Assembly (NCBI GenBank): GCA_034678705.1
Contig: JAXDBP010000030.1
Coordinates: 50,162 to 114,161 of the forward strand
DNA from: Bellilinea sp.
GTDB lineage: Bacteria > Chloroflexota > Anaerolineae > Anaerolineales > Anaerolineaceae
Length of the DNA: 64,000 bases
Direction of reading: 5' to 3'
Made by a program: the position numbers and the translations under genes. Positions 1 to 64,000 of the stretch are shown piece after piece (position 1 is the stretch's first letter; each line of letters starts with the position of its first letter). The notes under the pieces are model-generated. The model made no database searches. It saw only the letters and a program-made list of their open reading frames with translations, and had not been told where the DNA came from.

Positions 1-2
1 GC

Positions 3-2042
3 CGGCGCGACCTGTTCCTGCCCGAGCCGCTTGACGTGCTGGCGGTGCGCTCACGCGCCTCCGACCAGGCGGCGCTCTTCCGCCAGGTGGCCAGCCGCTA
101 CCCCGACCTGACCTACTACGATTGCGATCTGCCGCTCAGCCTGCACCACGCCGCGCGCCACGACACCTTCCCCCTGGCGCGCGTCCGCGTGCGCTGCGCC
201 GAGGACGGCGAAATCTTCGAGCTGCAGACGCTCGATTCGCCCTGGGAGATCGACGCCGAGCCAGCGCCGCTGCGCGTGCTGCAGCTCGAACCGGACTGCG
301 ACCCCAGCCACGCCCCGCCGCGGGCGCTGCTGGCCCGCTTCGAGCGCTGCTCCTACCGCCTGCCGCTCGACCCGCCGCGCCCGCTGCTGATCAACCTGCG
401 CGCGCTGCTCGTCCGGCACGACCCCGACCTGTTGCTGACCGCCTGGGGTGACACCTGGCTGCTGCCCATGCTGCTCGAGCTTTCCGAGCAGCACGGGCTG
501 CCCCTGCCGCTCAACCGTCACGAGGAACGGGAGGTTGGCCTGCGCGAGGAGCGCTCCTACTTTTCCTACGGGCAGATCGTCTTCCGCGGGCAGCAGGTGC
601 ACCTCTTCGGGCGGCTGCACATCGATCACCGCAACGCCATGCTGTGGGACGACTACGGCGTGGACGGCGTACTGGAGGCGGCGCGCGTCACCGGGCTGCC
701 GGTGCAGGTGGCGGCGCGCAACTCGCCCGGCGGTGGCATCTCGGCCATGCAGATCCGTACCGCGCTGCAGGCCGAACGTACCCCGGCCGGCGGCATCCTC
801 GTCCCCTGGCACAAGCAGCAGGTCGAGCGCGGTAAGACCGCCCTGGATCTGCTGCGTACCGACCAGGGCGGGATGATCTATCAGCCGATCGTCGGGCTGC
901 ACCGCGACGTCGGCGAGCTGGACTTCATCTCCATGTACCCCAGCATCATGGTGCACTGCAACATCTCGCCCGAAACGCGCCTGCCGCAGGGGCTGGGACC
1001 CTCCCCCGAGCCGCCCGGACTGATCCCACAGACGCTGGCCCCGCTGCTGGAGAAGCGGGTGGCGATCAAGCGCCGCCTGGCCGAACTGCCGGCCTGGCAC
1101 CCGCGCCGCAAGCATTACAAGGCCTTCGCCTCGGCCCACAAGTGGCTGCTGGTGACCTGCTTCGGCTACCTGGGCTACAAGAACGCCCGCTTTGGGCGCA
1201 TCGAGGCGCACGAGGCGGTCACCGGCTGCGGGCGCGAGGCGCTGCTGCGCGCCAAGGAGGCCGCCGAGGATGCCGGCTTCTGCGTGCTGCACATGTACGT
1301 CGACGGCATCTGGGTCGTCCGCCCGGACGCCAAACGCCCGGAGGACTTCCAGCCGCTGGTCGAGGAGATCACCCGCCGCACCGGCCTGCCGCTGGCGCTG
1401 GACGGCATCTACCGCTGGGTGGTCTTTCTGCCCTCGCGCCTGGATTCGCGCGTGCCGGTACCCAACCGTTATTTTGGCGTCTTCCAGGACGGCTCGCTCA
1501 AGGTGCGCGGGCTGGAGACCCGCCGGCGCGACACGCCGGCCTGGATCGGCGCGGTGCAGATGGAGATGATCGAGATGCTGGCAAGGGTGGAGGACGCCGA
1601 GCGGCTGCCCGATCAAATGCCGGCGCTGGTCGAGCTGCTGCGCGCCCGCCTGGCTGAGCTGCGCGCCGGGCGCGTCCCGCTGGAGGATTTGCTGGTGGCC
1701 CAGCGCCTGACCCGCGAGCCGGGCGAGTACAGCGTGCCCTCGCCGGCGGCGCGCGCCGCCGCTCAACTGGCCGCGGTTGGCAAGCACACCCGTCCCGGGC
1801 AGCGCGTGCGCTTTCTGCTGCTGCGCGGGCAGCCCGACGTGCACGCCTGGGACCTGCCCGAGCTGCCCAATCCGGAGCGGCTCGACCTGAGCCGCTACCG
1901 TGAGCTGCTCATGCGCGCCGCCAGCAGCGTCACCCAGCCGCTGGGCGTCGACCAGGCGATCCTGGAGGCCTGGGTGGAGGGGGCTGTGCCGGTGGCGCTG
2001 CTCGAACCAGCCGGGGCTAACCCGCCATGTATGCCACGCTGA
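3..2042 (+). CDS. Family B DNA polymerase homologue, 5' end cut by window edge
   Basis: Frame is open to the window start. Motif A DFISMYPSIM, motif B-like KWLLVTCFGYLGY and KVRGLETRRRD are present. Motif C reads YVDGIW instead of YxDTDS. Confidence 0.8.
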   Translation, partial: RRDLFLPEPLDVLAVRSRASDQAALFRQVASRYPDLTYYDCDLPLSLHHAARHDTFPLARVRVRCAEDGEIFELQTLDSPWEIDAEPAPLRVLQLEPDCDPSHAPPRALLARFERCSYRLPLDPPRPLLINLRALLVRHDPDLLLTAWGDTWLLPMLLELSEQHGLPLPLNRHEEREVGLREERSYFSYGQIVFRGQQVHLFGRLHIDHRNAMLWDDYGVDGVLEAARVTGLPVQVAARNSPGGGISAMQIRTALQAERTPAGGILVPWHKQQVERGKTALDLLRTDQGGMIYQPIVGLHRDVGELDFISMYPSIMVHCNISPETRLPQGLGPSPEPPGLIPQTLAPLLEKRVAIKRRLAELPAWHPRRKHYKAFASAHKWLLVTCFGYLGYKNARFGRIEAHEAVTGCGREALLRAKEAAEDAGFCVLHMYVDGIWVVRPDAKRPEDFQPLVEEITRRTGLPLALDGIYRWVVFLPSRLDSRVPVPNRYFGVFQDGSLKVRGLETRRRDTPAWIGAVQMEMIEMLARVEDAERLPDQMPALVELLRARLAELRAGRVPLEDLLVAQRLTREPGEYSVPSPAARAAAQLAAVGKHTRPGQRVRFLLLRGQPDVHAWDLPELPNPERLDLSRYRELLMRAASSVTQPLGVDQAILEAWVEGAVPVALLEPAGANPPCMPR

Positions 2043-2862
2043 TTGTGCCCGGCCCGACGTGCGATCCGATCACCGGGCTGACCTCGCTGAGGATGCCCTC
2101 GACCGCGTTGAACTGCCCGACCAGCCGCTCGAGCAGCGCCTGGGCCATCTCGGGCACGGCGGCGTGAAAGACCGAAACGCGGACCGGCGATTTGCCGGCG
2201 ATATCCCGCTCGACCAGCTGCACCATGCGTTCGACCGCCTTGCGGGTAGTGATCACGCTTTCCACCGGCACGATTTTGCCCTCTTGGATTTTCAGCAGGG
2301 GTTTGAGATTCAGCGCGGTGCCGAGCAGGCGTTTGGCGGTGTTGATCCGCCCGCCGGCGGCCAGATATTTGAGATTCTCGACGGTGAAGTACACCCCGAT
2401 CTTCGGGTAGGCGTCCAGCGCGACTGCCTTGCATTCGGCCAGGCTGGCGCCCTCGGCGGCGGCGCGCGCGGCAGCCAGCACCATGAAGCTGAGCGCCATG
2501 GAGACCAGTTGGGTCTCGGGCACCTCGATCGGCGCGCCGGGGAATTCCCGCAGGGCCTGCAGGGCTGATTCGCGCGTTCCGGATAGACCGCTGGAGATGA
2601 GCAGCGCCAGAATTTCGCAGCCTTCGTCGAGCAGCTCGCGATATTTTTCCGTGAAGGCGTTAACCGTCACCTGGCTGGTTTTGGGCAGGCTGTCGGTATT
2701 TGCCAGTATTTTGTAATACTCGCTTGCCTGAATATCGACGCCGTCGCGGTATTCTTTTCCCTCGAGGGTCAATGTCAGCGGCAGGACGTGAATACTCAAT
2801 TGATCGGCGTAGACCTGGGGCAGGTAGGCGCTGCTGTCGGTAAGTATGCGTACCTTGGACAT
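2017..2862 (-). CDS. DegV family (fatty-acid binding) protein
   Basis: 281-aa ORF. N-terminus MSKVRILTDSSAYLP and overall DegV-like layout. Confidence 0.85.
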   Translation of the reverse strand: MSKVRILTDSSAYLPQVYADQLSIHVLPLTLTLEGKEYRDGVDIQASEYYKILANTDSLPKTSQVTVNAFTEKYRELLDEGCEILALLISSGLSGTRESALQALREFPGAPIEVPETQLVSMALSFMVLAAARAAAEGASLAECKAVALDAYPKIGVYFTVENLKYLAAGGRINTAKRLLGTALNLKPLLKIQEGKIVPVESVITTRKAVERMVQLVERDIAGKSPVRVSVFHAAVPEMAQALLERLVGQFNAVEGILSEVSPVIGSHVGPGTISVAYMAG

Positions 2863-3006
2863 GTGAACCTCCAGAAGGGGATAAAGTAAGTATATCCGAT
2901 TGATAAATATTTGGCTATAATCAGCGCCGGTCGGTATTTTGTTGTCCGATAGGTATAAATGTCAGCGGGAAAACAGATTTTCGTCACTATCGGGCGTGGA
3001 ATCTAA

Positions 3007-3028
3007 ATACTATACTCGGGTATAGTAT
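3007..3028. promoter_or_regulatory. Candidate CsoR/RcnR-family operator palindrome
   Basis: ATACTATAC-TCGG-GTATAGTAT, perfect 9+9 bp inverted repeat about 25 nt upstream of the first gene of the zinc-ribbon/CsoR-like/OsmC cluster. Confidence 0.45.
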
Positions 3029-3053
3029 ATTATCAACCAGGAGGTGCTGAGCA

Positions 3054-3260
3054 ATGCCCCTGTATGAATACGTTTGCGAGGCCTGCGGCGTCCATTTCGA
3101 GAAGCTGCTTCGCATCAACGAGCAGGCGCCCGAGGATGAATGTCCGGTCTGCGGCAGCGGGGAAACGCACAGGCTTATCTCGCTGTTTGCCGCCAGCAGC
3201 GCCAGCGGTGTGAGCACATCCACGGTGGGCTGCGGCAGCTCGTCCAGCGGCTTCCGTTGA
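3054..3260 (+). CDS. FmdB-family zinc-ribbon putative regulatory protein
   Basis: MPLYEYVCEACG ... CPVCGS motif pair. GGAGG RBS upstream. Confidence 0.75.
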   Translation: MPLYEYVCEACGVHFEKLLRINEQAPEDECPVCGSGETHRLISLFAASSASGVSTSTVGCGSSSSGFR

Positions 3261-3305
3261 GCCTGACCAACCGCCTGCGTGCCAGGCGTAGAAAGAAAAA
3301 ACAAT

Positions 3306-3590
3306 ATGCTGCCTGCTGATTCGGAAACCCGTGAGAAAATGATCCAGCGCCTGCGCCGCATCGAGGGACAGGTGCGCGGCGTGCAATCCATGCTGGCCGA
3401 GGGCCGCGACTGCCAGGAAATCCTCCAGCAGCTCTCGGCGGTGCGCTCGGCGGTGCACAGCGCCATGCTGGTTGTCATCCAGAATTACATCGCCCAGTGC
3501 CTGCTCGGCCCCGAGGAGCAGTTGAACAGCCGCGCCGGACGCGAGAAGCTGGCGGCGGATCTGACCCATATTTTGGAGAAAGCCCCGTAA
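3306..3590 (+). CDS. CsoR/RcnR/FrmR-family metal/stress-sensing repressor (DUF156)
   Basis: RLRRIEGQVRGVQSML..DCQEILQQLSAVRSAVH signature. An alternative GTG start lies at 3279. Confidence 0.8.
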   Translation: MLPADSETREKMIQRLRRIEGQVRGVQSMLAEGRDCQEILQQLSAVRSAVHSAMLVVIQNYIAQCLLGPEEQLNSRAGREKLAADLTHILEKAP

Positions 3591-3653
3591 GCGGGTCCTT
3601 GTTCTCTGCTGGATCACTCCCGGCAAAAATTAGTAAATTCGTATGGAGGCTGA

Positions 3654-4061
3654 ATGGCATCTACAACCGTGCGCTGGCTGACCGGCAAGCAGTTTGTCGG
3701 CATTGATTCGACCAAACATTCGGTGGTGCTCTCCTCGGCGGATGAGGGCGTGGGCATGAAGCCCTCCGAGCTGCTGTTGATCGCGCTGGCAGGCTGCACC
3801 GCGGTGGACGTGGTCGACATTTTACGCAAGAAGCGCATCGAGCTGACCTCGCTGGAGATCCAGGCCAGCGGTGAGCAGGACTGCGATCCGCCCTGGACTT
3901 ACCGCAAGATTCACCTGCATTACCGCCTGAGCGGCAGGGAGCTGACTGAGAAAGCCGTCGAGCAGGCCATCCAGCTCTCCGAGGAGAAGTACTGCTCGGT
4001 TGCCGCCACGCTGCGCGGCGTGGCCGAGATCACCACGGGGTATGAAATCTTAACGAATTAA
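3654..4061 (+). CDS. OsmC family peroxiredoxin-like protein
   Basis: LLLIALAGCTAVD and KYCSVAATL, the two-Cys OsmC pattern. Confidence 0.85.
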   Translation: MASTTVRWLTGKQFVGIDSTKHSVVLSSADEGVGMKPSELLLIALAGCTAVDVVDILRKKRIELTSLEIQASGEQDCDPPWTYRKIHLHYRLSGRELTEKAVEQAIQLSEEKYCSVAATLRGVAEITTGYEILTN

Positions 4062-4185
4062 TTCGAAGACCTTCCTGAACGCGCCGGTTTCCTGACCAGC
4101 CAGATCATGTCCCCCAACTGATCGGTCGGCTCTCCCTGAGTATAATCCCATACACCGCCTCGACCGCGCAGCCCACCTTTCTTGT

Positions 4186-6018
4186 CTATATTGCTGATAC
4201 AAAGCGCTCGCGTTTTACCCAACGTACGGTTCCCCGATAGTGCTCTCTTTGGTAGAACGGATGCCATTGACCCCCCGGGTCAATGGAGATCACGTCATTG
4301 CCCTTGATAATTAGAGTACAGGATACACCCCCAATTGATGTCTGTACGCTGCGCTCGGATATTGGGAACCTCATGCTAACCACATTGCCACTATCGACAG
4401 ATCCAACCTGCACGTAGCGTCCTTGAAAAACCGTCTCTCTGGGGATATTGTTTACAATGCATGATGCCTCTTCAGGTATTACCCATTCTGGGATGCGAAT
4501 CTCAACGTCGCAGGCCGTCTTCATCACCACGTCAATCCGGCCTTCGTATGGCACATAGCTATTCACGTCTGCCCAGGGCGAGGCGCGGTTGAGTAACAGA
4601 TGAATACTTAATTTCCCGTTGTTTAGCTCAAGCATATTTTCCAAAACGTGGAATATGGCTCGAGCTCCGTTGCCTGTACAACAACCAGAAATTATCGGCG
4701 ATTCCCCGTTCGCACAGTAGTCATTAGCTGACGCCCAACCGGCAAAACTACCAACAACTCGCTCAGATACGAGATCACCGTCCTCGCCTGGCCCAACCGG
4801 AGTGTTCGGGTAATTTTCGGCAAAGCGGTCGATCCAGTCCCCGCTTTTCATTTGCATTTCTGAGAATTGATTGCGCACGTAACGGTCCACATCATCCCAG
4901 TAATCACCCTGACCAAGTTTGCTGAGGTTGATCGCCATCATGATCATGTCCACTGTCGCACACGTCTCGCAGTCGATGTACGGGCGGTCATCGGGCCAAT
5001 CCTGGATGTATTCCGGAAAGAAGCCTACCAAAGGCCACCCGACTGAACGAGCATATTCATACCCCTTTTGAACAAAATCCGCAAATTCTTGATTGCGAGT
5101 TGCCAGGGCGTATTCGGAAAGGGCGTTCATTGCATTGCCGTTATGGTGAAAATGAAGCGCAGGCCCCTCATCCGATTCATGGCGAGCCAGGAAGTGTCCA
5201 TTGGCGTTAAATATTTGGGCGTGGTCCTTCAGGTAGCGGGCGAGTTCGTCGGCCAGCCTTCTTGCAGCGGATGAACCTGTGATTGAATAGACGCTAGTAA
5301 CGCCCTGGAGTGTCCACCCCTCCTGAGAGGCTTCCCACCCGATATTCATTTTTCCCTTGTCGTACGTCAGGTAACAATAATCTTTTTCATGGGACAATAT
5401 TCTGGAAAGGCGGCTGATAGCTTCTTCTGCAAATTCTTGCCAGCAAACACTCTTCTCCTGCCGGCTATTGTTGGCAGCCCAGCATATAAATCTTGCATCC
5501 GTGAAAGTGAGACCAATGGCATCTTTCTGGAAGTTATCTATGAAATATTTTCTCCAGCGCTGGTCGACCTGGGTGTTGATCGTACTACCTGTCACATAAC
5601 GCATTAGCGACAAGCCTTCACAGAATTTGGAATTTAACCCATCCGCCGTAAACATAACAGGAGGATTTCTTGCCGCGCTCCCATAAAAGTAAGTTATGCT
5701 ACTATCAACGGGGTTTGTACAGCGAGTAAGCGCGTTGATCGCCAATTTAGCGTTTTCATGGAGATCCAGTGTGTCCGGCACATCTGCTAAATAGCGTTTG
5801 CCCTCCGGCACGATTACTTGTGAGAGAGCATTTAGAGCATCAGTGCTGCATTTCGGTTGTGCTGTGACGGTTGGCGATGGCATCCTGGTTGCCGCTAACG
5901 TCGAGGTTGGCACGGGTGGTTGTGCGGGCAAGGCGCGTTCGCAGGCAGACGCAATCCCGGTGCCAAGCGCAACAACAACCATTTTTAGGAAGTTGCGGCG
6001 ATTTAATCCCTTGTGCAT
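4186..6018 (-). CDS. Tat-signal secreted protein, GH127/DUF1680-like (beta-L-arabinofuranosidase family) candidate
   Basis: N-terminus NRRNFLKMVVVALGTGIASAC. CETCA and GCCTGNG motifs resemble the Glu-x-Cys / Cys-Cys zinc site of GH127. Noticeably AT-richer than its flanks. Confidence 0.55.
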   Translation of the reverse strand: MHKGLNRRNFLKMVVVALGTGIASACERALPAQPPVPTSTLAATRMPSPTVTAQPKCSTDALNALSQVIVPEGKRYLADVPDTLDLHENAKLAINALTRCTNPVDSSITYFYGSAARNPPVMFTADGLNSKFCEGLSLMRYVTGSTINTQVDQRWRKYFIDNFQKDAIGLTFTDARFICWAANNSRQEKSVCWQEFAEEAISRLSRILSHEKDYCYLTYDKGKMNIGWEASQEGWTLQGVTSVYSITGSSAARRLADELARYLKDHAQIFNANGHFLARHESDEGPALHFHHNGNAMNALSEYALATRNQEFADFVQKGYEYARSVGWPLVGFFPEYIQDWPDDRPYIDCETCATVDMIMMAINLSKLGQGDYWDDVDRYVRNQFSEMQMKSGDWIDRFAENYPNTPVGPGEDGDLVSERVVGSFAGWASANDYCANGESPIISGCCTGNGARAIFHVLENMLELNNGKLSIHLLLNRASPWADVNSYVPYEGRIDVVMKTACDVEIRIPEWVIPEEASCIVNNIPRETVFQGRYVQVGSVDSGNVVSMRFPISERSVQTSIGGVSCTLIIKGNDVISIDPGGQWHPFYQREHYRGTVRWVKRERFVSAI

Positions 6019-6170
6019 GGTCCCATCCTCCTGGTTTGCTCATCTGGACAGAATCAGCTTGGCCGTTGAACGACAGACGAAATGCAATCTCGGACAAACC
6101 AATCTGTTTTTAATTGCATCAACAATTCCTTTTCCTGGGCCTTACGAAACCTGAACGATACCTGTGCTGA

Positions 6171-6662
6171 TTACTCATGCGGTTCCGTGAACAATCCGCG
6201 CATCCAGTCGTCCATGTCGCGGCGGAAGGGCTGGCTGGGCGGCTCCTTGTCCGCCGGAAGGGATTCCTGCTTTTCGCTTGGTTCAGGTTCCTGGATATCC
6301 TCGAAATCGGCCAGCAGCAGCTCTTCCCCCGTTGGCACCTGCGGCGTTTCGTCCTTCGCCTCCGGCTGTTTTGTGGGACGTCTGGGCGATTCCACCTCAG
6401 GCGGCGCGTACTCGCTCGCCGGCAGCGCCTCGGCGGCGCCCAGCGGCGGGGCAAATTGAGCCGCCTGGGCCTTCAGGCGCAGGGGACAGCGCGCGTGCGC
6501 CGGCCCCAGGCATACCTCGGCCTGCTGCTCGAAGGAGAGTTTTTCCACCCTCCCGCTCGCTTTGCAACGGTTGGCCCTGGAGGGGAATTCCTCCGGCGGT
6601 TTTCCGGCGGATTTCGCGACCAGGTACTCGCAAGCCATCAGTGGCGGGTGATCGGCGTCCAT
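6171..6662 (-). CDS. Hypothetical protein, Cys-containing N-terminus and acidic/Pro-rich C-terminus
   Basis: 163-aa ORF co-directional with its neighbours. No recognised domain. Confidence 0.45.
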   Translation of the reverse strand: MDADHPPLMACEYLVAKSAGKPPEEFPSRANRCKASGRVEKLSFEQQAEVCLGPAHARCPLRLKAQAAQFAPPLGAAEALPASEYAPPEVESPRRPTKQPEAKDETPQVPTGEELLLADFEDIQEPEPSEKQESLPADKEPPSQPFRRDMDDWMRGLFTEPHE

Positions 6663-6762
6663 ACACCTGATTGTCCACTATTACGGTTAGAGAATCAAGA
6701 GCCATAACGAGGTTTGTCGAGGTTATGGCTGGAGCATCAGCGCTGAACCAATCTGCCCCGGG

Positions 6763-7497
6763 TTACTGGATAAATGCATTCAGCCACAGGTGCCCGGCAA
6801 GCAGGCGCACGTCTGGATTGGCGGCTGCCCAGTCGCGCAAGTGGGGCACATGCGGGCCGAGCACCAGGCGATTCACCCAGGCGGGGGTGATGTCGAAATT
6901 TGCGTTGGTCGGCAGGGCGTCGCCGCATTGGAATAGCCAGCCGCTGCCCTCGCGAATCGCCACCCCGCAGTGGCCGCGAGTGTGACCGAAGAGCGGAACG
7001 AAGTATATCTCTGGCATGAAGGGCAGCGGAATCGCGGCCAATCCACGCCATTCAGCCGCAGGTTGTTCGTACAGCACCCAGCGAGGACCGTGCTCGACAT
7101 CCCTGCGGTCGTACGCCAGGTCGATCCAGCCGCGCGGATGTTGCATCGCCTCGAACTCCAGCCGGTGGACGTGGACGCGGGCGTGAGGAAAATCCGGCAG
7201 ACCGCCGGCGTGATCGAAATGCAAGTGAGTCTGAAGGATGTCGCGGACATCCTCGGGCCGGTAGCCGAGCCTTGCCACCTGACGGACGGCGGTCTTTTCA
7301 ATATCCTGGACGATGCCGAAATCAGCGTGGAAGAAGCGCATCATGCCCGAGCGAGACTGGTAATCGTGCAGTCCAAGGCCGGTATCGACCAGCGCCAGAC
7401 CCTGGTCGGTTTCCAGAAGGATGCAGGGAGTGCCGATCCGCCAGCGGGGGAACCAGGGTGTCATGGTGGCGCAGTTGAGTATGTGCAGGATGGTCAT
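6763..7497 (-). CDS. MBL-fold metallo-hydrolase
   Basis: HLHFDHAGG (HxHxDH) and a downstream GHTRGH motif. Confidence 0.85.
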   Translation of the reverse strand: MTILHILNCATMTPWFPRWRIGTPCILLETDQGLALVDTGLGLHDYQSRSGMMRFFHADFGIVQDIEKTAVRQVARLGYRPEDVRDILQTHLHFDHAGGLPDFPHARVHVHRLEFEAMQHPRGWIDLAYDRRDVEHGPRWVLYEQPAAEWRGLAAIPLPFMPEIYFVPLFGHTRGHCGVAIREGSGWLFQCGDALPTNANFDITPAWVNRLVLGPHVPHLRDWAAANPDVRLLAGHLWLNAFIQ

Positions 7498-7503
7498 TGG
7501 AAT

Positions 7504-7890
7504 TCAGCCTTTCACGTACGACAGCTTCTCCGTGATCAGCCCGCCGCGGATGCGATAGATGTCTACCCCACGGACGTGACGGCGGTTGCCGCTCGAATCC
7601 AGCCAGGAATAGACCCAGCGCATCACGCAGTGCTCTTCCATGGCAAACACCTCTTCGATATCGATGTGCGGCGAGCGCGAGCCGCGGAAGAAGGATTCCC
7701 AAAAGGCGCGCACTGCCTGCTGGCCCTCGTAGCGCGTCCCCTCGGGCGCAGGCACGGTGTTCTCGAAGACGCAGTCCGCGCTCATCAACCGCATCATCGC
7801 GTCCACGTCGCCGGCGTTGAGCGCATCGTTGAAGCGTACGATCAGCCGAACGACAGCATTCGGATCAGCTGGATTTGCATGCTTATCCAT
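7504..7890 (-). CDS. SnoaL-like / NTF2-fold protein
   Basis: FNDALNAGDVDAMMRLMSADCVFEN. Start moved to ATG 7890 (MDKHANP), which avoids a long overlap with the upstream OsmC gene. Confidence 0.7.
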   Translation of the reverse strand: MDKHANPADPNAVVRLIVRFNDALNAGDVDAMMRLMSADCVFENTVPAPEGTRYEGQQAVRAFWESFFRGSRSPHIDIEEVFAMEEHCVMRWVYSWLDSSGNRRHVRGVDIYRIRGGLITEKLSYVKG

Positions 7891-8317
7891 CACGGCCCTC
7901 CGCGGCATCTGTTTCCTCCGGCAGGATTTCGATCTCATGGACGATCTCGACCGCCTCGCGCAGGGTGGCGTAGGTGGAGCAGTACTTGCTCTGGCTCAGC
8001 TCGACCGTTTTCAGGATGCGCTGCCTGTCCAAACCGCGCCCGCGGATGCGGTAGTGGATGGTGATCTTGCGGAAGCGCCAGGGCGGCTGGTCGTCGCGCT
8101 GGCTTTCCGCGCTGACGGAGACCGCGTTGATTTTTTGGCGCTGTTTGCGCAGGATGGCGACCACATCCCACACGCTGCAGCCGATCAGGCTCAGCGGCAG
8201 CAGATCGGCGCCGTTGACACCGCCGGGCTGGGTCATCACGATCGGAAATCCGTGCCGGTCTTTCAACAGGAACACCTGCTCGCCCTGCCATTCCACGCTG
8301 ACGGTTTCTGTCGCCAT
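7883..8317 (-). CDS. OsmC family protein
   Basis: LSLIGCSVWD and KYCSTYATL. ATG at 8317 preceded by GGAGGT. The 334-aa track ORF is an unsupported N-terminal extension. Confidence 0.8.
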   Translation of the reverse strand: MATETVSVEWQGEQVFLLKDRHGFPIVMTQPGGVNGADLLPLSLIGCSVWDVVAILRKQRQKINAVSVSAESQRDDQPPWRFRKITIHYRIRGRGLDRQRILKTVELSQSKYCSTYATLREAVEIVHEIEILPEETDAAEGRDG

Positions 8318-8373
8318 CTGAACCTCCTGACCTGCCGATTCCTGGTCAGTGTACCTCATTTGATCGGGTGATT

Positions 8374-9924
8374 TCAACTCATCCTTGGTACCTTGTCCTC
8401 CAGCACTGCCCGCAGGCCGTTTTGCGGCGTCCATTCCGCCTTCCAGATCAGCACGGACTGGTCCAGCCAGCCGGGAGCGAGCAGAGCCCGCCGGCCCGCT
8501 GACGGCCAGGCAAGGCTGACCTCCGCCCCGCTCAAGGCGCGAATCGCCCCGTCCGCGGTGATGGCATATTCCGCCTGCTCCTCGCCGGGTTCGCTGCGGA
8601 TGAGCAGGCTGCGGTCGGCGCAGATCTCCGCCAGCAGGCGCCTGCCGGAGGAATCGCCCGCCTGGAGCAGCTCGCGCAGTTCCTCCAGGCAGGTCAGGGT
8701 CCCGTCGCGCCAAAGCAGGGTGTAGCCCGGCACGGTTGCCTGCAGGCGCGCCGTGCTCAGGAACTGTCCACCCAGGTTCGTGTTGGAAAGTTCCAGGATG
8801 CGCTCGCTGCGCAGCTTGTAGCCGACCAGATAAAAATTGATGTCTGCCGTCCCGCCTGACTGTGCTGCCCAGCTGCTGCCGTTCCAAAAGCGCAGGAGAC
8901 CGCCCGGATAGGCGTTGTTATCGTCGCGCATCAGGTGGTAAAACTGAGATGCGCTGAGCGCACCGCTGCGTTGCAGCACCACCCAGTAGGGCGTGTTCGG
9001 TTGAATCACCGGCGGGGATGGCAGGATGAAGCGCACCCAGTGCAGGCCTCGGATGAGGCTGGCTGAGACGGACTGGCTCGACAGCGGCGCCGCGGTGTTC
9101 GGGTTGCCGGAGGCGTCCGGGCAGAGGGTGACCGTGACGCCGTCGCTGCAGCCGCCGGTCTGGTAAAGCCGGACCAGCACCTCGCCGCACTGCCAGGGGC
9201 CGTAACTGGTCTGGAAACTCTGCGCCAGCAGCGAGTCGCTGGTGTTATAGCGCCCGAGGGTTTGAGAGGTGTACGCGGGGCGGATATAGCCCTCGTAGCC
9301 GTCAAACAGGTGCGCATAGCGCCAGCCGATTGTCTCCCACCAGCCGCGGCAGACCAGCCGCAGGCGGATCTGCTCTGGCCTGCCGGGGGATGAAACAGGC
9401 AGGGTCGTGGTGCGGCCTGTCGGCAGGCTGGATGCAGCCAGCCAGGCGTCGCGGGCGGCTTCCGCCTGTTCCTCGACCAGCGAATTGAGGAACAGGACGC
9501 GCTCTTTCACCCCGTACAGACGGATGCTGCGAGCGTCCTCAGCCCAGGGGCTGAAGGTCTTCTCGCCCTGCCATTCGAGATGAGCCTGGCGCTGCCAGTA
9601 CTGCACCGCGACGCGGTTGGTCATCCGCCTCATATCCAGATTCCAGGCGAGCGCCCCATACTGCGCCTCGATGCGCGCCAGGTAGCCCCACCAGACTGGC
9701 TCAGCGGCGGCGTTGAAGATGCGCACACCGCAGCCGGCCAGCGTGGAGAGCCCGGCAGGAAATCCGCCGCGCGGTGGGCGGTCGGCGATTTCCGCGGTCA
9801 GGTCTGCCTGCAGCGGACCGCCTTCGGCGCACCAGCTCAACTTTTCCACGCGCAGATCCAGCCCCGGCTGGGGCAACCAGCCGCCGGATGCGCGCTCGAA
9901 CAGGATCGAAAATTGCTCGCTCAT
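8374..9924 (-). CDS. Hypothetical phage-module protein (possible tail/adsorption component)
   Basis: 516-aa ORF. ATGA overlap with the upstream ORF. No motif recognised. Confidence 0.6.
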   Translation of the reverse strand: MSEQFSILFERASGGWLPQPGLDLRVEKLSWCAEGGPLQADLTAEIADRPPRGGFPAGLSTLAGCGVRIFNAAAEPVWWGYLARIEAQYGALAWNLDMRRMTNRVAVQYWQRQAHLEWQGEKTFSPWAEDARSIRLYGVKERVLFLNSLVEEQAEAARDAWLAASSLPTGRTTTLPVSSPGRPEQIRLRLVCRGWWETIGWRYAHLFDGYEGYIRPAYTSQTLGRYNTSDSLLAQSFQTSYGPWQCGEVLVRLYQTGGCSDGVTVTLCPDASGNPNTAAPLSSQSVSASLIRGLHWVRFILPSPPVIQPNTPYWVVLQRSGALSASQFYHLMRDDNNAYPGGLLRFWNGSSWAAQSGGTADINFYLVGYKLRSERILELSNTNLGGQFLSTARLQATVPGYTLLWRDGTLTCLEELRELLQAGDSSGRRLLAEICADRSLLIRSEPGEEQAEYAITADGAIRALSGAEVSLAWPSAGRRALLAPGWLDQSVLIWKAEWTPQNGLRAVLEDKVPRMS

Positions 9925-11267
9925 GGCTGCTGGACGCGCGCTTTCTGGTAGATCATCACCTGAGCCAGCGCGTCGACCGGCGCGCCGGCGGCGGTTTCGA
10001 ACAGGAAGTAGATTCGGTTTTCACGCCCCGGCTGGAGTGTGATTGGCGAGCCGGTCAGCAGGTGCGAAACATGCTGACTGCCGCTGCTCGATTGCACAGC
10101 GTACACCCTGTTCACGCGCCCGTCGGATATCAGGGTATGGCCTGGCGCCAACCCGCCCAGCGGGCGCAGGTGCTGGAATGAGCTTGCCGGCAGCAGATGG
10201 ACGAAATCGATGCTCAGCGACTTGGTCCCGGCGGCGGTGCATTCAGCCAGTATATGCAGCTCCAGGGGCTGGTAAGCGCCCCCGCCCATTTCGTCCGGCG
10301 GCAGGCGCAGGGCGGGCAGCGGCGCCAGGTACCGGTCGGGAGCGAGCAGCGTCTGCGCGGTTCGCAGCAGTTCCCCGCCGCCGGGGTTGACAACGCTCCA
10401 GCGCAGGTAGATGCCCGCGGCGGGCAGGGCTGCCAGGCGCAGCAGCGGGCGGAAGAGGCAGGCGCGCATATACTGGAGCTGAGACGGGCTGAGCAGCCAT
10501 TTCCACAGCGAGACCTCGCTCTGGGAGGTCCATTCAGCCAAGGCCAAGCGGCCGGCGGAGCAGCTCGAGTCAGCCGGCTGGCTGCTGCCCGTGCAGCCGC
10601 TGCCCGCCGTGCCGGCCTCGCCTTCGAGGACATGCTCGAAGGCGCCGCCGGTGTCCTTCAGGTCGAAGCCGGCGGCGATGTAGCAATCCAGCAGGGCTGC
10701 CGGAAACTCTTGCGGCAGGATCAGGCGCACCTGCACCGGGCAAGGCAGTGTACCGGTGACTTCTGCCGGACCGGCGTCGACGAAGTTCTGGTGACCGCTG
10801 GTTCCATCGCAATGGTTGCGGATCGCCAGGCCGTTCCAGATTTCCGTCCCGTTCTGGTTGCTGAGATCTAGAGCGCGCAGGTTCTCTTCCCAGTAGTCCG
10901 CCCGGGTGAGATACAGGCGCAGGATCTGCACACTGCGCTTGCGGTCGTTCAAACCGCCGTCGAGCAGCTCGACTTTGCCGGCGACCACCCGCGCGGAGAG
11001 TGTCGTCATGCCGGCGGCGCTTTGAAGGAAGAGGTAGGCGTCGTTGATGCGCGCCTGGCTGAGCGAAATTTTTTCTCCCAGGCTTTGCACCAGCGTCTGG
11101 ATGCCCGACCCGCGCAGGGCTAGGTCGATCACTTCTTCGACCAGCCCGCCGGGGAGCGCCTCGAGGCGCTCCTTGCGGCGGGCGCCGACCACCGGCGGGC
11201 TGACCGAGCTACCGTGCAGGTGCAGGGCGTTCGCCCCGTCCTGATCGGCAAGATAGAGTCTCTCCAT
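9921..11267 (-). CDS. Hypothetical phage-module protein (possible tail/baseplate component)
   Basis: 448-aa ORF in the same operon-like array. No motif recognised. Confidence 0.6.
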   Translation of the reverse strand: MERLYLADQDGANALHLHGSSVSPPVVGARRKERLEALPGGLVEEVIDLALRGSGIQTLVQSLGEKISLSQARINDAYLFLQSAAGMTTLSARVVAGKVELLDGGLNDRKRSVQILRLYLTRADYWEENLRALDLSNQNGTEIWNGLAIRNHCDGTSGHQNFVDAGPAEVTGTLPCPVQVRLILPQEFPAALLDCYIAAGFDLKDTGGAFEHVLEGEAGTAGSGCTGSSQPADSSCSAGRLALAEWTSQSEVSLWKWLLSPSQLQYMRACLFRPLLRLAALPAAGIYLRWSVVNPGGGELLRTAQTLLAPDRYLAPLPALRLPPDEMGGGAYQPLELHILAECTAAGTKSLSIDFVHLLPASSFQHLRPLGGLAPGHTLISDGRVNRVYAVQSSSGSQHVSHLLTGSPITLQPGRENRIYFLFETAAGAPVDALAQVMIYQKARVQQP

Positions 11268-11310
11268 GAGTCATTCTCCTCTGGATCAATCGATCCGGTC
11301 AGGCCGCGCC

Positions 11311-11766
11311 TCAACCCAGGTCGCCGTCCAGGCGCCAGCCGGCGGGGAGTTCATCCTCTCCGGTAGGGAAGGGCGCATCCGCCGAGCTTTGCAGCTCGCT
11401 CGTCCGCAACCGAGCCAGCAGGGCCAGCCCGTACTGGAATTGCTTGAGCAGCCCGCTGCCGGCGGCGGCGTAGGCCTGGCAGACGCCTGGCTGGAAGTTG
11501 TACAGGTCGGCGCGGCCGGCTGCCAGCATGAAGAGCGCGTACGCCGTTGCGCCGCGCGCCAGCAGTGATGCCAGCCCGGCGGGTATATCGGTCGCGACGG
11601 CGCCGTCCAGGCTGGCGAGGCTCCAGGCCTGACCGGCTGCCTGGTTGAGGTCATCCAGCGCCTGGTGAATACATTCACCGATTTCGGCCTCGCTCCAGGT
11701 CAGGCCGGGGCTGTCCTTCAAAAGGCAGCGCACCCGGGCGGTGATGGAGGTCAGACTGGCGCTCAT
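11311..11766 (-). CDS. Hypothetical phage-module protein (possible head-tail adaptor)
   Basis: 151-aa ORF. ATGA overlap with the 63-aa ORF upstream. Confidence 0.5.
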   Translation of the reverse strand: MSASLTSITARVRCLLKDSPGLTWSEAEIGECIHQALDDLNQAAGQAWSLASLDGAVATDIPAGLASLLARGATAYALFMLAAGRADLYNFQPGVCQAYAAAGSGLLKQFQYGLALLARLRTSELQSSADAPFPTGEDELPAGWRLDGDLG

Positions 11767-11954
11767 GGCTGCACCGCCCGGGTGAGCTTCTGCCCGCTCT
11801 TGAAAAGGATCACGATGCGGCCGGGGTAGATCTTCCAGGCCAGCACCTGCGCGCGGGGCATGCCCAGCTCAGCACAGGCCTGGTCAAGCCAGACCTCGAC
11901 GGCAGGTTTGCACGCCCGGGCGCGGGAAAGTGGTTTGCGGCTGGATACGGACAT
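11763..11954 (-). CDS. Small hypothetical phage-module protein
   Basis: 63-aa ORF in register with the array. Confidence 0.4.
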   Translation of the reverse strand: MSVSSRKPLSRARACKPAVEVWLDQACAELGMPRAQVLAWKIYPGRIVILFKSGQKLTRAVQP

Positions 11955-11990
11955 TGGCGGACTTCCTTGCCGGGGGTGGGCTGGCGGGGC

Positions 11991-12200
11991 TCAACTGCCC
12001 CGCCGTCCGGCATCCTCGATGGCCACGCCGGTGCTGTAGACCGCCAGCGCGGCGATCAGCGCCTGGACGGCCTGCCAGCCGTCCATCTGTCCGTTGCAGT
12101 AGCCGGCGGCGATGGCCGCCAGCGCAGCCAGCAGCACCCAGAACTTGCGCGAGCGCAGCATCATCTTGATTTGCTGCCAGAAAGTCAGATTCTCATTCAT
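11991..12200 (-). CDS. Holin-like small membrane protein
   Basis: 69 aa with two hydrophobic helices (FWVLLAALAAIAAGY and AVQALIAALAVYSTGVAI) and a charged C-terminus. Overlaps the lysin stop by 8 nt. Confidence 0.45.
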   Translation of the reverse strand: MNENLTFWQQIKMMLRSRKFWVLLAALAAIAAGYCNGQMDGWQAVQALIAALAVYSTGVAIEDAGRRGS

Positions 12201-13026
12201 TTTGGTTCTCCTCTACTTGGGGATGGATTTCGGGGTGAGCCAGCCAGAGCCTTTTGAGCATCTCCGACGGCTCGAGGGTCATACCGGGCGATTCGGGCGG
12301 ATCAGGGCGGCACCAGGCGCGCAGCTGCGCCAGGCCGCCGTTGAAGAAGTTCAAATCCAGCGGCGAGCGCGCCCCTGGCAGGATGAATTTCTCCGCGCTG
12401 AACTGCCAGAAGTGCCAGCCGCGGCAGTCCTCCGGCAGAGCCGGGGAGCTGATCCTGGGGAAATGCTGGCGCAACTGTTCCCAACTGCAGCTCACCCGCC
12501 CGCTGCCGTATGGGTAATGCGCCAGCCAGAGATCCCACTGCGGAAGCCAGGCGAGCATCGCCCTGGCGTAGTCGCGCACGAAGCTGGCGCGGGTGTAGAT
12601 CAGCACCGGCAGGCCGCTGACCGCCTGGATTTTGGCGGCAACGGTTTTGGCGCTCTGGCTGATGCGGTTGGGCGGGATGAAGCGGGTGACACGCCTGGCT
12701 TGCCATTCGTTCCAATCCTGCCAGTACTGCTCGACGTCGACCGCGGCGAAGGCTACCTGCTTGCCTTCGATCGCCGCCAGGAAGTTTTCAGCCTGGCGCC
12801 GGTCGTCGTGGGTCGGGTCGCACCAGTGATAGGCGCCGCAGATCAGCCCGGCGGAGAGCGCGCCCTGCAGGTGCTGCTCGAAGCGCGGGTCGCGCATGGA
12901 CGCTCCCTGCGCAGCTTTGAGGATGGCAAAGGCGACTCCACCGGCCTTGAGCTGAGCCCAGTCCAGGCGTATGTCCCAGCGGCTGGCGTCGATTCCAAGG
13001 GTGTAGGTCATCGGGGTGTTGTCCAT
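12193..13026 (-). CDS. GH25 family lysozyme/muramidase (endolysin)
   Basis: GIDASRWD..DWAQLKAGGVAFAILKAAQG...GAYHW...VDVEQ pattern typical of GH25. Confidence 0.8.
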   Translation of the reverse strand: MDNTPMTYTLGIDASRWDIRLDWAQLKAGGVAFAILKAAQGASMRDPRFEQHLQGALSAGLICGAYHWCDPTHDDRRQAENFLAAIEGKQVAFAAVDVEQYWQDWNEWQARRVTRFIPPNRISQSAKTVAAKIQAVSGLPVLIYTRASFVRDYARAMLAWLPQWDLWLAHYPYGSGRVSCSWEQLRQHFPRISSPALPEDCRGWHFWQFSAEKFILPGARSPLDLNFFNGGLAQLRAWCRPDPPESPGMTLEPSEMLKRLWLAHPEIHPQVEENQNE

Positions 13027-13046
13027 TTTGTCCTTTTGCCTTCTTT

Positions 13047-13120
13047 GTCATTCCGAGCGAAGCGAGGAATCTTTCCCTCCGTCCTTGAAGATTTCTCCTC
13101 GCTACGCTCGTCGAAATGAC
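13047..13120. repeat. REP/MITE-like imperfect hairpin repeat (GTCATTCCGAGCGAAGCGAGGAATC family)
   Basis: Near-identical to the copies at 33070-33144 and 33215-33289. The two halves are imperfectly inverted relative to each other. Confidence 0.8.
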
Positions 13121-13141
13121 ATCTTGGGACAGGAATGGCAG

Positions 13142-15031
13142 CTAAACCACATTCGCCTTGTAAAGCGGGCGGTAGTCGGCGACGAAGACGCTCAGCCAGT
13201 GGCGCACCTTCATACGCACCTCGTCGTTGCTGAACAGCGCCCCGCTGGTCTCTGAGTCGGAGATGAAGATCTCCGGCAGCAGACCGAAGCGCTCGGCGAC
13301 GATGATCGCCGGCGCCAGGCGCGGATCGGCGACCGCGGCCCAGTCGCTGGCGTCGCTGAACTCCGGACAGGTGATCACATCACCCATCTCGCCGCGCTGC
13401 AGGTTCTCGGAGAAGATGTTGGCCTCGCGCTCGAAGGACGGGTAGAGGATGCGCATGGCGGTCAGGCGCAGCGAGCGCGGCACGACGCAGTAACGCGCGT
13501 CCAGCGCCAGCCTGGGCGCCGTCCCGCCGCTGGCCAGCAGCATCGGCTGCTCGTAGATCGCCTGGCTGGCGGCCTCCCAGGACTCAGACGAGAGCGCCGC
13601 GCTGCCCAGGTTGGCGTGGTGGCTGGCGTCGAAGACGTTGTAGCTGTCCGCCATCTGCGGGCCGGCGCCGCTGTTGGCGGTGAAGACCGAGCCGACCAGC
13701 GCCGAGATGCGCCGCAGCGCCGCCGAGGCCAGCTTGTAGGGGTACTGGCGCAGCTTGTGGGTCTCGTCGCGCTCGAACATCTCCAGCGTCAGGCCGATGT
13801 AGCCGCCGTACTTGGTCCAGCCGGCGGTTTCGGCCGAGTCCTTGAGCTCCAGCTCGGTGTAGGGCGCGCCCTCATCCACGCTGGGCAGCACGGTCACCTC
13901 GCCGACCAGCACGCCGCTGATGGTGTGCAGGCTGGTGAAGTGCTCGACCGAGACGATCGGCTCCCACCAGCGGTAGCCGCTGCGCCCGAGCTCCTGCCAG
14001 CCCATCACGATCAGCTTGTTGAGCGCGTTTTTAAGCAGGCCGGGCAGGGTGGCGCTGGTGGCGAGCGCCGCCCGCTCGGGGTAGTAGCCGCCGTAGAAGC
14101 TGGTGTCGCCGGTCAGCATGGTGTACAGCTCGCGGATGCCGGAGAGGCGCGCGGTCTTGACCGACTTCAGGCCCTCCGGGCGTTCGGCGCCGAGCAGGTC
14201 GTAGGCCGCCGCGGTGAGCTGGTCCTCGCTGGAGACCATGCCGCTGATCCGCCCGGGTCCCTGCACGACCGCGCCGCCGGTCAACCGGGCGGCCAGATCG
14301 CGCCCGTCCTGAAGGGCGGCCCGCAACTCGGCCGGTTCGAAGATCCGCCCGCTGAACTGGGCGCGGATGCGCTCTGCCAGCGGCGCGGGCAGGTGCGCAG
14401 CCGTCAGGCTCTGCTCGAGCAGGCAGGCGCACATCTCCGCGCGCAGGGCGCGGGCCTTTTCCAGCTCGTCTGCGGCGGATTCGGGCGCGGCGGCAGCCGG
14501 CAATGAATTGGTTTGGGTTGCTTCGTCCATGGTGGGTTTACCTCCTTTGATCGTTTGTCTGGTTTGCTGATTGAGCGCGCGCAGGAAGGCCCCGCCGCGC
14601 GCAGGATTCATGACCACGTCCACCGAGAGCACGCGCAGGATCTTGCTCACCCTGCGCCCGCTGGCGGAGAAGAGAATATCGGCCGAGAAACCGACGTCCG
14701 GCCGGACGTCGCTGTTCAGCGCCGCCTGGGCCAGTTGATTGAGAATAGGTCCGCCCGGGCCGACCGCCTTGAGCGTCAGGCGGATGCCCTGGCGGGCGTC
14801 ATCCCAGACCGGCGAGTGCAGCACGCCGGCCAGGTCGCGCACGGAGTGACCCCAGAGGGAGTGGTCCAGGTAACATTCGCGACCGTCCCACAGCGCCAGC
14901 GACTCGCGCAGTACCTCGGCGGGAAAATCCCAGCCGTTGCCGGCGCCGGCGCTGATCGCCAGGATCTCGAACTTGCCGCCCTGCGGCGATGAGGAAAGGA
15001 GCAGGCGCTCCTGGATGGTTTCGTCTGACAT
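13142..15031 (-). CDS. Prohead protease (HK97 family-like) fused to major capsid protein
   Basis: N-terminus YLDHSLWGHSV ... GFSADILF resembles the His/Ser of a prohead protease. The C-terminal roughly 400 aa look capsid-like. Position after the portal gene fits. Confidence 0.65.
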   Translation of the reverse strand: MSDETIQERLLLSSSPQGGKFEILAISAGAGNGWDFPAEVLRESLALWDGRECYLDHSLWGHSVRDLAGVLHSPVWDDARQGIRLTLKAVGPGGPILNQLAQAALNSDVRPDVGFSADILFSASGRRVSKILRVLSVDVVMNPARGGAFLRALNQQTRQTIKGGKPTMDEATQTNSLPAAAAPESAADELEKARALRAEMCACLLEQSLTAAHLPAPLAERIRAQFSGRIFEPAELRAALQDGRDLAARLTGGAVVQGPGRISGMVSSEDQLTAAAYDLLGAERPEGLKSVKTARLSGIRELYTMLTGDTSFYGGYYPERAALATSATLPGLLKNALNKLIVMGWQELGRSGYRWWEPIVSVEHFTSLHTISGVLVGEVTVLPSVDEGAPYTELELKDSAETAGWTKYGGYIGLTLEMFERDETHKLRQYPYKLASAALRRISALVGSVFTANSGAGPQMADSYNVFDASHHANLGSAALSSESWEAASQAIYEQPMLLASGGTAPRLALDARYCVVPRSLRLTAMRILYPSFEREANIFSENLQRGEMGDVITCPEFSDASDWAAVADPRLAPAIIVAERFGLLPEIFISDSETSGALFSNDEVRMKVRHWLSVFVADYRPLYKANVV

Positions 15032-15041
15032 GGCTGCCTCC

Positions 15042-16415
15042 TCAGGATGGCTGGGTTCCCAACGGATGGGGCGGCTGATCGCCGGAACGCCCGCGGGCGA
15101 GCAGGTCGTTCACGTCGGCAACCTCGCCGAAGAAGCGGTAGGTCAGGCGCAGCATCTCGGCGTCGTCGATCAGCCCGCGGTCGCGCAGCTGCGCCAGCAC
15201 GCCGATGATGTGCCGTGCCGCCAGCCCCAATTGCAGGTTGTCGCGCGAGGATAGATCCGCGCCGTGCACTTCCAAGCGCGCCTGCGCATCGACGCGCCCG
15301 CGCCCGTTGACCGCGTGCTCGGCCAGCGCCCGCCGGTTGACGACCGCCCTCAGCACGTCGGCCAGCAGCCAGAGGAAGTAGGCCTGGCGCTGCTCGAAGC
15401 GGCGGTAGGTCGGCCCGCCGGCGGCCTCGGCGGTGGTGCGCGTGGCCGATTCCGGCTCGGCCAGGAAGTGCAATGGCAGCCCGGCGCCGGCAGCGATCAT
15501 CTTCTTCAGCGCCAGCCCGTCGGTGTTGGCCTCGTCCGATTCCAGGCGCGGATGGATCACCTCCCAGCTCTCGCTCTCGTCGGTCACCAGGATCGAGCCG
15601 GGCGAGGGCGGCGCGGCGTTGAGCTTTTGCTGGCGCGCCAGGCGCTCGCTCTCGCTGGTGAAGCGCGCCCTGACCACGTAGAGGAAGGCGGTGCGGAATC
15701 GGTTCAGCCTGGCGCGGTCTTCCAGCCAATTAGCGTAGCGGCTCAGCCAGCGCAGCACAGGGGCCAGGTCCGGCTCGCCCCACAGCGCGCCAGCCGGGCG
15801 GTTGACCGCGTAGTGCAGCACGACCGTCGGAAAGCCGCCCTCGGGGCCGGGCGCGTCGCTCTCGGCGTCATAGACCGGCCAGGGCCGCGGCTGGGGCTGT
15901 TCCAGCGTGGGGCGCGGCAATACGGCAGTTTCCTGATCCACATCGTTCGGGCGGTGCTGAATTTCGGCGACCTCGCTGGCCGGCACTGCGCGTACGTAGC
16001 TCATCCCGGCCGAGTCGGTCGAGAGCAGTACGAACAGGTTTCCGCTGCGCGAAAGCTCGTCGCACCACTCGCAGATGCGCACCGCCATCCGGTTGAGCGG
16101 GTGATTCCAGAAGGCCTCTAGAAAGCGCGCGGTCGGCGCGTGCTTGCAGCGCAGGCTGACCCCGCTACCGACCACATACTGGGTGGTCAGCTCGATCAGC
16201 CGGCGCGCCAGCGGATTCAGCCGCCAGGCCTCCAGCGACTGCTCCAGCAGCGTCTGACGGTCGGGGATCAGCCGGTCACGTGGGCCGCCGTTCAGGGCGC
16301 GGCTGCCGAGCAGAAAGGTCGCGTCGGTTTCCTCGGCCAGGCCCGCGCGCACCTGCCGGCGGATTTCGCCGGCGAACAGGCGCCTGACCAGTCCGGATAA
16401 GAGCGAAGATGGCAT
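15042..16415 (-). CDS. Phage portal protein
   Basis: 457 aa. RLNPLARRLIELTTQYVVGSGV block. Lies between the terminase and capsid genes. Confidence 0.75.
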   Translation of the reverse strand: MPSSLLSGLVRRLFAGEIRRQVRAGLAEETDATFLLGSRALNGGPRDRLIPDRQTLLEQSLEAWRLNPLARRLIELTTQYVVGSGVSLRCKHAPTARFLEAFWNHPLNRMAVRICEWCDELSRSGNLFVLLSTDSAGMSYVRAVPASEVAEIQHRPNDVDQETAVLPRPTLEQPQPRPWPVYDAESDAPGPEGGFPTVVLHYAVNRPAGALWGEPDLAPVLRWLSRYANWLEDRARLNRFRTAFLYVVRARFTSESERLARQQKLNAAPPSPGSILVTDESESWEVIHPRLESDEANTDGLALKKMIAAGAGLPLHFLAEPESATRTTAEAAGGPTYRRFEQRQAYFLWLLADVLRAVVNRRALAEHAVNGRGRVDAQARLEVHGADLSSRDNLQLGLAARHIIGVLAQLRDRGLIDDAEMLRLTYRFFGEVADVNDLLARGRSGDQPPHPLGTQPS

Positions 16416-16452
16416 GTCACCTCCTTGGGTGGAATGGGATGAGTAGGTCGGC

Positions 16453-17865
16453 TTAAAAGCCGCTGTCCAGCTCCCTGAGCGGGTCGCGCGTCCCGTCCGG
16501 CACGCCCCAGCGCATGCGCTTCTCGGGTCCGGGCAGGATCTGATACTGGCAGTTCCTCAACTGAGCCTGGAAGGGCTCCGACAGGGGAGCGGTCTCGCCG
16601 GCCGGTTCCTTCCAGCGCCCGCTGTCGACGACCGCCAGGAAATCCCAGCCGAGCTTGCTCTTGCTGGCGGCGCTGAACTGGAAGGCGATCACCCGCCCGG
16701 GCATGGCGCGGCTGAGAAAGGCCGCCAGCCCTGCGCCGACGCCGGTGGCATCCACTACCAGTTGACGCGCCTGCCAGGCTTCGGCCAGCGCCAGCAGTTC
16801 AGCGTACAGCCGGTCGTGCTTCTGGCCGGTCCACTGGCGGCGGTGGACGCAGCGGTAGGTCGGAGCGCGCAGCAGCGGATCGCTCAGCGTGGTCAGGTCG
16901 ACCTCGACGACGGTCAGCGCGGTCGCGTCCCGCCCCGGATTGCGCAGTTGCGCGGCTTCGCCGGGAGAGCCCTCCTCGGCGCCCTCGTCCGCGCCGGCCA
17001 CGTCCAGCAGCATGGCATAGAGCCGCCCCGGCAGCGGCGCATCCAGCGCGGCGTGGCTGCCGCGCATCAGCGCGCGGCGCGCGGGCGGGAACATGCCGCC
17101 GTCGCCGTCGATCTCCTCGCTGTAGAACTGGGTGCGGATCAGCGGGTGGCTGCGGCCCAGGCGGGCGACCTGCGCGGCGACGAAGCGCCGGTAGGCCGGA
17201 ACCTCAGCCGCCACCCGGTCAGCGTCGGCGACGAAGACGCGCTGCAGGCCGTCATGACGCTGGGCTTCGCGGGCGGCGCGCAGCTCGCGCGCAAGCAGCG
17301 TCTGGCTGGTCCAGGCCGTGCCCCAGAAGACGCGCGTGGCATTGGTCGAGGCGGCCATCGGCGCAATTTCCTTCTCGTATTTTTCGATCTGGATGTCCTG
17401 CGCCTCATCGACCGAAAGCAGCAGGTTGGCCGTCGCGCCGACGATGTTGGCCTCCGGCGATCCGCTCAGGAAGAAGATGCGCGCCTTGCCGACGCGGTAG
17501 ATGTAGCCCGACTCCTTCTGCCAGAGGCCGCGGGTGAGCAGGTTGCGCTCCAGCACGCGCTGCAGCCGGCGCATGGCGTTCAGCGACTGCGGCTTCCAGG
17601 TTGGGGATATCTTGACCATCTCGGCGTCCAGCTCCTGGCTGACCGCCAGCAGGTAGGTTTCGATCTGAGCCTGCAGCTCGTTCTTACCGGACTGGCGCGG
17701 GAACATGACCACGAAGGTCAACCCCTGCTTGAGCAGGGCAGAGCGCACCAGCGCGCGCATCACCTCGGCCTGGTAGCTGCGCAGCCGGATGCCCGAGCCG
17801 TAGCGGGCGAAGGCGACCGGGTCGGCGAGCAGGGACTTCTGGATTTCGAGCGGGATCGTGTTCAT
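16453..17865 (-). CDS. Terminase large subunit
   Basis: Walker A-like FPRQSGKNE, Walker B LLLSVDEAQ, C-terminal nuclease-like LLDVAG / VVDATGVG. Confidence 0.8.
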   Translation of the reverse strand: MNTIPLEIQKSLLADPVAFARYGSGIRLRSYQAEVMRALVRSALLKQGLTFVVMFPRQSGKNELQAQIETYLLAVSQELDAEMVKISPTWKPQSLNAMRRLQRVLERNLLTRGLWQKESGYIYRVGKARIFFLSGSPEANIVGATANLLLSVDEAQDIQIEKYEKEIAPMAASTNATRVFWGTAWTSQTLLARELRAAREAQRHDGLQRVFVADADRVAAEVPAYRRFVAAQVARLGRSHPLIRTQFYSEEIDGDGGMFPPARRALMRGSHAALDAPLPGRLYAMLLDVAGADEGAEEGSPGEAAQLRNPGRDATALTVVEVDLTTLSDPLLRAPTYRCVHRRQWTGQKHDRLYAELLALAEAWQARQLVVDATGVGAGLAAFLSRAMPGRVIAFQFSAASKSKLGWDFLAVVDSGRWKEPAGETAPLSEPFQAQLRNCQYQILPGPEKRMRWGVPDGTRDPLRELDSGF

Positions 17866-17982
17866 CGCGGCATGGTGCGGATGGGGGCGGGCGGCGCAGG
17901 GGTGCCGGGCGCGGTGAGGGAAATGCGGCGCGCGGAGGGCTGGGAGATGGCCGTGCCGCCGCCCGCCCAGGGGGGAACCGGG

Positions 17983-18321
17983 TCAGCCCAGCCCGCTGGT
18001 GAGGATGGACTGGATGCCCTTCTCTTTCAGCTCCGCGGCAATCTCGCGGATCGCGTCGCGGGTGTCGCCCTCCGGCGCGGCGCTCTCGCCCAGCTCGCGG
18101 CTGGCCTTGAGGATGCGCGCCAGGTGGTCGCTCGCCTCCGAAACGGCTTTGAGCGTCCTGAGCAGCTCGTCGAGCGAATCGGCCTGGTCGACCCTGGCCT
18201 TCGCCTCGCGGATCAGCAGGCGTACCAGGCGGATCTCCTGGCTGAGCGGGTTTTTCGCCTCGATCGATTTGCGCCGGGGGGTTTTGGGCTGGGCGGGGGT
18301 GGGGTGGGGTTCAGGGGGCAT
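17983..18321 (-). CDS. Small coiled-coil protein (possible small terminase or scaffold)
   Basis: Start taken at MPPEPHP (ATG 18321). Position upstream of TerL. No motif recognised. Confidence 0.4.
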   Translation of the reverse strand: MPPEPHPTPAQPKTPRRKSIEAKNPLSQEIRLVRLLIREAKARVDQADSLDELLRTLKAVSEASDHLARILKASRELGESAAPEGDTRDAIREIAAELKEKGIQSILTSGLG

Positions 18322-18521
18322 GGCTTGACACCGGTGATATAATAGAAAATATGTTCTGTTTTCAGCGTCAGTATGCCACACACTCGGGCTGCAAGACAAC
18401 CTGCAGTTATCTGCAACCCGATCAGCAGGTACTGGAAGACACAGGGTTGGACCGCGGTCTCTTCAAATCAGGTACAATTAGAGGCGCATGGTGTAAATTA
18501 GCTTTAATAACGGAGGTTCTC

Positions 18522-19103
18522 GTGAATCCAATGATCTCTCATTCACTCGAGTCGCTCGAAATTCACCCGGTCACGCCCGAGCGCTGGCCTGACATGCAGC
18601 AATTGTTCAGTACACACCGCGTCTCGGGCGGCTGCTGGTGCATGTGGTGGCGAATCCCGCGCAGCGAGTTCAACAAGGGCGGCGCGAGCAACCGCCAGGC
18701 GATGGAGAACCTGATCCACAGCGGCGTCATCCCCGGGCTGCTGGCTTACCTGGACGGCGTCCCAGCCGGCTGGATTTCGATCGGTCCGCGCGATGAGTAC
18801 GGCGCGCTGGAGCGCTCGACCAAATTCAAGCGGCTGGACGATAAGCCGGTCTGGTCGATCGTTTGTTTTTTCATAGGCAAACCGTATAGAGGGCGCGGGC
18901 TGATGGAGCCGCTGATCCGCGCCGCGGTAACTTACGCCCGCGAACACGGCGCGAGAGTCATCGAGGCTTATCCGGTCGATCCTCCGGGCAGGGTATCCGC
19001 CGACAGCCTGTTCACTGGCCTGGCCAAGGTCTTCGCCGAGATCGGCTTCGTCGAGATGACCCGCCCCTCGCCCACCCGTCCAATTCTGCGCTTCGTCCTT
19101 TGA
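18522..19103 (+). CDS. GNAT family N-acetyltransferase
   Basis: GWISIGPRDEY...FFIGKPYRGRGLMEPLIRAAVTYAREHG. GGAGG RBS 5 nt before GTG 18522, with an alternative ATG at 18531. Confidence 0.8.
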   Translation: MNPMISHSLESLEIHPVTPERWPDMQQLFSTHRVSGGCWCMWWRIPRSEFNKGGASNRQAMENLIHSGVIPGLLAYLDGVPAGWISIGPRDEYGALERSTKFKRLDDKPVWSIVCFFIGKPYRGRGLMEPLIRAAVTYAREHGARVIEAYPVDPPGRVSADSLFTGLAKVFAEIGFVEMTRPSPTRPILRFVL

Positions 19104-19125
19104 TCTCCAACAGAAAGAGGCAGTC

Positions 19126-19866
19126 ATAACCGAGCTGATCTATCAGACTGACAGTTATTGCCAGCAGTTCGACGCGGTGGCGGAGGCGGTCGACGCGGGC
19201 AACCGCGCGGTGCTGCTCGACCGCAGCGCCTTCTACCCCGGCGGGGGCGGGCAGCCGGCCGACAGCGGCATATTGAGCGCAGAGGACCTGAGCTGGCCGG
19301 TGCTGCGCGCGCGCAAAGGGCCGGAGGGGGTCTGGCACCTGCTCGACGGGCAGGCTGAGCTGCCTCGGGTGGGTGCGGCGCTGCGCGGGCAGCTCGACTG
19401 GCCGCGCCGCTATCAGTTGATGCGCACCCACACCGCCCTGCACATCCTCTGCGGAGTGGTATTTCGCGACTACGGCGCACTGGTCACCGGCGGCGACATG
19501 GAGCCGCTCAAGGGACGCATGGACTTCGAATTCGAGAACCTGACCCACGACCTGGTGGCGGTTATCGAGCAGGCGGTCAACCGCGAGGTCGCCGCTGCAC
19601 GGCCGGTGCGGGTGAAAATCCTGCCGCGCGAGCAGGCTTTCCAGATTCCCGACCTGATTCGCACGAAGATCAACCTGCTGCCGCCGGAGATCAAGGAGGT
19701 TCGCACAGTCGAGCTGGTCGGGCTGGATTTGCAGGCCGACGGCGGCACCCACGTGGCCAACACAAGTGAGGTGGGCAGGATCCGCGTGGTGGATTACAAG
19801 AGCAAGGGCAGGATCAACAAGCGCATCTACATCGAGATGGATCAGAATTCAAGCTTTCCCGAGTAA
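19126..19866 (+). CDS. alaX: Alanyl-tRNA editing protein AlaX-type (Thr/Ala-tRNA synthetase second additional domain)
   Basis: TELIYQTDSYCQQFDA...FYPGGGGQPADSG...HTALHIL...GGTHV. Homology begins upstream of the first canonical start (GTG 19177). An ATA at 19126 follows an AAAGAGG RBS. Confidence 0.7.
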   Translation: MTELIYQTDSYCQQFDAVAEAVDAGNRAVLLDRSAFYPGGGGQPADSGILSAEDLSWPVLRARKGPEGVWHLLDGQAELPRVGAALRGQLDWPRRYQLMRTHTALHILCGVVFRDYGALVTGGDMEPLKGRMDFEFENLTHDLVAVIEQAVNREVAAARPVRVKILPREQAFQIPDLIRTKINLLPPEIKEVRTVELVGLDLQADGGTHVANTSEVGRIRVVDYKSKGRINKRIYIEMDQNSSFPE

Positions 19867-19999
19867 TTGCGGCAAATCCAGCGGGAAAACATCGCTTCGT
19901 TCGGCTGCGCCTTATTTCAAATCTCCATTACCGCAAACCGCAAGGAGATCCAGATGATCATAATCTGGATCTCCTTGTACCCACTCACCCCGCATGTAA

Positions 20000-20620
20000 T
20001 TATTGCTCGTTGATCAGTTTCTCGAGGATCGGGCGGGCGGCTTGCAGGGCGCGCGCCCTGTGGCTGATGCGGTTCTTGATCTCCGGGCCGAGCTCGGCCA
20101 TCGTCCCGCCGTACCTGGGGATGTAGAAGAGCGGGTCGTAGCCGAAGCCGTGCTCGCCGCGCTCCTCGCGGATGATGAAGCCCGGGCAGCGCCCTTCGGC
20201 GGTCTGTATTTCCCCCTTCAGGTCAGCAATCGCGACATAGCAGCGGAACTGCGCCGGCCAGCCGGGGCAGTTGACCGGGACGGGAATGCCGCGCAGCCGC
20301 TCGAGCAGGTAGGCGCGCCGGTCGGCGTCCTTTGCGCCTGGTTTGGGCGAGAAGCGGGCTGAGCGGAGCCCGGGCGCGCCGTCCAGCGCTTCCACCTCCA
20401 GGCCGGAATCGTCCGCCAGGGTGATCATCCCGCTGGCCTGCCAGTAGGCTCTGGCTTTCAGCGAGGCGTTCTCCGCATAACTTCCGCCGGTCTCGTCGAC
20501 ATGCAATTGCAGGCCGATATCTTCCGGCAGGACCAACTCGAACTGCAAGTCGGCCAGCACCGCCTGGATTTCGACCAGCTTGCCGGGATTAGTGCTTGCC
20601 AGCAGGAGGCGCATCCCCAA
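20000..20620 (-). CDS. rdgB: RdgB/HAM1 non-canonical purine NTP pyrophosphatase
   Basis: LLASTNPGKLVEI...DDSGLEV..GAPG..SAR...FGYDPLF. Confidence 0.85.
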   Translation of the reverse strand: MGMRLLLASTNPGKLVEIQAVLADLQFELVLPEDIGLQLHVDETGGSYAENASLKARAYWQASGMITLADDSGLEVEALDGAPGLRSARFSPKPGAKDADRRAYLLERLRGIPVPVNCPGWPAQFRCYVAIADLKGEIQTAEGRCPGFIIREERGEHGFGYDPLFYIPRYGGTMAELGPEIKNRISHRARALQAARPILEKLINEQ

Positions 20621-20654
20621 TTCCTTTAATATTTATAATATTAATCATAAAAAG

Positions 20655-20683
20655 TTGACTTGTCAGACTCCTCATGCTATAAT
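20655..20683 (+). promoter_or_regulatory. Sigma-70-type promoter
   Basis: TTGACT, 17-nt spacer, TATAAT, about 38 nt upstream of the GTG start of the DUF177 gene. Confidence 0.5.
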
Positions 20684-20720
20684 CTCTTTGTTCGCCAATT
20701 ATACCGACAATCTCACGCCC

Positions 20721-21200
20721 GTGACCCAGTCTCGCTACCCGCTGCGAATTAATGTTGGCTTTTTAATTTACCAGCCAATTGGCACGAACCGAGATTTCGA
20801 TTTTGATTTCCCGGCTGTTCAATTATCCCCGGATTTCGAGTTAACCAGCTTCACCGGTAAGGCCCACATCAGCAGAACCCCGCAGGGGCTGCTGGTTGAA
20901 GGGCAGTTTTCAGGAAACATGCTGCAAGAATGCGTTCGCTGTCTGGAGGAGTACGCACAGCCGTTAGAGACGAATTTTTCCGAATTATATTCCTTCCGCT
21001 ACCGGCGTAACAGCGAGTATGAGCTGTATGTGCCAGACGACGGTCAGATCGATCTGAGCCCCCTGGTGCGAGAATATCTGATGCTGGAGATGCCCATCAA
21101 ATCGATTTGCCGACCGGATTGCAAAGGCCTGTGCACCATCTGCGGTGAAAACCTGAATTTCACCATTTGCGAGCATCAGGCGCAGGGCGTGAGCGAGTAA
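20721..21200 (+). CDS. YceD/DUF177 family protein
   Basis: C-terminal CRPDCKGLCTICGENLN motif. Start set at the in-frame GTG downstream of the promoter. Confidence 0.75.
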   Translation: MTQSRYPLRINVGFLIYQPIGTNRDFDFDFPAVQLSPDFELTSFTGKAHISRTPQGLLVEGQFSGNMLQECVRCLEEYAQPLETNFSELYSFRYRRNSEYELYVPDDGQIDLSPLVREYLMLEMPIKSICRPDCKGLCTICGENLNFTICEHQAQGVSE

Positions 21201-21427
21201 TCACGGTTGGATTTCACCCACACTACTTAGGAAATCATTCAATACCTTTCGACTTTATTATGTCTTACCGCCAAGCAGCCCACGCGCCGGTCCGGCTCAC
21301 GATTCTGAACACCCTCTTGGAGCGTGAAAGATGAGCCGTTCGGATTCTCTCCACAAATCATGCGAGGGGCTGCACGGCGGCGCTGTTATTTTCGTTGAGC
21401 GGGGAAAGACCATGACAGGAGGACGGG

Positions 21428-22603
21428 GTGGCTAATCCAGGCAGGCGAAATCGTAGTTCAGAAATACTGGGCATGCTGCTTGAAAAAGCCGATGTACAGG
21501 GGTATCTGACCACGGATGATCTGATCGAGGTCTATCCGGATGTCAGCCGGGACGCCGAACGGCTGCAGGCGGTCATGGTCGCGCTGCGCCGCCGTGGTGT
21601 AGACATCCTCGACCGCGAGAGCGAAGCCACACAGGATTCGCTCCTCGAATCCGAGAACGAGCTCGAGCCTTACTACGGCATTGAATCTATCTCCAGCGAC
21701 GACACCATCGGCCTGTACTTGAAAGAAATGTCGCGCGTGCCGCTGCTTTCCAGCGACGAGGAGCTCGATCTGGCCAAGCGCATCGAGCTGGGCCGCTTTT
21801 CCAAACAGGCGCTGGAGCGGATGAACGGGCGCGCCTCGGCGCTGCGCCGCCAGGATCTCGAGCAGAAGGTCGCCGACGGCGAGCTGGCCCGCGAGCACCT
21901 GATCAAGGCCAACACCCGCCTGGTGGTCAGCATCGCCAAGCGTTACATCGGGCGCGGCGTGCCCTTCCTCGACCTGATCCAGGAGGGCAACCTGGGTCTG
22001 ATGAAGGCGGTCGAAAAGTACGAGTACCGCCGCGGCTTTCGCTTCTCGACCTACGCCACCTGGTGGATCCGCCAGACGATCACCCGCTCGATCGCCGACC
22101 AGGGCCGCACCATCCGCGTGCCGGTGCACATGGTCGACCGCATCCGTCAGCTCTACCGGCTGACCCACGAAATGGAGCAGAAGCTTGGCCGCGCGCCCAA
22201 CAACGAGGAGCTGGCCGAAGCCATGGGCGTCACCCCCGGTAAAATCGACTGGATGATGCGCGTTTCCTGGCTGCCCCTCTCGCTGGAAAGCCCGATCAAT
22301 GACGACGAGGAAGATTCCGAGCTGGGCATGTTCGTCGAGGATCAGTTGACCCCCTCGCCGATCCAGAGCGCTTACACCAAGATGCTGCGCGAAAAGATCG
22401 AGTCCGTCCTGGAGACACTGCCGCCGCGCGAGGCGCGCATCCTGCGTCTGCGCTTCGGTCTGGAGAACGGCCATACCTACACCCTTGAGGAGGTCGGTCA
22501 GAAGTTCGGCCTGACCCGCGAGCGCATCCGCCAGATCGAGAGCAAGGCGCTGCGCCGGCTGCGCCACCCGCGCCGATCGCGCCAGCTTAAAGAATACCTG
22601 TAA
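21428..22603 (+). CDS. rpoD: Primary RNA polymerase sigma factor (sigma-70 family)
   Basis: Regions 2-4 are recognisable: [27 protein letters not shown] and [19 protein letters not shown]. Confidence 0.9.
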
Positions 22604-22605
22604 TC

Positions 22606-23481
22606 TTACCCGGGGTCGCGCCGGATGAGCTGATCCTTGCCTGGCCTGCTTTCCGGCAGGCGGGTGGAGGTCTGCTTGCTCGCCGGCAGCGGAAAGGGCA
22701 GGGCGATCTGGTCGGCGTCGTTGTCCACTGCCGCCAGGAACTGCGCCAGGCTGCTGGCCAGCCGCTGCGGCTGCTCCAGGACGGCCATGTGCCCGGCGTC
22801 CGGCAGCAGCTCCAGCCGCGACGACGGCAATTGCGCGGCCAGGTAGCGCGATAACTCCGGCGGGGTAAGCCGGTCTTCCTGCCCGCAGGCGATGTAGGCC
22901 GGCGCCCGGATTCGCCCGAGCCGCTCGCGCAGGTCGAAGCGCGCGCAGGCCTTCCAGTCGCCGCAGACTACGCTCGGGCGGACGGCGCTCAATGCTGAGG
23001 CGCTGTGCTCGATCAAGCCCTGGTTCGTCGCTGCGGCGAACGACCTGTTCTGCAGGGATTGCAGCCCGGCCGGGTAGGAGTAGGCGTTGCTCAACTGCTC
23101 GAGCAGTCCGGCGGGCAGACTGAAATAAGCTCCGCTGGAGATCAGCCCCAAGCCGGCGACGTGCTGCGGAAAATCCGCCGCCAGCTGCAGCGCGACCGCC
23201 CCGCCCAGCGAGTGTCCGACGAAGACCGCCTGGAACAGGCCCAGCTCGGCCAGAAAGCTGACCACCGCCGCGCTGTACGCCTCGACGGATTGCAATCCGA
23301 TCCCCGCCGAGCGGCCATGACCGGGTAAATCCAGCGCCAGCACAGTACGCCCGGGCAGGCGGCGCAGCTCGGCCGGCCAGCTGAGATGGCTGGCGCCCGC
23401 GCCGTGGATCAGCACCACTGGTTTTCTGGCGCTGTCACCCCCCTCAGACCGTGCGTAGTATAGACCGTCCGCGATGGGCAT
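22606..23481 (-). CDS. Alpha/beta hydrolase
   Basis: HGAGAS ... GHSLGG nucleophile elbow. Confidence 0.8.
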   Translation of the reverse strand: MPIADGLYYARSEGGDSARKPVVLIHGAGASHLSWPAELRRLPGRTVLALDLPGHGRSAGIGLQSVEAYSAAVVSFLAELGLFQAVFVGHSLGGAVALQLAADFPQHVAGLGLISSGAYFSLPAGLLEQLSNAYSYPAGLQSLQNRSFAAATNQGLIEHSASALSAVRPSVVCGDWKACARFDLRERLGRIRAPAYIACGQEDRLTPPELSRYLAAQLPSSRLELLPDAGHMAVLEQPQRLASSLAQFLAAVDNDADQIALPFPLPASKQTSTRLPESRPGKDQLIRRDPG

Positions 23482-23695
23482 GAGGTAAGTATCCCGTTGA
23501 ACGTACTGCTGAGAAACCAGTCAGCGCTGAAAATGGCTGGCAGGAAATTTTCTTTGGAACAAGGTAAATCTTATTGTATCAGATTTTATTCATCATGCAG
23601 CATGGCAACGCAAAAAAACCTTCGTTAATGCCAGGCAAATGTATATGGTTGCCGATTCGCGTTTTGTGAATAAAATACATTCAGGAGATGCGCAC

Positions 23696-24295
23696 ATGAC
23701 CGCAAGATTCTGGTGGGTGCTGCTATCAGTCGCGGCTTATGGGCTGATCCATTCGCTGCTCGCCTCGCAGCGGGTCAAGCTGGCCTTCGAGCGCTGGCTG
23801 GGGGAGGGAGTCAGGCGCTACTACCGCCTGGGCTTTTCGATCATCGGGCTGGTAACCTTCATGCCGGTGCTGGCCCTGGTCAACTTCCTGCCCGACCGGC
23901 GCATCTATGCCATCCCTTTGCCCTGGTCAGCGCTGACCGGCGCGCTGCAGGTTGTCGGTCTGGCCGGTCTGGTCTTCAGCGTGCTGCAGACCGGCCCGAC
24001 CCGCTTCCTCGGCCTGGACCTGGTGCTCGACCCGCGCCGCGGCCGGCGCGACCTGGTGGTGCGCGGCCTGTACCGCCGCGTGCGCCACCCGCTCTACACC
24101 TGCACACTGTTGATCCTCTGGCTGACACCCATCATGACCTGGAACCTGCTGGCGTTCAACCTGGGAGTGAGCGCCTACTTCATCATCGGCTCGCGTTACG
24201 AGGAGGACAAGCTGATCGAAGAGTACGGACAGGCATACGTCGAATACCGCCGGCGCACGCCGGCCTTCCTGCCGCGCCTGAAGCGTTCGGATTGA
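23696..24295 (+). CDS. ICMT/PEMT-type membrane methyltransferase family protein
   Basis: GLYRRVRHPLYTCTLLILW...EEDKLIEEYGQAYVEYRRRTP. ATG 23696 follows AGGAGA. Confidence 0.7.
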   Translation: MTARFWWVLLSVAAYGLIHSLLASQRVKLAFERWLGEGVRRYYRLGFSIIGLVTFMPVLALVNFLPDRRIYAIPLPWSALTGALQVVGLAGLVFSVLQTGPTRFLGLDLVLDPRRGRRDLVVRGLYRRVRHPLYTCTLLILWLTPIMTWNLLAFNLGVSAYFIIGSRYEEDKLIEEYGQAYVEYRRRTPAFLPRLKRSD

Positions 24296-24299
24296 AGCC

Positions 24300-26591
24300 G
24301 TGCCGCTGTTGTGGCTGGCGTCGGCCTTCCTGGCCGGCGTCGGATTGGGGTCTGTTTTTGATTTGCCCGCCTGGGCTTGGGGCGGGCTGTGCGCGCTGTC
24401 GATCGGGCTGGCGGTGCTGGAAGGGCGATTCTGGCGCAGATCGCCCGCCGAGCAGGCCTTGCGCCGCTACAGCCCACTGGCGCTGGGCGTGCTGCTGGCC
24501 GGTCTATTCGCAGGGGCGCTGCGCTTTACCCTGGCGCAGCCGCATTTCAACGCCGAGCACCTGGCCTGGTACAACAATCTGGGCCGGCTGAAGCTCTCCG
24601 GCTGGGTCTGCGGCGATCCTGACCGCAGGGAGAGCACGCTGCTGCTGCGCGTCTGCGCCGAGCGCATCCAGGTTCCCGGCAGCGCCGAAATCGACGCGCG
24701 AGGCAGGGCCGTGCTGATGCTCCCGCCAGGCGGCGACTGGCGCTACGGCGACCGGTTGGAGCTGTGGGGCCAGCCGACCACGCCGCCCGCTGATGATGAA
24801 TTTTCCTATCGCGATTACCTTTCCCGGCGCGGCATTTACAGCCTGTTCTCTTACCCGCAGGTGACCCGGCAAAGCGGTGTCTCGGGTAGCCCGGTGCTCA
24901 GGGCGATCTACGCCCTGCGCAGGAGCGCCTACATCACGCTCAACCGCATCTTCCCGCAGCCCGAGGCGGCCCTGCTGGCGGGCATCCTGCTTGGGCTGGA
25001 GCGCGACCTGCCGGAGAGCCTCGAGCGCGCCTTCCAGGACACCGGCACGGCTCACATCATCGCCATTTCAGGATTCAATATGTCCGTGCTGAGCGGGCTG
25101 TTCATCGCCCTCTTCAGCCGCTTTTTCCGGCGCGGCTGGGCCGCGCTGCTGGCCGCCGCGGCGGTGGGATTTTACACCGTGCTGGTGGGTGCTAACCCGG
25201 CGGTGGTTCGCGCGGCGCTGATGAGCAGCCTGGCCCTCTTCGGCCGACTGATCGGGCGTTCCTCCGCCGGGATGACCCCGCTGGCCTTCAGCGCGGCGGT
25301 GATGTGCCTGTTCGACCCGCGCCTGCCCTGGGACGTCAGCTTTAAGCTCTCCTTCACCGCAACGCTCGGGCTGGTGCTCTACGCCGAGCCGCTGCAGGCC
25401 GCCTTCGAGGATTGGGCCGCCCGCCGCTGGAATCCGACGCTCGCCCGCCGGCTGGCCGGCCCGCTCAGCGAGTATGTCCTGTTCACCCTGGCCGCCCAGG
25501 TGACCACCCTGCCGGTCACGCTGGTGCACTTCGGTCGGCTGTCGCTCGCTACCCTGCTGGCCAATCCGCTCATTCTGCCGGCACAGCCGCTGGTGATGAT
25601 CCTCGGCGGGATCGCGTTGATCACCGGACTGATCATCCCGCCCGCCGGGCAGGCGCTGGGCTGGCTGGCCTGGCCGCTGATCGCCTACACCATCCGCGCG
25701 GTTGAGCTGCTGGCGCGCATCCCTTCCGCGGCGTTGTCGGTCGGGCGGCTGGACGGCGGGTTCGCGCTGGGCTATTACGCGCTGTTGTTCGCCCTGACGC
25801 TGCCCAATAAGCCGTTTGCTGCGCTGCGGAAGAAACTGAAACCAGCCGCGCTGCTCACCGGGCTGGCGCTGCTGACTGTAGTCCTGTGGAGCGCCGCCCT
25901 GCGCCGCCCGGACGGACGTCTGCATCTGGTTTTACTGGATTCACCCGCAGGCCAGGCGGCGCTGGTCACCACGCCCGGCGGCAACCGTATATTGATCGGC
26001 GGCGCACCGGGAGGAAATGCGCTGGCGGGTCAACTCGGACGCGAAATCGGCCCGCTGCGCCGCGGCCTGGATGCGCTGGTCATTCCGTACGCCAGCGCCA
26101 GCCCGCTGGAGGGGCTGCCCGAGGTGGTCGAGCGGATGCCCGTTGCGGGAGTGTATTGGGCCATACCGCCGCCGGAGAAGCGCGCCGCCGAACGCCTGCG
26201 CGGGCTGCTGGCAGAGCGGCGCATCCCGGAGGCAGTCCTTGCCGGGAACGGCGCGCTGCGCCTGGACGACGGTGTGACTCTGCGCGTCCTAGCTGCCAAT
26301 AAGGAGGGCGCTGCGCTGAAGCTGGAGTACGGCGGGCTGCGCGTCTACTGGCCGACTGGCGCGCCGCCGGAGGACCTGCCCGACCCGGGCGGCAGCATCC
26401 TGCTGCTGAGCGAGGCAGGCTGGAAGGAAACCAAGCTAGAGGAGTGGCAGCGCGCCGGCCCGCAGGTGGTGGTCGCCTTTGGCCTGCCTCCTGGAGAGGT
26501 CCCGCCTGGCTGGCTGAGCACGGCTCACAACGGCCGGATAGAGATTGATTCGGATGGAAATACTATGACCATCCTGGCTGAAAAGCCTTAG
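24300..26591 (+). CDS. comEC: ComEC/Rec2 DNA internalisation-related competence protein
   Basis: 763-aa polytopic protein with a TGTAHIIAISGFNMSVL block and a C-terminal MBL-like domain. Confidence 0.85.
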   Translation: MPLLWLASAFLAGVGLGSVFDLPAWAWGGLCALSIGLAVLEGRFWRRSPAEQALRRYSPLALGVLLAGLFAGALRFTLAQPHFNAEHLAWYNNLGRLKLSGWVCGDPDRRESTLLLRVCAERIQVPGSAEIDARGRAVLMLPPGGDWRYGDRLELWGQPTTPPADDEFSYRDYLSRRGIYSLFSYPQVTRQSGVSGSPVLRAIYALRRSAYITLNRIFPQPEAALLAGILLGLERDLPESLERAFQDTGTAHIIAISGFNMSVLSGLFIALFSRFFRRGWAALLAAAAVGFYTVLVGANPAVVRAALMSSLALFGRLIGRSSAGMTPLAFSAAVMCLFDPRLPWDVSFKLSFTATLGLVLYAEPLQAAFEDWAARRWNPTLARRLAGPLSEYVLFTLAAQVTTLPVTLVHFGRLSLATLLANPLILPAQPLVMILGGIALITGLIIPPAGQALGWLAWPLIAYTIRAVELLARIPSAALSVGRLDGGFALGYYALLFALTLPNKPFAALRKKLKPAALLTGLALLTVVLWSAALRRPDGRLHLVLLDSPAGQAALVTTPGGNRILIGGAPGGNALAGQLGREIGPLRRGLDALVIPYASASPLEGLPEVVERMPVAGVYWAIPPPEKRAAERLRGLLAERRIPEAVLAGNGALRLDDGVTLRVLAANKEGAALKLEYGGLRVYWPTGAPPEDLPDPGGSILLLSEAGWKETKLEEWQRAGPQVVVAFGLPPGEVPPGWLSTAHNGRIEIDSDGNTMTILAEKP

Positions 26592-27008
26592 GATTTTAAT
26601 GGGGGATAGGTGGCGGTTATTGTGCCGGCTTAGCCCGGCTTTACCTGCCCGAAAACCAACACTTCCCTGTGCAAAGCTGGAGACCTACACGCCTGACAAT
26701 ATGTAAAAAGAATTTCAAGTCATTGGCGCTGCCCGCATCATTATCATCTCGGGGTAGAACGCGATTGTTTTCATCCGCATTCTGTTCGGTTCTTTAACGG
26801 TTTGAACCTTTACGATCCAAGGAAATGCACAAAATGAAGATAGAATTTTATTTCGGAAAGTAGTTGCCGAGAAGTAAGGGCGTCTACGCGTAAAACGTCT
26901 GCCACATGTTTCTATCCATAAAATTATTTATATTAAATTTCTTTTCGACAAGTACTATAGGTCTTAGGCAGGAATGTTTGCTCTTTAATTCCCAAGGAGA
27001 ATTAATAT

Positions 27009-27422
27009 TTATCTGTTTCTCTCAACATACATTTTGAAGTTATCCAGGATCGCCTGCCAGCCAGAACGCTGCATCTCATCAGAATTTTCATTTTCCGGAT
27101 CAAAGGTTTCCACAACCTTCACGCCTCCTGGCACTTTAGTAAATTCCACCCTCACATGCCGTCCGTCATCCATATCATATTCAATAAGCTGGTATTTTCT
27201 TACAGCAGTATAAAGTCCCGTGAAGTCGAAGCTCGCGCTTTTATCTTTGGCTGCCATCGTGGTTTTGAACTCTCCACCAACACGCACATCATTTTCGGCA
27301 GTTGGCGCTTCCCAGTCCTCCGAGGCAAAAGCCCAGCCGGTAATATGCTCGGGCTCATTCCAATATTCCCAGACTTTTTCAATGGGTGCGTTGATTGTGG
27401 TTTCTACTGTTATTGTTTTCAT
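27009..27422 (-). CDS. SRPBCC/AHSA1-like domain protein
   Basis: MKTITVETTINAPIEKVWEYWNEPEHI. Start at the internal ATG, which makes an ATGA overlap with the upstream paralogue. Confidence 0.75.
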   Translation of the reverse strand: MKTITVETTINAPIEKVWEYWNEPEHITGWAFASEDWEAPTAENDVRVGGEFKTTMAAKDKSASFDFTGLYTAVRKYQLIEYDMDDGRHVRVEFTKVPGGVKVVETFDPENENSDEMQRSGWQAILDNFKMYVERNR

Positions 27423-27874
27423 TTTGTTTCCGCGATTTCCTTTAACTTTTGCAACGCCTCTGGCCACATCTTGTTGAATACTTCTGTTTCATTTTCATCA
27501 ACATCTATATCTACCAGAACCTCGGTTGCCCCGGCTTTTTCTTTGAAAGAATAGTTTTCATAAGCCGGCGCCCATTTTCGCGCTTCATCGCTCGTGGTAT
27601 CCTCAACACCATTGTGAACGATTCCAAGGTGTTCAATAGAGATAAACTCATACGGTTTATTTTCAGCGATCCGGCTGACCATGCCTCCCTCCTCGCCGGT
27701 TTCGGGATTAGGCCCAAGAAAAAGTATCTTTGATCCCTTACTCCAGTCGCCTTTGTAATAGGAGCCTGGGTTAAAGACAGCAGTCCATTCGCGATAGGGC
27801 TTGTCATCCAGCATTACGCGCCACACTTTTTCCTTTGGCGCGTAAATTAACATTGAGAAATGTAATTTTTGCAT
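27419..27874 (-). CDS. SRPBCC/AHSA1-like domain protein
   Basis: SMLIYAPKEKVWRVMLDDKPYREW. Confidence 0.75.
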   Translation of the reverse strand: MQKLHFSMLIYAPKEKVWRVMLDDKPYREWTAVFNPGSYYKGDWSKGSKILFLGPNPETGEEGGMVSRIAENKPYEFISIEHLGIVHNGVEDTTSDEARKWAPAYENYSFKEKAGATEVLVDIDVDENETEVFNKMWPEALQKLKEIAETK

Positions 27875-28191
27875 AGCAAACCTTTCTATCAGCCATTCGA
27901 CTGAATATAAGGTGTATTCGGAGTTGTGTTGTTCGTTTGTACGGTGTACATACCTGTAGATTATATCCTAATTATACCCCAATTACAACCCTATTTATCC
28001 GATTTATTGGATGATTTGCTATAAACCAGCAATGGAGCTTCCAATGTAAAATGAACATTAACTTTGGTTTGATATCTGCAGGCAGAACAACATATTTTGT
28101 ATACGTCCAATGGTTTGTGTTTGTGTGCGCAGGCGCAATGCAGGAACACCATCGCGCAATCCCATTGGCAATGTTTAAATGATTATGCGGC

Positions 28192-28566
28192 TCACTCAAG
28201 GATTTTCCAGAAGGAATCCTTGCGGACGATCTTCCCCTGAGCGAACTCAAGCAGGTCAACACCTCGCACTTCGATGGGTTGCCCTGATGGTGATGTGCCG
28301 GTAAGTGTCCATTCCGAAACTCCGAAATCCCCGCAGATCCAGTGCCGATCATCACCATAATGAACATCCGGTATGCCTTCAAACCGTTTCGCTAACCCTG
28401 CTCGAACCTCCGTCTTGCCAACATATCGATCGCCACGTGGCCCGGCGCCTCTCGGCATGTAGAAGACACAATCTTCTGCGAAATAGGCCATGATGGCATC
28501 TAGATCGTGGCGGTTGAATGCTTGCAGGAATCCCTCCAACAATTCGATGGTCACATGCTCGGACAT
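28192..28566 (-). CDS. SnoaL-like / NTF2-fold protein
   Basis: LLEGFLQAFNRHDLDAIMAYFAEDCVF. Confidence 0.7.
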   Translation of the reverse strand: MSEHVTIELLEGFLQAFNRHDLDAIMAYFAEDCVFYMPRGAGPRGDRYVGKTEVRAGLAKRFEGIPDVHYGDDRHWICGDFGVSEWTLTGTSPSGQPIEVRGVDLLEFAQGKIVRKDSFWKILE

Positions 28567-29042
28567 TGCAACCTCCATGTGTGCTGCCTGAGTAATAAAG
28601 ATTCAGTCAGATAATCCTTAATTATCCGGACACTTGATATGCTGTTAATCCGCTGGAATCCTCTCTGCTAATGCTTAAATATACTCCACTTAGGGCGTGG
28701 AAATACCTGTTGACGATAACTGCATGATTCCTCATCATAGAATCTTGGTCTGGGAAGGTGCAATACCGCCGGGTCATTCCTGGCTTTGTCAATCAAACTT
28801 AGGGCGACACAATGGTAATGCCTCGCACCTCAGCCTCCGGGAGGATTCTCCAAGTTGAGGCTTTAGCCGGTGAAATTATCGATGCAGTGTGTCTTACGGG
28901 AATGGTCACAAATAATCGCCAGCCCCTCAGTGGGCGTAGAGCCTGCCATCGCGCGCGCAGGTTCTCTATTCCACCTGTTCAGGCCAGGGCGCGCCGGCCT
29001 CACAGTTGAATGACCTCCGTCACGAGCCATATCATCACATCA

Positions 29043-29639
29043 TTAGAAAGAGCCGGTTTGAAGCTTCCCCGCACGCTTGAAATTGGCGATGATCACCCCG
29101 CTCGGCGAGGATTTGCTGTCGACCAGCTCAAAGGCAGCGGGAATCGCCCCGTCCCCAAACAGGCGCTTGCCCGATCCGAGCGCCACCGGGAAGATCTTCA
29201 GCCAGAGCTCGTCGACCAGATCGTGCTTCAATAACGTCTGGATCAAATTACTGCTGCCGTGCACCTGCAGGTCAGCCCCGGGCTGCCCTTTGAGCTTCTT
29301 GATCTCATCCGGGACGTTGCCAGTAATAAATATTGTCTTGTTCCAGTCGTGGCTCTTCAGCGTGTTCGAGGCGACGTACTTGGTCGCCTTGTTGATCCCG
29401 GCGCCTTCCTCCGGGTGATCCGGCCAGTAAGACGCGAAGATTTCGAAGGTTTTTCTCCCTAACAGGAGATCGAACGGCTTTCCCATCTGCTCGTCCATCA
29501 CCTGTCCAAGGAACTCATCGAAGTAGGGCACGGTCCAGCCGCCGTGGGTAAAGTTGCCGCTGGTATCTTCCGTTGGCCCGCCTGGCGCCTGCATGACGCC
29601 GTCAAGAGACACAAAAGAGAGAATAATTATCTTTTTCAT
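29043..29639 (-). CDS. Dihydrofolate reductase family protein (RibD C-terminal domain)
   Basis: MKKIIILSFVSLDGVMQAPGGP...VHGSSNLIQTLL. Confidence 0.8.
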   Translation of the reverse strand: MKKIIILSFVSLDGVMQAPGGPTEDTSGNFTHGGWTVPYFDEFLGQVMDEQMGKPFDLLLGRKTFEIFASYWPDHPEEGAGINKATKYVASNTLKSHDWNKTIFITGNVPDEIKKLKGQPGADLQVHGSSNLIQTLLKHDLVDELWLKIFPVALGSGKRLFGDGAIPAAFELVDSKSSPSGVIIANFKRAGKLQTGSF

Positions 29640-30281
29640 AACAATTATTCTAACACAAAATCCATTTTGTCTCGCATCTCGTACACCTTCAAGAATCAGA
29701 GCAGATCTGGTTGAATTGAGTGCAGAAATAGACACGCAAGTCGGTTTGAGGATGGTCAGTGTACCGCTCGATCGGGCTATTCACCCCGCCCGAAAGACGA
29801 GGCCGTCTCCAACACCCAAAAGTTTTCGAGTATCGGATGGACTCATGATTGACCAACAGCCAGGCCAGCACTTCAACCATCCAGGTTACGAGGGAGAAAT
29901 TTAGGGCTGTCGCCGCCACCAGCGCGCCTATTATTTTTTACATACCCACCTATACACTATTGAATATCGCACGAGTTTCATGTAAAATTATCTTATTAAT
30001 ATTGGATTATTAATAACTGAATAATTTGCGGCATTTAGGGTACGGAAATATCAACGCGTAAACGGGGCAAGAAGGAGTACTGGGGGACAATAATCGGTAC
30101 TGCATACCTCTGGTATTGGCGGATCAAGCGCTCGACCTGAAACCTTGGTTTAAAATTTTTGGGGAATATCCTCGTTGTGGTTTGCGTTCCAGATTTGCGA
30201 CAGGGTAATCGAAGATATTTCTTTCTCTACCGACGTATCAAGCCGTTATCAGTGTATTGAGTTTATATCCATAGAGGAACA

Positions 30282-30986
30282 ATGAATATTTTTGATCTTT
30301 CAATAATAACCTACCTCAATCACTTCGCCGGGCAATGGTATGTATTTGACAAAATTGTAAAAGCAGTGGCGGTTAATAATTTAATTAAAGGCGGTATCTT
30401 TGCAGTCATTATTTGGTGGGCGTGGTTTGCTAAAGACAAGGACATATCACGAAAGCGAGAGCAAATAATAACCACATTGATCGGCAGCCTGATTGGATTA
30501 GTCGTTGCGAGGTTACTAGCACTGGCGCTGCCGTTTCGTTTTAGGCCCATGCACGACCAATCCATTAATTTCAAGCTGCCCTATGGTGTATCGCTGACCA
30601 CATTGGATGGTTGGAGCGCATTTCCAAGCGACCATGCGGTCTTCTTCTTCGCCCTAGCAACAGGTCTTTTCTTCATATCCAGGAAGGCAGGCGTTTTGTT
30701 ACTGCTTTATGCTGCTTTCGTTATTAGTTTTTCCCGCATCTACACTGGATTCCATTGGCCAACGGACATCATCGCAGGGATGATCATTGGAGTGATTATC
30801 GGTGTCCTGTGTAATATTTTCATGGTGAGGTTAAAACCGATCAGATCTGTTGTTAATTGGTCAAATTCAAGGCCCATGTTTTTTTACCCATTGCTGTTCC
30901 TCTTTACATTTCAAATAATCGATCTCTTCAGTGGCTTCAGGGGTCTCTTAAGCGCTGCAGGTAAACTGTTCAATATTGTTTTCTGA
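30282..30986 (+). CDS. PAP2 superfamily phosphatase (membrane)
   Basis: PSDHAV ... SRIYTGFHWPTD motifs. Confidence 0.8.
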   Translation: MNIFDLSIITYLNHFAGQWYVFDKIVKAVAVNNLIKGGIFAVIIWWAWFAKDKDISRKREQIITTLIGSLIGLVVARLLALALPFRFRPMHDQSINFKLPYGVSLTTLDGWSAFPSDHAVFFFALATGLFFISRKAGVLLLLYAAFVISFSRIYTGFHWPTDIIAGMIIGVIIGVLCNIFMVRLKPIRSVVNWSNSRPMFFYPLLFLFTFQIIDLFSGFRGLLSAAGKLFNIVF

Positions 30987-30988
30987 TC

Positions 30989-31395
30989 CTAATTGACCAG
31001 TCCCTGCCGTGCGTTTTCCCACACGGGGGTCAGACAGCATTTGTCCCGATAATCTGTCAGCAGCTTCACATCCTCGATATCCCCCCACCCGACCGTGAGC
31101 GGGGACAAAGGCGGCCGCCCCGAGCTGGCTGGTCTCTCTCAAGGCGTTGATCAGCGCCCATGGATCGCCGTCCGCCAGGCAGGGATGAAAATCGGTGAAC
31201 AGCTGGACGATCATGAAGACGATGCCGTCCTGCGGAAGGTGGAGCGCGTTGTCGCTGCCGGTGTGCCCGCCGTCGTAGGGAATCAGCCTGGCATTGCAGA
31301 CCGCGTGACCGCCGTTCTACGCGACGGCGGTAAACACCCCCTCAACCGGCGGCTGCAACCTGAAGTGCCAGGAGGTGAAGATTATCCGCCCTCCT
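30989..31395 (-). pseudogene. Decayed MBL-fold hydrolase remnant
   Basis: GGHTGSDNALHLPQDGIVFMIV..ADGDPW..AHGRVGG reads MBL-like. It is preceded by an in-frame TAG, and a frame change at a G-run restores a plausible C-terminus (DIEDVKLLTDYLDK...). Confidence 0.4.
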
Positions 31396-31399
31396 TATT

Positions 31400-32272
31400 T
31401 CATCGCGCCGGTTCCCGCAGCCATAGATCCGCCGCCTCCGGCTTTGCTTCCCTTGGCAGCAGCGCGATGGCGTCGTTGGGGCACTCTGCCCGGCACACCC
31501 CGCAGCCGAAGCAGCGGCGCGGATCGATGTAGACCTTACCGAGCGCCGAGGAATAGAACATCGCGCCGAACTGGCACTGGCTGATACAAGACTTGCAGCC
31601 CGTGCACAGATCCCAGTCCACCTCGCAGACATACTCGGCGCGGAAGAAGTGCGGTGTGCCGCGCATCGCGATGTAATCCTGGTAGGCGCCGCAATCGCGG
31701 TCGCAGTTGCACAGGCCGATGACATACGGTGTAACGCCCGTCCAGATGCTGTGCATCAAGCCTTCCTGATCGAAATGGCGGAACAGCTTCAGCGCCTCTT
31801 TCTTGTTGAGCACCTCCAGCGAGGAGGCCGCTTCAGGATACACGCCCAACATCAGCCATTTATCGATGCCCAGCCCGAAGCAGTAGCGCTGGTCCGTCAA
31901 TCCGGTCGACTGGTAGCGGCATCCGCACGGGAAGCGGGTGATCGAATCCACCATATCGATCACCTTCTCGACGTCCTCGATCGGCAGCACCTGTCCGAAA
32001 TGCTCCACTTTGTTGTGGGCGATGATCTCTTCCTGGCTGGGATTTTCCAAAACGCCCTCGGCAAAGCCTCCCCCTGGTGGAACAGTCCCTGCCGTAATCG
32101 CCGGCATGACAAAGCCCTGCCAGAAGCGGTTCATCCAATCATAGCGGGTAACCGCGTCGACGGTTTTCTTCTGGTCTGCGCTCAGTTCTGCATGGAGCAG
32201 TTCCTGCGAGTAATTTTTCATCTCGAGGTACCATTTCTTCCCCTCGCCGTGTTCTTTACAAAACTCGCACAT
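31400..32272 (-). CDS. 4Fe-4S dicluster domain protein
   Basis: CTGCKSCISQCQ and CFGCGVCRAECP motifs. Start at MCEFCKEHG after a GGGAGGAGG RBS. Confidence 0.7.
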   Translation of the reverse strand: MCEFCKEHGEGKKWYLEMKNYSQELLHAELSADQKKTVDAVTRYDWMNRFWQGFVMPAITAGTVPPGGGFAEGVLENPSQEEIIAHNKVEHFGQVLPIEDVEKVIDMVDSITRFPCGCRYQSTGLTDQRYCFGLGIDKWLMLGVYPEAASSLEVLNKKEALKLFRHFDQEGLMHSIWTGVTPYVIGLCNCDRDCGAYQDYIAMRGTPHFFRAEYVCEVDWDLCTGCKSCISQCQFGAMFYSSALGKVYIDPRRCFGCGVCRAECPNDAIALLPREAKPEAADLWLREPAR

Positions 32273-32541
32273 TTCGGCCTCCTCCCTCAGAGTACCATGA
32301 GGATCGCTCCTTTGGTGTACACCGTCCACCAGAGAAGACTTGACCATCGATACCATTATTGCTCTTATTACCTGCAATATCAATAACCTGCGGTTAAACC
32401 TCAGCCTATGGTCTGGATATCAGGAGTGTTGATTGCCTGGATGGTTGCCCGCTGTATAGTCTTTGGGTCACTTGCAATGGAGCATTGGTTCTTTAAGGAC
32501 AGCTGAGTTCTGTGATATGGGAATGGTGTACAATTTGGAAC

Positions 32542-33030
32542 ATGAAAGGCGCTGTCAGAATCGTCCAGGTTATCCCGATCCTTGTGATCATGACTGGTTG
32601 CACGCCGGCGATCGACGTCGGTGTGCCGGATTACGCCGCGCCCTCCACGTCCACCCCACCGCCCCCTGTATTTTCTACGAGACAAACGCCGACCGCTTCA
32701 GAGGATCCTGCTTTGATAACTCCAACCCTGCCACCCCCCGCCGATTTGGTCCCGAGCAGCCTGATCGATGAAGCCAAAACTGACCTGGCCCAACGGCTGT
32801 CGCTTGCCGTTGACCAGATAATCCTTCTGGAAGCCTCTGCCGTGACCTGGCCGGATAGCAGCCTGGGCTGCCCCGAAGAAGGTATGGCCTATGCCCAGGT
32901 GCTCACTCCGGGCTATCTGATCCGGCTCGAGGCAGGCGCTCATCAATACGAGTACCACGCCAGCCGCGGCACGGTGTTTTATTGCCAGAATCCCTCGGCC
33001 CCGGTACCGGGGGTTTCGCCGGACGTATAG
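32542..33030 (+). CDS. Putative lipoprotein, Pro/Thr-rich linker
   Basis: MKGAVRIVQVIPILVIMTGC lipobox-like signal. Confidence 0.6.
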   Translation: MKGAVRIVQVIPILVIMTGCTPAIDVGVPDYAAPSTSTPPPPVFSTRQTPTASEDPALITPTLPPPADLVPSSLIDEAKTDLAQRLSLAVDQIILLEASAVTWPDSSLGCPEEGMAYAQVLTPGYLIRLEAGAHQYEYHASRGTVFYCQNPSAPVPGVSPDV

Positions 33031-33069
33031 TCCGTGCGGCGATGCCCCTCGTCACCCCGAGCGCTGTTT

Positions 33070-33144
33070 GTCATTCCGAGCGAAGCGTGGAATCTTCCCC
33101 GTCACTCTATCAAGATTTCTCCTCGCTGTGCTCGTCGAAATGAC
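33070..33144. repeat. REP/MITE-like hairpin repeat, copy 2
   Basis: GTCATTCCGAGCGAAGCGTGGAATC...AGATTTCTCCTCGCTGTGCTCGTCGAAATGAC, preceded by CACCCCGAGCGCT. Confidence 0.8.
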
Positions 33145-33214
33145 AAACTTATGATCCTTCCACGCTGTGCTCGTTGAATAGGCGACTATCTTTTGCCACC
33201 CCGAGCGCTATTTT

Positions 33215-33289
33215 GTCATTCCGAGCGAAGCGAGGAATCTTCCCCGTCACTCTATCAAGATTTCTCCTCGCTGCGCTCGTCGAAATGAC
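33215..33289. repeat. REP/MITE-like hairpin repeat, copy 3
   Basis: Near-identical to copy 2, including the CACCCCGAGCGCT leader. A degenerate half-copy lies between the two. Confidence 0.8.
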
Positions 33290-33455
33290 ACACGACGCCC
33301 CTCTTCCCAAAGCTGCGGCGGGCAGGGATGCCCGCCCTACGATCTTCTAGCGCACCCATCCCTGGCCGCGGTTGTCGCTGTGGTATCGCGGCGGCCGGGA
33401 AAGAAAACAGGCTGGCAGTAACTCTGCCAGCCTGCTTGTTGAACTACAGGGCGCC

Positions 33456-36400
33456 TTACGGCGTGTCGATGCGGACGATGGTCGGGTTCAGTGGTAAGGC
33501 AGTGACCCCATCCGTGTAGGCTATGCTGCCAAGGTACTTGGTGCCTGCCGCCAGGCCGCTGAAGGTCAATTCGATGGTGCCGTTCTCGCCGATCACCGCG
33601 GTGGTCGGCGCAGTCACGGCCATGTTGCCGGCATCCGCCGTGCCAAGCACCCAGGTGAAGAGGGTGTAGACCGCATCCGGTCCGTCCGTCCCCCAGCCGT
33701 GCACGCAAACCGTGTAGGTGGCGGCCATCGGGTTGATCAGGTTGACCACCTCGGCTGAGGTGCCGCTGCCGCTGGAGCCGACCAGCGTGGTTCCACGGTA
33801 GACGTACAGATCGAGGTCGTCAGCGCCGTCGGTGTAATCGTCGAATAGCGCAGCGCGGAAGTAACTTGTACCGGCAGGCACAGCGATGTCGTACTTCATT
33901 ACACCTGGACCTTCGGGATCAAATTCGTCCGTTGGGTCATCGAGGACGGTGTCGGTGAAGGTCGTGGCGGGGATTAGCCCGCGGGCGGTAGCAGAGAAGT
34001 CGCCGCTGTAACCGAAGGTGACATCGAAGCTCAGCGGATCGCCAGTACCGAAGATCTCCACGGGAGCAGCCAGGGCGACCGGCTTGACCACCATCGGGAT
34101 GCGCACAACGTGACCGTGCTCATCGCTCCAGGTCAGGAATCCGCCGGCATAGGTGTTCAGAGTAGCCGTGGTTGTGGTGAAGGTGACTTCGAAATCCGCC
34201 GATTCGCCCGGGTTCAGGATCAGCTCAGCGGGTTTGACGGCCACATCGATTCCATCCAGGCCCTCGATTGAGACCTCGTAATGCGAGGTCGCCCCGTACA
34301 GGTTTTCCACCGTGCGGCTGACCGTCTGCGTGCCGGCCAGCGCGCCGATGGCGACGGAAGGAACGTTCAGGTTGCTGGGTTCGGTCGAGTAGCCGTACAT
34401 CTCCAGCAAGCTGCAGGTCGCCGGGCCGACGCCGTTGGTCGTGCCGCACAGGAAGGCCAGCCAGTCGTTCCATCCGCTGTCGTAGATCAAGCCGGGATCG
34501 GCGGCAGCGTTGGGATTGATGTGGCCCGCGCCCATGCGGAAGATTTTATTTGCGGTGCCGACGTTATCGAGTACATCGTAGCTGCTGGTCATCAGCGCCG
34601 ATTTGATCGCCATCGGCGACCAGTCGGGATGCAGGTCCTTCAACAGGGCAGCGACACCGGCCACATGCGGGGCGGACATCGAGGTACCGCTGTATACGTT
34701 GAAGTTGTATCCAGAATTTCCTGGAGGGGCAACCGCTGCCAAAATGTCCACGCCGGGCGCCATCAGATCCGGCTTGAGCAGGTCGCCGTTGCCGGCGATA
34801 ATCGGCCCGCGCGACGAGAAGTCGGCCGTGTATGGAGCTGGAGTGGAATAATCGAACACGGCTTTGTTGATCGTTGCCGTCGCGCTGGCGCTGTTCGCTG
34901 CGATGTAGGTCTTGATCGCCAACCCATCAGCACTTTGGACATGCACTGTCGGCACGGAGTGGAAGTCGGCGTTAAGCGAGGAGTCCGGGGAGTTGTACAG
35001 GATCATGCCCACGCCGCCGGCCATGTACACTGCCAGGCTCTTGTCCACACGGGCGTTTGAGCCGCGCCTGCACAGGACGATCTTGCCGGCGACCTTGGCC
35101 GGATCGAGCGTGCCTGAAAAGCACAGTTCTACTTCGGCCGGAACTGCGTCGGCCAAACCAACGTTAACCGAATCCACCAACGGGGCTGTTACAGCCGCAC
35201 CCGCCAGGGAGATGCCGTAATATGTTATCCCGTTGCCGAGTGTGACCGAGCCCGTGACGCCACGGTTGTGCGTTCCAGCCGCCACGGTGGTCAGCCAGGG
35301 CCCTGGATGGGCGACCGTGCTGGTTGTTGGGCCGCTGTTGCCGGCCGAGGCCGAGACGAATATTCCCGCGTCCGCGGCGTACAGGAAGGATAACTGGGCC
35401 GGGTCGAGGAAGTTGGTCAGCGTGCCGCTGATCGAGTAGTTGATCACATCCACCCCGTCAGCGACGGCTTGATCGATCGCCGCCACCAGGTCCGAGGTGT
35501 AGCCACTGGCCTGAGATCCATCCTCCAGCGACCACAGGGCTTTATACATGGCGATGCGGGCGCGCGGAGCCATGCCGCTGACACTGCCAAAAGTTGCTGC
35601 CGGGCCGGTGGTAGGCACGCCATAGTTGCCACCCGCTGTTGAGGAGGTGTGCGTGCCGTGGCCGTTGTAGTCGCGCGGCGAGTTGAACTCCCAGGGGCGC
35701 TGGGCATCGATACCGCCCGGTCCCCAGGCTGCGTTGAAGTACTGTGCGCCGATCAGCTTCTGGTTGCAGTACGAGGCGTTCCAGCCCTCGCCGGGCACGC
35801 ACTTGCCGTTCCAGCCGGGGATTTGCTGGAAGACTTTCTTGCCTTTGGCGCTCGGCACGCCGTTCGCGTCCACCCGGTCGGTGAAGCTGAGGCTCTCCGG
35901 CCAGATGCCCGAATCGACGATACCGATGATGATGTCCTCGCCCCCCTTGCCAATGCCGCCAAGATGCTCCCACAATCCGCCTTCGGCATCCAGGCCGAGG
36001 AAGGATGGCGTGGACGAGGTGTCGACGGTGTGCAGTTCATCCGGGGTGACCATCAGGACGCCATCGCTGGTTGCCAGCTTGGTGGCCTGCTCCAGATCCA
36101 TTTGCGCGGCAAAGCCGTTAAAGCTGTAGACGTAGTCGTAAAGCTTGCTGCCGCCTGCTTTCTTCACGGCCTTATCATGTTTTTCGATAAGCCGAGCGAC
36201 GTACTTGGTCACAGCCGGGCTGTAGGGATCGATCTTTTCACCCATCTCAGGCTTGGTCGCTTTCAAGCCCGGGATGCTGCCGTCGTAGGCAACTACCGGC
36301 TCATCGATCATTTGAACAATATAGACGCCGTTGCTACTTTCTATCACCTGATCGGCGCTATTTCCCCCACCGGGCTTGAGCGTAGGTTGGGCGGCCGCTG

Positions 36401-36470
36401 GCGCTACAGCAGCAAATGCAAAGGCCAGCACCACCATGAGAGAGATCACCTGAAACCACTTGGTCTTCAT
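33456..36470 (-). CDS. Secreted S8 family subtilase with I9 propeptide, PA insert and C-terminal PPC-like domain
   Basis: Catalytic triad contexts GIVDSGIWPES, HGTHTSSTAGG and SGTSMSAPHVAG. Signal peptide present. C-terminal DDLDLYVY. Confidence 0.9.
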   Translation of the reverse strand: MKTKWFQVISLMVVLAFAFAAVAPAAAQPTLKPGGGNSADQVIESSNGVYIVQMIDEPVVAYDGSIPGLKATKPEMGEKIDPYSPAVTKYVARLIEKHDKAVKKAGGSKLYDYVYSFNGFAAQMDLEQATKLATSDGVLMVTPDELHTVDTSSTPSFLGLDAEGGLWEHLGGIGKGGEDIIIGIVDSGIWPESLSFTDRVDANGVPSAKGKKVFQQIPGWNGKCVPGEGWNASYCNQKLIGAQYFNAAWGPGGIDAQRPWEFNSPRDYNGHGTHTSSTAGGNYGVPTTGPAATFGSVSGMAPRARIAMYKALWSLEDGSQASGYTSDLVAAIDQAVADGVDVINYSISGTLTNFLDPAQLSFLYAADAGIFVSASAGNSGPTTSTVAHPGPWLTTVAAGTHNRGVTGSVTLGNGITYYGISLAGAAVTAPLVDSVNVGLADAVPAEVELCFSGTLDPAKVAGKIVLCRRGSNARVDKSLAVYMAGGVGMILYNSPDSSLNADFHSVPTVHVQSADGLAIKTYIAANSASATATINKAVFDYSTPAPYTADFSSRGPIIAGNGDLLKPDLMAPGVDILAAVAPPGNSGYNFNVYSGTSMSAPHVAGVAALLKDLHPDWSPMAIKSALMTSSYDVLDNVGTANKIFRMGAGHINPNAAADPGLIYDSGWNDWLAFLCGTTNGVGPATCSLLEMYGYSTEPSNLNVPSVAIGALAGTQTVSRTVENLYGATSHYEVSIEGLDGIDVAVKPAELILNPGESADFEVTFTTTTATLNTYAGGFLTWSDEHGHVVRIPMVVKPVALAAPVEIFGTGDPLSFDVTFGYSGDFSATARGLIPATTFTDTVLDDPTDEFDPEGPGVMKYDIAVPAGTSYFRAALFDDYTDGADDLDLYVYRGTTLVGSSGSGTSAEVVNLINPMAATYTVCVHGWGTDGPDAVYTLFTWVLGTADAGNMAVTAPTTAVIGENGTIELTFSGLAAGTKYLGSIAYTDGVTALPLNPTIVRIDTP

Positions 36471-36871
36471 ATTAATTCTCCTTAGTAATTACGAATAAAC
36501 GCGCCCATAAAAGCAGCAGATCGATAATTTTGGCCTTATAGAGCTTCACCTCCTTCAGAGTTGGTAGGATGGAACAGGTGGAAAATATTCGGTTGTCAGC
36601 AATGATTCGCTGTCGGAACACCCAGTATACTCCCCCAAGGTTCAGGTGCATTCAGGTTCATACATTATACAGATAAATTGTGCATTTTGTCCAGCCGCAA
36701 TTTATAAAACGCATGTTGGATAAGCGTTTCTGGGAATCGAACAATAGCTGACTGTAAGCCAGCCTTGGGTAAACGATATTGAAACAAGTTCTTTTCCACC
36801 TGTGTAACGAGAGCTGATGGAGAGGAAGACGGCGGGTCAAATCACAGGGCTGTTTACTTAAACCTGCTTGC

Positions 36872-37426
36872 TCAGGCGGCAATATGCTGGGCGAGACTCC
36901 TGCTCAGCGCGAGGTATTTCTCATGAGCGCCGTCTTCCAGCTCGGCCTGCTCGAAGTCGCCCCAGACCTGAGGATGCAGCTCGGTTGGGATGACTTGCTC
37001 GGCCAGCGGGAAGAGGATATTGTCCTCTTTGAAGATGTGCTGGCGCAGCAGGGCTACGTAGCTGCGCGAGCTCTGGATCGCCCGGTTGACCGCGCTCATA
37101 TCGCCGGCATGCAGATCCTGCGCGGCAGTGAGCAGTGCGCGGGTGTACTGGCGCGCCAGTGCGTGCTCTGCCAGCATGACTCCCAGTGGGCAGCCGTCTG
37201 TTGGAATCCCCTGCGCCTGCATGCGCACGAACAGGACGCCCTCTTCTTTTTGATGGTGGCAGCCGTCGGCGAATCCGCGGATGAAGTCGACCGCCAGCAG
37301 GAAGAATTCCGGCGGCACGTACTGGCCGTTTTCCAGCTTTTTCGCGGCGGCCTCGAGCAGGTCGAGCACCCGTTCGATGACGCGGTGCTCTTCGACAAGG
37401 ATATCGATCGCTTTCATTTCTCTCAC
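36872..37426 (-). CDS. Hemerythrin HHE cation-binding domain protein
   Basis: IDILVEEHRVIERVL ... HIFKEDNILFP. Confidence 0.8.
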   Translation of the reverse strand: MREMKAIDILVEEHRVIERVLDLLEAAAKKLENGQYVPPEFFLLAVDFIRGFADGCHHQKEEGVLFVRMQAQGIPTDGCPLGVMLAEHALARQYTRALLTAAQDLHAGDMSAVNRAIQSSRSYVALLRQHIFKEDNILFPLAEQVIPTELHPQVWGDFEQAELEDGAHEKYLALSRSLAQHIAA

Positions 37427-37614
37427 CCTTTTTCCCTAACTGGTTGAATTTCGAACCAGACAGGCCTTTGCCGACCTCTGATTCACCACCAGTTAAAGCA
37501 TATCTTTATTTTCCGGCGTAGACTTTGCTCTGTAACAAAGAATATGATTTTAATGACGGTATTTAGAAATTCCCTTTTACTTCTGTCATCAGTATTCTTT
37601 TATAATGAACGGCA

Positions 37615-38109
37615 ATGAACAACCACGCAGCCCACACCCGTTCCTGGGAGACTTTCGAGGCGGTTTATGGGAGCGCCTTGATCCTGAGTTTGCTGCTTAA
37701 CTATTTGATTCCGCTTCAACTGAGCCTGGTCATGCCCAGGACGGCATCACTAAGCAGCGGGGCAATCCTGGCGGGAGCCGGAGTGGCGATCGTGATGGCT
37801 GTCCGCCGGCAGTTTAATCAGGCTGGGCAGCCTACCGATCCCGGGCGTCCAACCACCCAGATCATCACCACCGGCGTCTTTTCCTGGTCGCGGAATCCGC
37901 TCTATTTGGGCGGGTTGATCTTTATGCTGGGGATTGCAGCGCTGTTGAACTCCATCTGGCTGCTGATTTTGCTCCTCCCCGCCACAACCGCCGCTCACTT
38001 TATCCTGATCCTGCCTGAGGAAAAATACCTGTTGGCGAGGTTCGGGGGATCTTACCGCCAGTACACCCGCTCTGTCCGCCGCTGGTTCGGCAGGCGCAGG
38101 CAGCCGTAA
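37615..38109 (+). CDS. ICMT/PEMT-type membrane methyltransferase family protein
   Basis: GVFSWSRNPLYLGGLIFMLG ... EEKYLLARFGGSYRQYTRSVRRW. Confidence 0.75.
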   Translation: MNNHAAHTRSWETFEAVYGSALILSLLLNYLIPLQLSLVMPRTASLSSGAILAGAGVAIVMAVRRQFNQAGQPTDPGRPTTQIITTGVFSWSRNPLYLGGLIFMLGIAALLNSIWLLILLLPATTAAHFILILPEEKYLLARFGGSYRQYTRSVRRWFGRRRQP

Positions 38110-38117
38110 CAAGCGAA

Positions 38118-38978
38118 TCACTCGGAATAGACTCTCACCCCGTTGATCAGCGACCAGTGGGTGTGGATGATTCGCCACTGCCCGTCGATCTGCCGGAAGA
38201 CCTCGCTGCAGTTCCACGGCTTGCGCCCGGCGACCGCACCGTCAGGCCTCAGTCGGGTTGAGAGGAAGCGGTAGAACAGCACCGCCATCTTTCCGCAGAC
38301 CCGCACCTGCGGATCGATGAAATCCATCGCCTCGCAGCTAATCTTGCCGGCGCGCCTGGCGTACTCGGCGCTCAGCGCCTCGCGCCCGTCGATGCGCCGC
38401 TCGGTGCCGGTGTCGAAGTAGGTCACATCCGGCGCGCTGATTTCGATGAAGCCCCACGGATCGCCCCGGTCGTAGCGCGCCATCGCCGCGGTTTCGAGCG
38501 CCATCAGCTCGGCCAGCACGCCGCTGTACTCCGTCGGCTCCGAACGGACCGGTAGCGGTACCTCCACCAGATCGGGCTGGCGGTGTCTGACATACGACCA
38601 GTGGGTGTGGACAATCTGCCACTGCCCGTTTCGCCGAAAATAGACCTCGGTCGCGTTCCAGTGGTTCTGACCTTTAACCGTCCCGTCCGGATTCGTGGCG
38701 GTCGAGCGGTAGTTGTAGCTGAGCAGCGCTGCGTCGCCGGCGGTCACCACCCTGGGCAGAAGGAATTCGGAGATCTGGTAATTGACCTTGCCGCGAACCG
38801 GATCCATGTATGCCCTGTACGCCTCCAGGTCGAGGATCGGTCTGGTCAGGCCCGGGTCGACGTAGAGGATGTCCTCGGCGCTGAGCTCGACAAAGCCCCA
38901 CGGATCGCCGCACCGCCAGCGTTCCATGGCGGAGTTTTCGAGAGAGAGGATCAGGTTTTCCATCATTGGCGCCTCCAA
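38118..38978 (-). CDS. Tandem NTF2-like (SnoaL/DUF4440) domain protein
   Basis: Internal duplication: ...RWRCGDPWGFVELSAEDILY... and ...RYDRGDPWGFIEISAPDVTY... Confidence 0.7.
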   Translation of the reverse strand: MEAPMMENLILSLENSAMERWRCGDPWGFVELSAEDILYVDPGLTRPILDLEAYRAYMDPVRGKVNYQISEFLLPRVVTAGDAALLSYNYRSTATNPDGTVKGQNHWNATEVYFRRNGQWQIVHTHWSYVRHRQPDLVEVPLPVRSEPTEYSGVLAELMALETAAMARYDRGDPWGFIEISAPDVTYFDTGTERRIDGREALSAEYARRAGKISCEAMDFIDPQVRVCGKMAVLFYRFLSTRLRPDGAVAGRKPWNCSEVFRQIDGQWRIIHTHWSLINGVRVYSE

Positions 38979-39107
38979 TATAGAAAATTATTTCTATATA
39001 TTATACCATCCTGTCCATTTTCTCAGCAAGAGGTAATTAATTGGGCGCAGGGATCGATATGCATGGGAGTACGGGAAATTCCCCCTGCGTCGGTGGACAT
39101 TCCTTGT

Positions 39108-39608
39108 TTATATATCCTGCCCGTTGATCGTCTGCTTCACCGTCACCGGCACAGAGCCCATCAGCGCCTTCTCGGTGAAGCACATCTGCCGCGCCAGGCG
39201 AATCAGCTCGGTGATCTGCTCCGCCGGCTCATCCGATTCGATCGAGATTTCCACCTCGAAGCCGTCGCAAAAGCCCTCGGCGTCGCCGCGCAGCACCGAG
39301 CCCTGCTCGTGAAAGTGGGCTGTGACCCGTACGTGATCCTTGCGGAGGGTCAGCTTGCGTTTTGCCGCAACCTGCGACAAATGCGAACTCAGTCAAAGCG
39401 CCATGCCGGCGGTGAAGTAGGTCAGCGGGGTGGGCGCGGTGCCCTCGCCGCCGGGCATGTAGCTGCCCTCGTCGCTGATGAAGGCATAGCTGCGCCCGGT
39501 CTCCGGCTGCCCGGCGATGACCTGTTTGCGCCATTTTTCGATCGAGCTGGCTTCGGCCACCACCTTAATGTCGCGGAAGCCCGCCGGTGGTTTTTCGTCA
39601 TTGATCAT
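39108..39608 (-). CDS. OsmC-family protein with in-frame TGA (candidate selenocysteine) at the first catalytic Cys position
   Basis: ORFs 39393..39608 and 39108..39380 are in the same frame, separated by TGA (39393-39395) plus 4 codons. The joined protein reads APTPLTYFTAGMAL-U-LSSHLS ... ARQMCFTEKAL. Confidence 0.6.
39361..39381 (-). other. Candidate bacterial SECIS hairpin
   Basis: UUUGUCGCA-GGU-UGCGGCAAA, a perfect 9-bp stem starting 12 nt after the UGA, with the apical GGU 21-23 nt downstream. Confidence 0.5.
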
Positions 39609-39837
39609 GATGCCTCCAACCTCTCCTGTTATTTTAACGCGAGTCAGCTTTTAACGGGTCTCCCGGCGGCGATAAAATCATCCAGCAAGCGCTATTTCTC
39701 ATCTGAATATTAATCTTAAGAAAAGGTTCCTGTGGTATGATAGCCCTGTTTGTGCAGGAATTTGATTAATAACATCCGGTAGTCGTCTGTCACTCATTCT
39801 TCCTGCGTCTGTGATTTTACGATTAAGGGAGAGAGAA

Positions 39838-40716
39838 ATGACCATGAAGATAGTGACCGACACCGGTTGCGATATTCCAGCCGAGAAGGCGGATGCGCTT
39901 GGGATCATCCGCGTGCCATTCAGCCTGACCTTCGCCGGCGCCACCCACACCAGCGACAGCCTGGATCCGGCAGTTTTCTACAAAATGCTCAAGGACAATC
40001 CTGATCTTTACCCGACCACTTCTCAGCCATCCGCCGGACAGTTCGTCGAGGTCTACGAAAAGCTGGTCAAGGAGGGGCATGAGATCCTCTCCCTGCATAT
40101 TTCCTCGGCTCTGAGCGGTACCTACAACTCGGCGGTCGCTGCCGCGGAGATCATCCGCCAGCGGTACCAGGACGCCAAAATCCACCTGTGGGATACCCGC
40201 ACCCTCTCGGTTGCCGAGGGCTGGCAGGTGCTGGCAGCCGCCAGCCTGCTCCGCGCAGGCAAAGGGCTGGAGGAGGTCGAAGCCACCCTGAGCCGGCTGC
40301 GCGAGAATGTCCGCTTCTTTTTCACCCTCGACACGCTCAAATACCTGATCCACGGCGGACGAATCAGCCACATCAAAGGCTTGATGGCCTCGCTGCTCAA
40401 CATCCGCCCGATCATCACGGTCAATCCGGAAGGCAGGTACGCCGAGACCGGCAAGTTTGTTTCCTTCCGCCGCGCCTTGCAGGGACTCGTCCCCACCGTG
40501 CGCGGATTGTTCGACCAGGCGCGCGAACTGCGCGTCCACGTCGTTCACGGCGATAATCCCGAGGGCGTTTCCAGCCTGATTGCCCACCTGGCCGAGAGCT
40601 TCCGCTGCCGCTTCGATCCGGTTCTGCGCGGAGACGTGGTCCTGGGCGCCCATACCGGCGAGAGCATCGTCGGCATGGCGGTCGGTTACGCCGAGGACCT
40701 GGCTCTGGTGGCTTAA
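39838..40716 (+). CDS. DegV family protein (second copy)
   Basis: MKIVTDTGCDIP... DegV layout. Start at ATG 39838. Confidence 0.85.
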   Translation: MTMKIVTDTGCDIPAEKADALGIIRVPFSLTFAGATHTSDSLDPAVFYKMLKDNPDLYPTTSQPSAGQFVEVYEKLVKEGHEILSLHISSALSGTYNSAVAAAEIIRQRYQDAKIHLWDTRTLSVAEGWQVLAAASLLRAGKGLEEVEATLSRLRENVRFFFTLDTLKYLIHGGRISHIKGLMASLLNIRPIITVNPEGRYAETGKFVSFRRALQGLVPTVRGLFDQARELRVHVVHGDNPEGVSSLIAHLAESFRCRFDPVLRGDVVLGAHTGESIVGMAVGYAEDLALVA

Positions 40717-40739
40717 CCGCCCAGATTCGGCGATCTAAA

Positions 40740-42335
40740 TCACGCCGCCAGCGCTTTGACCAGATACAGCTCCCCGCATTCAAATCCGCGCGCCTGGTAG
40801 TAGCGCCGCGTTCCGATGGCGGCGATGACCGCCAGGCGCTCGAACCCTGCCGCGCGCGCGACCTGCTCGGCTTCGGTCAGCAGGCGCGTGCCCAGGCCGC
40901 TGTGCTGGGCTGCCCCCTGCTGATCCACCCCCACCGGCAGCGACTGCCCGTAGACGTGCACCTCGCGGATCAGCGCTGCGCCCTCCAGGTCGCTCAGGTC
41001 AAGCTTGGGCGCGCCCGGCTGCGGCAGCGAGAGGCGCAGGTAGCCGGCGATCCTGCCCTGCGGCGTGCGGAAGTGGAGGAAGTGCTCCTCGGCGGCCTCG
41101 GCCGGGTAGGTCAGGTCGTGCAGTGACACCGCCCGCGGGTCGATCGGCTCGCCGCGCACCTCGTGACAGCGGATGCAGCCGCAGGCCTGCCCGCGCCGGG
41201 CCAGCTCGGCCTGCACGTCCATGCGCAGGCTGGTGCGTTTGTTGCCGGCTACCACGTGGGTCGAGGGGATGTCGCGGATCACCCGGTTGACCCGGCAGTA
41301 GGCCGGGATGCCCGGCTTGAGCTCGGCGATCAGCTCGATTAATTCCTCAGTGGCGTAGGGCCGGTACTCGCCGCGCTGCCAGTGCGCGTGCAGTTCGGTG
41401 CCCTCCAGCAGCTGGCAGGGGTAGATCTTGATCTCGTCCGGGCAATAGCCCTGCCACAGCCGGGCAAAGTCGGCCCGGTCGGATTCGAGCGTCGCGCCGA
41501 GCAGGTTGGGCATCCAGTGCAGCACCACCTTGAAGCCCGCCGTGCGCAGCAGGGCGCAGGCATGCAGCGTCTGCGCGGCGCTGTGACCGCGCTGGTTCAG
41601 CTCCAGGATGCGGTCGTCCAGCGACTGCGCGCCCATCTGCACCTTGGTTACCCCCAGGTAGCGCAGCCAGGCGATCTCTTTTGGCGTGATCTCGTCCGGG
41701 CGGGTCTCGATCACCAGCCCGACGTTGCGCTGAGCGGCGGTCTCGTTCAGGCGCTGAGCCTCATCCAGGGTAGCGGAATCGACCCCGTTCATCGCGTCGA
41801 AGCAGCGCTGCACGAACCACTCCTGATAGTCGCGCCGATAGGCGCTCCAGGTGCCGCCCAGGATGAGCAGCTCGATCTTGTCAGTCGGGTGGCCGTTGGC
41901 CGCCAGAGCCTGGATGCGGCTGGCGACCTGTGCGTAGGGGTCGAAGCCGTGCTGGACGGCGCGCGCCGCGCCGGGCTCGTCCGGCAGGTAGCTCTTCGGC
42001 AGGCGCACGTCGTCCGGGCAGAAGATGCATTTGCCCGGGCAGGGGTAGGGCTTGGTCAGCACCGTCACCGTGGTCACGCCCGAGAGCGTGCGCACCGGCT
42101 TCATACGGATGCGCCCGAGCAACTCAAGATCGGGCGCCAGCTCGCCGGCGGCGACCAGCTCGTGATAGGCTGCCACCAGCATCGACTTGGACAGATAGCC
42201 GCCGCCCGGCAGGGGATGCCGGCGCAACGCCTGGAAGGCGTCCTGCCCGCGGTGCACTTCGTCCAGCACGTCGCGGGCGGCGGACAGTTTATCGGCGGTC
42301 AGCTGGCGGGTTTGCTGCCAGTGGTCCTTGTCCAT
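40740..42335 (-). CDS. elp3: Elp3-type radical SAM/GNAT tRNA uridine(34) modification enzyme
   Basis: KPVRTLSGVTTVTVLTKPYPCPGKCIFCP radical-SAM cluster. C-terminal REVHVYG...QHSGLGTRLL...IGTRRYYQARGF acetyltransferase domain. Confidence 0.9.
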   Translation of the reverse strand: MDKDHWQQTRQLTADKLSAARDVLDEVHRGQDAFQALRRHPLPGGGYLSKSMLVAAYHELVAAGELAPDLELLGRIRMKPVRTLSGVTTVTVLTKPYPCPGKCIFCPDDVRLPKSYLPDEPGAARAVQHGFDPYAQVASRIQALAANGHPTDKIELLILGGTWSAYRRDYQEWFVQRCFDAMNGVDSATLDEAQRLNETAAQRNVGLVIETRPDEITPKEIAWLRYLGVTKVQMGAQSLDDRILELNQRGHSAAQTLHACALLRTAGFKVVLHWMPNLLGATLESDRADFARLWQGYCPDEIKIYPCQLLEGTELHAHWQRGEYRPYATEELIELIAELKPGIPAYCRVNRVIRDIPSTHVVAGNKRTSLRMDVQAELARRGQACGCIRCHEVRGEPIDPRAVSLHDLTYPAEAAEEHFLHFRTPQGRIAGYLRLSLPQPGAPKLDLSDLEGAALIREVHVYGQSLPVGVDQQGAAQHSGLGTRLLTEAEQVARAAGFERLAVIAAIGTRRYYQARGFECGELYLVKALAA

Positions 42336-42416
42336 TTTGGAATGCTATCCTGTACGTTCGACATCGACGCGGTTGGCGGTTTTAGCAGCGGCGCGGCTGT
42401 GATATAGTTGCTCTAG

Positions 42417-43169
42417 ATGGAAATCAGCGTCGTCAATCAACTCCTCGAGCTTAACCGAAGATTCTACCAGACTTTCGGGCCGGCCTTCGCCGCCACCCGC
42501 CGGCGCATCCAGCCGGGCGTGCGCCGGGTGATCGCCGGGCTGCCGGTCGGGGCGCGCCTGCTCGACCTGGGCTGCGGTTCGGGCGCGCTGGCGCTCGAGC
42601 TCGACCGGCTCTGGCCAACCGGCAGTTACCTCGGCCTGGATTCCAGCGCCGAGCTGCTGGCCGCCGCCCGCGCCGCGCTGCGCCAGGCCAAACCCGGCGG
42701 CGTGGACGTCCGCTTCGCCCGCGCCGACCTGGCCGACCCGGGCTGGGTCGAGCTGGCCGCCGCCCAGCCAATCGACGCCTGCCTGGCCTTCGCCGTGCTG
42801 CACCACCTGCCCGGCGCGGATCTGCGCGAGCGGCTGCTGCGCCAGGTGAATGTGCTGCTGCCGGAAGGCGGGCTGTTCATCCATTCCGAGTGGCAATTGC
42901 AACACTCGCCGCGCCTGTTAAAACGTGTCCAGCCGTGGATCGCGGTTGGCCTGAGCGAAGCAGACGTCGACCCCGGCGACACGCTGATCGACTGGCGCTT
43001 TGCCCTGCCTGGGCAGGATGAGCAGGTCGGTTTGCGCTACGTGCACATCTTCACGCCGGAGGAGCTGGCCGAGCTGGCCGCCCGGACGGACTTCGAAGTG
43101 AGGTCGACTTTCGAGTCCGACGGCGAGGGGGGCAGGTTAGGGCTGTATCAGGTGTGGAGGAAATCGTAG
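42417..43169 (+). CDS. Class I SAM-dependent methyltransferase, Trm9/ALKBH8-like
   Basis: FYQTFGPAFAATRRRIQPGV, LLDLGCGSG, FAVLHHLPGADLRERLL and LRYVHIFTPEELAEL blocks. Confidence 0.7.
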   Translation: MEISVVNQLLELNRRFYQTFGPAFAATRRRIQPGVRRVIAGLPVGARLLDLGCGSGALALELDRLWPTGSYLGLDSSAELLAAARAALRQAKPGGVDVRFARADLADPGWVELAAAQPIDACLAFAVLHHLPGADLRERLLRQVNVLLPEGGLFIHSEWQLQHSPRLLKRVQPWIAVGLSEADVDPGDTLIDWRFALPGQDEQVGLRYVHIFTPEELAELAARTDFEVRSTFESDGEGGRLGLYQVWRKS

Positions 43170-43198
43170 GGTACGTACAAATCCGGAACGCACCCTAC
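43166..43198. repeat. GTAG-type REP hairpin (variant)
   Basis: GTAGGGTACG...CGCACCCTAC inverted arms. Confidence 0.6.
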
Positions 43199-43298
43199 AA
43201 GGCGACCACCCGGAGGGGAATCGAGGTGCGCGTAACTCTGTGACCTCTGTGTGCTCCGTGGTGTATTTTTCGCCGCACTACGAAAACTCCAGCAGCTC

Positions 43299-43321
43299 GT
43301 AGGGTGCGTCGCTGACGCACC
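43299..43321. repeat. GTAG-type REP hairpin
   Basis: GTAGGGTGCGTCGCTGACGCACC. The exact reverse complement recurs at 44050-44072. Confidence 0.8.
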
Positions 43322-43369
43322 ACCAAGTTTACTCGCCATATCCCCATTCCCATTGGATATCCCCCGCCG

Positions 43370-43921
43370 TCACTCGGCGCGTGCCATTCGCATGACCCCT
43401 TCATCTATTTCATCACCCCAATCAACAGAATAATATCCCATTCGAACATAACGGTGAAAACTTGACCAGGGCCAATCTCTGACGCTTTGGACAAGGCCGT
43501 GTTTTACCGGATTGTAGTGGATATATTCAATGTGCTTTTCCAAATCCAGGTCATCCCGAATCTTGTGTTCCCAAAACCGGCGCTGCCAAATCGCGGCCTC
43601 ATTTCGTTTTTGACGCGATTCATTCCTGTGCTCTCCCGTACCAATTTCGGCCAAAAAATCTTTTGTAAATAATCGTTTAATCTCTTTCCAGCGGACTGAA
43701 TAATTCGAGTCCGCTTCCGGTAAAGTCCAAATACAATGGAGATGGTCGGGTAATAGACAGATTGCGTCCAGGCTAAAAGGAAAACGTTTCATCACGTCCT
43801 TCCATACGCGATGCAATATCCTCCTTGCGGGTTCGGAGGTGAGAATTGGCTGCCTGGCGAAGGTGACAACCGTGAAGAAGTAGGTTCCACCATCAACTCG
43901 TGATCGGCGATATTCTGGCAT
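43370..43921 (-). CDS. REP-associated tyrosine transposase (RAYT, IS200-like Y1/HUH)
   Basis: HUH DHLHCIW. WQRRFWEHKIRDD and YIHYNPVKHGLV. Flanked by inverted REPs. No tnpB. Confidence 0.8.
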   Translation of the reverse strand: MPEYRRSRVDGGTYFFTVVTFARQPILTSEPARRILHRVWKDVMKRFPFSLDAICLLPDHLHCIWTLPEADSNYSVRWKEIKRLFTKDFLAEIGTGEHRNESRQKRNEAAIWQRRFWEHKIRDDLDLEKHIEYIHYNPVKHGLVQSVRDWPWSSFHRYVRMGYYSVDWGDEIDEGVMRMARAE

Positions 43922-44049
43922 TTTGTTAAGGATTGGATAGAAAGAGATGCAAAATTCGTTTGAGAAAGTACCAATAACCCCGCTGAATCAGTAATACCTA
44001 TATTATATGATAACTGTCTAGGATGATACTGTCCAGGAAGAGGCAAGAT

Positions 44050-44072
44050 GGTGCGTCAGCGACGCACCCTAC
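44050..44072. repeat. GTAG-type REP hairpin (inverted copy)
   Basis: GGTGCGTCAGCGACGCACCCTAC. Confidence 0.8.
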
Positions 44073-44473
44073 AATACTACAATACTGTTCCGCTCCAGCG
44101 TCCCCACATTTTGTGGATATATTTGCGCCGTTCGTTCACATTCATCGGGTCTGTTTCGGACATCGTAGGCCTCAGTAACATTTTCTTTTGACCTAACGAT
44201 TGTATTTCGGTAACATTTTATGTGAACTAACGCGAATCATATGCATTTTGGTACTTTAGTAGTAAAATAAAATGTTAGGAAGATATTGGTAATAATTTAC
44301 GGGGTATGGTTACCAATAGAATCATTGGTTCCTCAAATTAATATGGTGATTGCAAAATGGTAATTGCCGAGTTTAATTACGAAGCACCTCATTATAGATA
44401 CCTTATCTGACCTCGCGCTAAGAGTTATTTGCGGTTAGCTATGAATTGGTAAGCATGCCTCAAATGGTAGAAC

Positions 44474-45121
44474 ATGGCAATCCGAATTTTGATTGCGGAT
44501 GGTTATGGATTTTCGAGGGCGGGTATCCGTTACACGCTATCTACATACCAACATCAAGAAATATTGGGGGAGGTAACTAACAGTGAAATGACTATTAATT
44601 TGGTGAAGGAATTAAAACCCGATATTTTACTATTTGATATCAATATATTTGGATTGAATGTAAGTGATATATTATCAAGGCTTATAAAAAGTAATCCTTC
44701 GACACGGGTGATTGTTTTAGCAGCATATGATGATCGCTATTTTGTATTGGATATATTACGTGCCGGAATTAAAGGCTATATATCCAAAGAAGATGATCCC
44801 GAAGATTTATTAAAGGCGATATCTGTAGTGATGGATGGTAAAACTTGGCTGAGTCCAAAAGTCTCAGCAATGGTCATTAATAATCTCGATGGAGCAAAAT
44901 CCGGGGATAAATCTTTAATGTTAAGTGCAAGGGAAATTATGATTTTACGCCTATTATGTAAAGGCTACCGTAGTAAAGTTATTGGGAGCGAACTTGGAAT
45001 TTCTAAACGTACTGTGGATTATTATATTGGAAGAATAATTCGAATACTCGGTGTAAAAAACAGAGCAGAGGCAGTAGCCAAAGCAATTCATCTTGGTTTG
45101 ATCACGTGGTTTGATTTATAG
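44474..45121 (+). CDS. NarL/FixJ (LuxR-type HTH) response regulator, orphan
   Basis: Receiver domain (ILIADG..., DILLFDI, GIKGYISK) plus C-terminal LSAREIMILRLLCKGYRSKVIGSELGISKRTVDYY HTH. Confidence 0.85.
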   Translation: MAIRILIADGYGFSRAGIRYTLSTYQHQEILGEVTNSEMTINLVKELKPDILLFDINIFGLNVSDILSRLIKSNPSTRVIVLAAYDDRYFVLDILRAGIKGYISKEDDPEDLLKAISVVMDGKTWLSPKVSAMVINNLDGAKSGDKSLMLSAREIMILRLLCKGYRSKVIGSELGISKRTVDYYIGRIIRILGVKNRAEAVAKAIHLGLITWFDL

Positions 45122-45196
45122 CAAAAAAGCGCTCGTTCACGGCGAGAGCTTTTTCGTTACACTGAGTAGAGCCCATATTAGCCCAATTACCCCGAA

Positions 45197-45400
45197 TCAT
45201 TTACCCGGTCTTTTTCGTTTATCTAATGTGGCAATAATCGCCGCGACTGCCCCAATGTAAGGAATTAATAATATCGTTAGAATCCAAATAGCTCGAGCAG
45301 AATCTGATAAATCACGAAATCGAATGATCCAGTAGATAGCAATTGAGCATATTAATACCCAGGTGATTGCCAGAAAAGGATAATAAAAGACCCCTGCCAT
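45197..45400 (-). CDS. Small membrane protein, PLD-N-terminal-like
   Basis: 67 aa with two TM helices. ARAIWILTILLIPYIGAVAAIIA. Confidence 0.5.
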   Translation of the reverse strand: MAGVFYYPFLAITWVLICSIAIYWIIRFRDLSDSARAIWILTILLIPYIGAVAAIIATLDKRKRPGK

Positions 45401-45497
45401 AACTTATATCCTAAGTAGAAGACGAGTCATTGGCAATAGGTACCGCTTGTTGTTACGTACAACTTTGATACAACATATTGTGAATAGACATCTTCGA

Positions 45498-46106
45498 TCA
45501 AAGTTGTTTTAATACCCCGCTTGCTTGTACATAGCCTGAATAAGAAAAATATGTACCAAGACTGGGATATGAATACTGGCTTAAGTTTTCCCATTGATGG
45601 AACGGTCCTGCATAAGTGCCTGACATATCCATCTGGTAGAAGGTGGCCGGTGCTACTGCTCTCCATGGATTCCAATACGCAATATACGCCCGATTATATA
45701 GTTCTCCAACCACACCTAATATCGGTCTCGATAATTGAATTCCACACACTTGCCATGTAGTCCAATAATCAGCAGCCGGAATAATTTTAGTATTATATTG
45801 ACTTATTAACAATGAGGCGCTATAAAAAGGTACCACATAAGATGTAACAATAACAAAAGTATCCGTGTCGTTAAGGCGATATGTGACTTGATTTCCAGGT
45901 GTTACTCGGATTGGACGATTGTTAATATCGTTTATTAATATCGCCTCTATATTATAATCTTGATCAGGAGCAGATTGAGGGACAGGATTTGATTTAAAGG
46001 CTGAAACTGAATGTTTTGGTAAACAAATCGCGATTAGAATTATTATTAATACTACAGAAAATATGTTCCTTACGGCATTGTTCTTGCCCAATCTTCCCTC
46101 CTTCAT
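45498..46106 (-). CDS. Hypothetical secreted/anchored protein
   Basis: Start at MKEGRLG after GGAGGGA. N-terminal hydrophobic anchor. Aromatic-rich. AT-rich codon usage. Confidence 0.5.
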   Translation of the reverse strand: MKEGRLGKNNAVRNIFSVVLIIILIAICLPKHSVSAFKSNPVPQSAPDQDYNIEAILINDINNRPIRVTPGNQVTYRLNDTDTFVIVTSYVVPFYSASLLISQYNTKIIPAADYWTTWQVCGIQLSRPILGVVGELYNRAYIAYWNPWRAVAPATFYQMDMSGTYAGPFHQWENLSQYSYPSLGTYFSYSGYVQASGVLKQL

Positions 46107-46305
46107 GGCGAAGGGACAATTTGTTTTCACTACTTTTGTCCTATATACAATTCTATACAAAGCCCTGTGATACATCAATGTCAAAATTACCAATCCCCTG
46201 TCAAATTTGTATCAATTTTTCTCAATCGGAGTTCTATGGTGCAGTGGCGCGCTGCGGTTCGTGCGCCACAATGACCCTTGAGCAGCGCCACTGCATCCTA
46301 CGGTT

Positions 46306-46959
46306 CTACGAAAGCTCCGGCCTCCTCAGCGGCGCATAGCTGCGCCGGTGTTCCGCGCACGGACCCAGCCGCGTCAACGCCTCGCGGTGCATCCGCGTCC
46401 CATAGCCCTTGTGCGCGGCGAAGCCGTACTCCGGATATGTTTCCCCCAGCTCGACCATCCAGGCGTCCCGTTCAGTTTTGGCCAGCACCGAGGCGGCGGC
46501 GATGCTCAGCGAGCGCGCGTCGCCCTTGACCAGCGCAAGCTGCGGCAGCTTGACCGCCGGCAGGCGCAGCGCGTCGATCAGCAGGTGCTCGGGCTGGCAG
46601 CCGCAGGCCTCCAGCGCGCGCGCCATCGCCAGCCGGGTGGCGGCGATGATCCCGCGCGCGTCGATCTCCTCCGCGCTGGCCGCGCCGATTCCCCAGGCGG
46701 CCGCCGCCAGGCGGATTTGACCGGCCCAGTAGGCGCGCTGCCTGGGGGTCATCTGCTTCGAATCGCGCACCCCGCGCAACTCCTCCAGCATGCCGTTCTG
46801 GGGCGGCAGGATCACCGCCGCGGCATAGACCGGCCCAGCCCAGGCGCCGCGGCCGGCTTCGTCCAGTCCGGCAAGTAAGGTTACCCCGCCTTCCCAGAGG
46901 GGCAGCTCGCAGCTCAGGTCGGGGAACGGCGGCGGCTCAATCCGCTCGGGGCGCGGCAT
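46306..46959 (-). CDS. rnhB: Ribonuclease HII
   Basis: GLDEAGRGAWAGPVYAAAV ... DSK ... GYG. Start at ATG 46959 after GAGGAG. Confidence 0.85.
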   Translation of the reverse strand: MPRPERIEPPPFPDLSCELPLWEGGVTLLAGLDEAGRGAWAGPVYAAAVILPPQNGMLEELRGVRDSKQMTPRQRAYWAGQIRLAAAAWGIGAASAEEIDARGIIAATRLAMARALEACGCQPEHLLIDALRLPAVKLPQLALVKGDARSLSIAAASVLAKTERDAWMVELGETYPEYGFAAHKGYGTRMHREALTRLGPCAEHRRSYAPLRRPELS

Positions 46960-47677
46960 CGTAAGCTCCTCGCCGCCCATTGGCGCGGATCGTCAGCAGG
47001 TCGCGGAACATGCGCCAGGAATCGCGCAGCACGCGCACTTTGGATTCCGGGTTGAAATACCAGTCGATCGGGATTTCGCGGATCTGATAGCCGCGCCGGC
47101 GGGCAATGTAGAGCACCTCCACATCGAAGGTCCAGCCGACGATCGTCTGGAGCGGGAAAACCTCCTCAGCCACTGCCGCGCGGAAACACTTGAAGCCGCA
47201 TTGCGTGTCCTGCAATCCGGGCAGGGCCAGCCAGCGCACCAGCGCGTTGAAGGCCCGCCCGGTCAGGTGGCGGTATTCGGGCTCGTTGTAGCGCACCGCC
47301 CCGGGCGACTCGCGCGAGGCGATGGCGATGTCGACCCCGTCGAGCTGCGGCGGCAGGAAGCGGTTGATCTGTTCGATCGGCATCGACAGGTCGGCGTCGC
47401 AGATGAAGCGGTACTGTCCGGCCGCCGCCAGCATGCCGGCGCGCACCGCGCGGCCCTTGCCGCGCTGCTCCTCGTGCAGCGCGCGGACGCGCCTGTCGCG
47501 GGCGGCTAACTCGCGGGCGATCTCCAGCGTGCGGTCGCGGCTGCCGTTCTCGACGACAACCACCTCGGCGGCATAGCTCTGCTGGTCGAGAAAGCGAAGA
47601 ATGCCCTCCAGCGTCTCGGGCAGGCGGGATTCCTCGTTGTAGGCGGGGATGATGATGGAGAGTAAGGGGGTGGTCAA
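46937..47677 (-). CDS. Family 2 glycosyltransferase (polyprenyl-phosphate sugar transferase-like)
   Basis: LSIIIPAYNEE ... DADL ... architecture. Confidence 0.85.
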   Translation of the reverse strand: MTTPLLSIIIPAYNEESRLPETLEGILRFLDQQSYAAEVVVVENGSRDRTLEIARELAARDRRVRALHEEQRGKGRAVRAGMLAAAGQYRFICDADLSMPIEQINRFLPPQLDGVDIAIASRESPGAVRYNEPEYRHLTGRAFNALVRWLALPGLQDTQCGFKCFRAAVAEEVFPLQTIVGWTFDVEVLYIARRRGYQIREIPIDWYFNPESKVRVLRDSWRMFRDLLTIRANGRRGAYDAAPRAD

Positions 47678-47713
47678 GCCTGATTACCTCGCTGGTCAGG
47701 CAACGCGATGGTG

Positions 47714-48055
47714 TTAGAACAAGGGTGCGTCGAGCCGGTCGTGCTCGCCCTGCAGGCTGCCGCTGAGCAGGATCTCTTTGCCGGCCACGCTGACCAGGCG
47801 CAGCGCAGATTTCACCGCGAAGGTGCTGGCCAGGTACTCCTCGCGCGCGCCGCTGACGAACTTCTGCCCGGCCTTGATCCGCCGGATAAGCTCATCACGG
47901 CTGATCAGCAGCCAGTCAGACCACGTCGGTCCGCGCCGCTCGTAGATGCGCGCGACCTGCAGACTGCCGTCCGGCGCATAACGGACGGCCTCGACCACGC
48001 CGTCGAACTTCTTGGGGACCTGGGTGTCCTTTTCGCGGGCGAACAGTTTCAGCAT
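47714..48055 (-). CDS. Small hypothetical protein
   Basis: 113 aa from MLKLFAREKD. The longer 340-aa track ORF would run through the tRNA and is low-complexity. Confidence 0.5.
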   Translation of the reverse strand: MLKLFAREKDTQVPKKFDGVVEAVRYAPDGSLQVARIYERRGPTWSDWLLISRDELIRRIKAGQKFVSGAREEYLASTFAVKSALRLVSVAGKEILLSGSLQGEHDRLDAPLF

Positions 48056-48141
48056 AGGGTTCCCCTCGTGAGAAGATGAGCAATACGGATCGTGCGGTTT
48101 AGGGCAACCGCCGAGGGGTTCTCGGCGGTTGGATTTCGGAC

Positions 48142-48217
48142 TGGTCGGGGTGGGCGGACTTGAACCGCCGACCCCCGCGTCCCAAACGCGGTGCGCTGCC
48201 AACTGCGCTACACCCCG
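48142..48217 (-). tRNA. tRNA-Pro (anticodon TGG), CCA encoded
   Basis: Manual fold: acceptor CGGGGTG/CACCCCG, D arm GCGC-AGTTGGCA-GCGC, anticodon arm CCGCG-TTTGGGA-CGCGG, T arm GGCGG-TTCAAGT-CCGCC, then A-CCA. 76 nt. Confidence 0.85.
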
Positions 48218-48238
48218 GCTGCACCGAGTATAATCCGA

Positions 48239-49144
48239 ATGATGGACACACGTCAAGGAAAAGCCCTGGCGGGTTTGCTGCTGATTTTGCTGCTGGCGGG
48301 CTGCGCTGCCGCGCCGATCTCGGCGCCTCGGCCGGCGCTGGCCAAGCTCAGCGCCACGCCCGGCCCCACCGGTACGCCGACCGCCAGCGCCAGCCCCAGT
48401 CCAACCCAAAGCCCGACCCCGACCCTGACGCCCACCCCGGCCTGCAGCGAGGTGACCGGCCGGGTGCTGGCGCTGCAGATCGAATCCGCCGCCATGCCCA
48501 AGCCGATGCAGTTCAACCTCTACCTGCCGCCCTGCTACGATCCGGCCCGCCAGCCGGGCTATCCGGCGCTGTACATGATCCACGGGCAGACCTACAACCA
48601 GGATCAGTGGCCGCGCCTGGGCATCGCCGAACAGGCTGACGCGCTGATCTCCTCCGGCGAGCTGCCGCCCTTTTTGATCGTCATGCCCTTCGAGGAGTAT
48701 TCCCTGCGCGATCCGTTCTCGACCGGTTTCGGGCAATCTCTGCCGGACGAGCTGATCCCCTGGATCGACGCGAATTACAACACCTGCGCCGAGCGCGAAT
48801 GCCGCGCCATCGGCGGCCTATCGCGCGGGGGAGCCTGGGCGCTCCACCTGGGCTTTTCCCGCTGGGAGTTGTTCGGCGCAATCGGGGCGCACTCCGTGCC
48901 GCCGTTCAACGGCAGCGGCGACCGGCTGGCCGGCTGGCTGGAGGCCATCCCGGACGGACAGGAGCCGCGCATTTACATGGACATCGGCGCGAATGATCCT
49001 TACCGACGGCTGGCCGAGGATTTCGAGCAGCGCCTGAGCGGTTACGGCGTCGCGCACGACTGGGTGCTTAACGAGGGCAGCCACACCGAGGAGTACTGGA
49101 GCGCGCACGTGGAGGAGTATTTAAAGTGGTACTGGGGGAAGTAG
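48239..49144 (+). CDS. Putative esterase family lipoprotein (alpha/beta hydrolase)
   Basis: LLLILLLAGC lipobox. YMIHGQ ... IGGLSRGGAWAL. Confidence 0.75.
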   Translation: MMDTRQGKALAGLLLILLLAGCAAAPISAPRPALAKLSATPGPTGTPTASASPSPTQSPTPTLTPTPACSEVTGRVLALQIESAAMPKPMQFNLYLPPCYDPARQPGYPALYMIHGQTYNQDQWPRLGIAEQADALISSGELPPFLIVMPFEEYSLRDPFSTGFGQSLPDELIPWIDANYNTCAERECRAIGGLSRGGAWALHLGFSRWELFGAIGAHSVPPFNGSGDRLAGWLEAIPDGQEPRIYMDIGANDPYRRLAEDFEQRLSGYGVAHDWVLNEGSHTEEYWSAHVEEYLKWYWGK

Positions 49145-49204
49145 GGGCGAAGCATCCGCTGATCGGCTCTGTATTCCACTGCCCATCAACGGATGCTTCG
49201 CCCC
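49144..49204. repeat. REP doublet (GGGGCGAAGCATCCG arms)
   Basis: Perfect 15-nt inverted arms 31 nt apart. The GTAG head overlaps the esterase stop codon. Confidence 0.8.
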
Positions 49205-49241
49205 TGCTGCTAGTACAATAATCTACCAAGGGGAAAGGGAA

Positions 49242-49817
49242 ATGGGCAGCAGGCAACATCATGACCGCAGATCTCTCCGGCTCAAGGGCTACGATTATAC
49301 GCAGCCGGGCGCATACTTTGTTACGATTAACACCTGGCGGGGCGTTTATCTCTTTGGCGAGATTAAAGCAGAGGAAATGAGGTTGAATCGCTTTGGAGAA
49401 TTGGCCGGTCGCAGAATTTTGCTCTTGCAAGAATATTTTCCTATCCATATTTACTCGTGGGTGGTTATGCCAAATCACATCCATATGATCCTTGTCCTGG
49501 AGGATTCAAGTAAGGGCGAAGCATCCGAGTTGATGAGAGGCAAATTTCTGAGCCGGTCCGCGGATGCTTCGCCCCTACCCAATGGAACAAAAAGAGGGTC
49601 CCTGGGAGCAATTATTCAAAACTACAAGTCTGTGACCAGCCGTCAAATTAATCAGATGCGTTTTACGCCGGGAAAACTGGTCTGGCAGCGGAATTATTAT
49701 GAGCACATCATCCGAGATGAACTGGAGATGAGCCGTATTCATGATTACATCATCGCCAATCCAATCAGCTGGTCTGCAGATCCCGAAAATCAGGCAAGGG
49801 TGAAGCATCCGCGGTGA
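49242..49817 (+). CDS. IS200-like Y1/HUH transposase homologue (RAYT-like)
   Basis: HUH NHIHMIL, WQRNYYEHIIRDE, IIANP. REP doublets upstream, internal and at the stop. Confidence 0.75.
   Translation: MGSRQHHDRRSLRLKGYDYTQPGAYFVTINTWRGVYLFGEIKAEEMRLNRFGELAGRRILLLQEYFPIHIYSWVVMPNHIHMILVLEDSSKGEASELMRGKFLSRSADASPLPNGTKRGSLGAIIQNYKSVTSRQINQMRFTPGKLVWQRNYYEHIIRDELEMSRIHDYIIANPISWSADPENQARVKHPR
49514..49575. repeat. REP doublet inside the RAYT-like coding sequence
   Basis: GGGCGAAGCATCCG ... CGGATGCTTCGCCCC, 14-15-nt arms 33 nt apart, translated in frame as GEAS...DASP. Confidence 0.8.
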
Positions 49818-49862
49818 AGACGGACGCAATTCAAGGTCAATCCACGGATGCTCCGCCCCTAC
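49800..49862. repeat. Degenerate REP doublet spanning the RAYT-like stop and the Fur stop
   Basis: GTGAAGCATCCG ... CGGATGCTCCGCCCCTAC. Confidence 0.65.
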
Positions 49863-50239
49863 GGAGCGCAATCCGCGCAGAGGCCGAACAGCACCAGGTG
49901 GTTGGTGGCGATACTAAAACCATGGCTGCGCCCGACCGAGTCGAAAAAAGCCTGCACCTCGTCGTGTTCTAAGGTAACCACCCGCCCGCAACTCTGACAG
50001 ACCAGGTGATGGTGGATGCCCTCCTGGACGATCTCGTACACCGCCGCGCCGGTGCCCATATCCGAGATAGAGATCTCCCCCGCTTTTGCCATCCGCTCCA
50101 GAGCGCGGTAGACCGTCGACGGATTCACCGCCGGCAGCTTGGTGCGGATTCGTTCGTAGATCTCGCTGGCTGTCAGATGGGCGGGGACGTCCACTGCCAG
50201 CGTCTCCAGGATGGCCGCCTGCACCGATGATGCTCTCAT
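49859..50239 (-). CDS. Fur family transcriptional regulator
   Basis: HHHLVCQSCGRV ... CADC metal-site motifs and an N-terminal winged helix. Confidence 0.85.
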   Translation of the reverse strand: MRASSVQAAILETLAVDVPAHLTASEIYERIRTKLPAVNPSTVYRALERMAKAGEISISDMGTGAAVYEIVQEGIHHHLVCQSCGRVVTLEHDEVQAFFDSVGRSHGFSIATNHLVLFGLCADCAP

Positions 50240-50264
50240 GCTCTTCCCTCTCGGAATTTAGCGC

Positions 50265-50288
50265 AAATTATTGCAAATGCAATAGTTT
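50265..50288. promoter_or_regulatory. Candidate Fur-family operator
   Basis: AAATTATTGCAA/ATGCAATAGTTT, a near-perfect 24-bp palindrome with core ATTGCAAATGCAAT, immediately upstream of TATATATAAT in the fur-cbiM intergenic region. Confidence 0.4.
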
Positions 50289-50404
50289 GTATATATAATA
50301 GTTCGCAATAGTAACTGCACTTCTATTCTATCAAACCTTGCCTAAAAACAAAGACGGTTGTGCAGCCCGGTTGATTCCTCTCTCCGGGCGTAAATGGAGA
50401 TGCC

Positions 50405-51364
50405 ATGTTCTACTCGCCCATGCCCATGCACATCCCGGACGGTTTTCTCACCCTGCCGCTGGCGCTCTTCCTCTGGCTGGTCTCGGCCGGCTTCATCGCC
50501 GCCGCCCTGCGCCGCGTGGAGCGCGACCTGGACGAACGCGCCCTGCCCCTGATGGGCGTGCTTGCCGCGGCAATCTTCGCCGGGCAGATGCTAAACTTCA
50601 GCGTGGTCGGCGGCACCTCCGGGCACCTGCTCGGCGCCGCGCTGGCGACCATCCTGCTCGGCCCCTGGCCGGCCGTGCTGGTGATGACCAGCGTCGTCGC
50701 CGTCCAGGCGCTGCTCTTTCAGGACGGCGGACTGCTGGCCCTGGGCGCCAACCTGTTTAACATGGCCGTGCTCGGCGTGCTGGTGGCCTACACCGTCCAG
50801 CGACTTTTCCAGCGGCTGGTTGGCGGCAAACGCTGGGCGCTCATCGCCGGCGGTTTCGCTGCTGCCTGGACCTCGACCGTTGCCGCGGCGCTCGCCTGCG
50901 GACTGCAACTGGCTGTCTCCGGGCTCTCGCCGGCCAATCTGGCCGTGCCCGCCATGGGCGGCGTGCACGCCTTGATAGGCGTCGGCGAGGGGCTGATCAC
51001 CGCCGCTGCGCTGGCCTTCCTCTCCGCCGCCCGCCGCGACCTGCTGACAGCGGCGCCTGGCAGACAGAAGGCCGACCGGCCGGTGCTGATCGGCGGGATG
51101 CTGTTTGCCGTCGGGCTGGCGGTGGCCTCGCCGCTTGCCTCGGCCCATCCGGATGGATTGGAATGGGTGGCGGAGCAGCAGAACTTCATCCACGCAGCCC
51201 GCGCGCCGTTCTTCGAGCTGATCCCGGATTACCTGCTGCCAGGCATCCAGAACGAAGCCCTGGCGACCATCCTGGCGGGGGTGATTGGCTTGATCCTGGT
51301 CGCCGCGGTAACCGTCCTGATTGCCCGCGGACGGCGCCGCGCCGGTAAAACCGGGCCGGCGTGA
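50405..51364 (+). CDS. cbiM: ECF transporter substrate component CbiM fused to a PDGLE (CbiN-like) domain
   Basis: MHIPDGFL signature. C-terminal HPDGLEW plus a terminal TM helix. Confidence 0.85.
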   Translation: MFYSPMPMHIPDGFLTLPLALFLWLVSAGFIAAALRRVERDLDERALPLMGVLAAAIFAGQMLNFSVVGGTSGHLLGAALATILLGPWPAVLVMTSVVAVQALLFQDGGLLALGANLFNMAVLGVLVAYTVQRLFQRLVGGKRWALIAGGFAAAWTSTVAAALACGLQLAVSGLSPANLAVPAMGGVHALIGVGEGLITAAALAFLSAARRDLLTAAPGRQKADRPVLIGGMLFAVGLAVASPLASAHPDGLEWVAEQQNFIHAARAPFFELIPDYLLPGIQNEALATILAGVIGLILVAAVTVLIARGRRRAGKTGPA

Positions 51365-52167
51365 GCGTTCCTGCGCCTGACCCTTACCCTCAGGGGGGCA
51401 GCCGGCTGCACCGTGCCGACGCGCGCCTGAAGCTGCTGCTCACCCTCGGGTTCATCCTCACCGCCGGGCTACTGCCCGACGGCGCCTGGTCGGCGTTGAT
51501 TCTGCTGCTCTCGCTGGCGCTCAGCGCGGCGCTGCTCTCGCGCGCCGGCCTGGCCCGCCTGCTGCGCCGCTCGCTGCTGGCGCTGCCTTTCCTGCTGGCC
51601 GCCCTGCCGGTGCTCTTCACCCTGCCGGGCGAACCGCTGGCTCAAATCCCGCTTTTTGGCCGCCAGGCGGTCATCAGCCAGGCCGGGCTGGAGCGCTTTC
51701 TGACCATCGCGCTCAAATCCTGGCTCTCGCTGCTGGCGGCGCTGATCTTCAGCGCGGTGACGCCCTTCCCTCAGACGCTGGCAGCTATGCGCTCGCTGCG
51801 CGCGCCGCGCCTGCTGGTCGCGCTGATTGGGCTGATGTGGCGTTATCTATTCGTCATGGTCGACAGCGCCGAGCGGCTGCTGCGCGCGCGTGAATCGCGC
51901 AGCGCGGCCAGCCCGCGGCCCGGCCTGCGCAGCGGAGGACGGTTGACCTGGCGGGCACGCGTCACCGGCGGGATGGCCGGCAGCCTGCTGCTGCGCTCGA
52001 TCGAGCGCAGCGAGCGGGTCTACGCGGCCATGCTCGCCCGCGGGTACGACGGCGAGGTGCGCAGCCTGACCGCCGCGCCGTTCCAACCGGTCGTCTGGGG
52101 CGCGCTGATCGCCGGTCTTGCATTCTACGCTGGATTGGTGCTGCTGGCCTGGCTGCTCGCCGGTTGA
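51361..52167 (+). CDS. cbiQ: ECF transporter transmembrane (T) component CbiQ
   Basis: Polytopic 268-aa ORF. 4-nt overlap with cbiM. Followed by the ATPase gene. Confidence 0.8.
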   Translation: MSVPAPDPYPQGGSRLHRADARLKLLLTLGFILTAGLLPDGAWSALILLLSLALSAALLSRAGLARLLRRSLLALPFLLAALPVLFTLPGEPLAQIPLFGRQAVISQAGLERFLTIALKSWLSLLAALIFSAVTPFPQTLAAMRSLRAPRLLVALIGLMWRYLFVMVDSAERLLRARESRSAASPRPGLRSGGRLTWRARVTGGMAGSLLLRSIERSERVYAAMLARGYDGEVRSLTAAPFQPVVWGALIAGLAFYAGLVLLAWLLAG

Positions 52168-52176
52168 GGAGAGCTA

Positions 52177-52881
52177 TTGGATCCCGCCATTGACATCGCC
52201 AGCCTTTCCTTTACATATCCGGACGGTCAGCCGGCGCTGGTGGATATATCGCTGCGGGTGATGCCCGGCGAACGGGTTGCGCTGGTTGGGCCGAACGGAG
52301 CCGGCAAGTCAACCCTGCTGCTGCACCTCAACGGCATCCTGCGCGGCGAGGGGCAGGTACGTATATTCGGCCTGCCGTGCGAAAAGGACAATCTTCGCCG
52401 CATCCGCGCGCTGGTCGGGCTGGTCTTCCAGTCGCCGGACGACCAGCTCTTCTCGCCGACCGTCTATGAGGACGTCGCCTATGGGCCGATCTATCAGGGC
52501 CTGCCCGAGGCTGAGGTCGCAGCGCGGGTCGAGGCGGCTTTGAGCGCGGTGGGTATGCAGGCAGCTGTAAGGCGCATGCCCTATCACCTCAGCCTGGGGG
52601 AGAAAAAGCGCATCGCGCTGGCAACTGTGCTCTCCATGCAGGCGCAAATTCTGGCTTTCGACGAGCCATCCGCCGGCATGGATCCACGCGGGCGGCGCGG
52701 GTTGATCGAGCTGCTCGCATCGCTGCCGCAGACGCTGCTGGTCGCCACCCACGACCTGGCGCTCGTCCGCGCGGCGCTGGCGCGCACGATTGTCCTTGAC
52801 GGCGGGCGGTTGGTCGCTGACGGACCGACCGGCCAAATCCTGGCGGACGAAGCCCTGCTGGATGCTCACGGCTTGCGCTAG
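52177..52881 (+). CDS. cbiO: ECF transporter ATPase CbiO
   Basis: Walker A GPNGAGKST, signature LSLGEKKR, Walker B ILAFDEP. Confidence 0.85.
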   Translation: MDPAIDIASLSFTYPDGQPALVDISLRVMPGERVALVGPNGAGKSTLLLHLNGILRGEGQVRIFGLPCEKDNLRRIRALVGLVFQSPDDQLFSPTVYEDVAYGPIYQGLPEAEVAARVEAALSAVGMQAAVRRMPYHLSLGEKKRIALATVLSMQAQILAFDEPSAGMDPRGRRGLIELLASLPQTLLVATHDLALVRAALARTIVLDGGRLVADGPTGQILADEALLDAHGLR

Positions 52882-52901
52882 GTGGCGCGATAATTGCACA
52901 T

Positions 52902-53726
52902 TTGACAGGTAACTGTAAAGTCCGGGACGATCTTTTTGGATTCTGCTTCGTTATACTGTGTTTAATCCACCGGATCGGGCGCAGGGATTATGCCTGGCAT
53001 GCCCTTCTGGCGGTGGATGGAGGCTGGCGGTTGCAACGCGAATGGGCTCGCTATAACACGACCAACAGGCTGGCGGTCCTGGTATTGATCATGCTCGCCT
53101 TCAGCGGGCTGGTTTTCATGCTGCTCGTCCCCGGGCGCATGATGATCCGCGGCATCCAGCAGTTTTCCATTTCGCTGCATTCCCCGCTGCAGGCCGATTA
53201 CAGCCCTGACCTGCAGGCTATCCCGCTGGCGCCGGTGGAGATGGCACTGATCGAAGATGCCCTGGCCGACCGCAATACCTTCGACGTCGTGCCGGATATC
53301 TTCGATGCCCTCAACACGCCAGTGGCAATCGTCACGCCACTGCCGGTCGGCCTGCCCACCCAGGCGCTGTTCCCGGTGTTCCCCACCCTGCCATCGACGT
53401 CGACTTCGGCGCCGCCGACGGCGGTAAGGACGCCAACGCGCACCGGCACGGTGACAGTCACGCCGACGGGCACGCGCACAATCGGGCCGACCCAGACAGC
53501 TACCAGCCCGGTTGTTAACCCCACCCATACACCCACCACCCCTCCCACAAAAACGCCAATTCCGCCGACTCCGCCAACTCCTACGGATGCAGGTTACCCA
53601 CCACCGCCCACAGACACGCAGCCTCCTCCTCCAACGCCATACCCCATTGATACCCCAATTCCTGGTGATACACCGGTGAGTGGGCCAACTGCTACCCCGA
53701 TTCCACCAACACCTCCTTACCCGTAA
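52902..53726 (+). CDS. Membrane-anchored Pro/Thr-rich hypothetical protein (start uncertain)
   Basis: One TM helix (LAVLVLIMLAFSGLVFMLLV), then a long PT-rich low-complexity tail. Confidence 0.45.
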   Translation: MTGNCKVRDDLFGFCFVILCLIHRIGRRDYAWHALLAVDGGWRLQREWARYNTTNRLAVLVLIMLAFSGLVFMLLVPGRMMIRGIQQFSISLHSPLQADYSPDLQAIPLAPVEMALIEDALADRNTFDVVPDIFDALNTPVAIVTPLPVGLPTQALFPVFPTLPSTSTSAPPTAVRTPTRTGTVTVTPTGTRTIGPTQTATSPVVNPTHTPTTPPTKTPIPPTPPTPTDAGYPPPPTDTQPPPPTPYPIDTPIPGDTPVSGPTATPIPPTPPYP

Positions 53727-53770
53727 ATAAGCGCGCCGAACGAATTGAAGATAAGTTTCGCGCGTATAAT

Positions 53771-55711
53771 TTGTGTATGCCTGCCACCCCCGTTGACGCT
53801 GCCTGGTATATCCTTGCCACCCTGATCGTCCTGGCGCTGCCCGGCGCGGCCTGGCTGGTCTGGGCGCCCGGCAGCAGGGCCGATCCCTTCGAGCGTCTGG
53901 CGGACGCGGTCGGCCTCTCCATTGCCCTGACCGCGCTGTTTGGCCTGGCGGCCTTTCTGACCGGCTTCCGCTGGGTGAATGAGGCCTTCCTCAACTGGGC
54001 GGCGCTTGGGCTGCTGCTGATCCTGGTCGTTGGCCTGCTGCTGCGCCTGCCCGCGCGCTCCGCCGCCCCCCGTCCGCGCCGCTGGCTGCGCCTGGGCGCT
54101 TCGCTGCTGGGTCTGCTGGCCCTGGTCGGGCTGATCCTTTGGCGGCTGTACCAGGCGCGCAGCCTGGCGCTGCCCGCCTGGGTCGATTCGGTCCACCATA
54201 CGCTGATCGTCCGGCTCATCCTGGAAACAGGCGGGCTGCCGGCCACGCTCGAGCCGTACATCCGGGCGGAGTTCGGCTATCATTACGGCTTTCACCTGAT
54301 CGCCGCGCTCTTCTCCATCTGGGCGCGCAGCCAGCCGGCGGAGACCCTGCTCTGGTTCGGGCAGGTGATCAACGCGCTTGTGGCGCTCTCAGTCTACCGC
54401 CTGGGTAAGACCCTTTGGGACGACGCCCGTCCGGCTGCCCTGGCAGCGCTGCTGGTGGGATTCGCCTTTCACATGCCGGCCTATTACCTGACCTGGGGGC
54501 GCTATACCCTGCTGACCGGGCTGATCCTGCTGCCGCTGGCCATGTCCGCCGCGCTGCAGGTTGTCCGCGGACCGGCCCGCCGCGGCGACTGGCTGCGCCT
54601 GCTGCTGCTGACCGCCGGGGTGGCGCTCGCGCACATCACCGCGCTGCTGCTGCTCGGCTTTTTCATGGCCGTGCTGCTGATTCTCGCGCTGGCTGACCGG
54701 ATCGCCGAACGCAGGTGGGCGCGCCCGCCCAGGGTCGAAACGCCGGTTGAGGACTCGCCGGAAACGCCGGCGGTTCCACCTTCCTTGTTGGATGGAATCT
54801 GGCAGCCGGCCGCCGCGGCGCTGCTGGGCCTGCTGCTGGCGGCGCCCTGGCTGGCGCGCGTCTGGGAGCAGTCGGGCCCGCAGGCCAACCTGCGCATGAT
54901 CTCGCCGCTGGACGGCAGCCAGCTGGATTACGGGCGCTACATTATTTACCTGCTGGGTCCGCTGCACAACGAAGTACTTTTAGGAATCGCGGGCGTCGGA
55001 TTGATCCTGGCGCTCTTGCGGAGCGCCGCGCGTCCGCTGGCCGTCTGGGGATTATTACTGGCCCTGTTCACTCTGCCCTGGGGACTGCGTATCGACCCGT
55101 TCAGACCGGATCACATGGCGATTGTGCTCTTCCTGCCGGCGGCGCTGCTGATCGGCGGGCTGTACAGCAGCGCGCTGGGTCTTCTGGCGCGCCTGCCTTG
55201 GAAATGGCTGCGGATTGGGCTGCATACTGTGCTGCTTCTGGCTGGCCTTGGATTGGCCGGTTGGGGCGCCTGGAATACACGCGATGTGCTCAATACCTCC
55301 ACGATATTCACCGATGCGGCGGATGTGCAGGCGCTGAGCTGGGTGGCGGAAAACACGCCGGATGACGCCCGATTTTTAATCAACACGACTATTTGGATGG
55401 GGGAGATATACCGCGGCGTTGACGGCGGCTACTGGATTCAGCCGATCACCGGCAGAGAAGCTATTCTGCCTTCGGTGCTCTACAATTACGGCGAGCCCGG
55501 CTACATCGCGCAAATTACCAGCCAGGCTGAGCGAGCCAGTAACCTGACCGACTGCGGCGAGGATTTCTGGTCGCTGGTGCACGATGCGAAGATCACTTTT
55601 GTTTACATCCGCGAGGGTCAGGGCAGCTTGCAGCCGGCAGCCCTGGCGAATTGCCCGGGATTGGTGCAGGTTTACCGCCGCGGCGGGGTGTACATTTACG
55701 AGATTAATTAG
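53771..55711 (+). CDS. Large polytopic membrane protein (GT-C-like glycosyltransferase candidate)
   Basis: 646 aa with many TM helices followed by a soluble C-terminal domain. Function not established. Confidence 0.55.
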   Translation: MCMPATPVDAAWYILATLIVLALPGAAWLVWAPGSRADPFERLADAVGLSIALTALFGLAAFLTGFRWVNEAFLNWAALGLLLILVVGLLLRLPARSAAPRPRRWLRLGASLLGLLALVGLILWRLYQARSLALPAWVDSVHHTLIVRLILETGGLPATLEPYIRAEFGYHYGFHLIAALFSIWARSQPAETLLWFGQVINALVALSVYRLGKTLWDDARPAALAALLVGFAFHMPAYYLTWGRYTLLTGLILLPLAMSAALQVVRGPARRGDWLRLLLLTAGVALAHITALLLLGFFMAVLLILALADRIAERRWARPPRVETPVEDSPETPAVPPSLLDGIWQPAAAALLGLLLAAPWLARVWEQSGPQANLRMISPLDGSQLDYGRYIIYLLGPLHNEVLLGIAGVGLILALLRSAARPLAVWGLLLALFTLPWGLRIDPFRPDHMAIVLFLPAALLIGGLYSSALGLLARLPWKWLRIGLHTVLLLAGLGLAGWGAWNTRDVLNTSTIFTDAADVQALSWVAENTPDDARFLINTTIWMGEIYRGVDGGYWIQPITGREAILPSVLYNYGEPGYIAQITSQAERASNLTDCGEDFWSLVHDAKITFVYIREGQGSLQPAALANCPGLVQVYRRGGVYIYEIN

Positions 55712-55836
55712 TAGAATAGGCACCATTATCAGTGTTATTATTTTTGCTGGTTGCATTGTGAAAATTGCCACCAGCAGTTGCTTGTGATATACTTACAACA
55801 ATTCGGACAATCTGAGTAAACTTTGAAAGGATTGCG

Positions 55837-56193
55837 ATGATCGAGCAATACTTGCCCCTGATAACCATTCTGGCCCTGGCGGTTTTCGTAGGCTTCTTTG
55901 TCATCGCGCTTGGCTCCGCCTTTGGTCCGCGGCGGCCAACCACTCGTAAAGCCGCCCCCTACGAATCGGGCATGGTGCCTTACGGATCGAGCCGCCGGCG
56001 CGTGTCGGTGCGCTATTACTTGATCGCCGTGCTTTTCATCCTGTTTGACATTGAGGTCATCTTCGTCGTCGCCTGGGCGGTGGTTGTGCGTCAACTGGGG
56101 ACGCTGGGTTTGATCGGTATGCTCGTCTTTCTCGCGATATTAGAGGTAGCTCACCTGTATGCGTGGAAGAAAGGAGCTTTGGAATGGGACTAG
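55837..56193 (+). CDS. nuoA: NADH-quinone oxidoreductase subunit A
   Basis: 118 aa, 3 TM helices, PYESG motif. First gene of the nuo array. Confidence 0.85.
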
Positions 56194-56666
56194 AGCAAAA
56201 AACCGGCAACATGGGTGTGGTCACCACCACCCTGGAGCAGGTCATCAACTGGTCGCGCACCTACTCGATGTGGCCGATGCTCTTTGGGCTGGCCTGCTGC
56301 GCGATCGAGATGATGGCGGCGCAGGCTTCCAACTATGACATGAGCCGCTTTGGCATGGAGTTGATGCGCCCCAGCCCGCGCCAGTCTGACCTGATGATCG
56401 TCGCCGGACGGGTGACGCGCAAGATGGCGCCCGTCCTGCGCAAGCTGTACGACCAGATGCCCGACCCGAAATGGGTGATCGCCATGGGCGACTGCGCCTC
56501 CTGCGGCGGTGTCTTCAACAATTACGCCGTCGTTCAGGGCGTGGACGAGGTAGTGCCGGTGGACATCTATGTCTCTGGCTGTCCGCCGCGTCCCGAGGGC
56601 CTGCTGCACGGTGTGATGACCCTGCACGAGAAGATCAAGCGCGAGCGCTTGAAGGATTGGAAGTAA
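56184..56666 (+). CDS. nuoB: NADH-quinone oxidoreductase subunit B
   Basis: [10 protein letters not shown] ... GDCASCGG ... GCPPRPE. ATG 56184 after AAAGGAG. Confidence 0.9.
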
Positions 56667-56693
56667 CCTCAGACAGCGGAGTGGAAAAAGCCC

Positions 56694-57206
56694 ATGAACG
56701 ACCATCTGCACAAGGCAGTCGACGCGATCCAATCCCGGTTTGGGGCGAGCCTTCACCAGTATGCCGGCGAAGTGACCCTGATATTGGGCCGTGAGCACAT
56801 CCTCGAAGCTGCCCAGGCGCTGCGCGACGAGTTCCAGTTCGAGATGATGGTGGATGAAACCGCTGTGGATTACTGGCCGCAGCAAGAACCTCGCTTCCAT
56901 GTCGTATACCAGCTCTATTCCATGAGTCACAATGTGCTGCTGCGGCTGCGCGTCCCTCTGGACGGCAACGCTCCGCATGTTGAAACGATGGAAAAAATCT
57001 ACCCCGGCGTTAACTGGAAGGAACGCGAGATTTGGGATATGTTCGGCATCCATTTCGACGGACACTCCGACCTGCGCCGCATCCTCATGCCGCACGACTG
57101 GCAGGGACACCCCCTGCGCAAAGACTATCCTCTCGGATATGAGGAAGTGCAATTCACCTTCAACCAGCAGGCGATTGATGAGACAAAGCCCTACGCCAAA
57201 GAGTAG
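56694..57206 (+). CDS. nuoC: NADH-quinone oxidoreductase subunit C
   Basis: WKEREIWDMFGIHFDGHSDLRRIL. Confidence 0.9.
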   Translation: MNDHLHKAVDAIQSRFGASLHQYAGEVTLILGREHILEAAQALRDEFQFEMMVDETAVDYWPQQEPRFHVVYQLYSMSHNVLLRLRVPLDGNAPHVETMEKIYPGVNWKEREIWDMFGIHFDGHSDLRRILMPHDWQGHPLRKDYPLGYEEVQFTFNQQAIDETKPYAKE

Positions 57207-57223
57207 CGTCCGGAGGTCCCCGC

Positions 57224-58453
57224 ATGCCTGATATTCGTGAAGTATCTGTAGACGAGCTCCGCCATCTGGTCAGCGACCGGGCGATGACCGGCGAGACCAT
57301 GCTGCTCAACATGGGACCGCAGCATCCCAGCACCCATGGGGTGCTGCGACTGCTGCTCGAGCTGGACGGCGAGATCGTGATCAACTGCATCCCGGATATC
57401 GGCTTTCTGCACACCGGGGTCGAGAAGAACATGGAAGCCAAGACCTATCAGAAAGCCGAGGTGATGACCGACCGCCTGGATTACCTCAATCCGATGGGCA
57501 ACAACCTGGTCTTCTGCCTGGCGGTCGAGAAGCTGGTCGACCTGGACGTGCCGCCGCGCGCCCAGGCGCTGCGCGTGATCCTGGCGGAATTGCAGCGCAT
57601 CTCCTCGCACCTGGTCTGGATCGGCACCAGCTCACTCGACCTGGCTGCCATGTCGGTCTTCCTCTACGCCATGCGCGAGCGCGAGATGATCCTGGATGTT
57701 TTCGAGCTGGTTTCGGGTCAGCGTATGATGACCACCTACATCCGCCCTGGCGGGCTGTGGCGCGACGTCCCGGCGGAGTTCGAGCCTGCCGTGGATGAGG
57801 TCCTCGCCATCCTGCCGAAGCGCATTGATGAGTACGAGCGCATGCTCACCACCAACGAGCTGTTTCTCGACCGCACCCAGGGCATCGGCGTGATCAGCAC
57901 CGAGCAGTGCCGGCAGTACGCCCTGACCGGCCCGGTCATCCGCGCCACCGGTCTGGCTTACGACCTGCGCAAAGCGCGTCCCTACAGCGGCTACGAGCAG
58001 TACAACTTCGAAGTGCCCACCCAGGCCGCCGGGGATGTCTATGCCCGCTACCTGGTGCGCGTTGAGGAGATGCGCCAGTCGCTCAAGATCATCCGCCAGG
58101 CGCTGGACAAACTGCCCGGCGGGCCGGTGCGCAGCGACAACCGTAAATTCGTCCCGCCGCCGCGCTCGGAGATCGGGGTCAGCATGGAGGCGCTGATCCA
58201 TCACTTCAAGCTGTGGACGGAGGGCTTCAACGCGCCTGCCGAGTATGTCTATGCCGCGGTCGAAAGCCCACGCGGCGAGCTCGGCGTCTATCTGGAGGGA
58301 GATGGAGGTCCCAAACCGTACCGCATTCACTACAACACGCCCTCCTTCGCCAACCTGCAGGCCATGCCGATTATGACCCGCAACCACTTCATCGCCGATG
58401 TGGTCGGGATCATCGGCAGCATTGATATCGTACTGGGAGACGCCGACCGGTGA
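57224..58453 (+). CDS. nuoD: NADH-quinone oxidoreductase subunit D
   Basis: NMGPQHPSTHGVLRL ... ESPRGELG ... DIVLGDADR. Confidence 0.9.
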   Translation: MPDIREVSVDELRHLVSDRAMTGETMLLNMGPQHPSTHGVLRLLLELDGEIVINCIPDIGFLHTGVEKNMEAKTYQKAEVMTDRLDYLNPMGNNLVFCLAVEKLVDLDVPPRAQALRVILAELQRISSHLVWIGTSSLDLAAMSVFLYAMREREMILDVFELVSGQRMMTTYIRPGGLWRDVPAEFEPAVDEVLAILPKRIDEYERMLTTNELFLDRTQGIGVISTEQCRQYALTGPVIRATGLAYDLRKARPYSGYEQYNFEVPTQAAGDVYARYLVRVEEMRQSLKIIRQALDKLPGGPVRSDNRKFVPPPRSEIGVSMEALIHHFKLWTEGFNAPAEYVYAAVESPRGELGVYLEGDGGPKPYRIHYNTPSFANLQAMPIMTRNHFIADVVGIIGSIDIVLGDADR

Positions 58454-58971
58454 ACACACTGCTCTCACAATACCCTGCCGAAATCGACAAGATTTTGAGT
58501 CACTACCCGCCGGATCAGAAACGCTCGGCGGTGATGCCATTGCTGCACCTGGCCCAGCGCGAGGCTACCTACGTCAGCGCCCAGGCGCTCAAGGACATCG
58601 CCGAGATTTGCGAGATCTCGATCACCGACGTGGCTTCAATCGTCGGCTACTACACGCTGTATTATGACCGGCCGCTTGGGCGCTATCACATCCAGGTCTG
58701 CACTGATCTGCCCTGCGCGCTGCGCGGCGCCGACAAATTCCTGGCTGAGCTGTGCCAGCGGCTGGGATTGAAAGTCGGGGAGCCTTCGCCGGACGGATTG
58801 TTCATCATCGAAGAGGTCAAGTGCCTGGCGGCCTGCCACCGCGCGCCGATGTTCCAGGTGCAGAGCGGCGAGGGCATCAGTTATCACGAAAATCAGACCG
58901 TCGAGACTGCGCTGGAGGTGATCGAAGCCCTGCGTCAGCACGTCCTGCAGGAGAAGGAGTCGCAGCCATGA
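58450..58971 (+). CDS. nuoE: NADH-quinone oxidoreductase subunit E
   Basis: 2Fe-2S thioredoxin-like pattern VCTDLPC ... CLAACHRAPM. Confidence 0.9.
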   Translation: MNTLLSQYPAEIDKILSHYPPDQKRSAVMPLLHLAQREATYVSAQALKDIAEICEISITDVASIVGYYTLYYDRPLGRYHIQVCTDLPCALRGADKFLAELCQRLGLKVGEPSPDGLFIIEEVKCLAACHRAPMFQVQSGEGISYHENQTVETALEVIEALRQHVLQEKESQP

Positions 58972-60224
58972 GCGAGTACATCTTGCTGCGCCACCGCGAC
59001 ACCCCCGATATCGACCAGTTGACGGTTTACCGCAAGCACGGCGGTTTCGAAGCCTGGCGCAAAGCCCTGACCGCCCTTCAGCCGGAAGACGTGACCCAGA
59101 TTGTCAAAGACTCGGGTCTGCGCGGGCGCGGCGGAGCGGGTTTTCCAACCGGGATGAAATGGTCTTTCTGCCCCAAGGATATTTGGCCGCATTATGTCGT
59201 CGCCAACGCCGATGAGTCCGAGCCGGGCACCTTCAAGGATCGCGAGATCATGGAAGGCAACCCGCTCCAGTTCCTGGAGGGGCTCATGCTCGCCGCGTAC
59301 GCGGTTCAGGCAAACGACGCCTACATCTACCTGCGCGGCGAGTTCTGGCAAATCGCCCGCCGGCTGGAAATTGTAATCGAAGAGCTCGACGCGGCCGGCC
59401 TGCTCGGTGAGAGGATCCTTGGCAGCGATTTTTCCCTGCGCCTGCACGTGCACCTGGGCGCTGGCGCCTACATCTGCGGCGAGGAAACCGCTTTGCTCGA
59501 GTCGATCGAGGGCAAGCTCGGTCAACCGCGCCTGCGCCCGCCCTTCCCGGCAGTCGCCGGCCTGTTCGCCAGGCCGACTGTGATCAACAACGTCGAGACA
59601 TTGACCAACCTGCCGCCGATCATCCAGAACGGCGCCGCCTGGTACCGTGAATTCGGCACCGAAAAAAGCCCAGGGAGGAAAATCTTCTCCCTGTCCGGCT
59701 GCGTCAACCGGCCTGGCAACTATGAGCTGCCCCTGGGAACCCCCTTCCGCGAGCTGATCTACGAGCACGGCGGCGGTATCCCCGATGGACGCCAGATCAA
59801 GGCGATCATGGCAGCCGGCGCCTCCTCTGCGTTGATCGCGGCCGACGAGGCTGCGCTGGACACGCCCATGGATTATGAATCGGTGGCGATGCTCGGCGCT
59901 TCGCTCGGTTCAGCATCCGTGATCGTCATTGACGAATCGGTCAGCATCGCCTGGCTGGTCCAGAAGACGGTCAATTTCTTCAAGCACGAATCCTGCGGCA
60001 AGTGCACGCCCTGCCGCGAGGGCACCTATTGGATGGACAGGCTGGCCGACCGCATCGCCGCCGGTGAGGCGGGTGAGAACGACGTCGACCTGCTCTACAG
60101 CGTGGCACGCCAGATGCAGAACAAGTGCCTGTGCGCGCTGGGTGAGTTCTCTACAGAGGCGGTCGTTTCCGGCATCAAGAAATTCCGCCCCGATTTCATA
60201 AAAGAAAGACAGTTCCAGGATTGA
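58968..60224 (+). CDS. nuoF: NADH-quinone oxidoreductase subunit F
   Basis: GLRGRGGAGFPTG, GAGAYICGEETALLESIEG, ESCGKCTPCREG. ATGA overlap with nuoE. Confidence 0.9.
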   Translation: MSEYILLRHRDTPDIDQLTVYRKHGGFEAWRKALTALQPEDVTQIVKDSGLRGRGGAGFPTGMKWSFCPKDIWPHYVVANADESEPGTFKDREIMEGNPLQFLEGLMLAAYAVQANDAYIYLRGEFWQIARRLEIVIEELDAAGLLGERILGSDFSLRLHVHLGAGAYICGEETALLESIEGKLGQPRLRPPFPAVAGLFARPTVINNVETLTNLPPIIQNGAAWYREFGTEKSPGRKIFSLSGCVNRPGNYELPLGTPFRELIYEHGGGIPDGRQIKAIMAAGASSALIAADEAALDTPMDYESVAMLGASLGSASVIVIDESVSIAWLVQKTVNFFKHESCGKCTPCREGTYWMDRLADRIAAGEAGENDVDLLYSVARQMQNKCLCALGEFSTEAVVSGIKKFRPDFIKERQFQD

Positions 60225-60266
60225 GGCGCGGTAACCAGGCGCCGCGATCGTGTCCCCGAGGTGTGT

Positions 60267-62753
60267 ATGCCCAAAATGGTAACGCTGACCATCGACGATA
60301 AAAAGGTGACCGTCCCGGCGGGGACGGTGATCGTCGACGCGGCCAAAAAGGCCGGCATCGACATCCCTGTCTTCTGCTACCACCCCAAAATGGAGCCGGT
60401 GGGTATGTGCCGCATGTGCCTGGTAGAGATCGGCCGTCCGGTCATCGACCGCAGCAGCGGACAGGTTGTGCTGGAAGAAGACGGCTCGCCGAAGATTTCC
60501 TTCGGCCCCAAACTGGAGACCAGTTGCACCGTGCCGGTCAGCGAGGGCATGGTCGTGCGCACCCAGACTCAGCCGGTAAAGGATGCGCGCGTTGGCATGC
60601 TCGAGTTTCTGCTCACCTCGCACCCGCTCGACTGTCCGGTCTGCGACAAGGGCGGTGAGTGCCCGCTGCAGAACCTGACCATGGGCTACGGCCCGGGCGT
60701 ATCGCGCTTCCAGTTCGACGACAAGAAGCATCTTGGCAAGCGCATTCCGCTCGGTGAACTGATCTGGCTGGATCGCGAACGCTGTATCCAGTGCGCGCGC
60801 TGCGTGCGCTTTCAGGATTTCGTCGTCGATGATCCGGTGATCGGCTTTTCCAACCGCGGACGCAGCCTGGAGATCGTCACCTTTTCCGATCCGGGCTTCG
60901 ATTCGATCTTTTCCGGCAACACCACCGACATCTGCCCGGTCGGCGCGCTGACGACAGACGACTTCCGCTTCGGCGCCCGCCCCTGGGAACTGAAAACCGA
61001 CGCTTCCATCTGCCAGCACTGCCCGGTCGGCTGCAACCTGGCGATCAACATCCGCCGCGAGGCTAAGGCGGGCGGTAAGCCGGTCATCAAGCGCATTTTG
61101 CCGCGCCAGAACGAGGCGGTCAACGAGATTTGGATTTGCGATAAGGGCCGACTCGGCTATCACTACGCCGAGAGCGCCGACCGGCTGGAACGCCCGCTGG
61201 CGCGCAAGGGCGGCGAGCTTGTCCCGGTTAGCTGGGACGAGGCGCTCGACCTGGCCGCTGAAAAGCTAAAGGAAACAGAATCGCTTGTCACCCTGGCCGG
61301 CGGGCGGCTCTCCAACGAAGATCTTTTCAACCTGCGCGAGCTGACCGCGGCGAAGAGCGGCAAGGCGCTGCTTTACAGCGACATGGCCGGCGGCGACCTG
61401 GTCGCCCGCTGCGGGCTGGCGCCGGGCAGCAATTTTGGCGAGATGGGCAAAGGCAGCGCGATCCTGGTTATCGCCAGCGACCTGCACCAGGAAGCCCCGC
61501 TCTGGTGGCTGCGTGTCAAGCAAGCCGCCGAGCGCGGCGCTGAGCTGATCGTCGCCAACCCGCGCGCCACCCGCCTGGACAAATACGCTAGACACCGCAT
61601 TCCTTACGAATATGGGCAGGAAGCCGCGACGCTGGCTGCCTTCCAGCGCGGAGTGTCTGCGCCAGAGGAATTGCAGGCGGCCGCGGCAGCCTTTGCCGCC
61701 GCCGAGAACCGCGTCATCCTCTACGGCAGCGAAGGGCTGGGATTGCACGGCTCGCAGGCGCTCGTCCAGACCGCGGCGGCTGTCCTGGCCGGCTATGGCA
61801 GGATTGGCGCGCTGAACAACGGCCTGGTCGGTGTCTGGCAGCGGGCCAACGACCAGGGCGCCTGGGAGATCGGCTTCCGCCCGTCTGCGAACCTGGCGGC
61901 GGAGATCGGCTCAGCTGGCCTGCTGCTGATCGCCGCGGCCGATCCTGCCGGCGACGACCCTGCCCTGGCGGAGGCGGTCGCGCAGGCCGGCTTCGTCGTC
62001 GTCCAGGAATTGTTCCTCAGCGAGACCGCCCGCCGGGCGGACGTGGTTTTACCCGCCCAGGCCTGGACCGAGCGCGAAGGCACGCTGACTTCCGGTGAGC
62101 GGCGCGTCCAGCGTTATTACCCTGCCCTGGCGCCGCGAGGCGAAGCGCGCGCCGATTACGCCGTCGCCGCCCAGATCGGACAGCGGCTGGGTTTGAGCCT
62201 TGAATCTGGGACGGCGTCGCTGGTCTTTCTGCGCCTGGCCGCCAGCCTGATGGCTTTTGCCGGATTGAACTACCAGCGGCTGAGCGAAACGAGCGAACAG
62301 TGGCCGATCATCGGACAGGAGGATTTATACTACGGCGGCACCGCTTACGACAACCACCAGGGACTCGGTGTGCAATTACCGCTGGCGGTAGAAGGCGAGC
62401 CGCCTGTCCCAGCCGCGGACGCGGAACTGCCCGCTGTCAGGAAAGGACAGCTTCTGCTTGTACCGATCACCCGCCTGTACGACCGCGGCGCGACGCTGCT
62501 GCCGACCCGGCTGCTTTCCCAACGCATCTTTAACCGGGAGGTCTGGCTGCACCCGCAGACCGCAGCCGCGCTCGGGCTTGACGGCGCCGGGCAGGTCGAG
62601 ATCCGCTTGAACGGCGCGACCTGCAGCGCCGCCCTGCGGCAGGATTTGAATGTGCCGGCAGGGGTGGGGCTCGTCCCGCGCAGCGTTGGCATTCCGTTGT
62701 TCGCTCCGCAGGCCGCTGCACTGATTGCACTGGCCGCCGTGGCTGAGGTTTAG
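60267..62753 (+). CDS. nuoG: NADH-quinone oxidoreductase subunit G
   Basis: CYHPKMEPVGMCRMCLVE, HPLDCPVCDKGGEC and CIQCARCVRF cluster motifs. Confidence 0.9.
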   Translation: MPKMVTLTIDDKKVTVPAGTVIVDAAKKAGIDIPVFCYHPKMEPVGMCRMCLVEIGRPVIDRSSGQVVLEEDGSPKISFGPKLETSCTVPVSEGMVVRTQTQPVKDARVGMLEFLLTSHPLDCPVCDKGGECPLQNLTMGYGPGVSRFQFDDKKHLGKRIPLGELIWLDRERCIQCARCVRFQDFVVDDPVIGFSNRGRSLEIVTFSDPGFDSIFSGNTTDICPVGALTTDDFRFGARPWELKTDASICQHCPVGCNLAINIRREAKAGGKPVIKRILPRQNEAVNEIWICDKGRLGYHYAESADRLERPLARKGGELVPVSWDEALDLAAEKLKETESLVTLAGGRLSNEDLFNLRELTAAKSGKALLYSDMAGGDLVARCGLAPGSNFGEMGKGSAILVIASDLHQEAPLWWLRVKQAAERGAELIVANPRATRLDKYARHRIPYEYGQEAATLAAFQRGVSAPEELQAAAAAFAAAENRVILYGSEGLGLHGSQALVQTAAAVLAGYGRIGALNNGLVGVWQRANDQGAWEIGFRPSANLAAEIGSAGLLLIAAADPAGDDPALAEAVAQAGFVVVQELFLSETARRADVVLPAQAWTEREGTLTSGERRVQRYYPALAPRGEARADYAVAAQIGQRLGLSLESGTASLVFLRLAASLMAFAGLNYQRLSETSEQWPIIGQEDLYYGGTAYDNHQGLGVQLPLAVEGEPPVPAADAELPAVRKGQLLLVPITRLYDRGATLLPTRLLSQRIFNREVWLHPQTAAALGLDGAGQVEIRLNGATCSAALRQDLNVPAGVGLVPRSVGIPLFAPQAAALIALAAVAEV

Positions 62754-62766
62754 AGGAGAGGGGCGT

Positions 62767-63798
62767 ATGGTCACTGCTGGAATGATTTGGGAATGGGTCA
62801 TCAAATCTCTTGTCATCATCCTTTTTATGACGGCTGGCTTTGCCTATACCACGCTGTACGAGCGCAAGGTGCTGGCGCGCATCCAGGCCCGCGTTGGGCC
62901 GAACCGCGCCGGTCCGTTTGGAATCCTCCAGCCGGTGGCGGACGGTCTCAAGCTGATCTTCAAAGAAGAGCTGGTTCCGTCCTACTCTGATAAGATCATT
63001 TTTTTGCTCGCTCCGGTGATCACTGTCGTGCCCGCGCTGATCATCACTGCCGTCGTCCCCTGGGGGGAGACTTTCAGGATCGGCTCGCGCACCTACACCT
63101 GGTATCTCGCGGATGTCAACATCGCTGTGCTGTACCTGATGGCGGTCACCTCGATCTCCGTCTACGGAATCACCCTGGCGGGCTGGTCCTCCAATAATAA
63201 ATACGCACTGCTCGGCGGGCTGCGCTCCACTGCGCAGATGATCAGCTACGAGCTGGCGCTTGGCTTGGCGTTCGTCGGGCCGATTATGCTGGCCGGCTCG
63301 ATGAGCCTGGTCGACATCGTCCGCGCCCAACAGGGTCTGTGGTACATCTTCCTCCAGCCGGCCGGCTTCGCCATCTTCTTCGCCGCATCCATCGCCGAGG
63401 TCAACCGCGCGCCCTTCGACATGCCCGAGGCCGAGCAGGAGCTGACCGCCGGCTATCACAGCGAGTACTCCGGGATGAAGTTTGCACTCTTCTTCATGGC
63501 GGAATATATCAAGATGATCGCTGTGGCCATGATCGGCTCGACCCTCTTCCTCGGCGGCTATCTCTCGCCGCTCGGCTTCTTATCCGATCTTCCGGTCGTC
63601 GGCTGGATCTTTGGCGGCGGGCCGCACTGGCTGCTGCTCAAGGTGGCCGTCTGGCTGTTTGGCATGATCTGGATTCGCGCCACGCTGCCGCGCATCCGCT
63701 ACGACCGTCTGATGCAAATGGGGTGGAAAATCCTGTTCCCGATCGGCATGTTGAACATCATCATCACCGCCGTCGTGATCGTTCTGGTAGGAGGTTAA
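62767..63798 (+). CDS. nuoH: NADH-quinone oxidoreductase subunit H
   Basis: [16 protein letters not shown] ... [13 protein letters not shown]. Confidence 0.9.
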
Positions 63799-63802
63799 CC
63801 CC

Positions 63803-64000
63803 ATGCTGAAAGGCTTGATAACCACCCTTCTGGCCTTAACGAAAAAACCGGTCACCATCCAGTATCCGGAGGTGAAAAGACCGGTCAGAGTGCGCTTCAA
63901 GGGGCGTCACGTGCTCAAGCGCTATGATAACGGTCTGGAAAAATGCATCGGCTGCTCGCTGTGCGCGGCGGCCTGCCCTTCGGACGCGATTTTCGTCGAG
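63803..64000 (+). CDS. nuoI: NADH-quinone oxidoreductase subunit I, 3' end cut by window edge
   Basis: MLKGLITTL...YPEVKRP...[16 protein letters not shown]. Open to the window end. Confidence 0.85.

Follow-up and report, generated by a model that had tools for sequence, protein, structure and literature searches.

Ten genes on the minus strand of a 64-kb stretch of Bellilinea sp. DNA, hereafter the window, probably form a chromosomally fixed, phage-derived operon of gene transfer agent (GTA) type, long kept in Anaerolineaceae and wired to a host regulator, a reading that we hold with moderate confidence. Judged from its genes, its inheritance and its predicted operator, this particle operon is a strong candidate for a new GTA-like system in Chloroflexota. 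To our knowledge, very few GTA lineages of independent origin have been recognized, none of them in this phylum, and a literature search for GTAs in Chloroflexi or Anaerolineae returned nothing relevant. A preliminary description of this DNA had already suggested a GTA-like or domesticated element, a proposal favored by the data below: the cluster is family-wide, co-diverges with the host, is constrained and ameliorated, has no mobility genes and carries a predicted LexA-type operator. Anaerobic digesters, sediments and wastewater harbor Anaerolineaceae in abundance and, if the proposal is correct, a family-wide, SOS-triggered, DNA-packaging particle would give the communities living there a new way to exchange genes or to undergo programmed lysis. 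Direct tests are within reach because several cultured type strains carry the operon; cultured carriers include Bellilinea caldifistulae, Longilinea arvoryzae, Levilinea saccharolytica and Ornatilinea apprima.

Gene content of the operon

The ten open reading frames span positions 8374-18321 and are, as first described, co-directional and tightly packed; all are intact, with overlaps of 8 nt between g5 and g6 and of 4 nt between g7 and g8 and between g9 and g10. The borders proved cellular on both sides, with OsmC/SnoaL/MBL on one flank and GNAT/AlaX on the other, and cellular genes likewise abut the cluster in all annotated relatives. The element contains no integrase, repressor or replication gene, and no integrase or regulator was found in the cluster of any annotated relative. 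The tRNAs of the window lie at 41.5 and 48.1 kb only, none of them adjoining the element, and the search for att-like direct repeats across the element borders yielded chance-level matches only. Tube, tape-measure, terminator and stopper genes were found neither in the cluster nor elsewhere in the 64-kb window, whose large open reading frames include no tape-measure-like protein. The scans thus agree with the preliminary description, which had reported no integrase, repressor, replication genes, tape measure or flanking tRNA/att site. Its statement that base composition is host-like stands in part: the GC content of the element is 67.8% versus 59.8% for the remainder of the window, whereas the GC3 of its genes (0.81-0.90) is the same as that of neighboring host genes, showing that codon composition is ameliorated to the host.

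The first genes are devoted to packaging and head formation. The 112-aa product of g1 (17983-18321, minus strand, as are all genes of the operon) is basic at its N-terminus and helical in its body and, by its small-terminase position, is a TerS candidate only. Its ATG start is the one called in relatives, and a longer TTG-initiated frame extends to 18399; the gene is kept in both architectures described below, with a dN/dS of 0.32. The TerL, portal and GH25 labels assigned earlier are borne out by family matches. The large terminase TerL (g2, 16453-17865), which combines an ATPase and an RNaseH-like nuclease, matches PF17289 and phrog_5909 (E = 1.7e-7), the Terminase_6C hit (E = 2.7e-4) falling, at 21.4 bits, slightly short of the 22.6 bits that Pfam requires; across 45 loci, its Walker A (PRQSGKN) and Walker B (VDEAQ) sequences, WGTAW and the Asp motifs of the nuclease show no variation, and its dN/dS is 0.14. 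The portal (g3, 15042-16415; dN/dS 0.16-0.21) matches phrog_10963 (E = 6e-32) and, weakly, PF05136. The product of g4 (13142-15031; dN/dS 0.11-0.16) begins with a protease-like domain (residues 1 to ~150), continues with a scaffold-like linker and ends with an HK97-fold major capsid protein (MCP) domain (residues ~320-629). It matches PF25209 (E = 1.6e-26), the protease/MCP fusion model NF045541 (E = 2.6e-31, with a score well short of the cut-off set for that model), the NF045540 fusion model, phrog_133 and phrog_4523, and an exact look-up of the protein returned no record. The protease-capsid fusion first proposed is supported by capsid and fusion-family matches, but residues 1-180 matched nothing in Pfam or in the PDB, profile-versus-PDB sequence search included. 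Because the N-terminal profile has no PDB match, we infer the protease label only from the invariant DH and GFSAD motifs (D56-H57 and G114-F-S116-A-D118) and from the distant fusion-family matches; a PARGG motif is invariant as well.

Downstream of the capsid gene lies a putative lysis cassette. The GH25 muramidase, or endolysin (g5, 12193-13026), matches PF01183 (E = 2.8e-28) and endolysin PHROGs, and has no signal peptide. The place of its gene differs among relatives, either behind the capsid gene or in the TerL-portal interval, and one locus (L225) carries an M23+SH3 peptidase gene, the GH25 gene not being found there. The 69-aa product of g6 (11991-12200) displays two hydrophobic segments in its hydropathy profile and is a candidate two-TM, holin-like protein, conserved in ~50 loci at 55-93% identity with a dN/dS of 0.08-0.25. 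By its gene calls (L067, L069, L100), the 63-aa g7 (11763-11954; dN/dS about 0.35-0.5) is present in close relatives only. The host-type hairpin reported inside the module is real: this REP-like repeat (13047-13120) is inserted in the capsid-GH25 intergenic region, has a folding z of -4.2, and its arm occurs in three copies in the window versus 0 expected, the remaining ones at 33070 and 33215. The hairpin could act as an attenuator or as an RNA stabilizer.

The preliminary description saw no recognizable tail genes and listed four proteins without motifs. Profile and structure searches overturned the former claim and left only g7 of the latter unmatched, as they recovered an adaptor-like g8, a Dit-like g9 and a g10 in Tal position. 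The helical, 151-aa g8 (11311-11766) has the 'gp50 portal adaptor' 9gb5_I as best PDB profile match, at a marginal E of 0.03, and is probably the head-to-tail (portal) adaptor; its homologues occur in both architectures, with a dN/dS of 0.23-0.30. With just 43 nt between g8 and g9, no tail tube or tape-measure gene lies between the connector and Dit. The 448-aa g9 (9921-11267) resembles distal tail proteins (Dit) with inserted beta-sandwich domains: its AF2 model (pLDDT 70) retrieved in Foldseek the Dit of Bxb1, Douge, p2 and SPP1 with probabilities of 0.85-0.99 and low TM-scores. The 516-aa tail-tip protein g10 (8374-9924) includes a choice-of-anchor-R jelly-roll domain (residues 227-359), and its AF2 model (pLDDT 84) matched phi812 baseplate chains and phage minor tail and virion proteins. 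The NCBIfam match of this domain (NF041539) is the sole family match among g1 and g6-g10, since g1 and g6-g9 matched no family in Pfam, PHROGs or NCBIfam.

No match to g9 or g10 was obtained by tblastn against 50,697 phage records; their phage relatives surfaced only through an exhaustive HMMER search, in which the g9 family comprises 1152 clusters. In the metagenomic siphovirus contig L334, a g9 homologue lies directly 3' of a PF10145 tape-measure gene, and the gene 3' of this Dit homologue aligns with g10 (hhalign, E = 2e-68). Fold and phage context together identify g9 and g10 as the Dit/Tal-position pair of siphoviruses. A tail tip is therefore present, since both are homologous to the two consecutive genes found, in siphovirus contigs, right behind the tape measure, and both are under constraint (dN/dS 0.20-0.29). 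With head, adaptor, Dit and Tal kept and tube and tape measure absent, the operon raises the structural question of how a siphovirus tail tip functions without a tail. In some relatives, a PD40/Ig protein (c59) is encoded 3' of g10; it was considered as a member of the element and rejected, being judged a cellular surface protein.

Predicted promoter and operator

A putative sigma-70-type promoter, assigned by conservation, lies upstream of g1 (18370-18399, minus strand), with a -35 TTGTCT (18399-18394), an 18-nt spacer and a -10 CATACT (18375-18370). In an alignment of 16 upstream regions, the relatives have TTGACA as their -35, with flanking TTGCAC repeats. A simple promoter/terminator scan stayed at background level and did not call the g1 promoter.

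Between the -10 and g1, 21-38 nt upstream of the ATG, lies a LexA/Cheo-box-like palindrome, ACAGAACATATTTTCTAT (18342-18359, minus strand), with the consensus ATAGAAC-N4-nTTCTAT. It was found in 61 of 101 non-redundant loci, nearly exclusively at the cluster promoter, and is kept upstream of g1 in type A and type B loci alike. Compared to the lineage LexA box GAAC-N4-GTTC, the window operator agrees at 7/8 core positions, and those of L003 and L060 at 8/8. In 72 of the 80 Anaerolineales genomes compared, lexA is preceded by a related box, ACAGAAC-N4-GTTCGTG, these promoters being the source of the lineage box, and by this resemblance the operator is predicted to be a site of the host-regulon (LexA) type. 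The conserved G in the second half-site of the lexA-promoter box is, however, replaced in most cluster operators (G 16, T 25, A 27; n = 68 boxes), a deviation that makes a repressor other than LexA conceivable. The LexA-like gene of locus L164 was considered as a dedicated paralogous repressor and rejected: its product still has the Ser and Lys needed for catalysis, and its A-S cleavage site is common to other Anaerolineae LexA proteins. The operator also occurs directly 5' of the capsid gene where TerL and portal are not adjacent, an arrangement that would exemplify a clean host regulatory capture of viral genes.

Distribution and inheritance in Anaerolineaceae

Full-length relatives of the capsid protein were detected in 66 genomes by a single-sequence scan and, with identities down to ~50%, in at least 253 species-representative genomes by a profile scan. 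The best-scoring 80 profile-scan loci listed all belong to Anaerolineaceae/Anaerolineales, six cultured strains among them, and nearly all genomes carry a single copy of the element. Its chromosomal position is conserved only within subclades, which limits the synteny first put forward as a sign of domestication: one inversion moved the element together with GNAT and AlaX, whereas OY969938.1 and JBFMBX01 possess GNAT-AlaX without the element, which is found elsewhere. Two architectures exist, and hhalign revealed no homology between the type A genes g9/g10 and the type B genes c8/c13/c11/c12. Because the distal genes are wholly different, modules must have been exchanged at least once, as in phages. 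PHROG and Pfam scans of the type B distal genes returned an SH3_3 domain in one protein and otherwise weak matches.

The purifying selection for which dN/dS was to be checked is evident: values are about 0.08-0.44 over the ten genes versus 0.11-0.30 for flanking host genes, at comparable dS (up to ~1). AlaX identity correlates with capsid, portal and TerL identity in 13 genomes (r = 0.94, 0.89 and 0.93, respectively), and LexA divergence with capsid divergence in 14 genomes (Mantel r = 0.92, p = 2e-4), these tests covering two single-gene host markers only, with non-independent pairs. We conclude that the cluster is inherited with the chromosome across Anaerolineaceae and has resided there for a long time under purifying selection on every gene, as judged with these two markers and with a position that is not universal.

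Proposed function, known systems and alternatives

The scenario that we infer, from LexA binding and particle formation to the identity of the packaged DNA and its delivery to other cells, would start at a single promoter upstream of g1, blocked by a repressor on the palindromic operator. This repressor would most likely be LexA, and DNA damage would therefore derepress the operon. The TerS candidate g1 would then work with TerL to drive DNA through the portal and into HK97-fold capsids, whose assembly and maturation would fall to the protease-like/scaffold/MCP fusion, and g8 would close the portal as an adaptor. Dit (g9) and the Tal-position g10, with its lectin-like domain, would constitute the host-contact tip, either seated on the connector itself, which would result in a stubby tail, or assembled on tube and tape-measure proteins encoded elsewhere. 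Finally, the GH25 muramidase, together with the 69-aa holin candidate, would lyse the producer and release the particles. Genes for excision, for replication or for a repressor of its own are missing from the element, and the packaged DNA is therefore expected to be host chromosome. More speculatively, and with less confidence than in the operon itself, we envision an independently domesticated GTA, the first in Chloroflexota, triggered directly by LexA cleavage and producing a tube-less, Dit-Tal-on-connector particle that moves chromosomal DNA between filamentous anaerobes.

The operon is a chromosomal cluster of phage-derived structural and packaging genes without integration, replication or lysogeny genes, and in this it resembles the RcGTA-type GTAs of Rhodobacter capsulatus and Caulobacter, in which a vertically inherited chromosomal head/packaging/tail cluster is under purifying selection and replication and integration genes are absent. 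RcGTA-type GTAs also depend on host regulators tied to DNA damage (PMC6363796, PMC9632790, PMC5721377, PMC10883770), a trait represented in the element by a predicted operator, and on lysis for release, for which the element has candidate genes. LexA acts on RcGTA via CckA (PMC6363796), and the LexA-like RogA is the repressor of the Caulobacter GTA (PMC9632790). RcGTA genes are spread over several loci (PMC5026251); here, in some relatives, the capsid gene stands behind its own operator copy with TerL and portal not adjacent. By contrast with RcGTA, the element has a capsid fused to a protease-like domain, no tube, tape-measure or megatron-like gene, lysis genes inside the operon, and an operator directly at the promoter instead of a CtrA/GafA cascade, and it belongs to Chloroflexota. 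No gene-transfer-agent model of NCBIfam was matched; the capsid matches are to PF25209 and the NF04554x prohead protease/MCP fusion models only, which places the element outside the RcGTA-like family by homology.

The anatomy and the SOS-type operator would fit equally well a PBSX-like exaptation, in which SOS-induced particles or lysis serve a purpose other than gene transfer, such as killing of competitors, release of eDNA or public goods in filaments or biofilms, or altruistic suicide upon DNA damage or infection, and in which DNA is packaged but not productively delivered. The PBSX-type defective prophages of Bacillus are likewise conserved in a lineage, and they are SOS-inducible, DNA-packaging and lytic for the producer, properties predicted for the element. 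Few genes are more strongly conserved than those for lysis, with a dN/dS down to 0.08 for the holin candidate, and the absence of tube and tape measure makes DNA injection doubtful. However, PBSX measures ~28 kb and has a contractile tail and its own Xre repressor, all missing in the element. Moreover, the strict conservation of the TerL ATPase/nuclease motifs and of the portal argues that DNA packaging matters, the purifying selection on the tail-tip genes, one of them lectin-like, suggests that binding to a target cell matters, and no element gene matched a PADLOC defence family. We therefore consider this use of the particles unlikely, but worth keeping in mind beside the GTA-type operon.

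The same set of genes recalls capsid-forming satellites. A satellite, or a remnant of one, would provide its own heads and tail tip, borrow the tube and tape-measure proteins of a helper and spread horizontally. Like cf-PICI-like satellites, the element is ~10 kb and encodes its own terminase, portal, protease/capsid and adaptor, with no tail tube; fragments of it are called viral by IMG/VR, its position varies between some genomes, and distal modules have been swapped. Yet integrase, att site, regulator and replication module were seen in none of the annotated loci, and the element possesses its own tail-tip genes and lysis cassette. Satellites are normally patchy within species, whereas the single copy, the co-divergence with AlaX and LexA, the ameliorated GC3 and the one operator conserved family-wide all point to inheritance with the host. 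The satellite remnant entertained in the preliminary description is thus weak, given the missing integrase and att site and an inheritance that follows the host, and we regard it as improbable.

Siphoviruses supplied relatives of both ends of the operon, those of the head and those of the tail tip being different phages. The capsid fusion shares 28% identity with its counterpart in the Microcystis phage Mae-JY22, in which capsid, connectors, tape measure, a 253-aa protein and a 655-aa protein follow each other, and TerL, portal and capsid are 41-49% identical to those of the IMG/VR contig L098. The element, by contrast with siphoviruses and their prophages, has no stopper, terminator, tube, chaperones or tape measure, no early, lysogeny or replication genes, and no integrase, repressor or att site. 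A decaying, non-functional prophage persisting by chance, as once suggested, would explain the small size, the many missing phage functions and the frameshifts in a few relatives, but is rejected as highly improbable because the window and most relatives have all ten genes intact, and because these genes are constrained (dN/dS about 0.08-0.44 at dS up to ~1), with invariant catalytic motifs, a conserved promoter and operator, and a cluster kept down to ~50% capsid identity in at least 253 species genomes. The frameshifts affect head genes in several loci, mostly MAGs of one series (isolate names MFD...), where we suspect assembly errors; three further loci, L003, L025 and L045, carry one frameshift each.

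Gene content and tail tip

The ten minus-strand open reading frames of the preliminary description (g1 to g10, 8374-18321) were all found at exactly the positions it gave. They are separated by short gaps or overlap, by 8 nt for g5/g6 and by 4 nt for both g7/g8 and g9/g10. Most of the functions it had assigned were backed by profile searches: g2 matched the large terminase TerL (PF17289, E = 2.7e-4, slightly under the Pfam cut-off, and phrog_5909), g3 the portal (phrog_10963, E = 6e-32), g4 an HK97-type capsid domain (PF25209, E = 1.6e-26) and g5 a GH25 muramidase (family match, E = 2.8e-28). The protease/MCP fusion models NF045541 and NF045540 also matched g4, though only distantly. The Walker A and B, coupling motif and nuclease aspartates of TerL are invariant in 45 loci. 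At the N-terminus of g4, D56-H57 and G-F-S116-A-D are invariant, a pattern that would suit a His/Ser prohead protease, although Pfam and PDB searches returned no match to confirm it. The holin candidate g6 (69 aa) has two hydrophobic segments.

Pfam-marked gene calls on near-identical or related contigs showed cellular genes on both sides, in line with the preliminary description. OsmC, SnoaL and an MBL-fold hydrolase flank g10, and GNAT, AlaX and Ham1 flank g1. The nearest tRNA lies more than 20 kb away, and a search for att-like repeats found none. The hairpin inserted between the genes for the capsid and GH25 is indeed a host repeat that folds stably (z = -4.2). Its REP-like arm GTCATTCCGAGCGAAGCGAGGAATC has three copies in the window, the other two being at 33070-33094 and 33215-33239. 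Otherwise, the large ORFs in the window code for ordinary cellular proteins (subtilase, Nuo subunits, radical SAM, PolB, ComEC). The family-B DNA polymerase gene (36-2042, plus strand), near the left edge, is not part of the element; in a close relative, L100, such a gene (12011-14260) adjoins DUF8156 and a small gene of no assigned family. A 610-aa ORF of about 51% GC (4186-6018, minus strand) had no Pfam match, no tblastn match in any of 66 related loci and no counterpart at the same position in L100.

The preliminary description saw no recognisable tail genes and no motifs in g9 and g10, a view that has to be revised, as both are recognisable by predicted fold and by phage gene context. AlphaFold models, built from alignments of database homologues, reached a pLDDT of 84 for g10 and 70 for g9. 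The g9 model matched the distal tail proteins (Dit) of Bxb1, Douge, lactococcal p2 and SPP1 with probabilities of 0.85-0.99, the TM-scores being low because of inserted domains. The g10 model, which contains a choice-of-anchor-R jelly-roll domain, matched chains of the phi812 baseplate, the tail tips of Bxb1 and HFTV1 and numerous phage proteins labelled "minor tail" or virion protein. An exhaustive HMMER search gathered g9-like proteins in 1152 clusters, mostly of 440-470 aa. On the 49-kb metagenomic phage contig L334 (6684-16478), the gene for a 1106-aa PF10145 tape-measure protein is directly followed by a g9 homologue (BLASTP E = 7e-36), then by a g10 homologue (hhalign probability 100%, E = 2e-68) and by a 1117-aa protein. 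The contig's head genes are not related to the head genes in the window. The tail-tip pair is seen in L334 in its ancestral setting, and this gene order is the decisive evidence that g9-g10 are the Dit/Tal-position pair of a siphovirus lineage.

For g8, the top PDB match of the profile was a portal adaptor (9gb5_I), with a marginal E-value of 0.03. Between adaptor and Dit, siphoviruses encode a stopper, a terminator, a tube, chaperones and a tape measure; Mae-JY22, whose capsid is the nearest among sequenced phages (28% identity), serves as the comparison. In the window these genes are missing, and g8 and g9 are only 43 nt apart. The Dit-Tal tip may dock straight on the connector, or genes at another place may supply the tube and tape measure.

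Distribution and architectures

Scanning one genome per species with the single capsid sequence detected full-length relatives (57-87% identity) in 66 genomes, and a profile scan extended the capsid relatives to 253 genomes, the best-scoring 80 loci listed all belonging to Anaerolineaceae/Anaerolineales. Carriers include Bellilinea caldifistulae, Ornatilinea apprima, Longilinea arvoryzae, Thermanaerothrix solaris, Levilinea saccharolytica and Flexilinea flocculi. IMG/VR yielded only short fragments of the same element and one more distant, phage-looking contig, L098 (3300018082_000245). On this 16.6-kb viral contig, many small ORFs precede the genes for TerL, portal and capsid, whose products show 41-49% identity; it probably belongs to a true phage with a related head module.

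Two main architectures were found, each about 10-11 kb long and bordered by cellular genes. Type A, that of the window, comprises g1, TerL, portal, capsid, GH25 and holin in varying order, g8, g9 and g10; type B comprises g1, TerL, GH25, portal, capsid, holin, an insertion-bearing g8 homologue and roughly six small, unrelated genes. In the TerL, portal and capsid tree, type B is monophyletic and the deepest branch lies among g9/g10-bearing loci, so that the Dit/Tal pair is probably ancestral. Gene order is shuffled in more divergent members. The cluster of the rumen MAG locus L225 carries genes for a 1264-aa collagen-repeat/fibritin-like fibre (11413-15207) and for an M23+SH3 peptidase (17026-17616), and no GH25 gene was found in it. 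In L240 (OY969578.1), L226 and L248 (Flexilinea flocculi TC1), the capsid gene has no TerL or portal gene within 8 kb; apparently the cluster has either been divided into loci with separate regulation or been lost in part. Two copies (L052 and L056) occur in a single MAG (MFD04716.bin.2.60). Head genes (TerL, portal or capsid) are frameshifted in a minority of loci, mostly MAGs with MFD isolate names, and in this series (L052, L056, L049, L053, L054, L064, L066) our suspicion is that the indels arose in assembly and that the genes are not true pseudogenes.

Promoter, operator and LexA

Aligning the 220 nt before g1 from 16 type A loci, whose g1 proteins are only about 40-45% identical between clades, revealed a conserved putative promoter, with a -35 TTGACA flanked by TTGCAC repeats and a -10 of the TAtaCT type, and a palindrome, ATAGAAC-N4-nTTCTAT, just downstream. 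In the window, this operator (ACAGAACATATTTTCTAT, 18359-18342) lies 21-38 nt upstream of the g1 ATG. Among 47 loci covering both types, 38 have a match of at least 7/8 to GAAC-N4-GTTC upstream of g1 (background, 0.23 per 600 bp), and 61 of 101 non-redundant loci carry the operator. Across 4 Mb of sequence the 16-mer was counted 85 times, nearly always at the cluster promoter, and in the loci whose capsid gene has no TerL or portal beside it (L240, L226, L248) the box is directly upstream of the capsid gene.

The box upstream of lexA, present in 72 of 80 Anaerolineales genomes, has the consensus ACAGAAC-N4-GTTCGTG, and these LexA proteins retain the catalytic Ser and Lys. In L164 (11809-11900, minus strand) and L254, the lexA promoter has a cluster-type box TAGAACATTTATTCTG beside the canonical one CAGAACGGATGTTCTG. 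Compared with the lexA box, the cluster operator usually has T or A in place of the conserved G of the second half-site, and its flanks are extended and symmetric. The cluster operator therefore looks like a variant of the LexA (Cheo-type) box of this lineage. Control of the cluster by LexA would be the most economical reading, and we consider SOS control of the element moderately likely. Known GTAs are likewise tied to DNA-damage regulators: in RcGTA, LexA acts through CckA (PMC6363796), and the Caulobacter GTA, which aids DNA repair, is repressed by the LexA-like RogA (PMC9632790).

Inheritance with the host and candidate function

Pairwise identity of AlaX correlated with that of capsid, portal and TerL (r = 0.94, 0.89 and 0.93; 13 genomes), including in genomes where the element does not adjoin AlaX, and LexA identity correlated with capsid identity (Mantel r = 0.92, p = 2e-4, 14 genomes; r = 0.75 after dropping close pairs). 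The dN/dS check proposed in the preliminary description gave values of 0.08-0.44 for all element genes against two close relatives, indicating purifying selection; their dS is about that of adjacent host genes and their GC3 (0.81-0.90) equals that of host genes. The proposed synteny comparison gave a mixed outcome: GNAT-AlaX lies beside g1 in the window, L001, L069, L010, L055 and L065, the block of element, GNAT and AlaX being inverted in L055 and L065 relative to the window, and type B loci have flanking clusters in common, but this arrangement is not universal, since in OY969938.1 and JBFMBX01 the element lies elsewhere and GNAT-AlaX stands without it. Conservation of the neighbourhood is thus real but partial.

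The initial idea of a GTA-like or domesticated element is well supported as regards domestication and inheritance with the host, both of which we hold to be very likely. We lean towards an element of the GTA type, in which the domesticated operon would encode DNA-packaging particles, be turned on when a host repressor lets go, and have its particles freed by lysis. The main rival, judged unlikely, is that the same machine serves a purpose other than gene transfer, as in PBSX. A satellite, another of the alternatives first raised, fits poorly, given that integrase and att site are both absent and that the element co-diverges with the host. A decaying prophage is contradicted by the low dN/dS of every gene, and an autonomous phage by the lack of replication, lysogeny and excision genes. 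Since no gene-transfer-agent model matched in an NCBIfam scan, the element would represent a separate lineage within a known kind; the literature searched describes neither a GTA nor anything comparable from Chloroflexi or Anaerolineae. It is unusual in its fusion of capsid and protease-like domain, its internal lysis cassette, its tube-less tail tip and its SOS-type operator sited right at the promoter. Several cultured strains carry the element, which makes the hypothesis directly testable.

The gene for the ComEC competence channel (PF03772 and DUF4131; 24300-26591, plus strand) lies about 6 kb from the element. Recipients of RcGTA need competence machinery; the closeness seen here may well be coincidence. 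Two low-GC islands (27000-31000 and 43000-46000; 37-52% GC, the mean of the window being 61%) may have been acquired horizontally.

Follow-up and report, generated by a model that had tools for sequence, protein, structure and literature searches.

The minus-strand interval 39108..39608 of the window (i.e., the whole 64,000-nucleotide stretch of Bellilinea sp. DNA analyzed here) very probably holds one intact OsmC-family gene with a selenocysteine (Sec) codon, UGA, rather than a broken gene or two separate open reading frames (ORFs); judging from the sequence comparisons presented below, the internal stop codon almost certainly encodes Sec. For annotation, this means that the locus should be entered as a single 166-residue selenoprotein (U72), and neither as two small ORFs nor as a pseudogene.

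Gene structure and protein family

As had been predicted, two minus-strand ORFs in the same frame, 39393..39608 (71 aa) and 39108..39380 (90 aa, with a TTG start), are separated by only one TGA codon (39393-39395) and four sense codons (CTG AGT TCG CAT), and translation of 39108..39608 through the TGA yields 166 codons ending in a TAA stop; every element of this arrangement was borne out by the sequence. The locus comprises the following features, each given with the evidence for it:

39108..39608, minus strand: predicted selenoprotein coding sequence, OsmC-related (seleno)protein (translation, Pfam, NCBIfam and 80 Anaerolineae orthologues)
39393..39395, minus strand: in-frame UGA, codon 72, almost certainly read as Sec at the peroxidatic position (Cys in homologues and first Cys of Ohr; TGA in 71 of 80 orthologous loci)
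39361..39381, minus strand: SECIS-like hairpin, 9-bp stem with one U.G pair, apical GGU at 39370-39372 (fold, covariation, folding energies of Sec and Cys forms, and third-position divergence)
39364-39378, minus strand: conserved hairpin core of six pairs and the loop (covariation in 72 sequences)
39180..39182, minus strand: codon TGC for Cys143, the presumed resolving cysteine (invariant C143-F144; second Cys of Ohr structures)
39613..39617, minus strand: Shine-Dalgarno sequence GGAGG, 4 nt 5′ of the ATG at 39606-39608 (sequence reading)

The ATG at 39606-39608 coincides with the start position of the homologues in the alignment. An ORF on the opposite strand, 38583..39713 (+), encoding 376 aa, spans the whole selenoprotein gene; because homology backs the minus-strand gene, this antisense ORF is most likely spurious, and it is of a type common at approximately 60% G+C.

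Protein searches of the window product were run with Cys placed at position 72. The resulting product matched the Pfam family OsmC (PF02566) across the TGA, with residues 54-158 aligned to the full profile (positions 1-100 of 100) at 54.6 bits (gathering threshold 27.5; E = 1.5e-14), and it matched the NCBIfam family NF041052 (OsmC_like_Se, "OsmC-related (seleno)protein") at 135.1 bits (cut-off 95; E = 1.6e-39), in an alignment covering profile positions 5-144 of 144 (i.e., 140 of the 144 positions). Both matches uphold the OsmC-family assignment of the original prediction. The Ohr equivalog models TIGR03561 and NF052637 remained below their cut-offs (32.8 vs. 88.85 bits and 42.3 vs. 240 bits, respectively), and the column that holds the catalytic Glu of Ohr (NPEQLF) is occupied by Leu in the family of the window protein; because of these two observations, the gene was not filed as Ohr. 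Given the Leu at this column, the chemistry of the family may also differ from that of canonical Ohr. The best protein-database match to the window protein is 78% identical, and a 48%-identical Anaerolineales homologue is named OsmC-related (seleno)protein at NCBI.

Comparison of the family profile with the PDB returned the OsmC-like structure 3cje (E = 1e-16) as well as several Ohr structures. In these alignments, position 72 falls on the first Cys of the Ohr proteins with known structures (..GYAAC-F..) and on the Cys of 3cje, and position 72 and C143 occupy the columns of the two Cys residues in the Ohr chains 3eer and 6mjn, in agreement with the prediction that the TGA stands at the first catalytic Cys and that the second conserved Cys is retained. 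The family alignment presents C143-F144 as invariant, together with an invariant motif of the family's own (DEGxYxPGGEGxAPxPLxYF). The fold was examined on the closest true Cys orthologue (P0002), which is 77% identical to the window protein. Its AlphaFold model (pLDDT 82) places the Cys equivalent to U72 on a long helix (62-84); the top 41 PDB matches to this model were, without exception, OsmC/Ohr proteins or OsmC-like entries from structural genomics, led by 3cje (TM 0.67/0.75), and the family of the window protein is thus predicted to have the OsmC/Ohr fold.

Two other OsmC copies, which had also been pointed out from the sequence, are present in the window at 3654..4061 (+) and approximately 7883..8300 (-). 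In both genes, the first redox position is a Cys (LAGCTAVD and LIGCSVWD); they are YhfA-like in appearance and lie in or near a prophage-like block (36..19000) that includes several large ORFs without an assigned family.

Conservation of the TGA codon in related genomes

A scan for orthologues, using one genome per species, recovered 80 loci encoding proteins 60-85% identical to the window protein; these loci come from MAGs of Anaerolineae or other Chloroflexota, from Bellilinea caldifistulae GOMI-1, and from one MAG labelled Syntrophomonadaceae. The codon aligned with the window TGA is TGA in 71 of the 80 species-level loci, TGC in seven, and TGT in two; B. caldifistulae GOMI-1, a cultured relative, is among the carriers of TGA. 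Cys is encoded at this column in nine genomic loci and in more than 50 database proteins, and it is the sole sense replacement seen, a pattern that is expected for a Sec codon at a redox site. The orthologue in the Syntrophomonadaceae-labelled MAG (L065; SLSE01000177.1) is a Sec form on a 3.9-kb contig, all others being from Chloroflexota; its presence there could reflect a binning error or horizontal transfer.

A single-base change turns TGC or TGT into TGA, and neither the tRNA search nor the ORF scans of the window, described below, identified Sec machinery, two points that would fit a pseudogene, i.e., a dead or dying gene in which a Cys codon has mutated to TGA. However, the same TGA is shared by the 71 species-level genomes mentioned above, and in all 72 Sec forms (i.e., the 71 TGA loci and the window copy) the frame stays open for 94-103 codons past the TGA, as it does in the Cys forms. 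Divergence per site at codon positions 1, 2, and 3 was 0.15, 0.13, and 0.58 upstream of the TGA and 0.28, 0.20, and 0.63 downstream of it; third-position divergence is far above that at first and second positions in both halves, and both halves are therefore under purifying selection. No independent disruptions of the gene were seen, a possibility that had been raised along with the original prediction. The hairpin downstream of the TGA, described below, is likewise conserved and covarying, and the window copy is the most stable of the whole orthologue set. Loss of function by mutation is thus highly improbable for the window gene, and at the family level a pseudogene is effectively refuted.

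The expectation that automated annotation would split the gene is matched by the protein database, which contains, besides full-length Cys homologues, two products with W at the TGA position and dozens of C-terminal fragments of 91-92 aa that start just past this column; the nearest homologue in the database is given W at this column, yet its DNA reads TGA there. Public protein collections thus hold many truncated or mistranslated entries for the OsmC_like_Se family. The in-frame TTG found five codons past the TGA, and the many 91-92 aa database proteins that start at the position of this TTG, could also be read as signs of a true split gene, in which ribosomes terminate at the UGA and reinitiate at TTG 39380, and the two products (71 and 90 aa) together form an OsmC fold. 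However, no Shine-Dalgarno sequence precedes TTG 39380; the codon at the TTG position is CTG, GTT, ATT, ATA, CTA, CTT, or GTA in 24 of the 72 Sec forms, and 14 of the 72 present no ATG, GTG, or TTG within 14 codons of the TGA. A split at this point would also cost the protein its catalytic residue and interrupt the central helix, and the revertants swap TGA for Cys specifically. We consider two assembling polypeptides extremely unlikely, and a single Sec-containing chain the preferred reading of the locus.

The two database gene calls that render the codon as W raise the further question of whether the UGA is decoded without selenium, as Trp, Cys, or Gly, either through near-cognate decoding or under an altered code. 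These W calls, however, are gene-caller artefacts on TGA. TGA is also the terminator of seven of the 19 window genes with an identified family, as well as of 26 of 81 orthologues of the selenoprotein gene, and the genetic code is therefore standard. In addition, plain read-through needs no fdhF-like hairpin with a GGU loop at a fixed distance, and the catalytic position accepts Cys as its sole alternative. Selenium-free decoding of codon 72 is thus very unlikely as compared to insertion of Sec.

The SECIS-like hairpin and its loss in cysteine forms

The hairpin UUUGUCGCA-GGU-UGCGGCAAA occupies 39381..39361, with its first base 12 nt past the UGA and its apical GGU 21-23 nt after the A of the UGA (i.e., nt 24-26 counted from the U). 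The original prediction had called it perfect; its position, spacing, and loop were confirmed, but the stem is not entirely Watson-Crick, as one of the nine pairs is a U.G wobble. Bacterial SECIS elements have been characterized as stable hairpins located directly past the UGA, with a small apical loop that contains a G (PMC1088965), and the window hairpin presents a 9-bp stem and a GGU loop at the distance given above, with a folding energy of -11.8 kcal/mol. This energy was obtained for the 33-nt hairpin segment, which had z = -2.78, with one of 200 shuffled sequences folding equally well; a 61-nt segment around the hairpin showed no significant excess of stability (z = -0.14). As a single sequence, the window hairpin is thus moderately unusual and only suggestive, and because the 61-nt fold is not significant, the SECIS claim was not rested on folding energy alone. 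Rfam searches at gathering thresholds over the window gave no match to a SECIS model, and a permissive Rfam scan of 39300-39450 returned no SECIS match and only two chance matches (E = 3.9 and 5.8); Rfam is in effect without a usable bacterial SECIS family.

The comparison of the 72 Sec forms provided stronger evidence for a conserved structure. Counted from the U of the UGA, nt 19-26 (TCGCAGGT) and 28-30 (GCG) are invariant in these sequences, with the exception of position 19, and the invariant bases include third-codon positions (G21, G24, and G30). Two pairs of the stem vary in a compensatory manner among the 69 distinct sequences: pair 18-32 is G-C in 56, U-A in nine, and A-U in four, while pair 19-31 is U-A in 39, U-G in 24, and A-U in six, with no sequence leaving either pair unpaired. 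The covariation score was 0.159, as compared to 0.055 in shuffled alignments (none of 500 reached 0.159) and to no more than 0.072 when the pairing partners were slid. Changes in the 3′ arm alter the encoded amino acid (A, T, K, I, S, and N), and they are matched on the 5′ arm by synonymous or Ser/Thr changes. The inner six pairs are conserved across the family, while the outer three pairs of the window stem are lineage-specific. Third-position divergence also drops to 0.31, i.e., by about half, over codons +1 to +13.

Sec and Cys forms differ in the same region. The mean folding energy of nt +10 to +42 is -8.5 kcal/mol in Sec forms and -2.5 kcal/mol in the nine genomic Cys forms, in which ACC CAG GTG GCC encodes the same T/S-Q-V-A peptide. 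The conservation of the hairpin in related genomes, proposed as a check on the prediction, was thus seen with compensatory changes in the Sec forms, and the hairpin is absent from the established Cys clade. Based on these comparisons, the hairpin is classified as a SECIS-like element with covariation support, to which SelB would bind.

The whole window was also scanned on both strands (64 kb) for TGA codons that have 40 or more open codons on either side and, 17-31 nt downstream, a hairpin of 5 bp or more with a GGU loop. This crude scan passed two sites, the TGA at 39393-39395 and one at 9391..9393 (+). The latter has a 7-bp hairpin 18 nt downstream and was judged a chance hit, being antisense to the ORF 8374..9924 (516 aa, no assigned family); the scan thus yielded no further selenoprotein candidate in the window.

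In a rough neighbour-joining tree, distant Cys homologues fall outside one large Sec clade, while other Cys forms are nested at several points inside it. This topology suggests a single origin of Sec, from a Cys ancestor, followed by at least three reversions to Cys. The nested Cys forms present the hairpin in different states: one TGC locus (L087, 301-801) has kept the complete hairpin (-8.9 kcal/mol), another (L084, 494-1006) has kept six hairpin pairs, and a TGT locus (L086, 301-804) as well as a nine-member Cys clade have lost it, which suggests repeated recent Sec-to-Cys conversions with hairpin remnants at graded stages of decay. If true, this graded decay in revertants would form a natural time series in which to follow how a SECIS is lost and what an Ohr/OsmC-type peroxidase gains from Sec as compared to Cys.

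Proposed function, gene surroundings, and comparison with known systems

The gene product would be a thiol-type hydroperoxidase of the OsmC/Ohr fold in which the first (peroxidatic) Cys is replaced by Sec. Following the established bacterial Sec pathway, the hairpin 12-32 nt past UGA-72 would offer its apical GGU to SelB.GTP.Sec-tRNASec, and SelB would bring Sec, instead of release factor 2, to the UGA in the ribosomal A site, allowing the 166-residue protein to be completed. If catalysis resembles that of Ohr/OsmC, a hydroperoxide would be attacked by the selenolate of U72, which lies on the long central helix; the selenenic acid would be resolved by Cys143 to a selenenylsulfide, which an external dithiol reductant would then reduce. 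Sec insertion, SelB binding, peroxidase activity, and the identity of the reductant are all points that we infer. To our knowledge, no member of the OsmC_like_Se family has been biochemically characterized or experimentally tied to selenium incorporation; the Sec/Cys pairs with decaying hairpins described above represent good material for such characterization.

ARAGORN identified no tRNA-Sec in the 64-kb window or in the 3-kb regions flanking the 80 related loci, and no selA, selB, or selD was identified when 30 of the larger window ORFs were compared with Pfam and NCBIfam. These negative results weigh against the Sec reading, as do the lack of a second candidate in the window and of a bulged U in the stem. 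The Sec-decoding trait has been reported in Chloroflexi (PMC5322559, PMC1794560); taken together with these reports that some Chloroflexi decode Sec, the predicted gene indicates that the source organism should have a working Sec system and a selenium need for part of its peroxide defence. ARAGORN also called a tRNA-Arg(gcg) at 41539..41615 (+), which is probably a false positive, as the Rfam tRNA model gave it no support; the call lies inside, and antisense to, a radical-SAM ORF (40740..42335, minus strand).

Other families identified among the 30 scanned ORFs include prophage capsid and portal proteins, PolB, RpoD, ComEC, cbiMQO, nuoDFGH, and DegV. The following features come from the family scan:

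36..2042, plus strand: type-B DNA polymerase (PolB)
13142..15031, minus strand: phage capsid protein
15042..16415, minus strand: lambda-type portal protein (weak match)
38118..38978, minus strand: tandem SnoaL/DUF4440 gene, located downstream of the selenoprotein gene

A perfect palindrome, ATAGAAAATTATTTCTAT, is located at 38980..38997, with a TATAAT-like box on one side and the GGAGG/ATG of the SnoaL/DUF4440 gene on the other. Approximately 0.06 matches to this palindrome would be expected by chance, and a copy with two mismatches is found at 18342..18359; the palindrome at 38980..38997 may be an operator. Two DegV/FakB-family paralogues are encoded at 2017..2862 (-) and 39811..40716 (+), the second of which is transcribed divergently to the selenoprotein gene, with 202 bp of intergenic sequence between the two. 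None of the eight window neighbours recurs beside the orthologues of the selenoprotein gene, and the commonest neighbour family was present in only 19 of the 80 loci; because there is no conserved gene neighbourhood, neither an operon partner nor a reductant can be deduced from gene context.

The window family shares its fold with the Ohr/OsmC reductases (e.g., P. aeruginosa Ohr, 1n2f; E. coli OsmC, 1nye; and V. cholerae Ohr, 3eer), as well as the two redox columns, of which the first lies on a long helix and the second close to where a later helix ends. Unlike these proteins, the window family has a predicted Sec in place of the peroxidatic Cys, an N-terminal extension, its DEGxYxPGGEGxAPxPLxYF motif, and Leu at the Glu column.

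With regard to the hairpin, the MG1655 sequence showed that the apex of the experimentally defined E. coli fdhF SECIS is GCA-GGUC-UGC, as stated in the original prediction; its GGU lies at nt 22-24 from the U of the UGA. The two elements resemble each other in the GCA-GGU apex, in the location within the coding sequence directly past the UGA, and in a similar distance, but the window GGU lies 2 nt further downstream (nt 24-26) and the bulged U in the upper stem of fdhF has no counterpart in the window stem. The loops also differ, being GGUC in fdhF and GGU in the window (or AGGUU if the closing A-U pair opens); the window stem has 9 bp, of which 6 bp are conserved in the family. E. coli SelB requires the bulged U in fdhF, a requirement that need not extend to SelB of Chloroflexota.

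OsmC-like selenoproteins were described in 2005 from the Sargasso Sea, as three sequences assigned to COG1765 with a UxxT motif, for which SECIS elements were presented (PMC1088965). The GOS survey yielded them again (PMC2398784), and recent reviews include them (PMC9312934, PMC13188914). The marine proteins reported by Zhang and Gladyshev share with the window protein the OsmC Pfam domain, the predicted replacement of the first redox Cys by Sec, and, directly past the UGA, a SECIS-like hairpin with a G in its small apical loop. They differ in that they have UxxT and belong to COG1765 (YhfA), while the window family has U-L-x-S; in addition, the window Sec protein has no BLAST similarity to a YhfA-type paralogue in the same window (E = 6.7). 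Based on this motif and on the dissimilarity to YhfA, the Anaerolineae proteins may represent a different branch from the marine sequences. The Anaerolineae clade is characterized by a UxxS motif, the DEGxYxPGGEG motif, and closest similarity to 3cje and Ohr; that it forms a subfamily apart from the marine COG1765-type proteins, which were compared by description only, is a tentative and rather doubtful proposal. The clade would be unusual in being Sec-dominant, with Sec in approximately 89% of species. The window gene is a further member of NF041052 (OsmC_like_Se), showing no difference from that family, and the OsmC-family selenoprotein gene reported here is thus genuine but of an already known kind, represented by an NCBI-curated family and by publications since 2005; given this curation and the 2005 report, the wider gain is modest.

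Follow-up and report, generated by a model that had tools for sequence, protein, structure and literature searches.

In eukaryotes and archaea, Trm9 requires Trm112, a zinc-knuckle partner. Archaeal and eukaryotic Elp3 bind tRNA via an extended basic N-terminus. To the best of our knowledge, DmcElp3, the crystallized enzyme of Dehalococcoides mccartyi, is the sole characterized bacterial Elp3. An alternative bacterial route to xm5U34 is provided by MnmE/MnmG (cmnm5U/nm5U), and bacteria also possess CmoM, a U34 side-chain carboxyl methyltransferase that converts cmo5U to the methyl ester mcmo5U.

Archaeal Elp3 by itself yields cm5U, and HvoTrm9-Trm112 yields mcm5U (PMC6144793, PMC7663514). In Haloferax volcanii, HvoTrm9 requires Trm112 in vivo (PMC6144793). 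The Elp3 and Trm9-family genes cluster in Sulfolobus solfataricus (PMC2584109). For bacteria, one review considered homologues of Trm112-dependent methyltransferases, including Trm9, undetectable (PMC5372719), and another described Elp3 as restricted to Dehalococcoides, its product without evidence (PMC7663514).

A divergent elp3 and methyltransferase gene pair

We analyzed a 64-kb stretch of DNA (the window) from a Chloroflexota bacterium, in which an earlier note had reported an elp3 gene and a Trm9-like methyltransferase gene transcribed away from each other across 81 bp. The coordinates and strands given there for both ORFs match the window ORF translations exactly, and the divergent spacing is borne out:

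40740..42335, minus strand: elp3 (531 aa, ATG start), homologue of the tRNA U34 carboxymethyl (cm5U) synthase with radical-SAM and GNAT/KAT domains
42336..42416: divergent intergenic region of 81 bp, common to elp3 and the methyltransferase gene
42417..43169, plus strand: class I methyltransferase (250 aa, ATG start), SAM-dependent and Trm9-like, from a large Chloroflexota family; predicted to methylate the tRNA cm5U34 carboxyl to mcm5U34

We consider it reasonably likely that this pair is a conserved two-enzyme module for the tRNA wobble position U34, of eukaryotic or archaeal style, in which Elp3 would form cm5U34 and the methyltransferase would convert it to mcm5U.

The minus-strand product had been called a clear Elp3 homologue, and this holds. 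It scored 468.6 bits against the NCBIfam ELP3 model TIGR01211 (curated cut-off 350), covering model positions 50-522 of 522, and its top PDB match was DmcElp3 (5L7J, 4.4e-113). Archaeal MinElp3 scored nearly as well as DmcElp3 (~2e-109), while eukaryotic Elp3 gave ~1e-80. Pfam domains were Radical_SAM, Radical_SAM_C, and Acetyltransf_1 (GNAT; 3.4e-5), the last confirming the C-terminal acetyltransferase domain noted previously. The radical-SAM cluster CPGKCIFCP lies at residues 99-107, as expected from the earlier description. In an 11-sequence alignment the Fe-S motif (CxxxCxxC; C99-x3-C103-x2-C106), the Zn site (C385/C387/C390), and the acetyl-CoA motif (Q477-H478-x-G480-x-G482) were all invariant. 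A Zn site of three cysteines is typical of bacterial and archaeal Elp3 (PMC6367351). Judged from its sequence, the window protein is a bona fide Elp3.

DmcElp3 and window Elp3 belong to the same family, with 43% identity over residues 70-529. However, at 459 aa DmcElp3 is the shorter form, without the ~78 N-terminal residues of window Elp3. The latter is a long form, and the ~70-78 residues that it carries beyond DmcElp3 are conserved in its clade. This extension contains 10 K+R vs 11 D+E, giving no net basic charge, and it is left unaligned by HMMER, whose alignments to archaeal and eukaryotic Elp3 begin at residue 71-72. A bacterial Elp3 with a long N-terminus may surpass DmcElp3 in activity. 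Like archaeal Elp3, the window enzyme stands alone, without Elp1,2,4-6. A tRNA-Arg(GCG) call at 41539-41615 was taken as spurious; it lies antisense within the Elp3 coding sequence.

The 81-bp gap presumably houses the promoters of both genes. Reading of the sequence identified an extended -10-like element, TGATATAGT, at 42400-42408, 8 nt upstream of the methyltransferase ATG. We infer the promoter assignment, since a consensus scan of 42336-42416 gave no full -35/-10 site; the same interval contained no Shine-Dalgarno sequence. Short divergent gaps (20-330 bp) recur in most loci related to the window pair. Here, elp3 and the methyltransferase gene would be co-regulated from their common promoter region.

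Trm9 residues in the methyltransferase

Four Trm9-like sequence blocks had been named in the methyltransferase, and all were located: FYQTFGPAFAATRRRIQPGV at residues 16-35, LLDLGCGSG at 48-56, FAVLHHLPGADLRERLL at 125-141, and LRYVHIFTPEELAEL at 206-220. The Trm9 blocks quoted there for comparison match the sequence of Yarrowia Trm9 in the PDB, chain 5cm2_Z (TRYKPWP, AVIHHFSTPERR, and RYRYYHLYREGEI). The window enzyme shares the class I SAM methyltransferase fold of eukaryotic Trm9-Trm112 and ALKBH8-TRMT112 (5CM2), together with the N-terminal TR motif, the HH after motif IV, the W after beta5, the (V)PW/DW Trp, the C-terminal RY-H strand, and the genetic tie to Elp3. Nevertheless, identity to eukaryotic Trm9 is just 23-26%, the fungal insertion and the AlkB and RRM domains are missing, and the host is bacterial.

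Invariant or nearly invariant residues of the methyltransferase are Y17, R28, D75, H129, H130, W159, W193, R207, Y208, H210, and D235, corresponding respectively to ScTrm9 Y18, R29, D72, H115, H116, W145, W168, R241, Y242, H244, and D270. Alanine mutants of ScTrm9 R29, D72, H116, W145, W168, R241, Y243, and N271 are zymocin-resistant, with activity lost or strongly reduced (PMC4678810). The Trm9-like blocks hold residues that mutagenesis has found necessary for Trm9 activity (PMC4678810). Six of these eight essential residues are kept (R28, D75, H130, W159, W193, and R207): each occurs in 98-100% of a diverse set of 100 members, and none varies in an alignment that includes both Trm9 sequences. 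The other two are replaced (Y243 by V209 and N271 by G236) in 78-93% of the Anaerolineae-type methyltransferase family, and the substrate pocket may therefore differ from that of Trm9.

Because the pocket would have diverged from canonical Trm9, the methyltransferase might act downstream of Elp3 on tRNA U34 and yet yield something other than plain mcm5U, for example by methylating a different xcm5 intermediate or a side chain derivatized in another way. We regard this as unlikely. Besides the two replacements, a different product would be consistent with the longer beta3-beta4 loop of the window family, with the PAPS-reductase-like gene found in 11 loci and the Aminotran_5 gene in locus L110, and with H. 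volcanii, where cm5U is channelled into further, unidentified products (PMC6144793). However, the proposed catalytic and cm5U carboxylate-binding residues, equivalent to R29, H115/H116, and R241, are conserved, and Trm9 mutants Y243A and N271A keep measurable activity (PMC4678810). The related methyltransferases of Dehalococcoidia (216-224 aa) also retain the Y243 equivalent, within an RYY motif.

The beta3-beta4 loop, the region through which Trm9 contacts Trm112, contains a conserved Trp in its longer window version. In 5CM2, Trm112 shields a hydrophobic patch of Trm9. A Trm112-like partner, which the earlier note had proposed to look for, did not turn up: neither Trm112 (PF03966) nor a Trm112-like ORF was found in the 64-kb window or related loci. 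The Anaerolineae-type enzyme, with its longer loop, would work without a Trm112 partner.

Family searches and gene linkage

Pfam matched the methyltransferase to generic domains only (Methyltransf_23/25/12/11/31). The best NCBIfam scores were all below cut-off (Tam 39.5 against 320, UbiG 26.2 against 103, BioC 25.4 against 185, and UbiE 24.4 against 216) with matches confined to the SAM-binding core, and no curated NCBIfam family model claimed the protein at cut-off. Trm9 ranked 39th (E 0.055) when the single sequence was compared with the PDB by phmmer, and 17th with a shallow profile (A1). In a Foldseek search with the AF2 model (pLDDT 92.9), Trm9 was again 17th, among near-equivalent class I methyltransferases, while having the best target-normalised TM-score of the top 50 (0.78). 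The best single-sequence PDB and Foldseek matches were uncharacterized or natural-product methyltransferases. Fold comparison is non-discriminating for this protein, the Pfam, NCBIfam, and phmmer single-sequence tests are uninformative alone, and single-sequence and fold searches are by themselves insufficient to support a Trm9 assignment. A phmmer search of Trm9 against the collected family was discarded, as the tiny database inflated E-values.

An exhaustive profile search sized the family at 700 representatives (E ≤ 1e-30). The 150 matches listed were all strong family members, short of the family boundary, and the search also served to build a diverse profile (A2) of 100 members. Against 177,635 distinct PDB sequences, A2 placed Yarrowia Trm9 (5cm2_Z) first (63.9 bits, E 1.1e-16), with the second match 7 bits lower. 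Among the matches listed, it was the sole one aligned across nearly all of the profile (positions 25-223). By hhalign, the family matched Trm9 with 99.2% probability (E 1.3e-19). At the profile level, the family shows remote but specific homology to Trm9. The HMM and structure searches recommended in the earlier note were divided, with A2 and hhalign leading to Trm9 and phmmer and Foldseek failing to single it out. Grouping with an unrelated UbiE/UbiG-like family, which that note had named as an outcome against its reading, was not observed, given the sub-cut-off NCBIfam scores and the first rank of Trm9 with A2. CmoM (8JOZ) matched A1 over the Rossmann core only (E 8e-5) and was absent among the 60 A2 matches listed. 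Both CmoM and MnmE/MnmG are unrelated to the window pair, and neither mnmE nor mnmG was found in the 64-kb window.

Linkage to elp3 was conserved in both directions across Chloroflexota, unlike the absence of synteny that the earlier note had also named as an outcome against its reading. Every genomic locus with a full-length methyltransferase homologue had a divergent Elp3 (12/12), while none of the control loci matching the SAM-binding core only did (0/16). Conversely, among the 68 metagenomic Elp3 loci that could be tested, 63 contained the methyltransferase and the other 5 had none inside the available flank; all 53 complete pairs were divergent. This metagenome scan, made with an Elp3 alignment, sampled close Elp3 relatives only (64-78% identity), and therefore did not reach Elp3 of other phyla or archaea. 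The two most divergent methyltransferases checked (31-36% identity) both adjoin Elp3. Methyltransferase identity tracks Elp3 identity (Spearman rho 0.68, p 2e-10, n = 68), and the adjacency persists in two Chloroflexota classes while the flanking genes all differ between loci. The pairing far exceeds chance. At the genomic level, the methyltransferase appears functionally coupled to Elp3/Elongator.

A generic methyltransferase for small molecules or proteins, adjacent to elp3 through shared regulation or genomic inertia and not through a common pathway, is a decidedly improbable reading of the enzyme. Such an enzyme would fit the generic Pfam and sub-cut-off NCBIfam results, the nature of the top single-sequence and Foldseek matches, and the UbiG-like label that IMG automatically assigns to some members (many others are named "TRM9"). 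However, adjacency to Elp3 is maintained down to 31% methyltransferase identity in two classes with changing flanks, and is absent from the 16 control loci. Outside the SAM site, the residues invariant in the family correspond to the tRNA-binding and catalytic residues of Trm9, which the diverse profile also ranks first in the PDB.

Dehalococcoides mccartyi has a divergent Trm9-like methyltransferase beside Elp3 that is more canonical than the window enzyme. Of five Dehalococcoidia-type loci that could be tested (D. mccartyi and relatives), four had this arrangement. This methyltransferase matched the window family with 99.9% probability (E 2.6e-31) and Trm9 with 99.1% (E 5.6e-19) by hhalign, and its profile ranked Trm9 2nd in the PDB. 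An equivalence of N271 to N212 in the Dehalococcoidia enzymes, drawn from alignment by eye, was dropped; the hhalign alignment stops just short of this position. A conserved zinc-ribbon ORF of 72-75 aa follows the Dehalococcoidia methyltransferase and is absent from Anaerolineae loci. We rejected it as a Trm112 homologue because it had no Pfam Trm112p match and its PDB profile search returned no Trm112. It could possibly be a functional analogue of Trm112.

A putative route to mcm5U and its implications

The Elp3/Trm9-like reading of the earlier note is supported, as far as sequence and gene context can tell. In the conversion of U34 to mcm5U that we favor, a lone Elp3, as in archaea, would use radical-SAM chemistry and acetyl-CoA to place a carboxymethyl group on C5 of U34, forming cm5U. 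The divergently encoded Trm9-like methyltransferase would then methyl-esterify the cm5U carboxyl with SAM to give mcm5U or, with the additional action of a 2-thiolase, mcm5s2U. For the window methyltransferase, both the tRNA U34 substrate and the mcm5U product are predicted. U34 is, to our knowledge, the target of all characterized Elp3 and Trm9 enzymes. It is highly improbable that bacterial Elp3 and the methyltransferase jointly act on a non-U34 substrate (rRNA, another RNA position, or protein): although xcm5U34 is without direct evidence in any Elp3-bearing bacterium and DmcElp3 activity in vitro is very weak (PMC7663514), tRNA specifically triggers acetyl-CoA hydrolysis by DmcElp3, which histone peptides, tubulin peptides, and other nucleic acids do not (PMC6367351).

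Elp3 occurs widely in Anaerolineae, Caldilineaceae among them, and is nearly always paired with a Trm9-like enzyme. These data point against both reviews (PMC5372719, PMC7663514). Given the conservation of the pairing across Chloroflexota, including Dehalococcoides, bacteria probably make mcm5U-type tRNA modifications, uncredited in published reviews. Consistent with the earlier note, no bacterial Elp3-Trm9 pair was described in the literature searched, although IMG applies the automatic label "TRM9". S. solfataricus and the window both represent prokaryotes in which Elp3 adjoins a Trm9-family gene, but the window module is bacterial and phylum-wide. As the archaeal cluster was already known (PMC2584109), the novelty is the bacterial occurrence and not the clustering.

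More tentatively, Anaerolineae and Dehalococcoidia might share an Elp3-to-Trm9 pathway for mcm5U-type U34 in which Trm9 is independent of Trm112, by way of the remodelled beta3-beta4 loop in Anaerolineae and perhaps of the zinc ribbon as a new, non-homologous partner in Dehalococcoidia. If so, these would be the first bacterial Trm9 and the first Trm112-independent Trm9, and the Elp3-Trm9 module would either predate the archaeal-bacterial divide or have crossed it as a unit.

The role of bacterial Elp3 becomes a testable prediction, namely mcm5U or mcm5s2U in Chloroflexota tRNA, and Anaerolinea, Bellilinea, and Caldilinea offer cultivable hosts for the pathway. A possibly Trm112-independent Trm9 would be a tool for structural and mechanistic work, and the Chloroflexota pair is relevant to how the Elongator pathway arose in evolution.

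Two kinds of neighboring gene were also observed. The PAPS-reductase-like gene lies between Elp3 and the methyltransferase, and the Aminotran_5 gene of locus L110 follows the methyltransferase, hinting at sulfur chemistry close by.

The divergent gene pair and its Elp3

The two genes diverge from an 81-bp spacer, with coordinates and strands as claimed in the earlier note, and each of the Elp3 and methyltransferase (MTase) peptide blocks quoted there was found in the ORFs.

40740–42335, minus strand: elp3, ORF of 531 amino acids
42417–43169, plus strand: Trm9-like MTase gene, ORF of 250 amino acids

The GC3 values of the two genes (0.90 and 0.86) are high, as in the host genome, indicating that both are native and lie outside the low-GC island downstream (GC 0.38 vs about 0.62), which is part of the stretch 43370–46300. 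In the related locus L001, RNase HII, GT2, esterase, and FUR genes come right after the MTase gene, in the same order as in the window. The whole stretch 43370–46300 is thus an insertion.

within 43370–46300: REP-associated tyrosine transposase (NF047646, 6e-57), in the interval from the MTase to RNase HII–GT2
44474–45121: LuxR/GerE-type response regulator, in the island
46306–47677: RNase HII–GT2, beyond the island

An extended −10-like element, TGATATAGT (42400–42408), ends 8 nt ahead of the MTase ATG. No Shine-Dalgarno sequence was found in this region ahead of the ATG, and the MTase transcript may have no leader or almost none.

The proposed Elp3 homology was borne out. Domain searches identified Radical_SAM, Radical_SAM_C, and GNAT domains, and the protein scored 468.6 bits against NCBIfam TIGR01211 (cut-off 350). 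The closest solved structure was Dehalococcoides mccartyi Elp3 (DmcElp3, 5L7J; 4.4e-113), followed by MinElp3 from archaea (about 2e-109) and Elp3 from eukaryotes (about 1e-80). Alignment with ten relatives revealed invariant CxxxCxxC Fe-S cysteines (C99, C103, C106), Zn cysteines (C385, C387, C390), and a QHxGxG acetyl-CoA motif. Compared with DmcElp3, whose weak tRNA binding has been attributed to a short N-terminus in published work, the window protein has about 78 extra N-terminal residues (1–78), conserved within its own clade. This extension carries no net basic charge, and no alignment of it to archaeal or eukaryotic Elp3 N-termini was obtained.

Relationship of the methyltransferase to Trm9

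Assignment of the MTase depended on search depth. Pfam returned generic Methyltransf_23/25/12/11/31 domains only, and all NCBIfam models scored far under their cut-offs. With the single sequence, phmmer ranked Yarrowia Trm9 (5cm2_Z) 39th in the PDB (E 0.055), matching the C-terminal half but not the SAM motif. Foldseek with an AF2 model (pLDDT 92.9) placed Trm9 17th among many near-equal class I MTases. A 35-sequence profile retrieved Trm9 at E 2.5e-7, the only one of the matches listed to align over nearly the whole profile, and a first hhalign run against the deposited Yarrowia sequence gave 97%. An exhaustive HMMER search revealed a large family (700 representatives; 50% identity clustering, E ≤ 1e-30), from which 100 members with 31–53% identity to the window MTase formed a more diverse profile. 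With this profile, Trm9 ranked first of 177,635 distinct PDB sequences (63.9 bits, E 1.1e-16), and hhalign gave 99.2% (E 1.3e-19). The match spanned profile positions 25–223, while the next-best matches listed covered the Rossmann core only. The likeness to Trm9, rather than to other MTase families, thus emerged because search sensitivity was raised from a single sequence to a deep profile. IMG independently labels many family members "tRNA (uracil-5-)-methyltransferase TRM9", and NCBI names them generic class I MTases.

The yeast Trm9 (ScTrm9) sequence used for residue comparison was first verified by alignment to Yarrowia Trm9 as deposited in the PDB (E 4.5e-71). Outside motif I, the (near-)invariant residues of the MTase family were Y17, R28, D75, H129, H130, W159, W193, R207, Y208, H210, and D235. 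These align, in the same order, with ScTrm9 Y18, R29, D72, H115, H116, W145, W168, R241, Y242, H244, and D270. Alanine mutants of ScTrm9 R29, D72, H116, W145, W168, R241, Y243, and N271 confer zymocin resistance (Létoquart et al. 2015, PMC4678810). In vitro, D72A, H116A, W145A, and W168A were inactive, while the R29, R241, Y243, and N271 mutants lost at least ten-fold in specific activity; R29, H115, and H116 were proposed to position the cm5U carboxylate (PMC4678810). Of the eight essential residues, the window family therefore keeps six; Y243 and N271 are replaced by V209 and G236.

Trm112 contacts strand β3 and the β3-β4 loop of Trm9, shielding a hydrophobic patch. In the window family this loop is longer than in Trm9, forms a short helix, and carries a Trp (W110) that is conserved. 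No Trm112-like gene was found within the window or at related loci, and enzymes of this family may be Trm112-independent.

Conservation of the pair

A scan of species-representative genomes yielded 10 full-length MTase relatives (80% to 33% identity), from Bellilinea, Anaerolinea, Anaerolineaceae, Anaerolineales, unclassified Chloroflexota, and four Caldilineaceae, and 16 loci, mostly actinomycetotal, matching the SAM-binding core alone. After addition of two contigs from exact look-ups, 12 loci contained a full-length homologue with enough flank. Elp3 was upstream on the opposite strand in all 12, vs none of the 16 core-only controls. The two most divergent MTase representatives checked (31% and 36% identity) also had a divergently adjacent Elp3-type gene (gaps of 70 and 24 bp).

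The reverse test began from 80 metagenomic Elp3 loci, 12 of which were set aside for upstream flanks under 900 bp. Full-length MTases were present in 53 of the 80, all divergent, and 10 loci had truncated MTases, mostly at a contig end. The MTase thus accompanies Elp3 at 63 of 68 testable loci and is missing from the other five. Across loci, identity of the MTase to its window counterpart covaries with that of Elp3 (Spearman 0.68, p 2e-10, n=68), consistent with inheritance as a pair. Flanking genes vary by lineage, limiting conservation to the pair itself.

No MTase occurred within 7–10 kb either side of Elp3 at L039, L045, and L105 (also L044, L101, and L116). In such lineages, either the partner gene lies elsewhere in the genome or the pathway stops at cm5U or another derivative.

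The DmcElp3 sequence, rebuilt from its PDB alignment, located the D. mccartyi gene (P0425, CP019867.1). Upstream of it, across a gap of 43 bp, is a divergent MTase of 224 aa. Three further Dehalococcoidia-type loci share this arrangement (4 of 5 testable); L116 has Elp3 without MTase, and L117, whose upstream flank is absent, was not counted. These MTases are homologous to the window family (99.9%, E 2.6e-31) and to Trm9 (99.1%, E 5.6e-19), which ranked second in a PDB search with their profile. They share HH, VWN, VPW, and RYY motifs, the last indicating that Y243 is kept. Downstream of the MTase in all four pairs is a conserved 72–75-aa zinc-ribbon ORF (CPxC…CWKCR).

L114, 6426–6650, same strand as MTase: zinc-ribbon ORF
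L115, 6390–6605, same strand as MTase: zinc-ribbon ORF
L118, 4970–5185, same strand as MTase: zinc-ribbon ORF
L119, 4694–4909, same strand as MTase: zinc-ribbon ORF

This ORF had no Trm112 similarity (Pfam Trm112p; PDB profile search) and no counterpart was found near Anaerolineae pairs; its product may serve the Dehalococcoidia MTase as a partner not homologous to Trm112. Upstream of the pair, the same four loci keep ruvB, the queuosine tRNA-modification gene queH, and a gene for a GNAT protein.

One sub-lineage of Anaerolineae has a gene for a CysH-like APS/PAPS reductase (PF01507, 2.8e-47; CC…CxxC and ECGLH motifs) inserted between MTase and Elp3, co-directional with Elp3 (L050, L053, L054, L063, L064 (9160–10001), L072, L078, L081, L082, and L092). 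This insertion may point to sulfur chemistry or thiolation. At L110, the gene immediately after the MTase (9121–11424) encodes a 767-aa Aminotran_5 protein of the cysteine-desulfurase type.

Predicted function and genomic surroundings

Computation supports the earlier reading of an Elp3/Trm9-like module. Judged from sequence, the function we favor with moderate confidence is a two-step modification, in which Elp3 would form cm5U34 on tRNA and the divergent bacterial Trm9-type enzyme, maybe Trm112-independent, would convert it to its methyl ester, mcm5U34. Clustered Elp3 and Trm9 genes were described in 2008 for Sulfolobus solfataricus (PMC2584109), and HvoTrm9-Trm112 makes mcm5U (PMC6144793). 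A 2017 review considered bacterial homologues of Trm112-dependent MTases not detectable (PMC5372719), and a 2020 review restricted bacterial Elp3 to Dehalococcoides, without evidence for xcm5U34 there (PMC7663514). As first suggested, no bacterial pair of this type was described in the literature searched on Elp3 and Trm9 in bacteria and Chloroflexota (the 2016 DmcElp3 paper was outside this scope). The pair is a new bacterial variant of an already known pathway. The proposal can be tested directly in cultivable Anaerolineae and will clearly interest those who study tRNA modification.

Other features of the window include a U34-bearing tRNA gene 5 kb from the pair and two DegV-family (fatty-acid-binding) paralogues. 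One of the latter is directly downstream of elp3 and convergent, and is not a conserved neighbour of the pair at other loci. A tRNA-Arg(GCG) called by ARAGORN antisense within elp3 (41539–41615) is probably a false positive of GC-rich DNA. A prophage-like remnant (about 8300–18000) includes several large ORFs without a Pfam match.

36–2042: protein with family B DNA polymerase domain, at the start of the window
2017–2862 and 39811–40716: DegV-family paralogues
12193–13026: GH25 lysozyme, prophage-like remnant
13142–15031: phage capsid protein, prophage-like remnant
15042–16415: portal-like protein, prophage-like remnant
48142–48217: tRNA-Pro(UGG)
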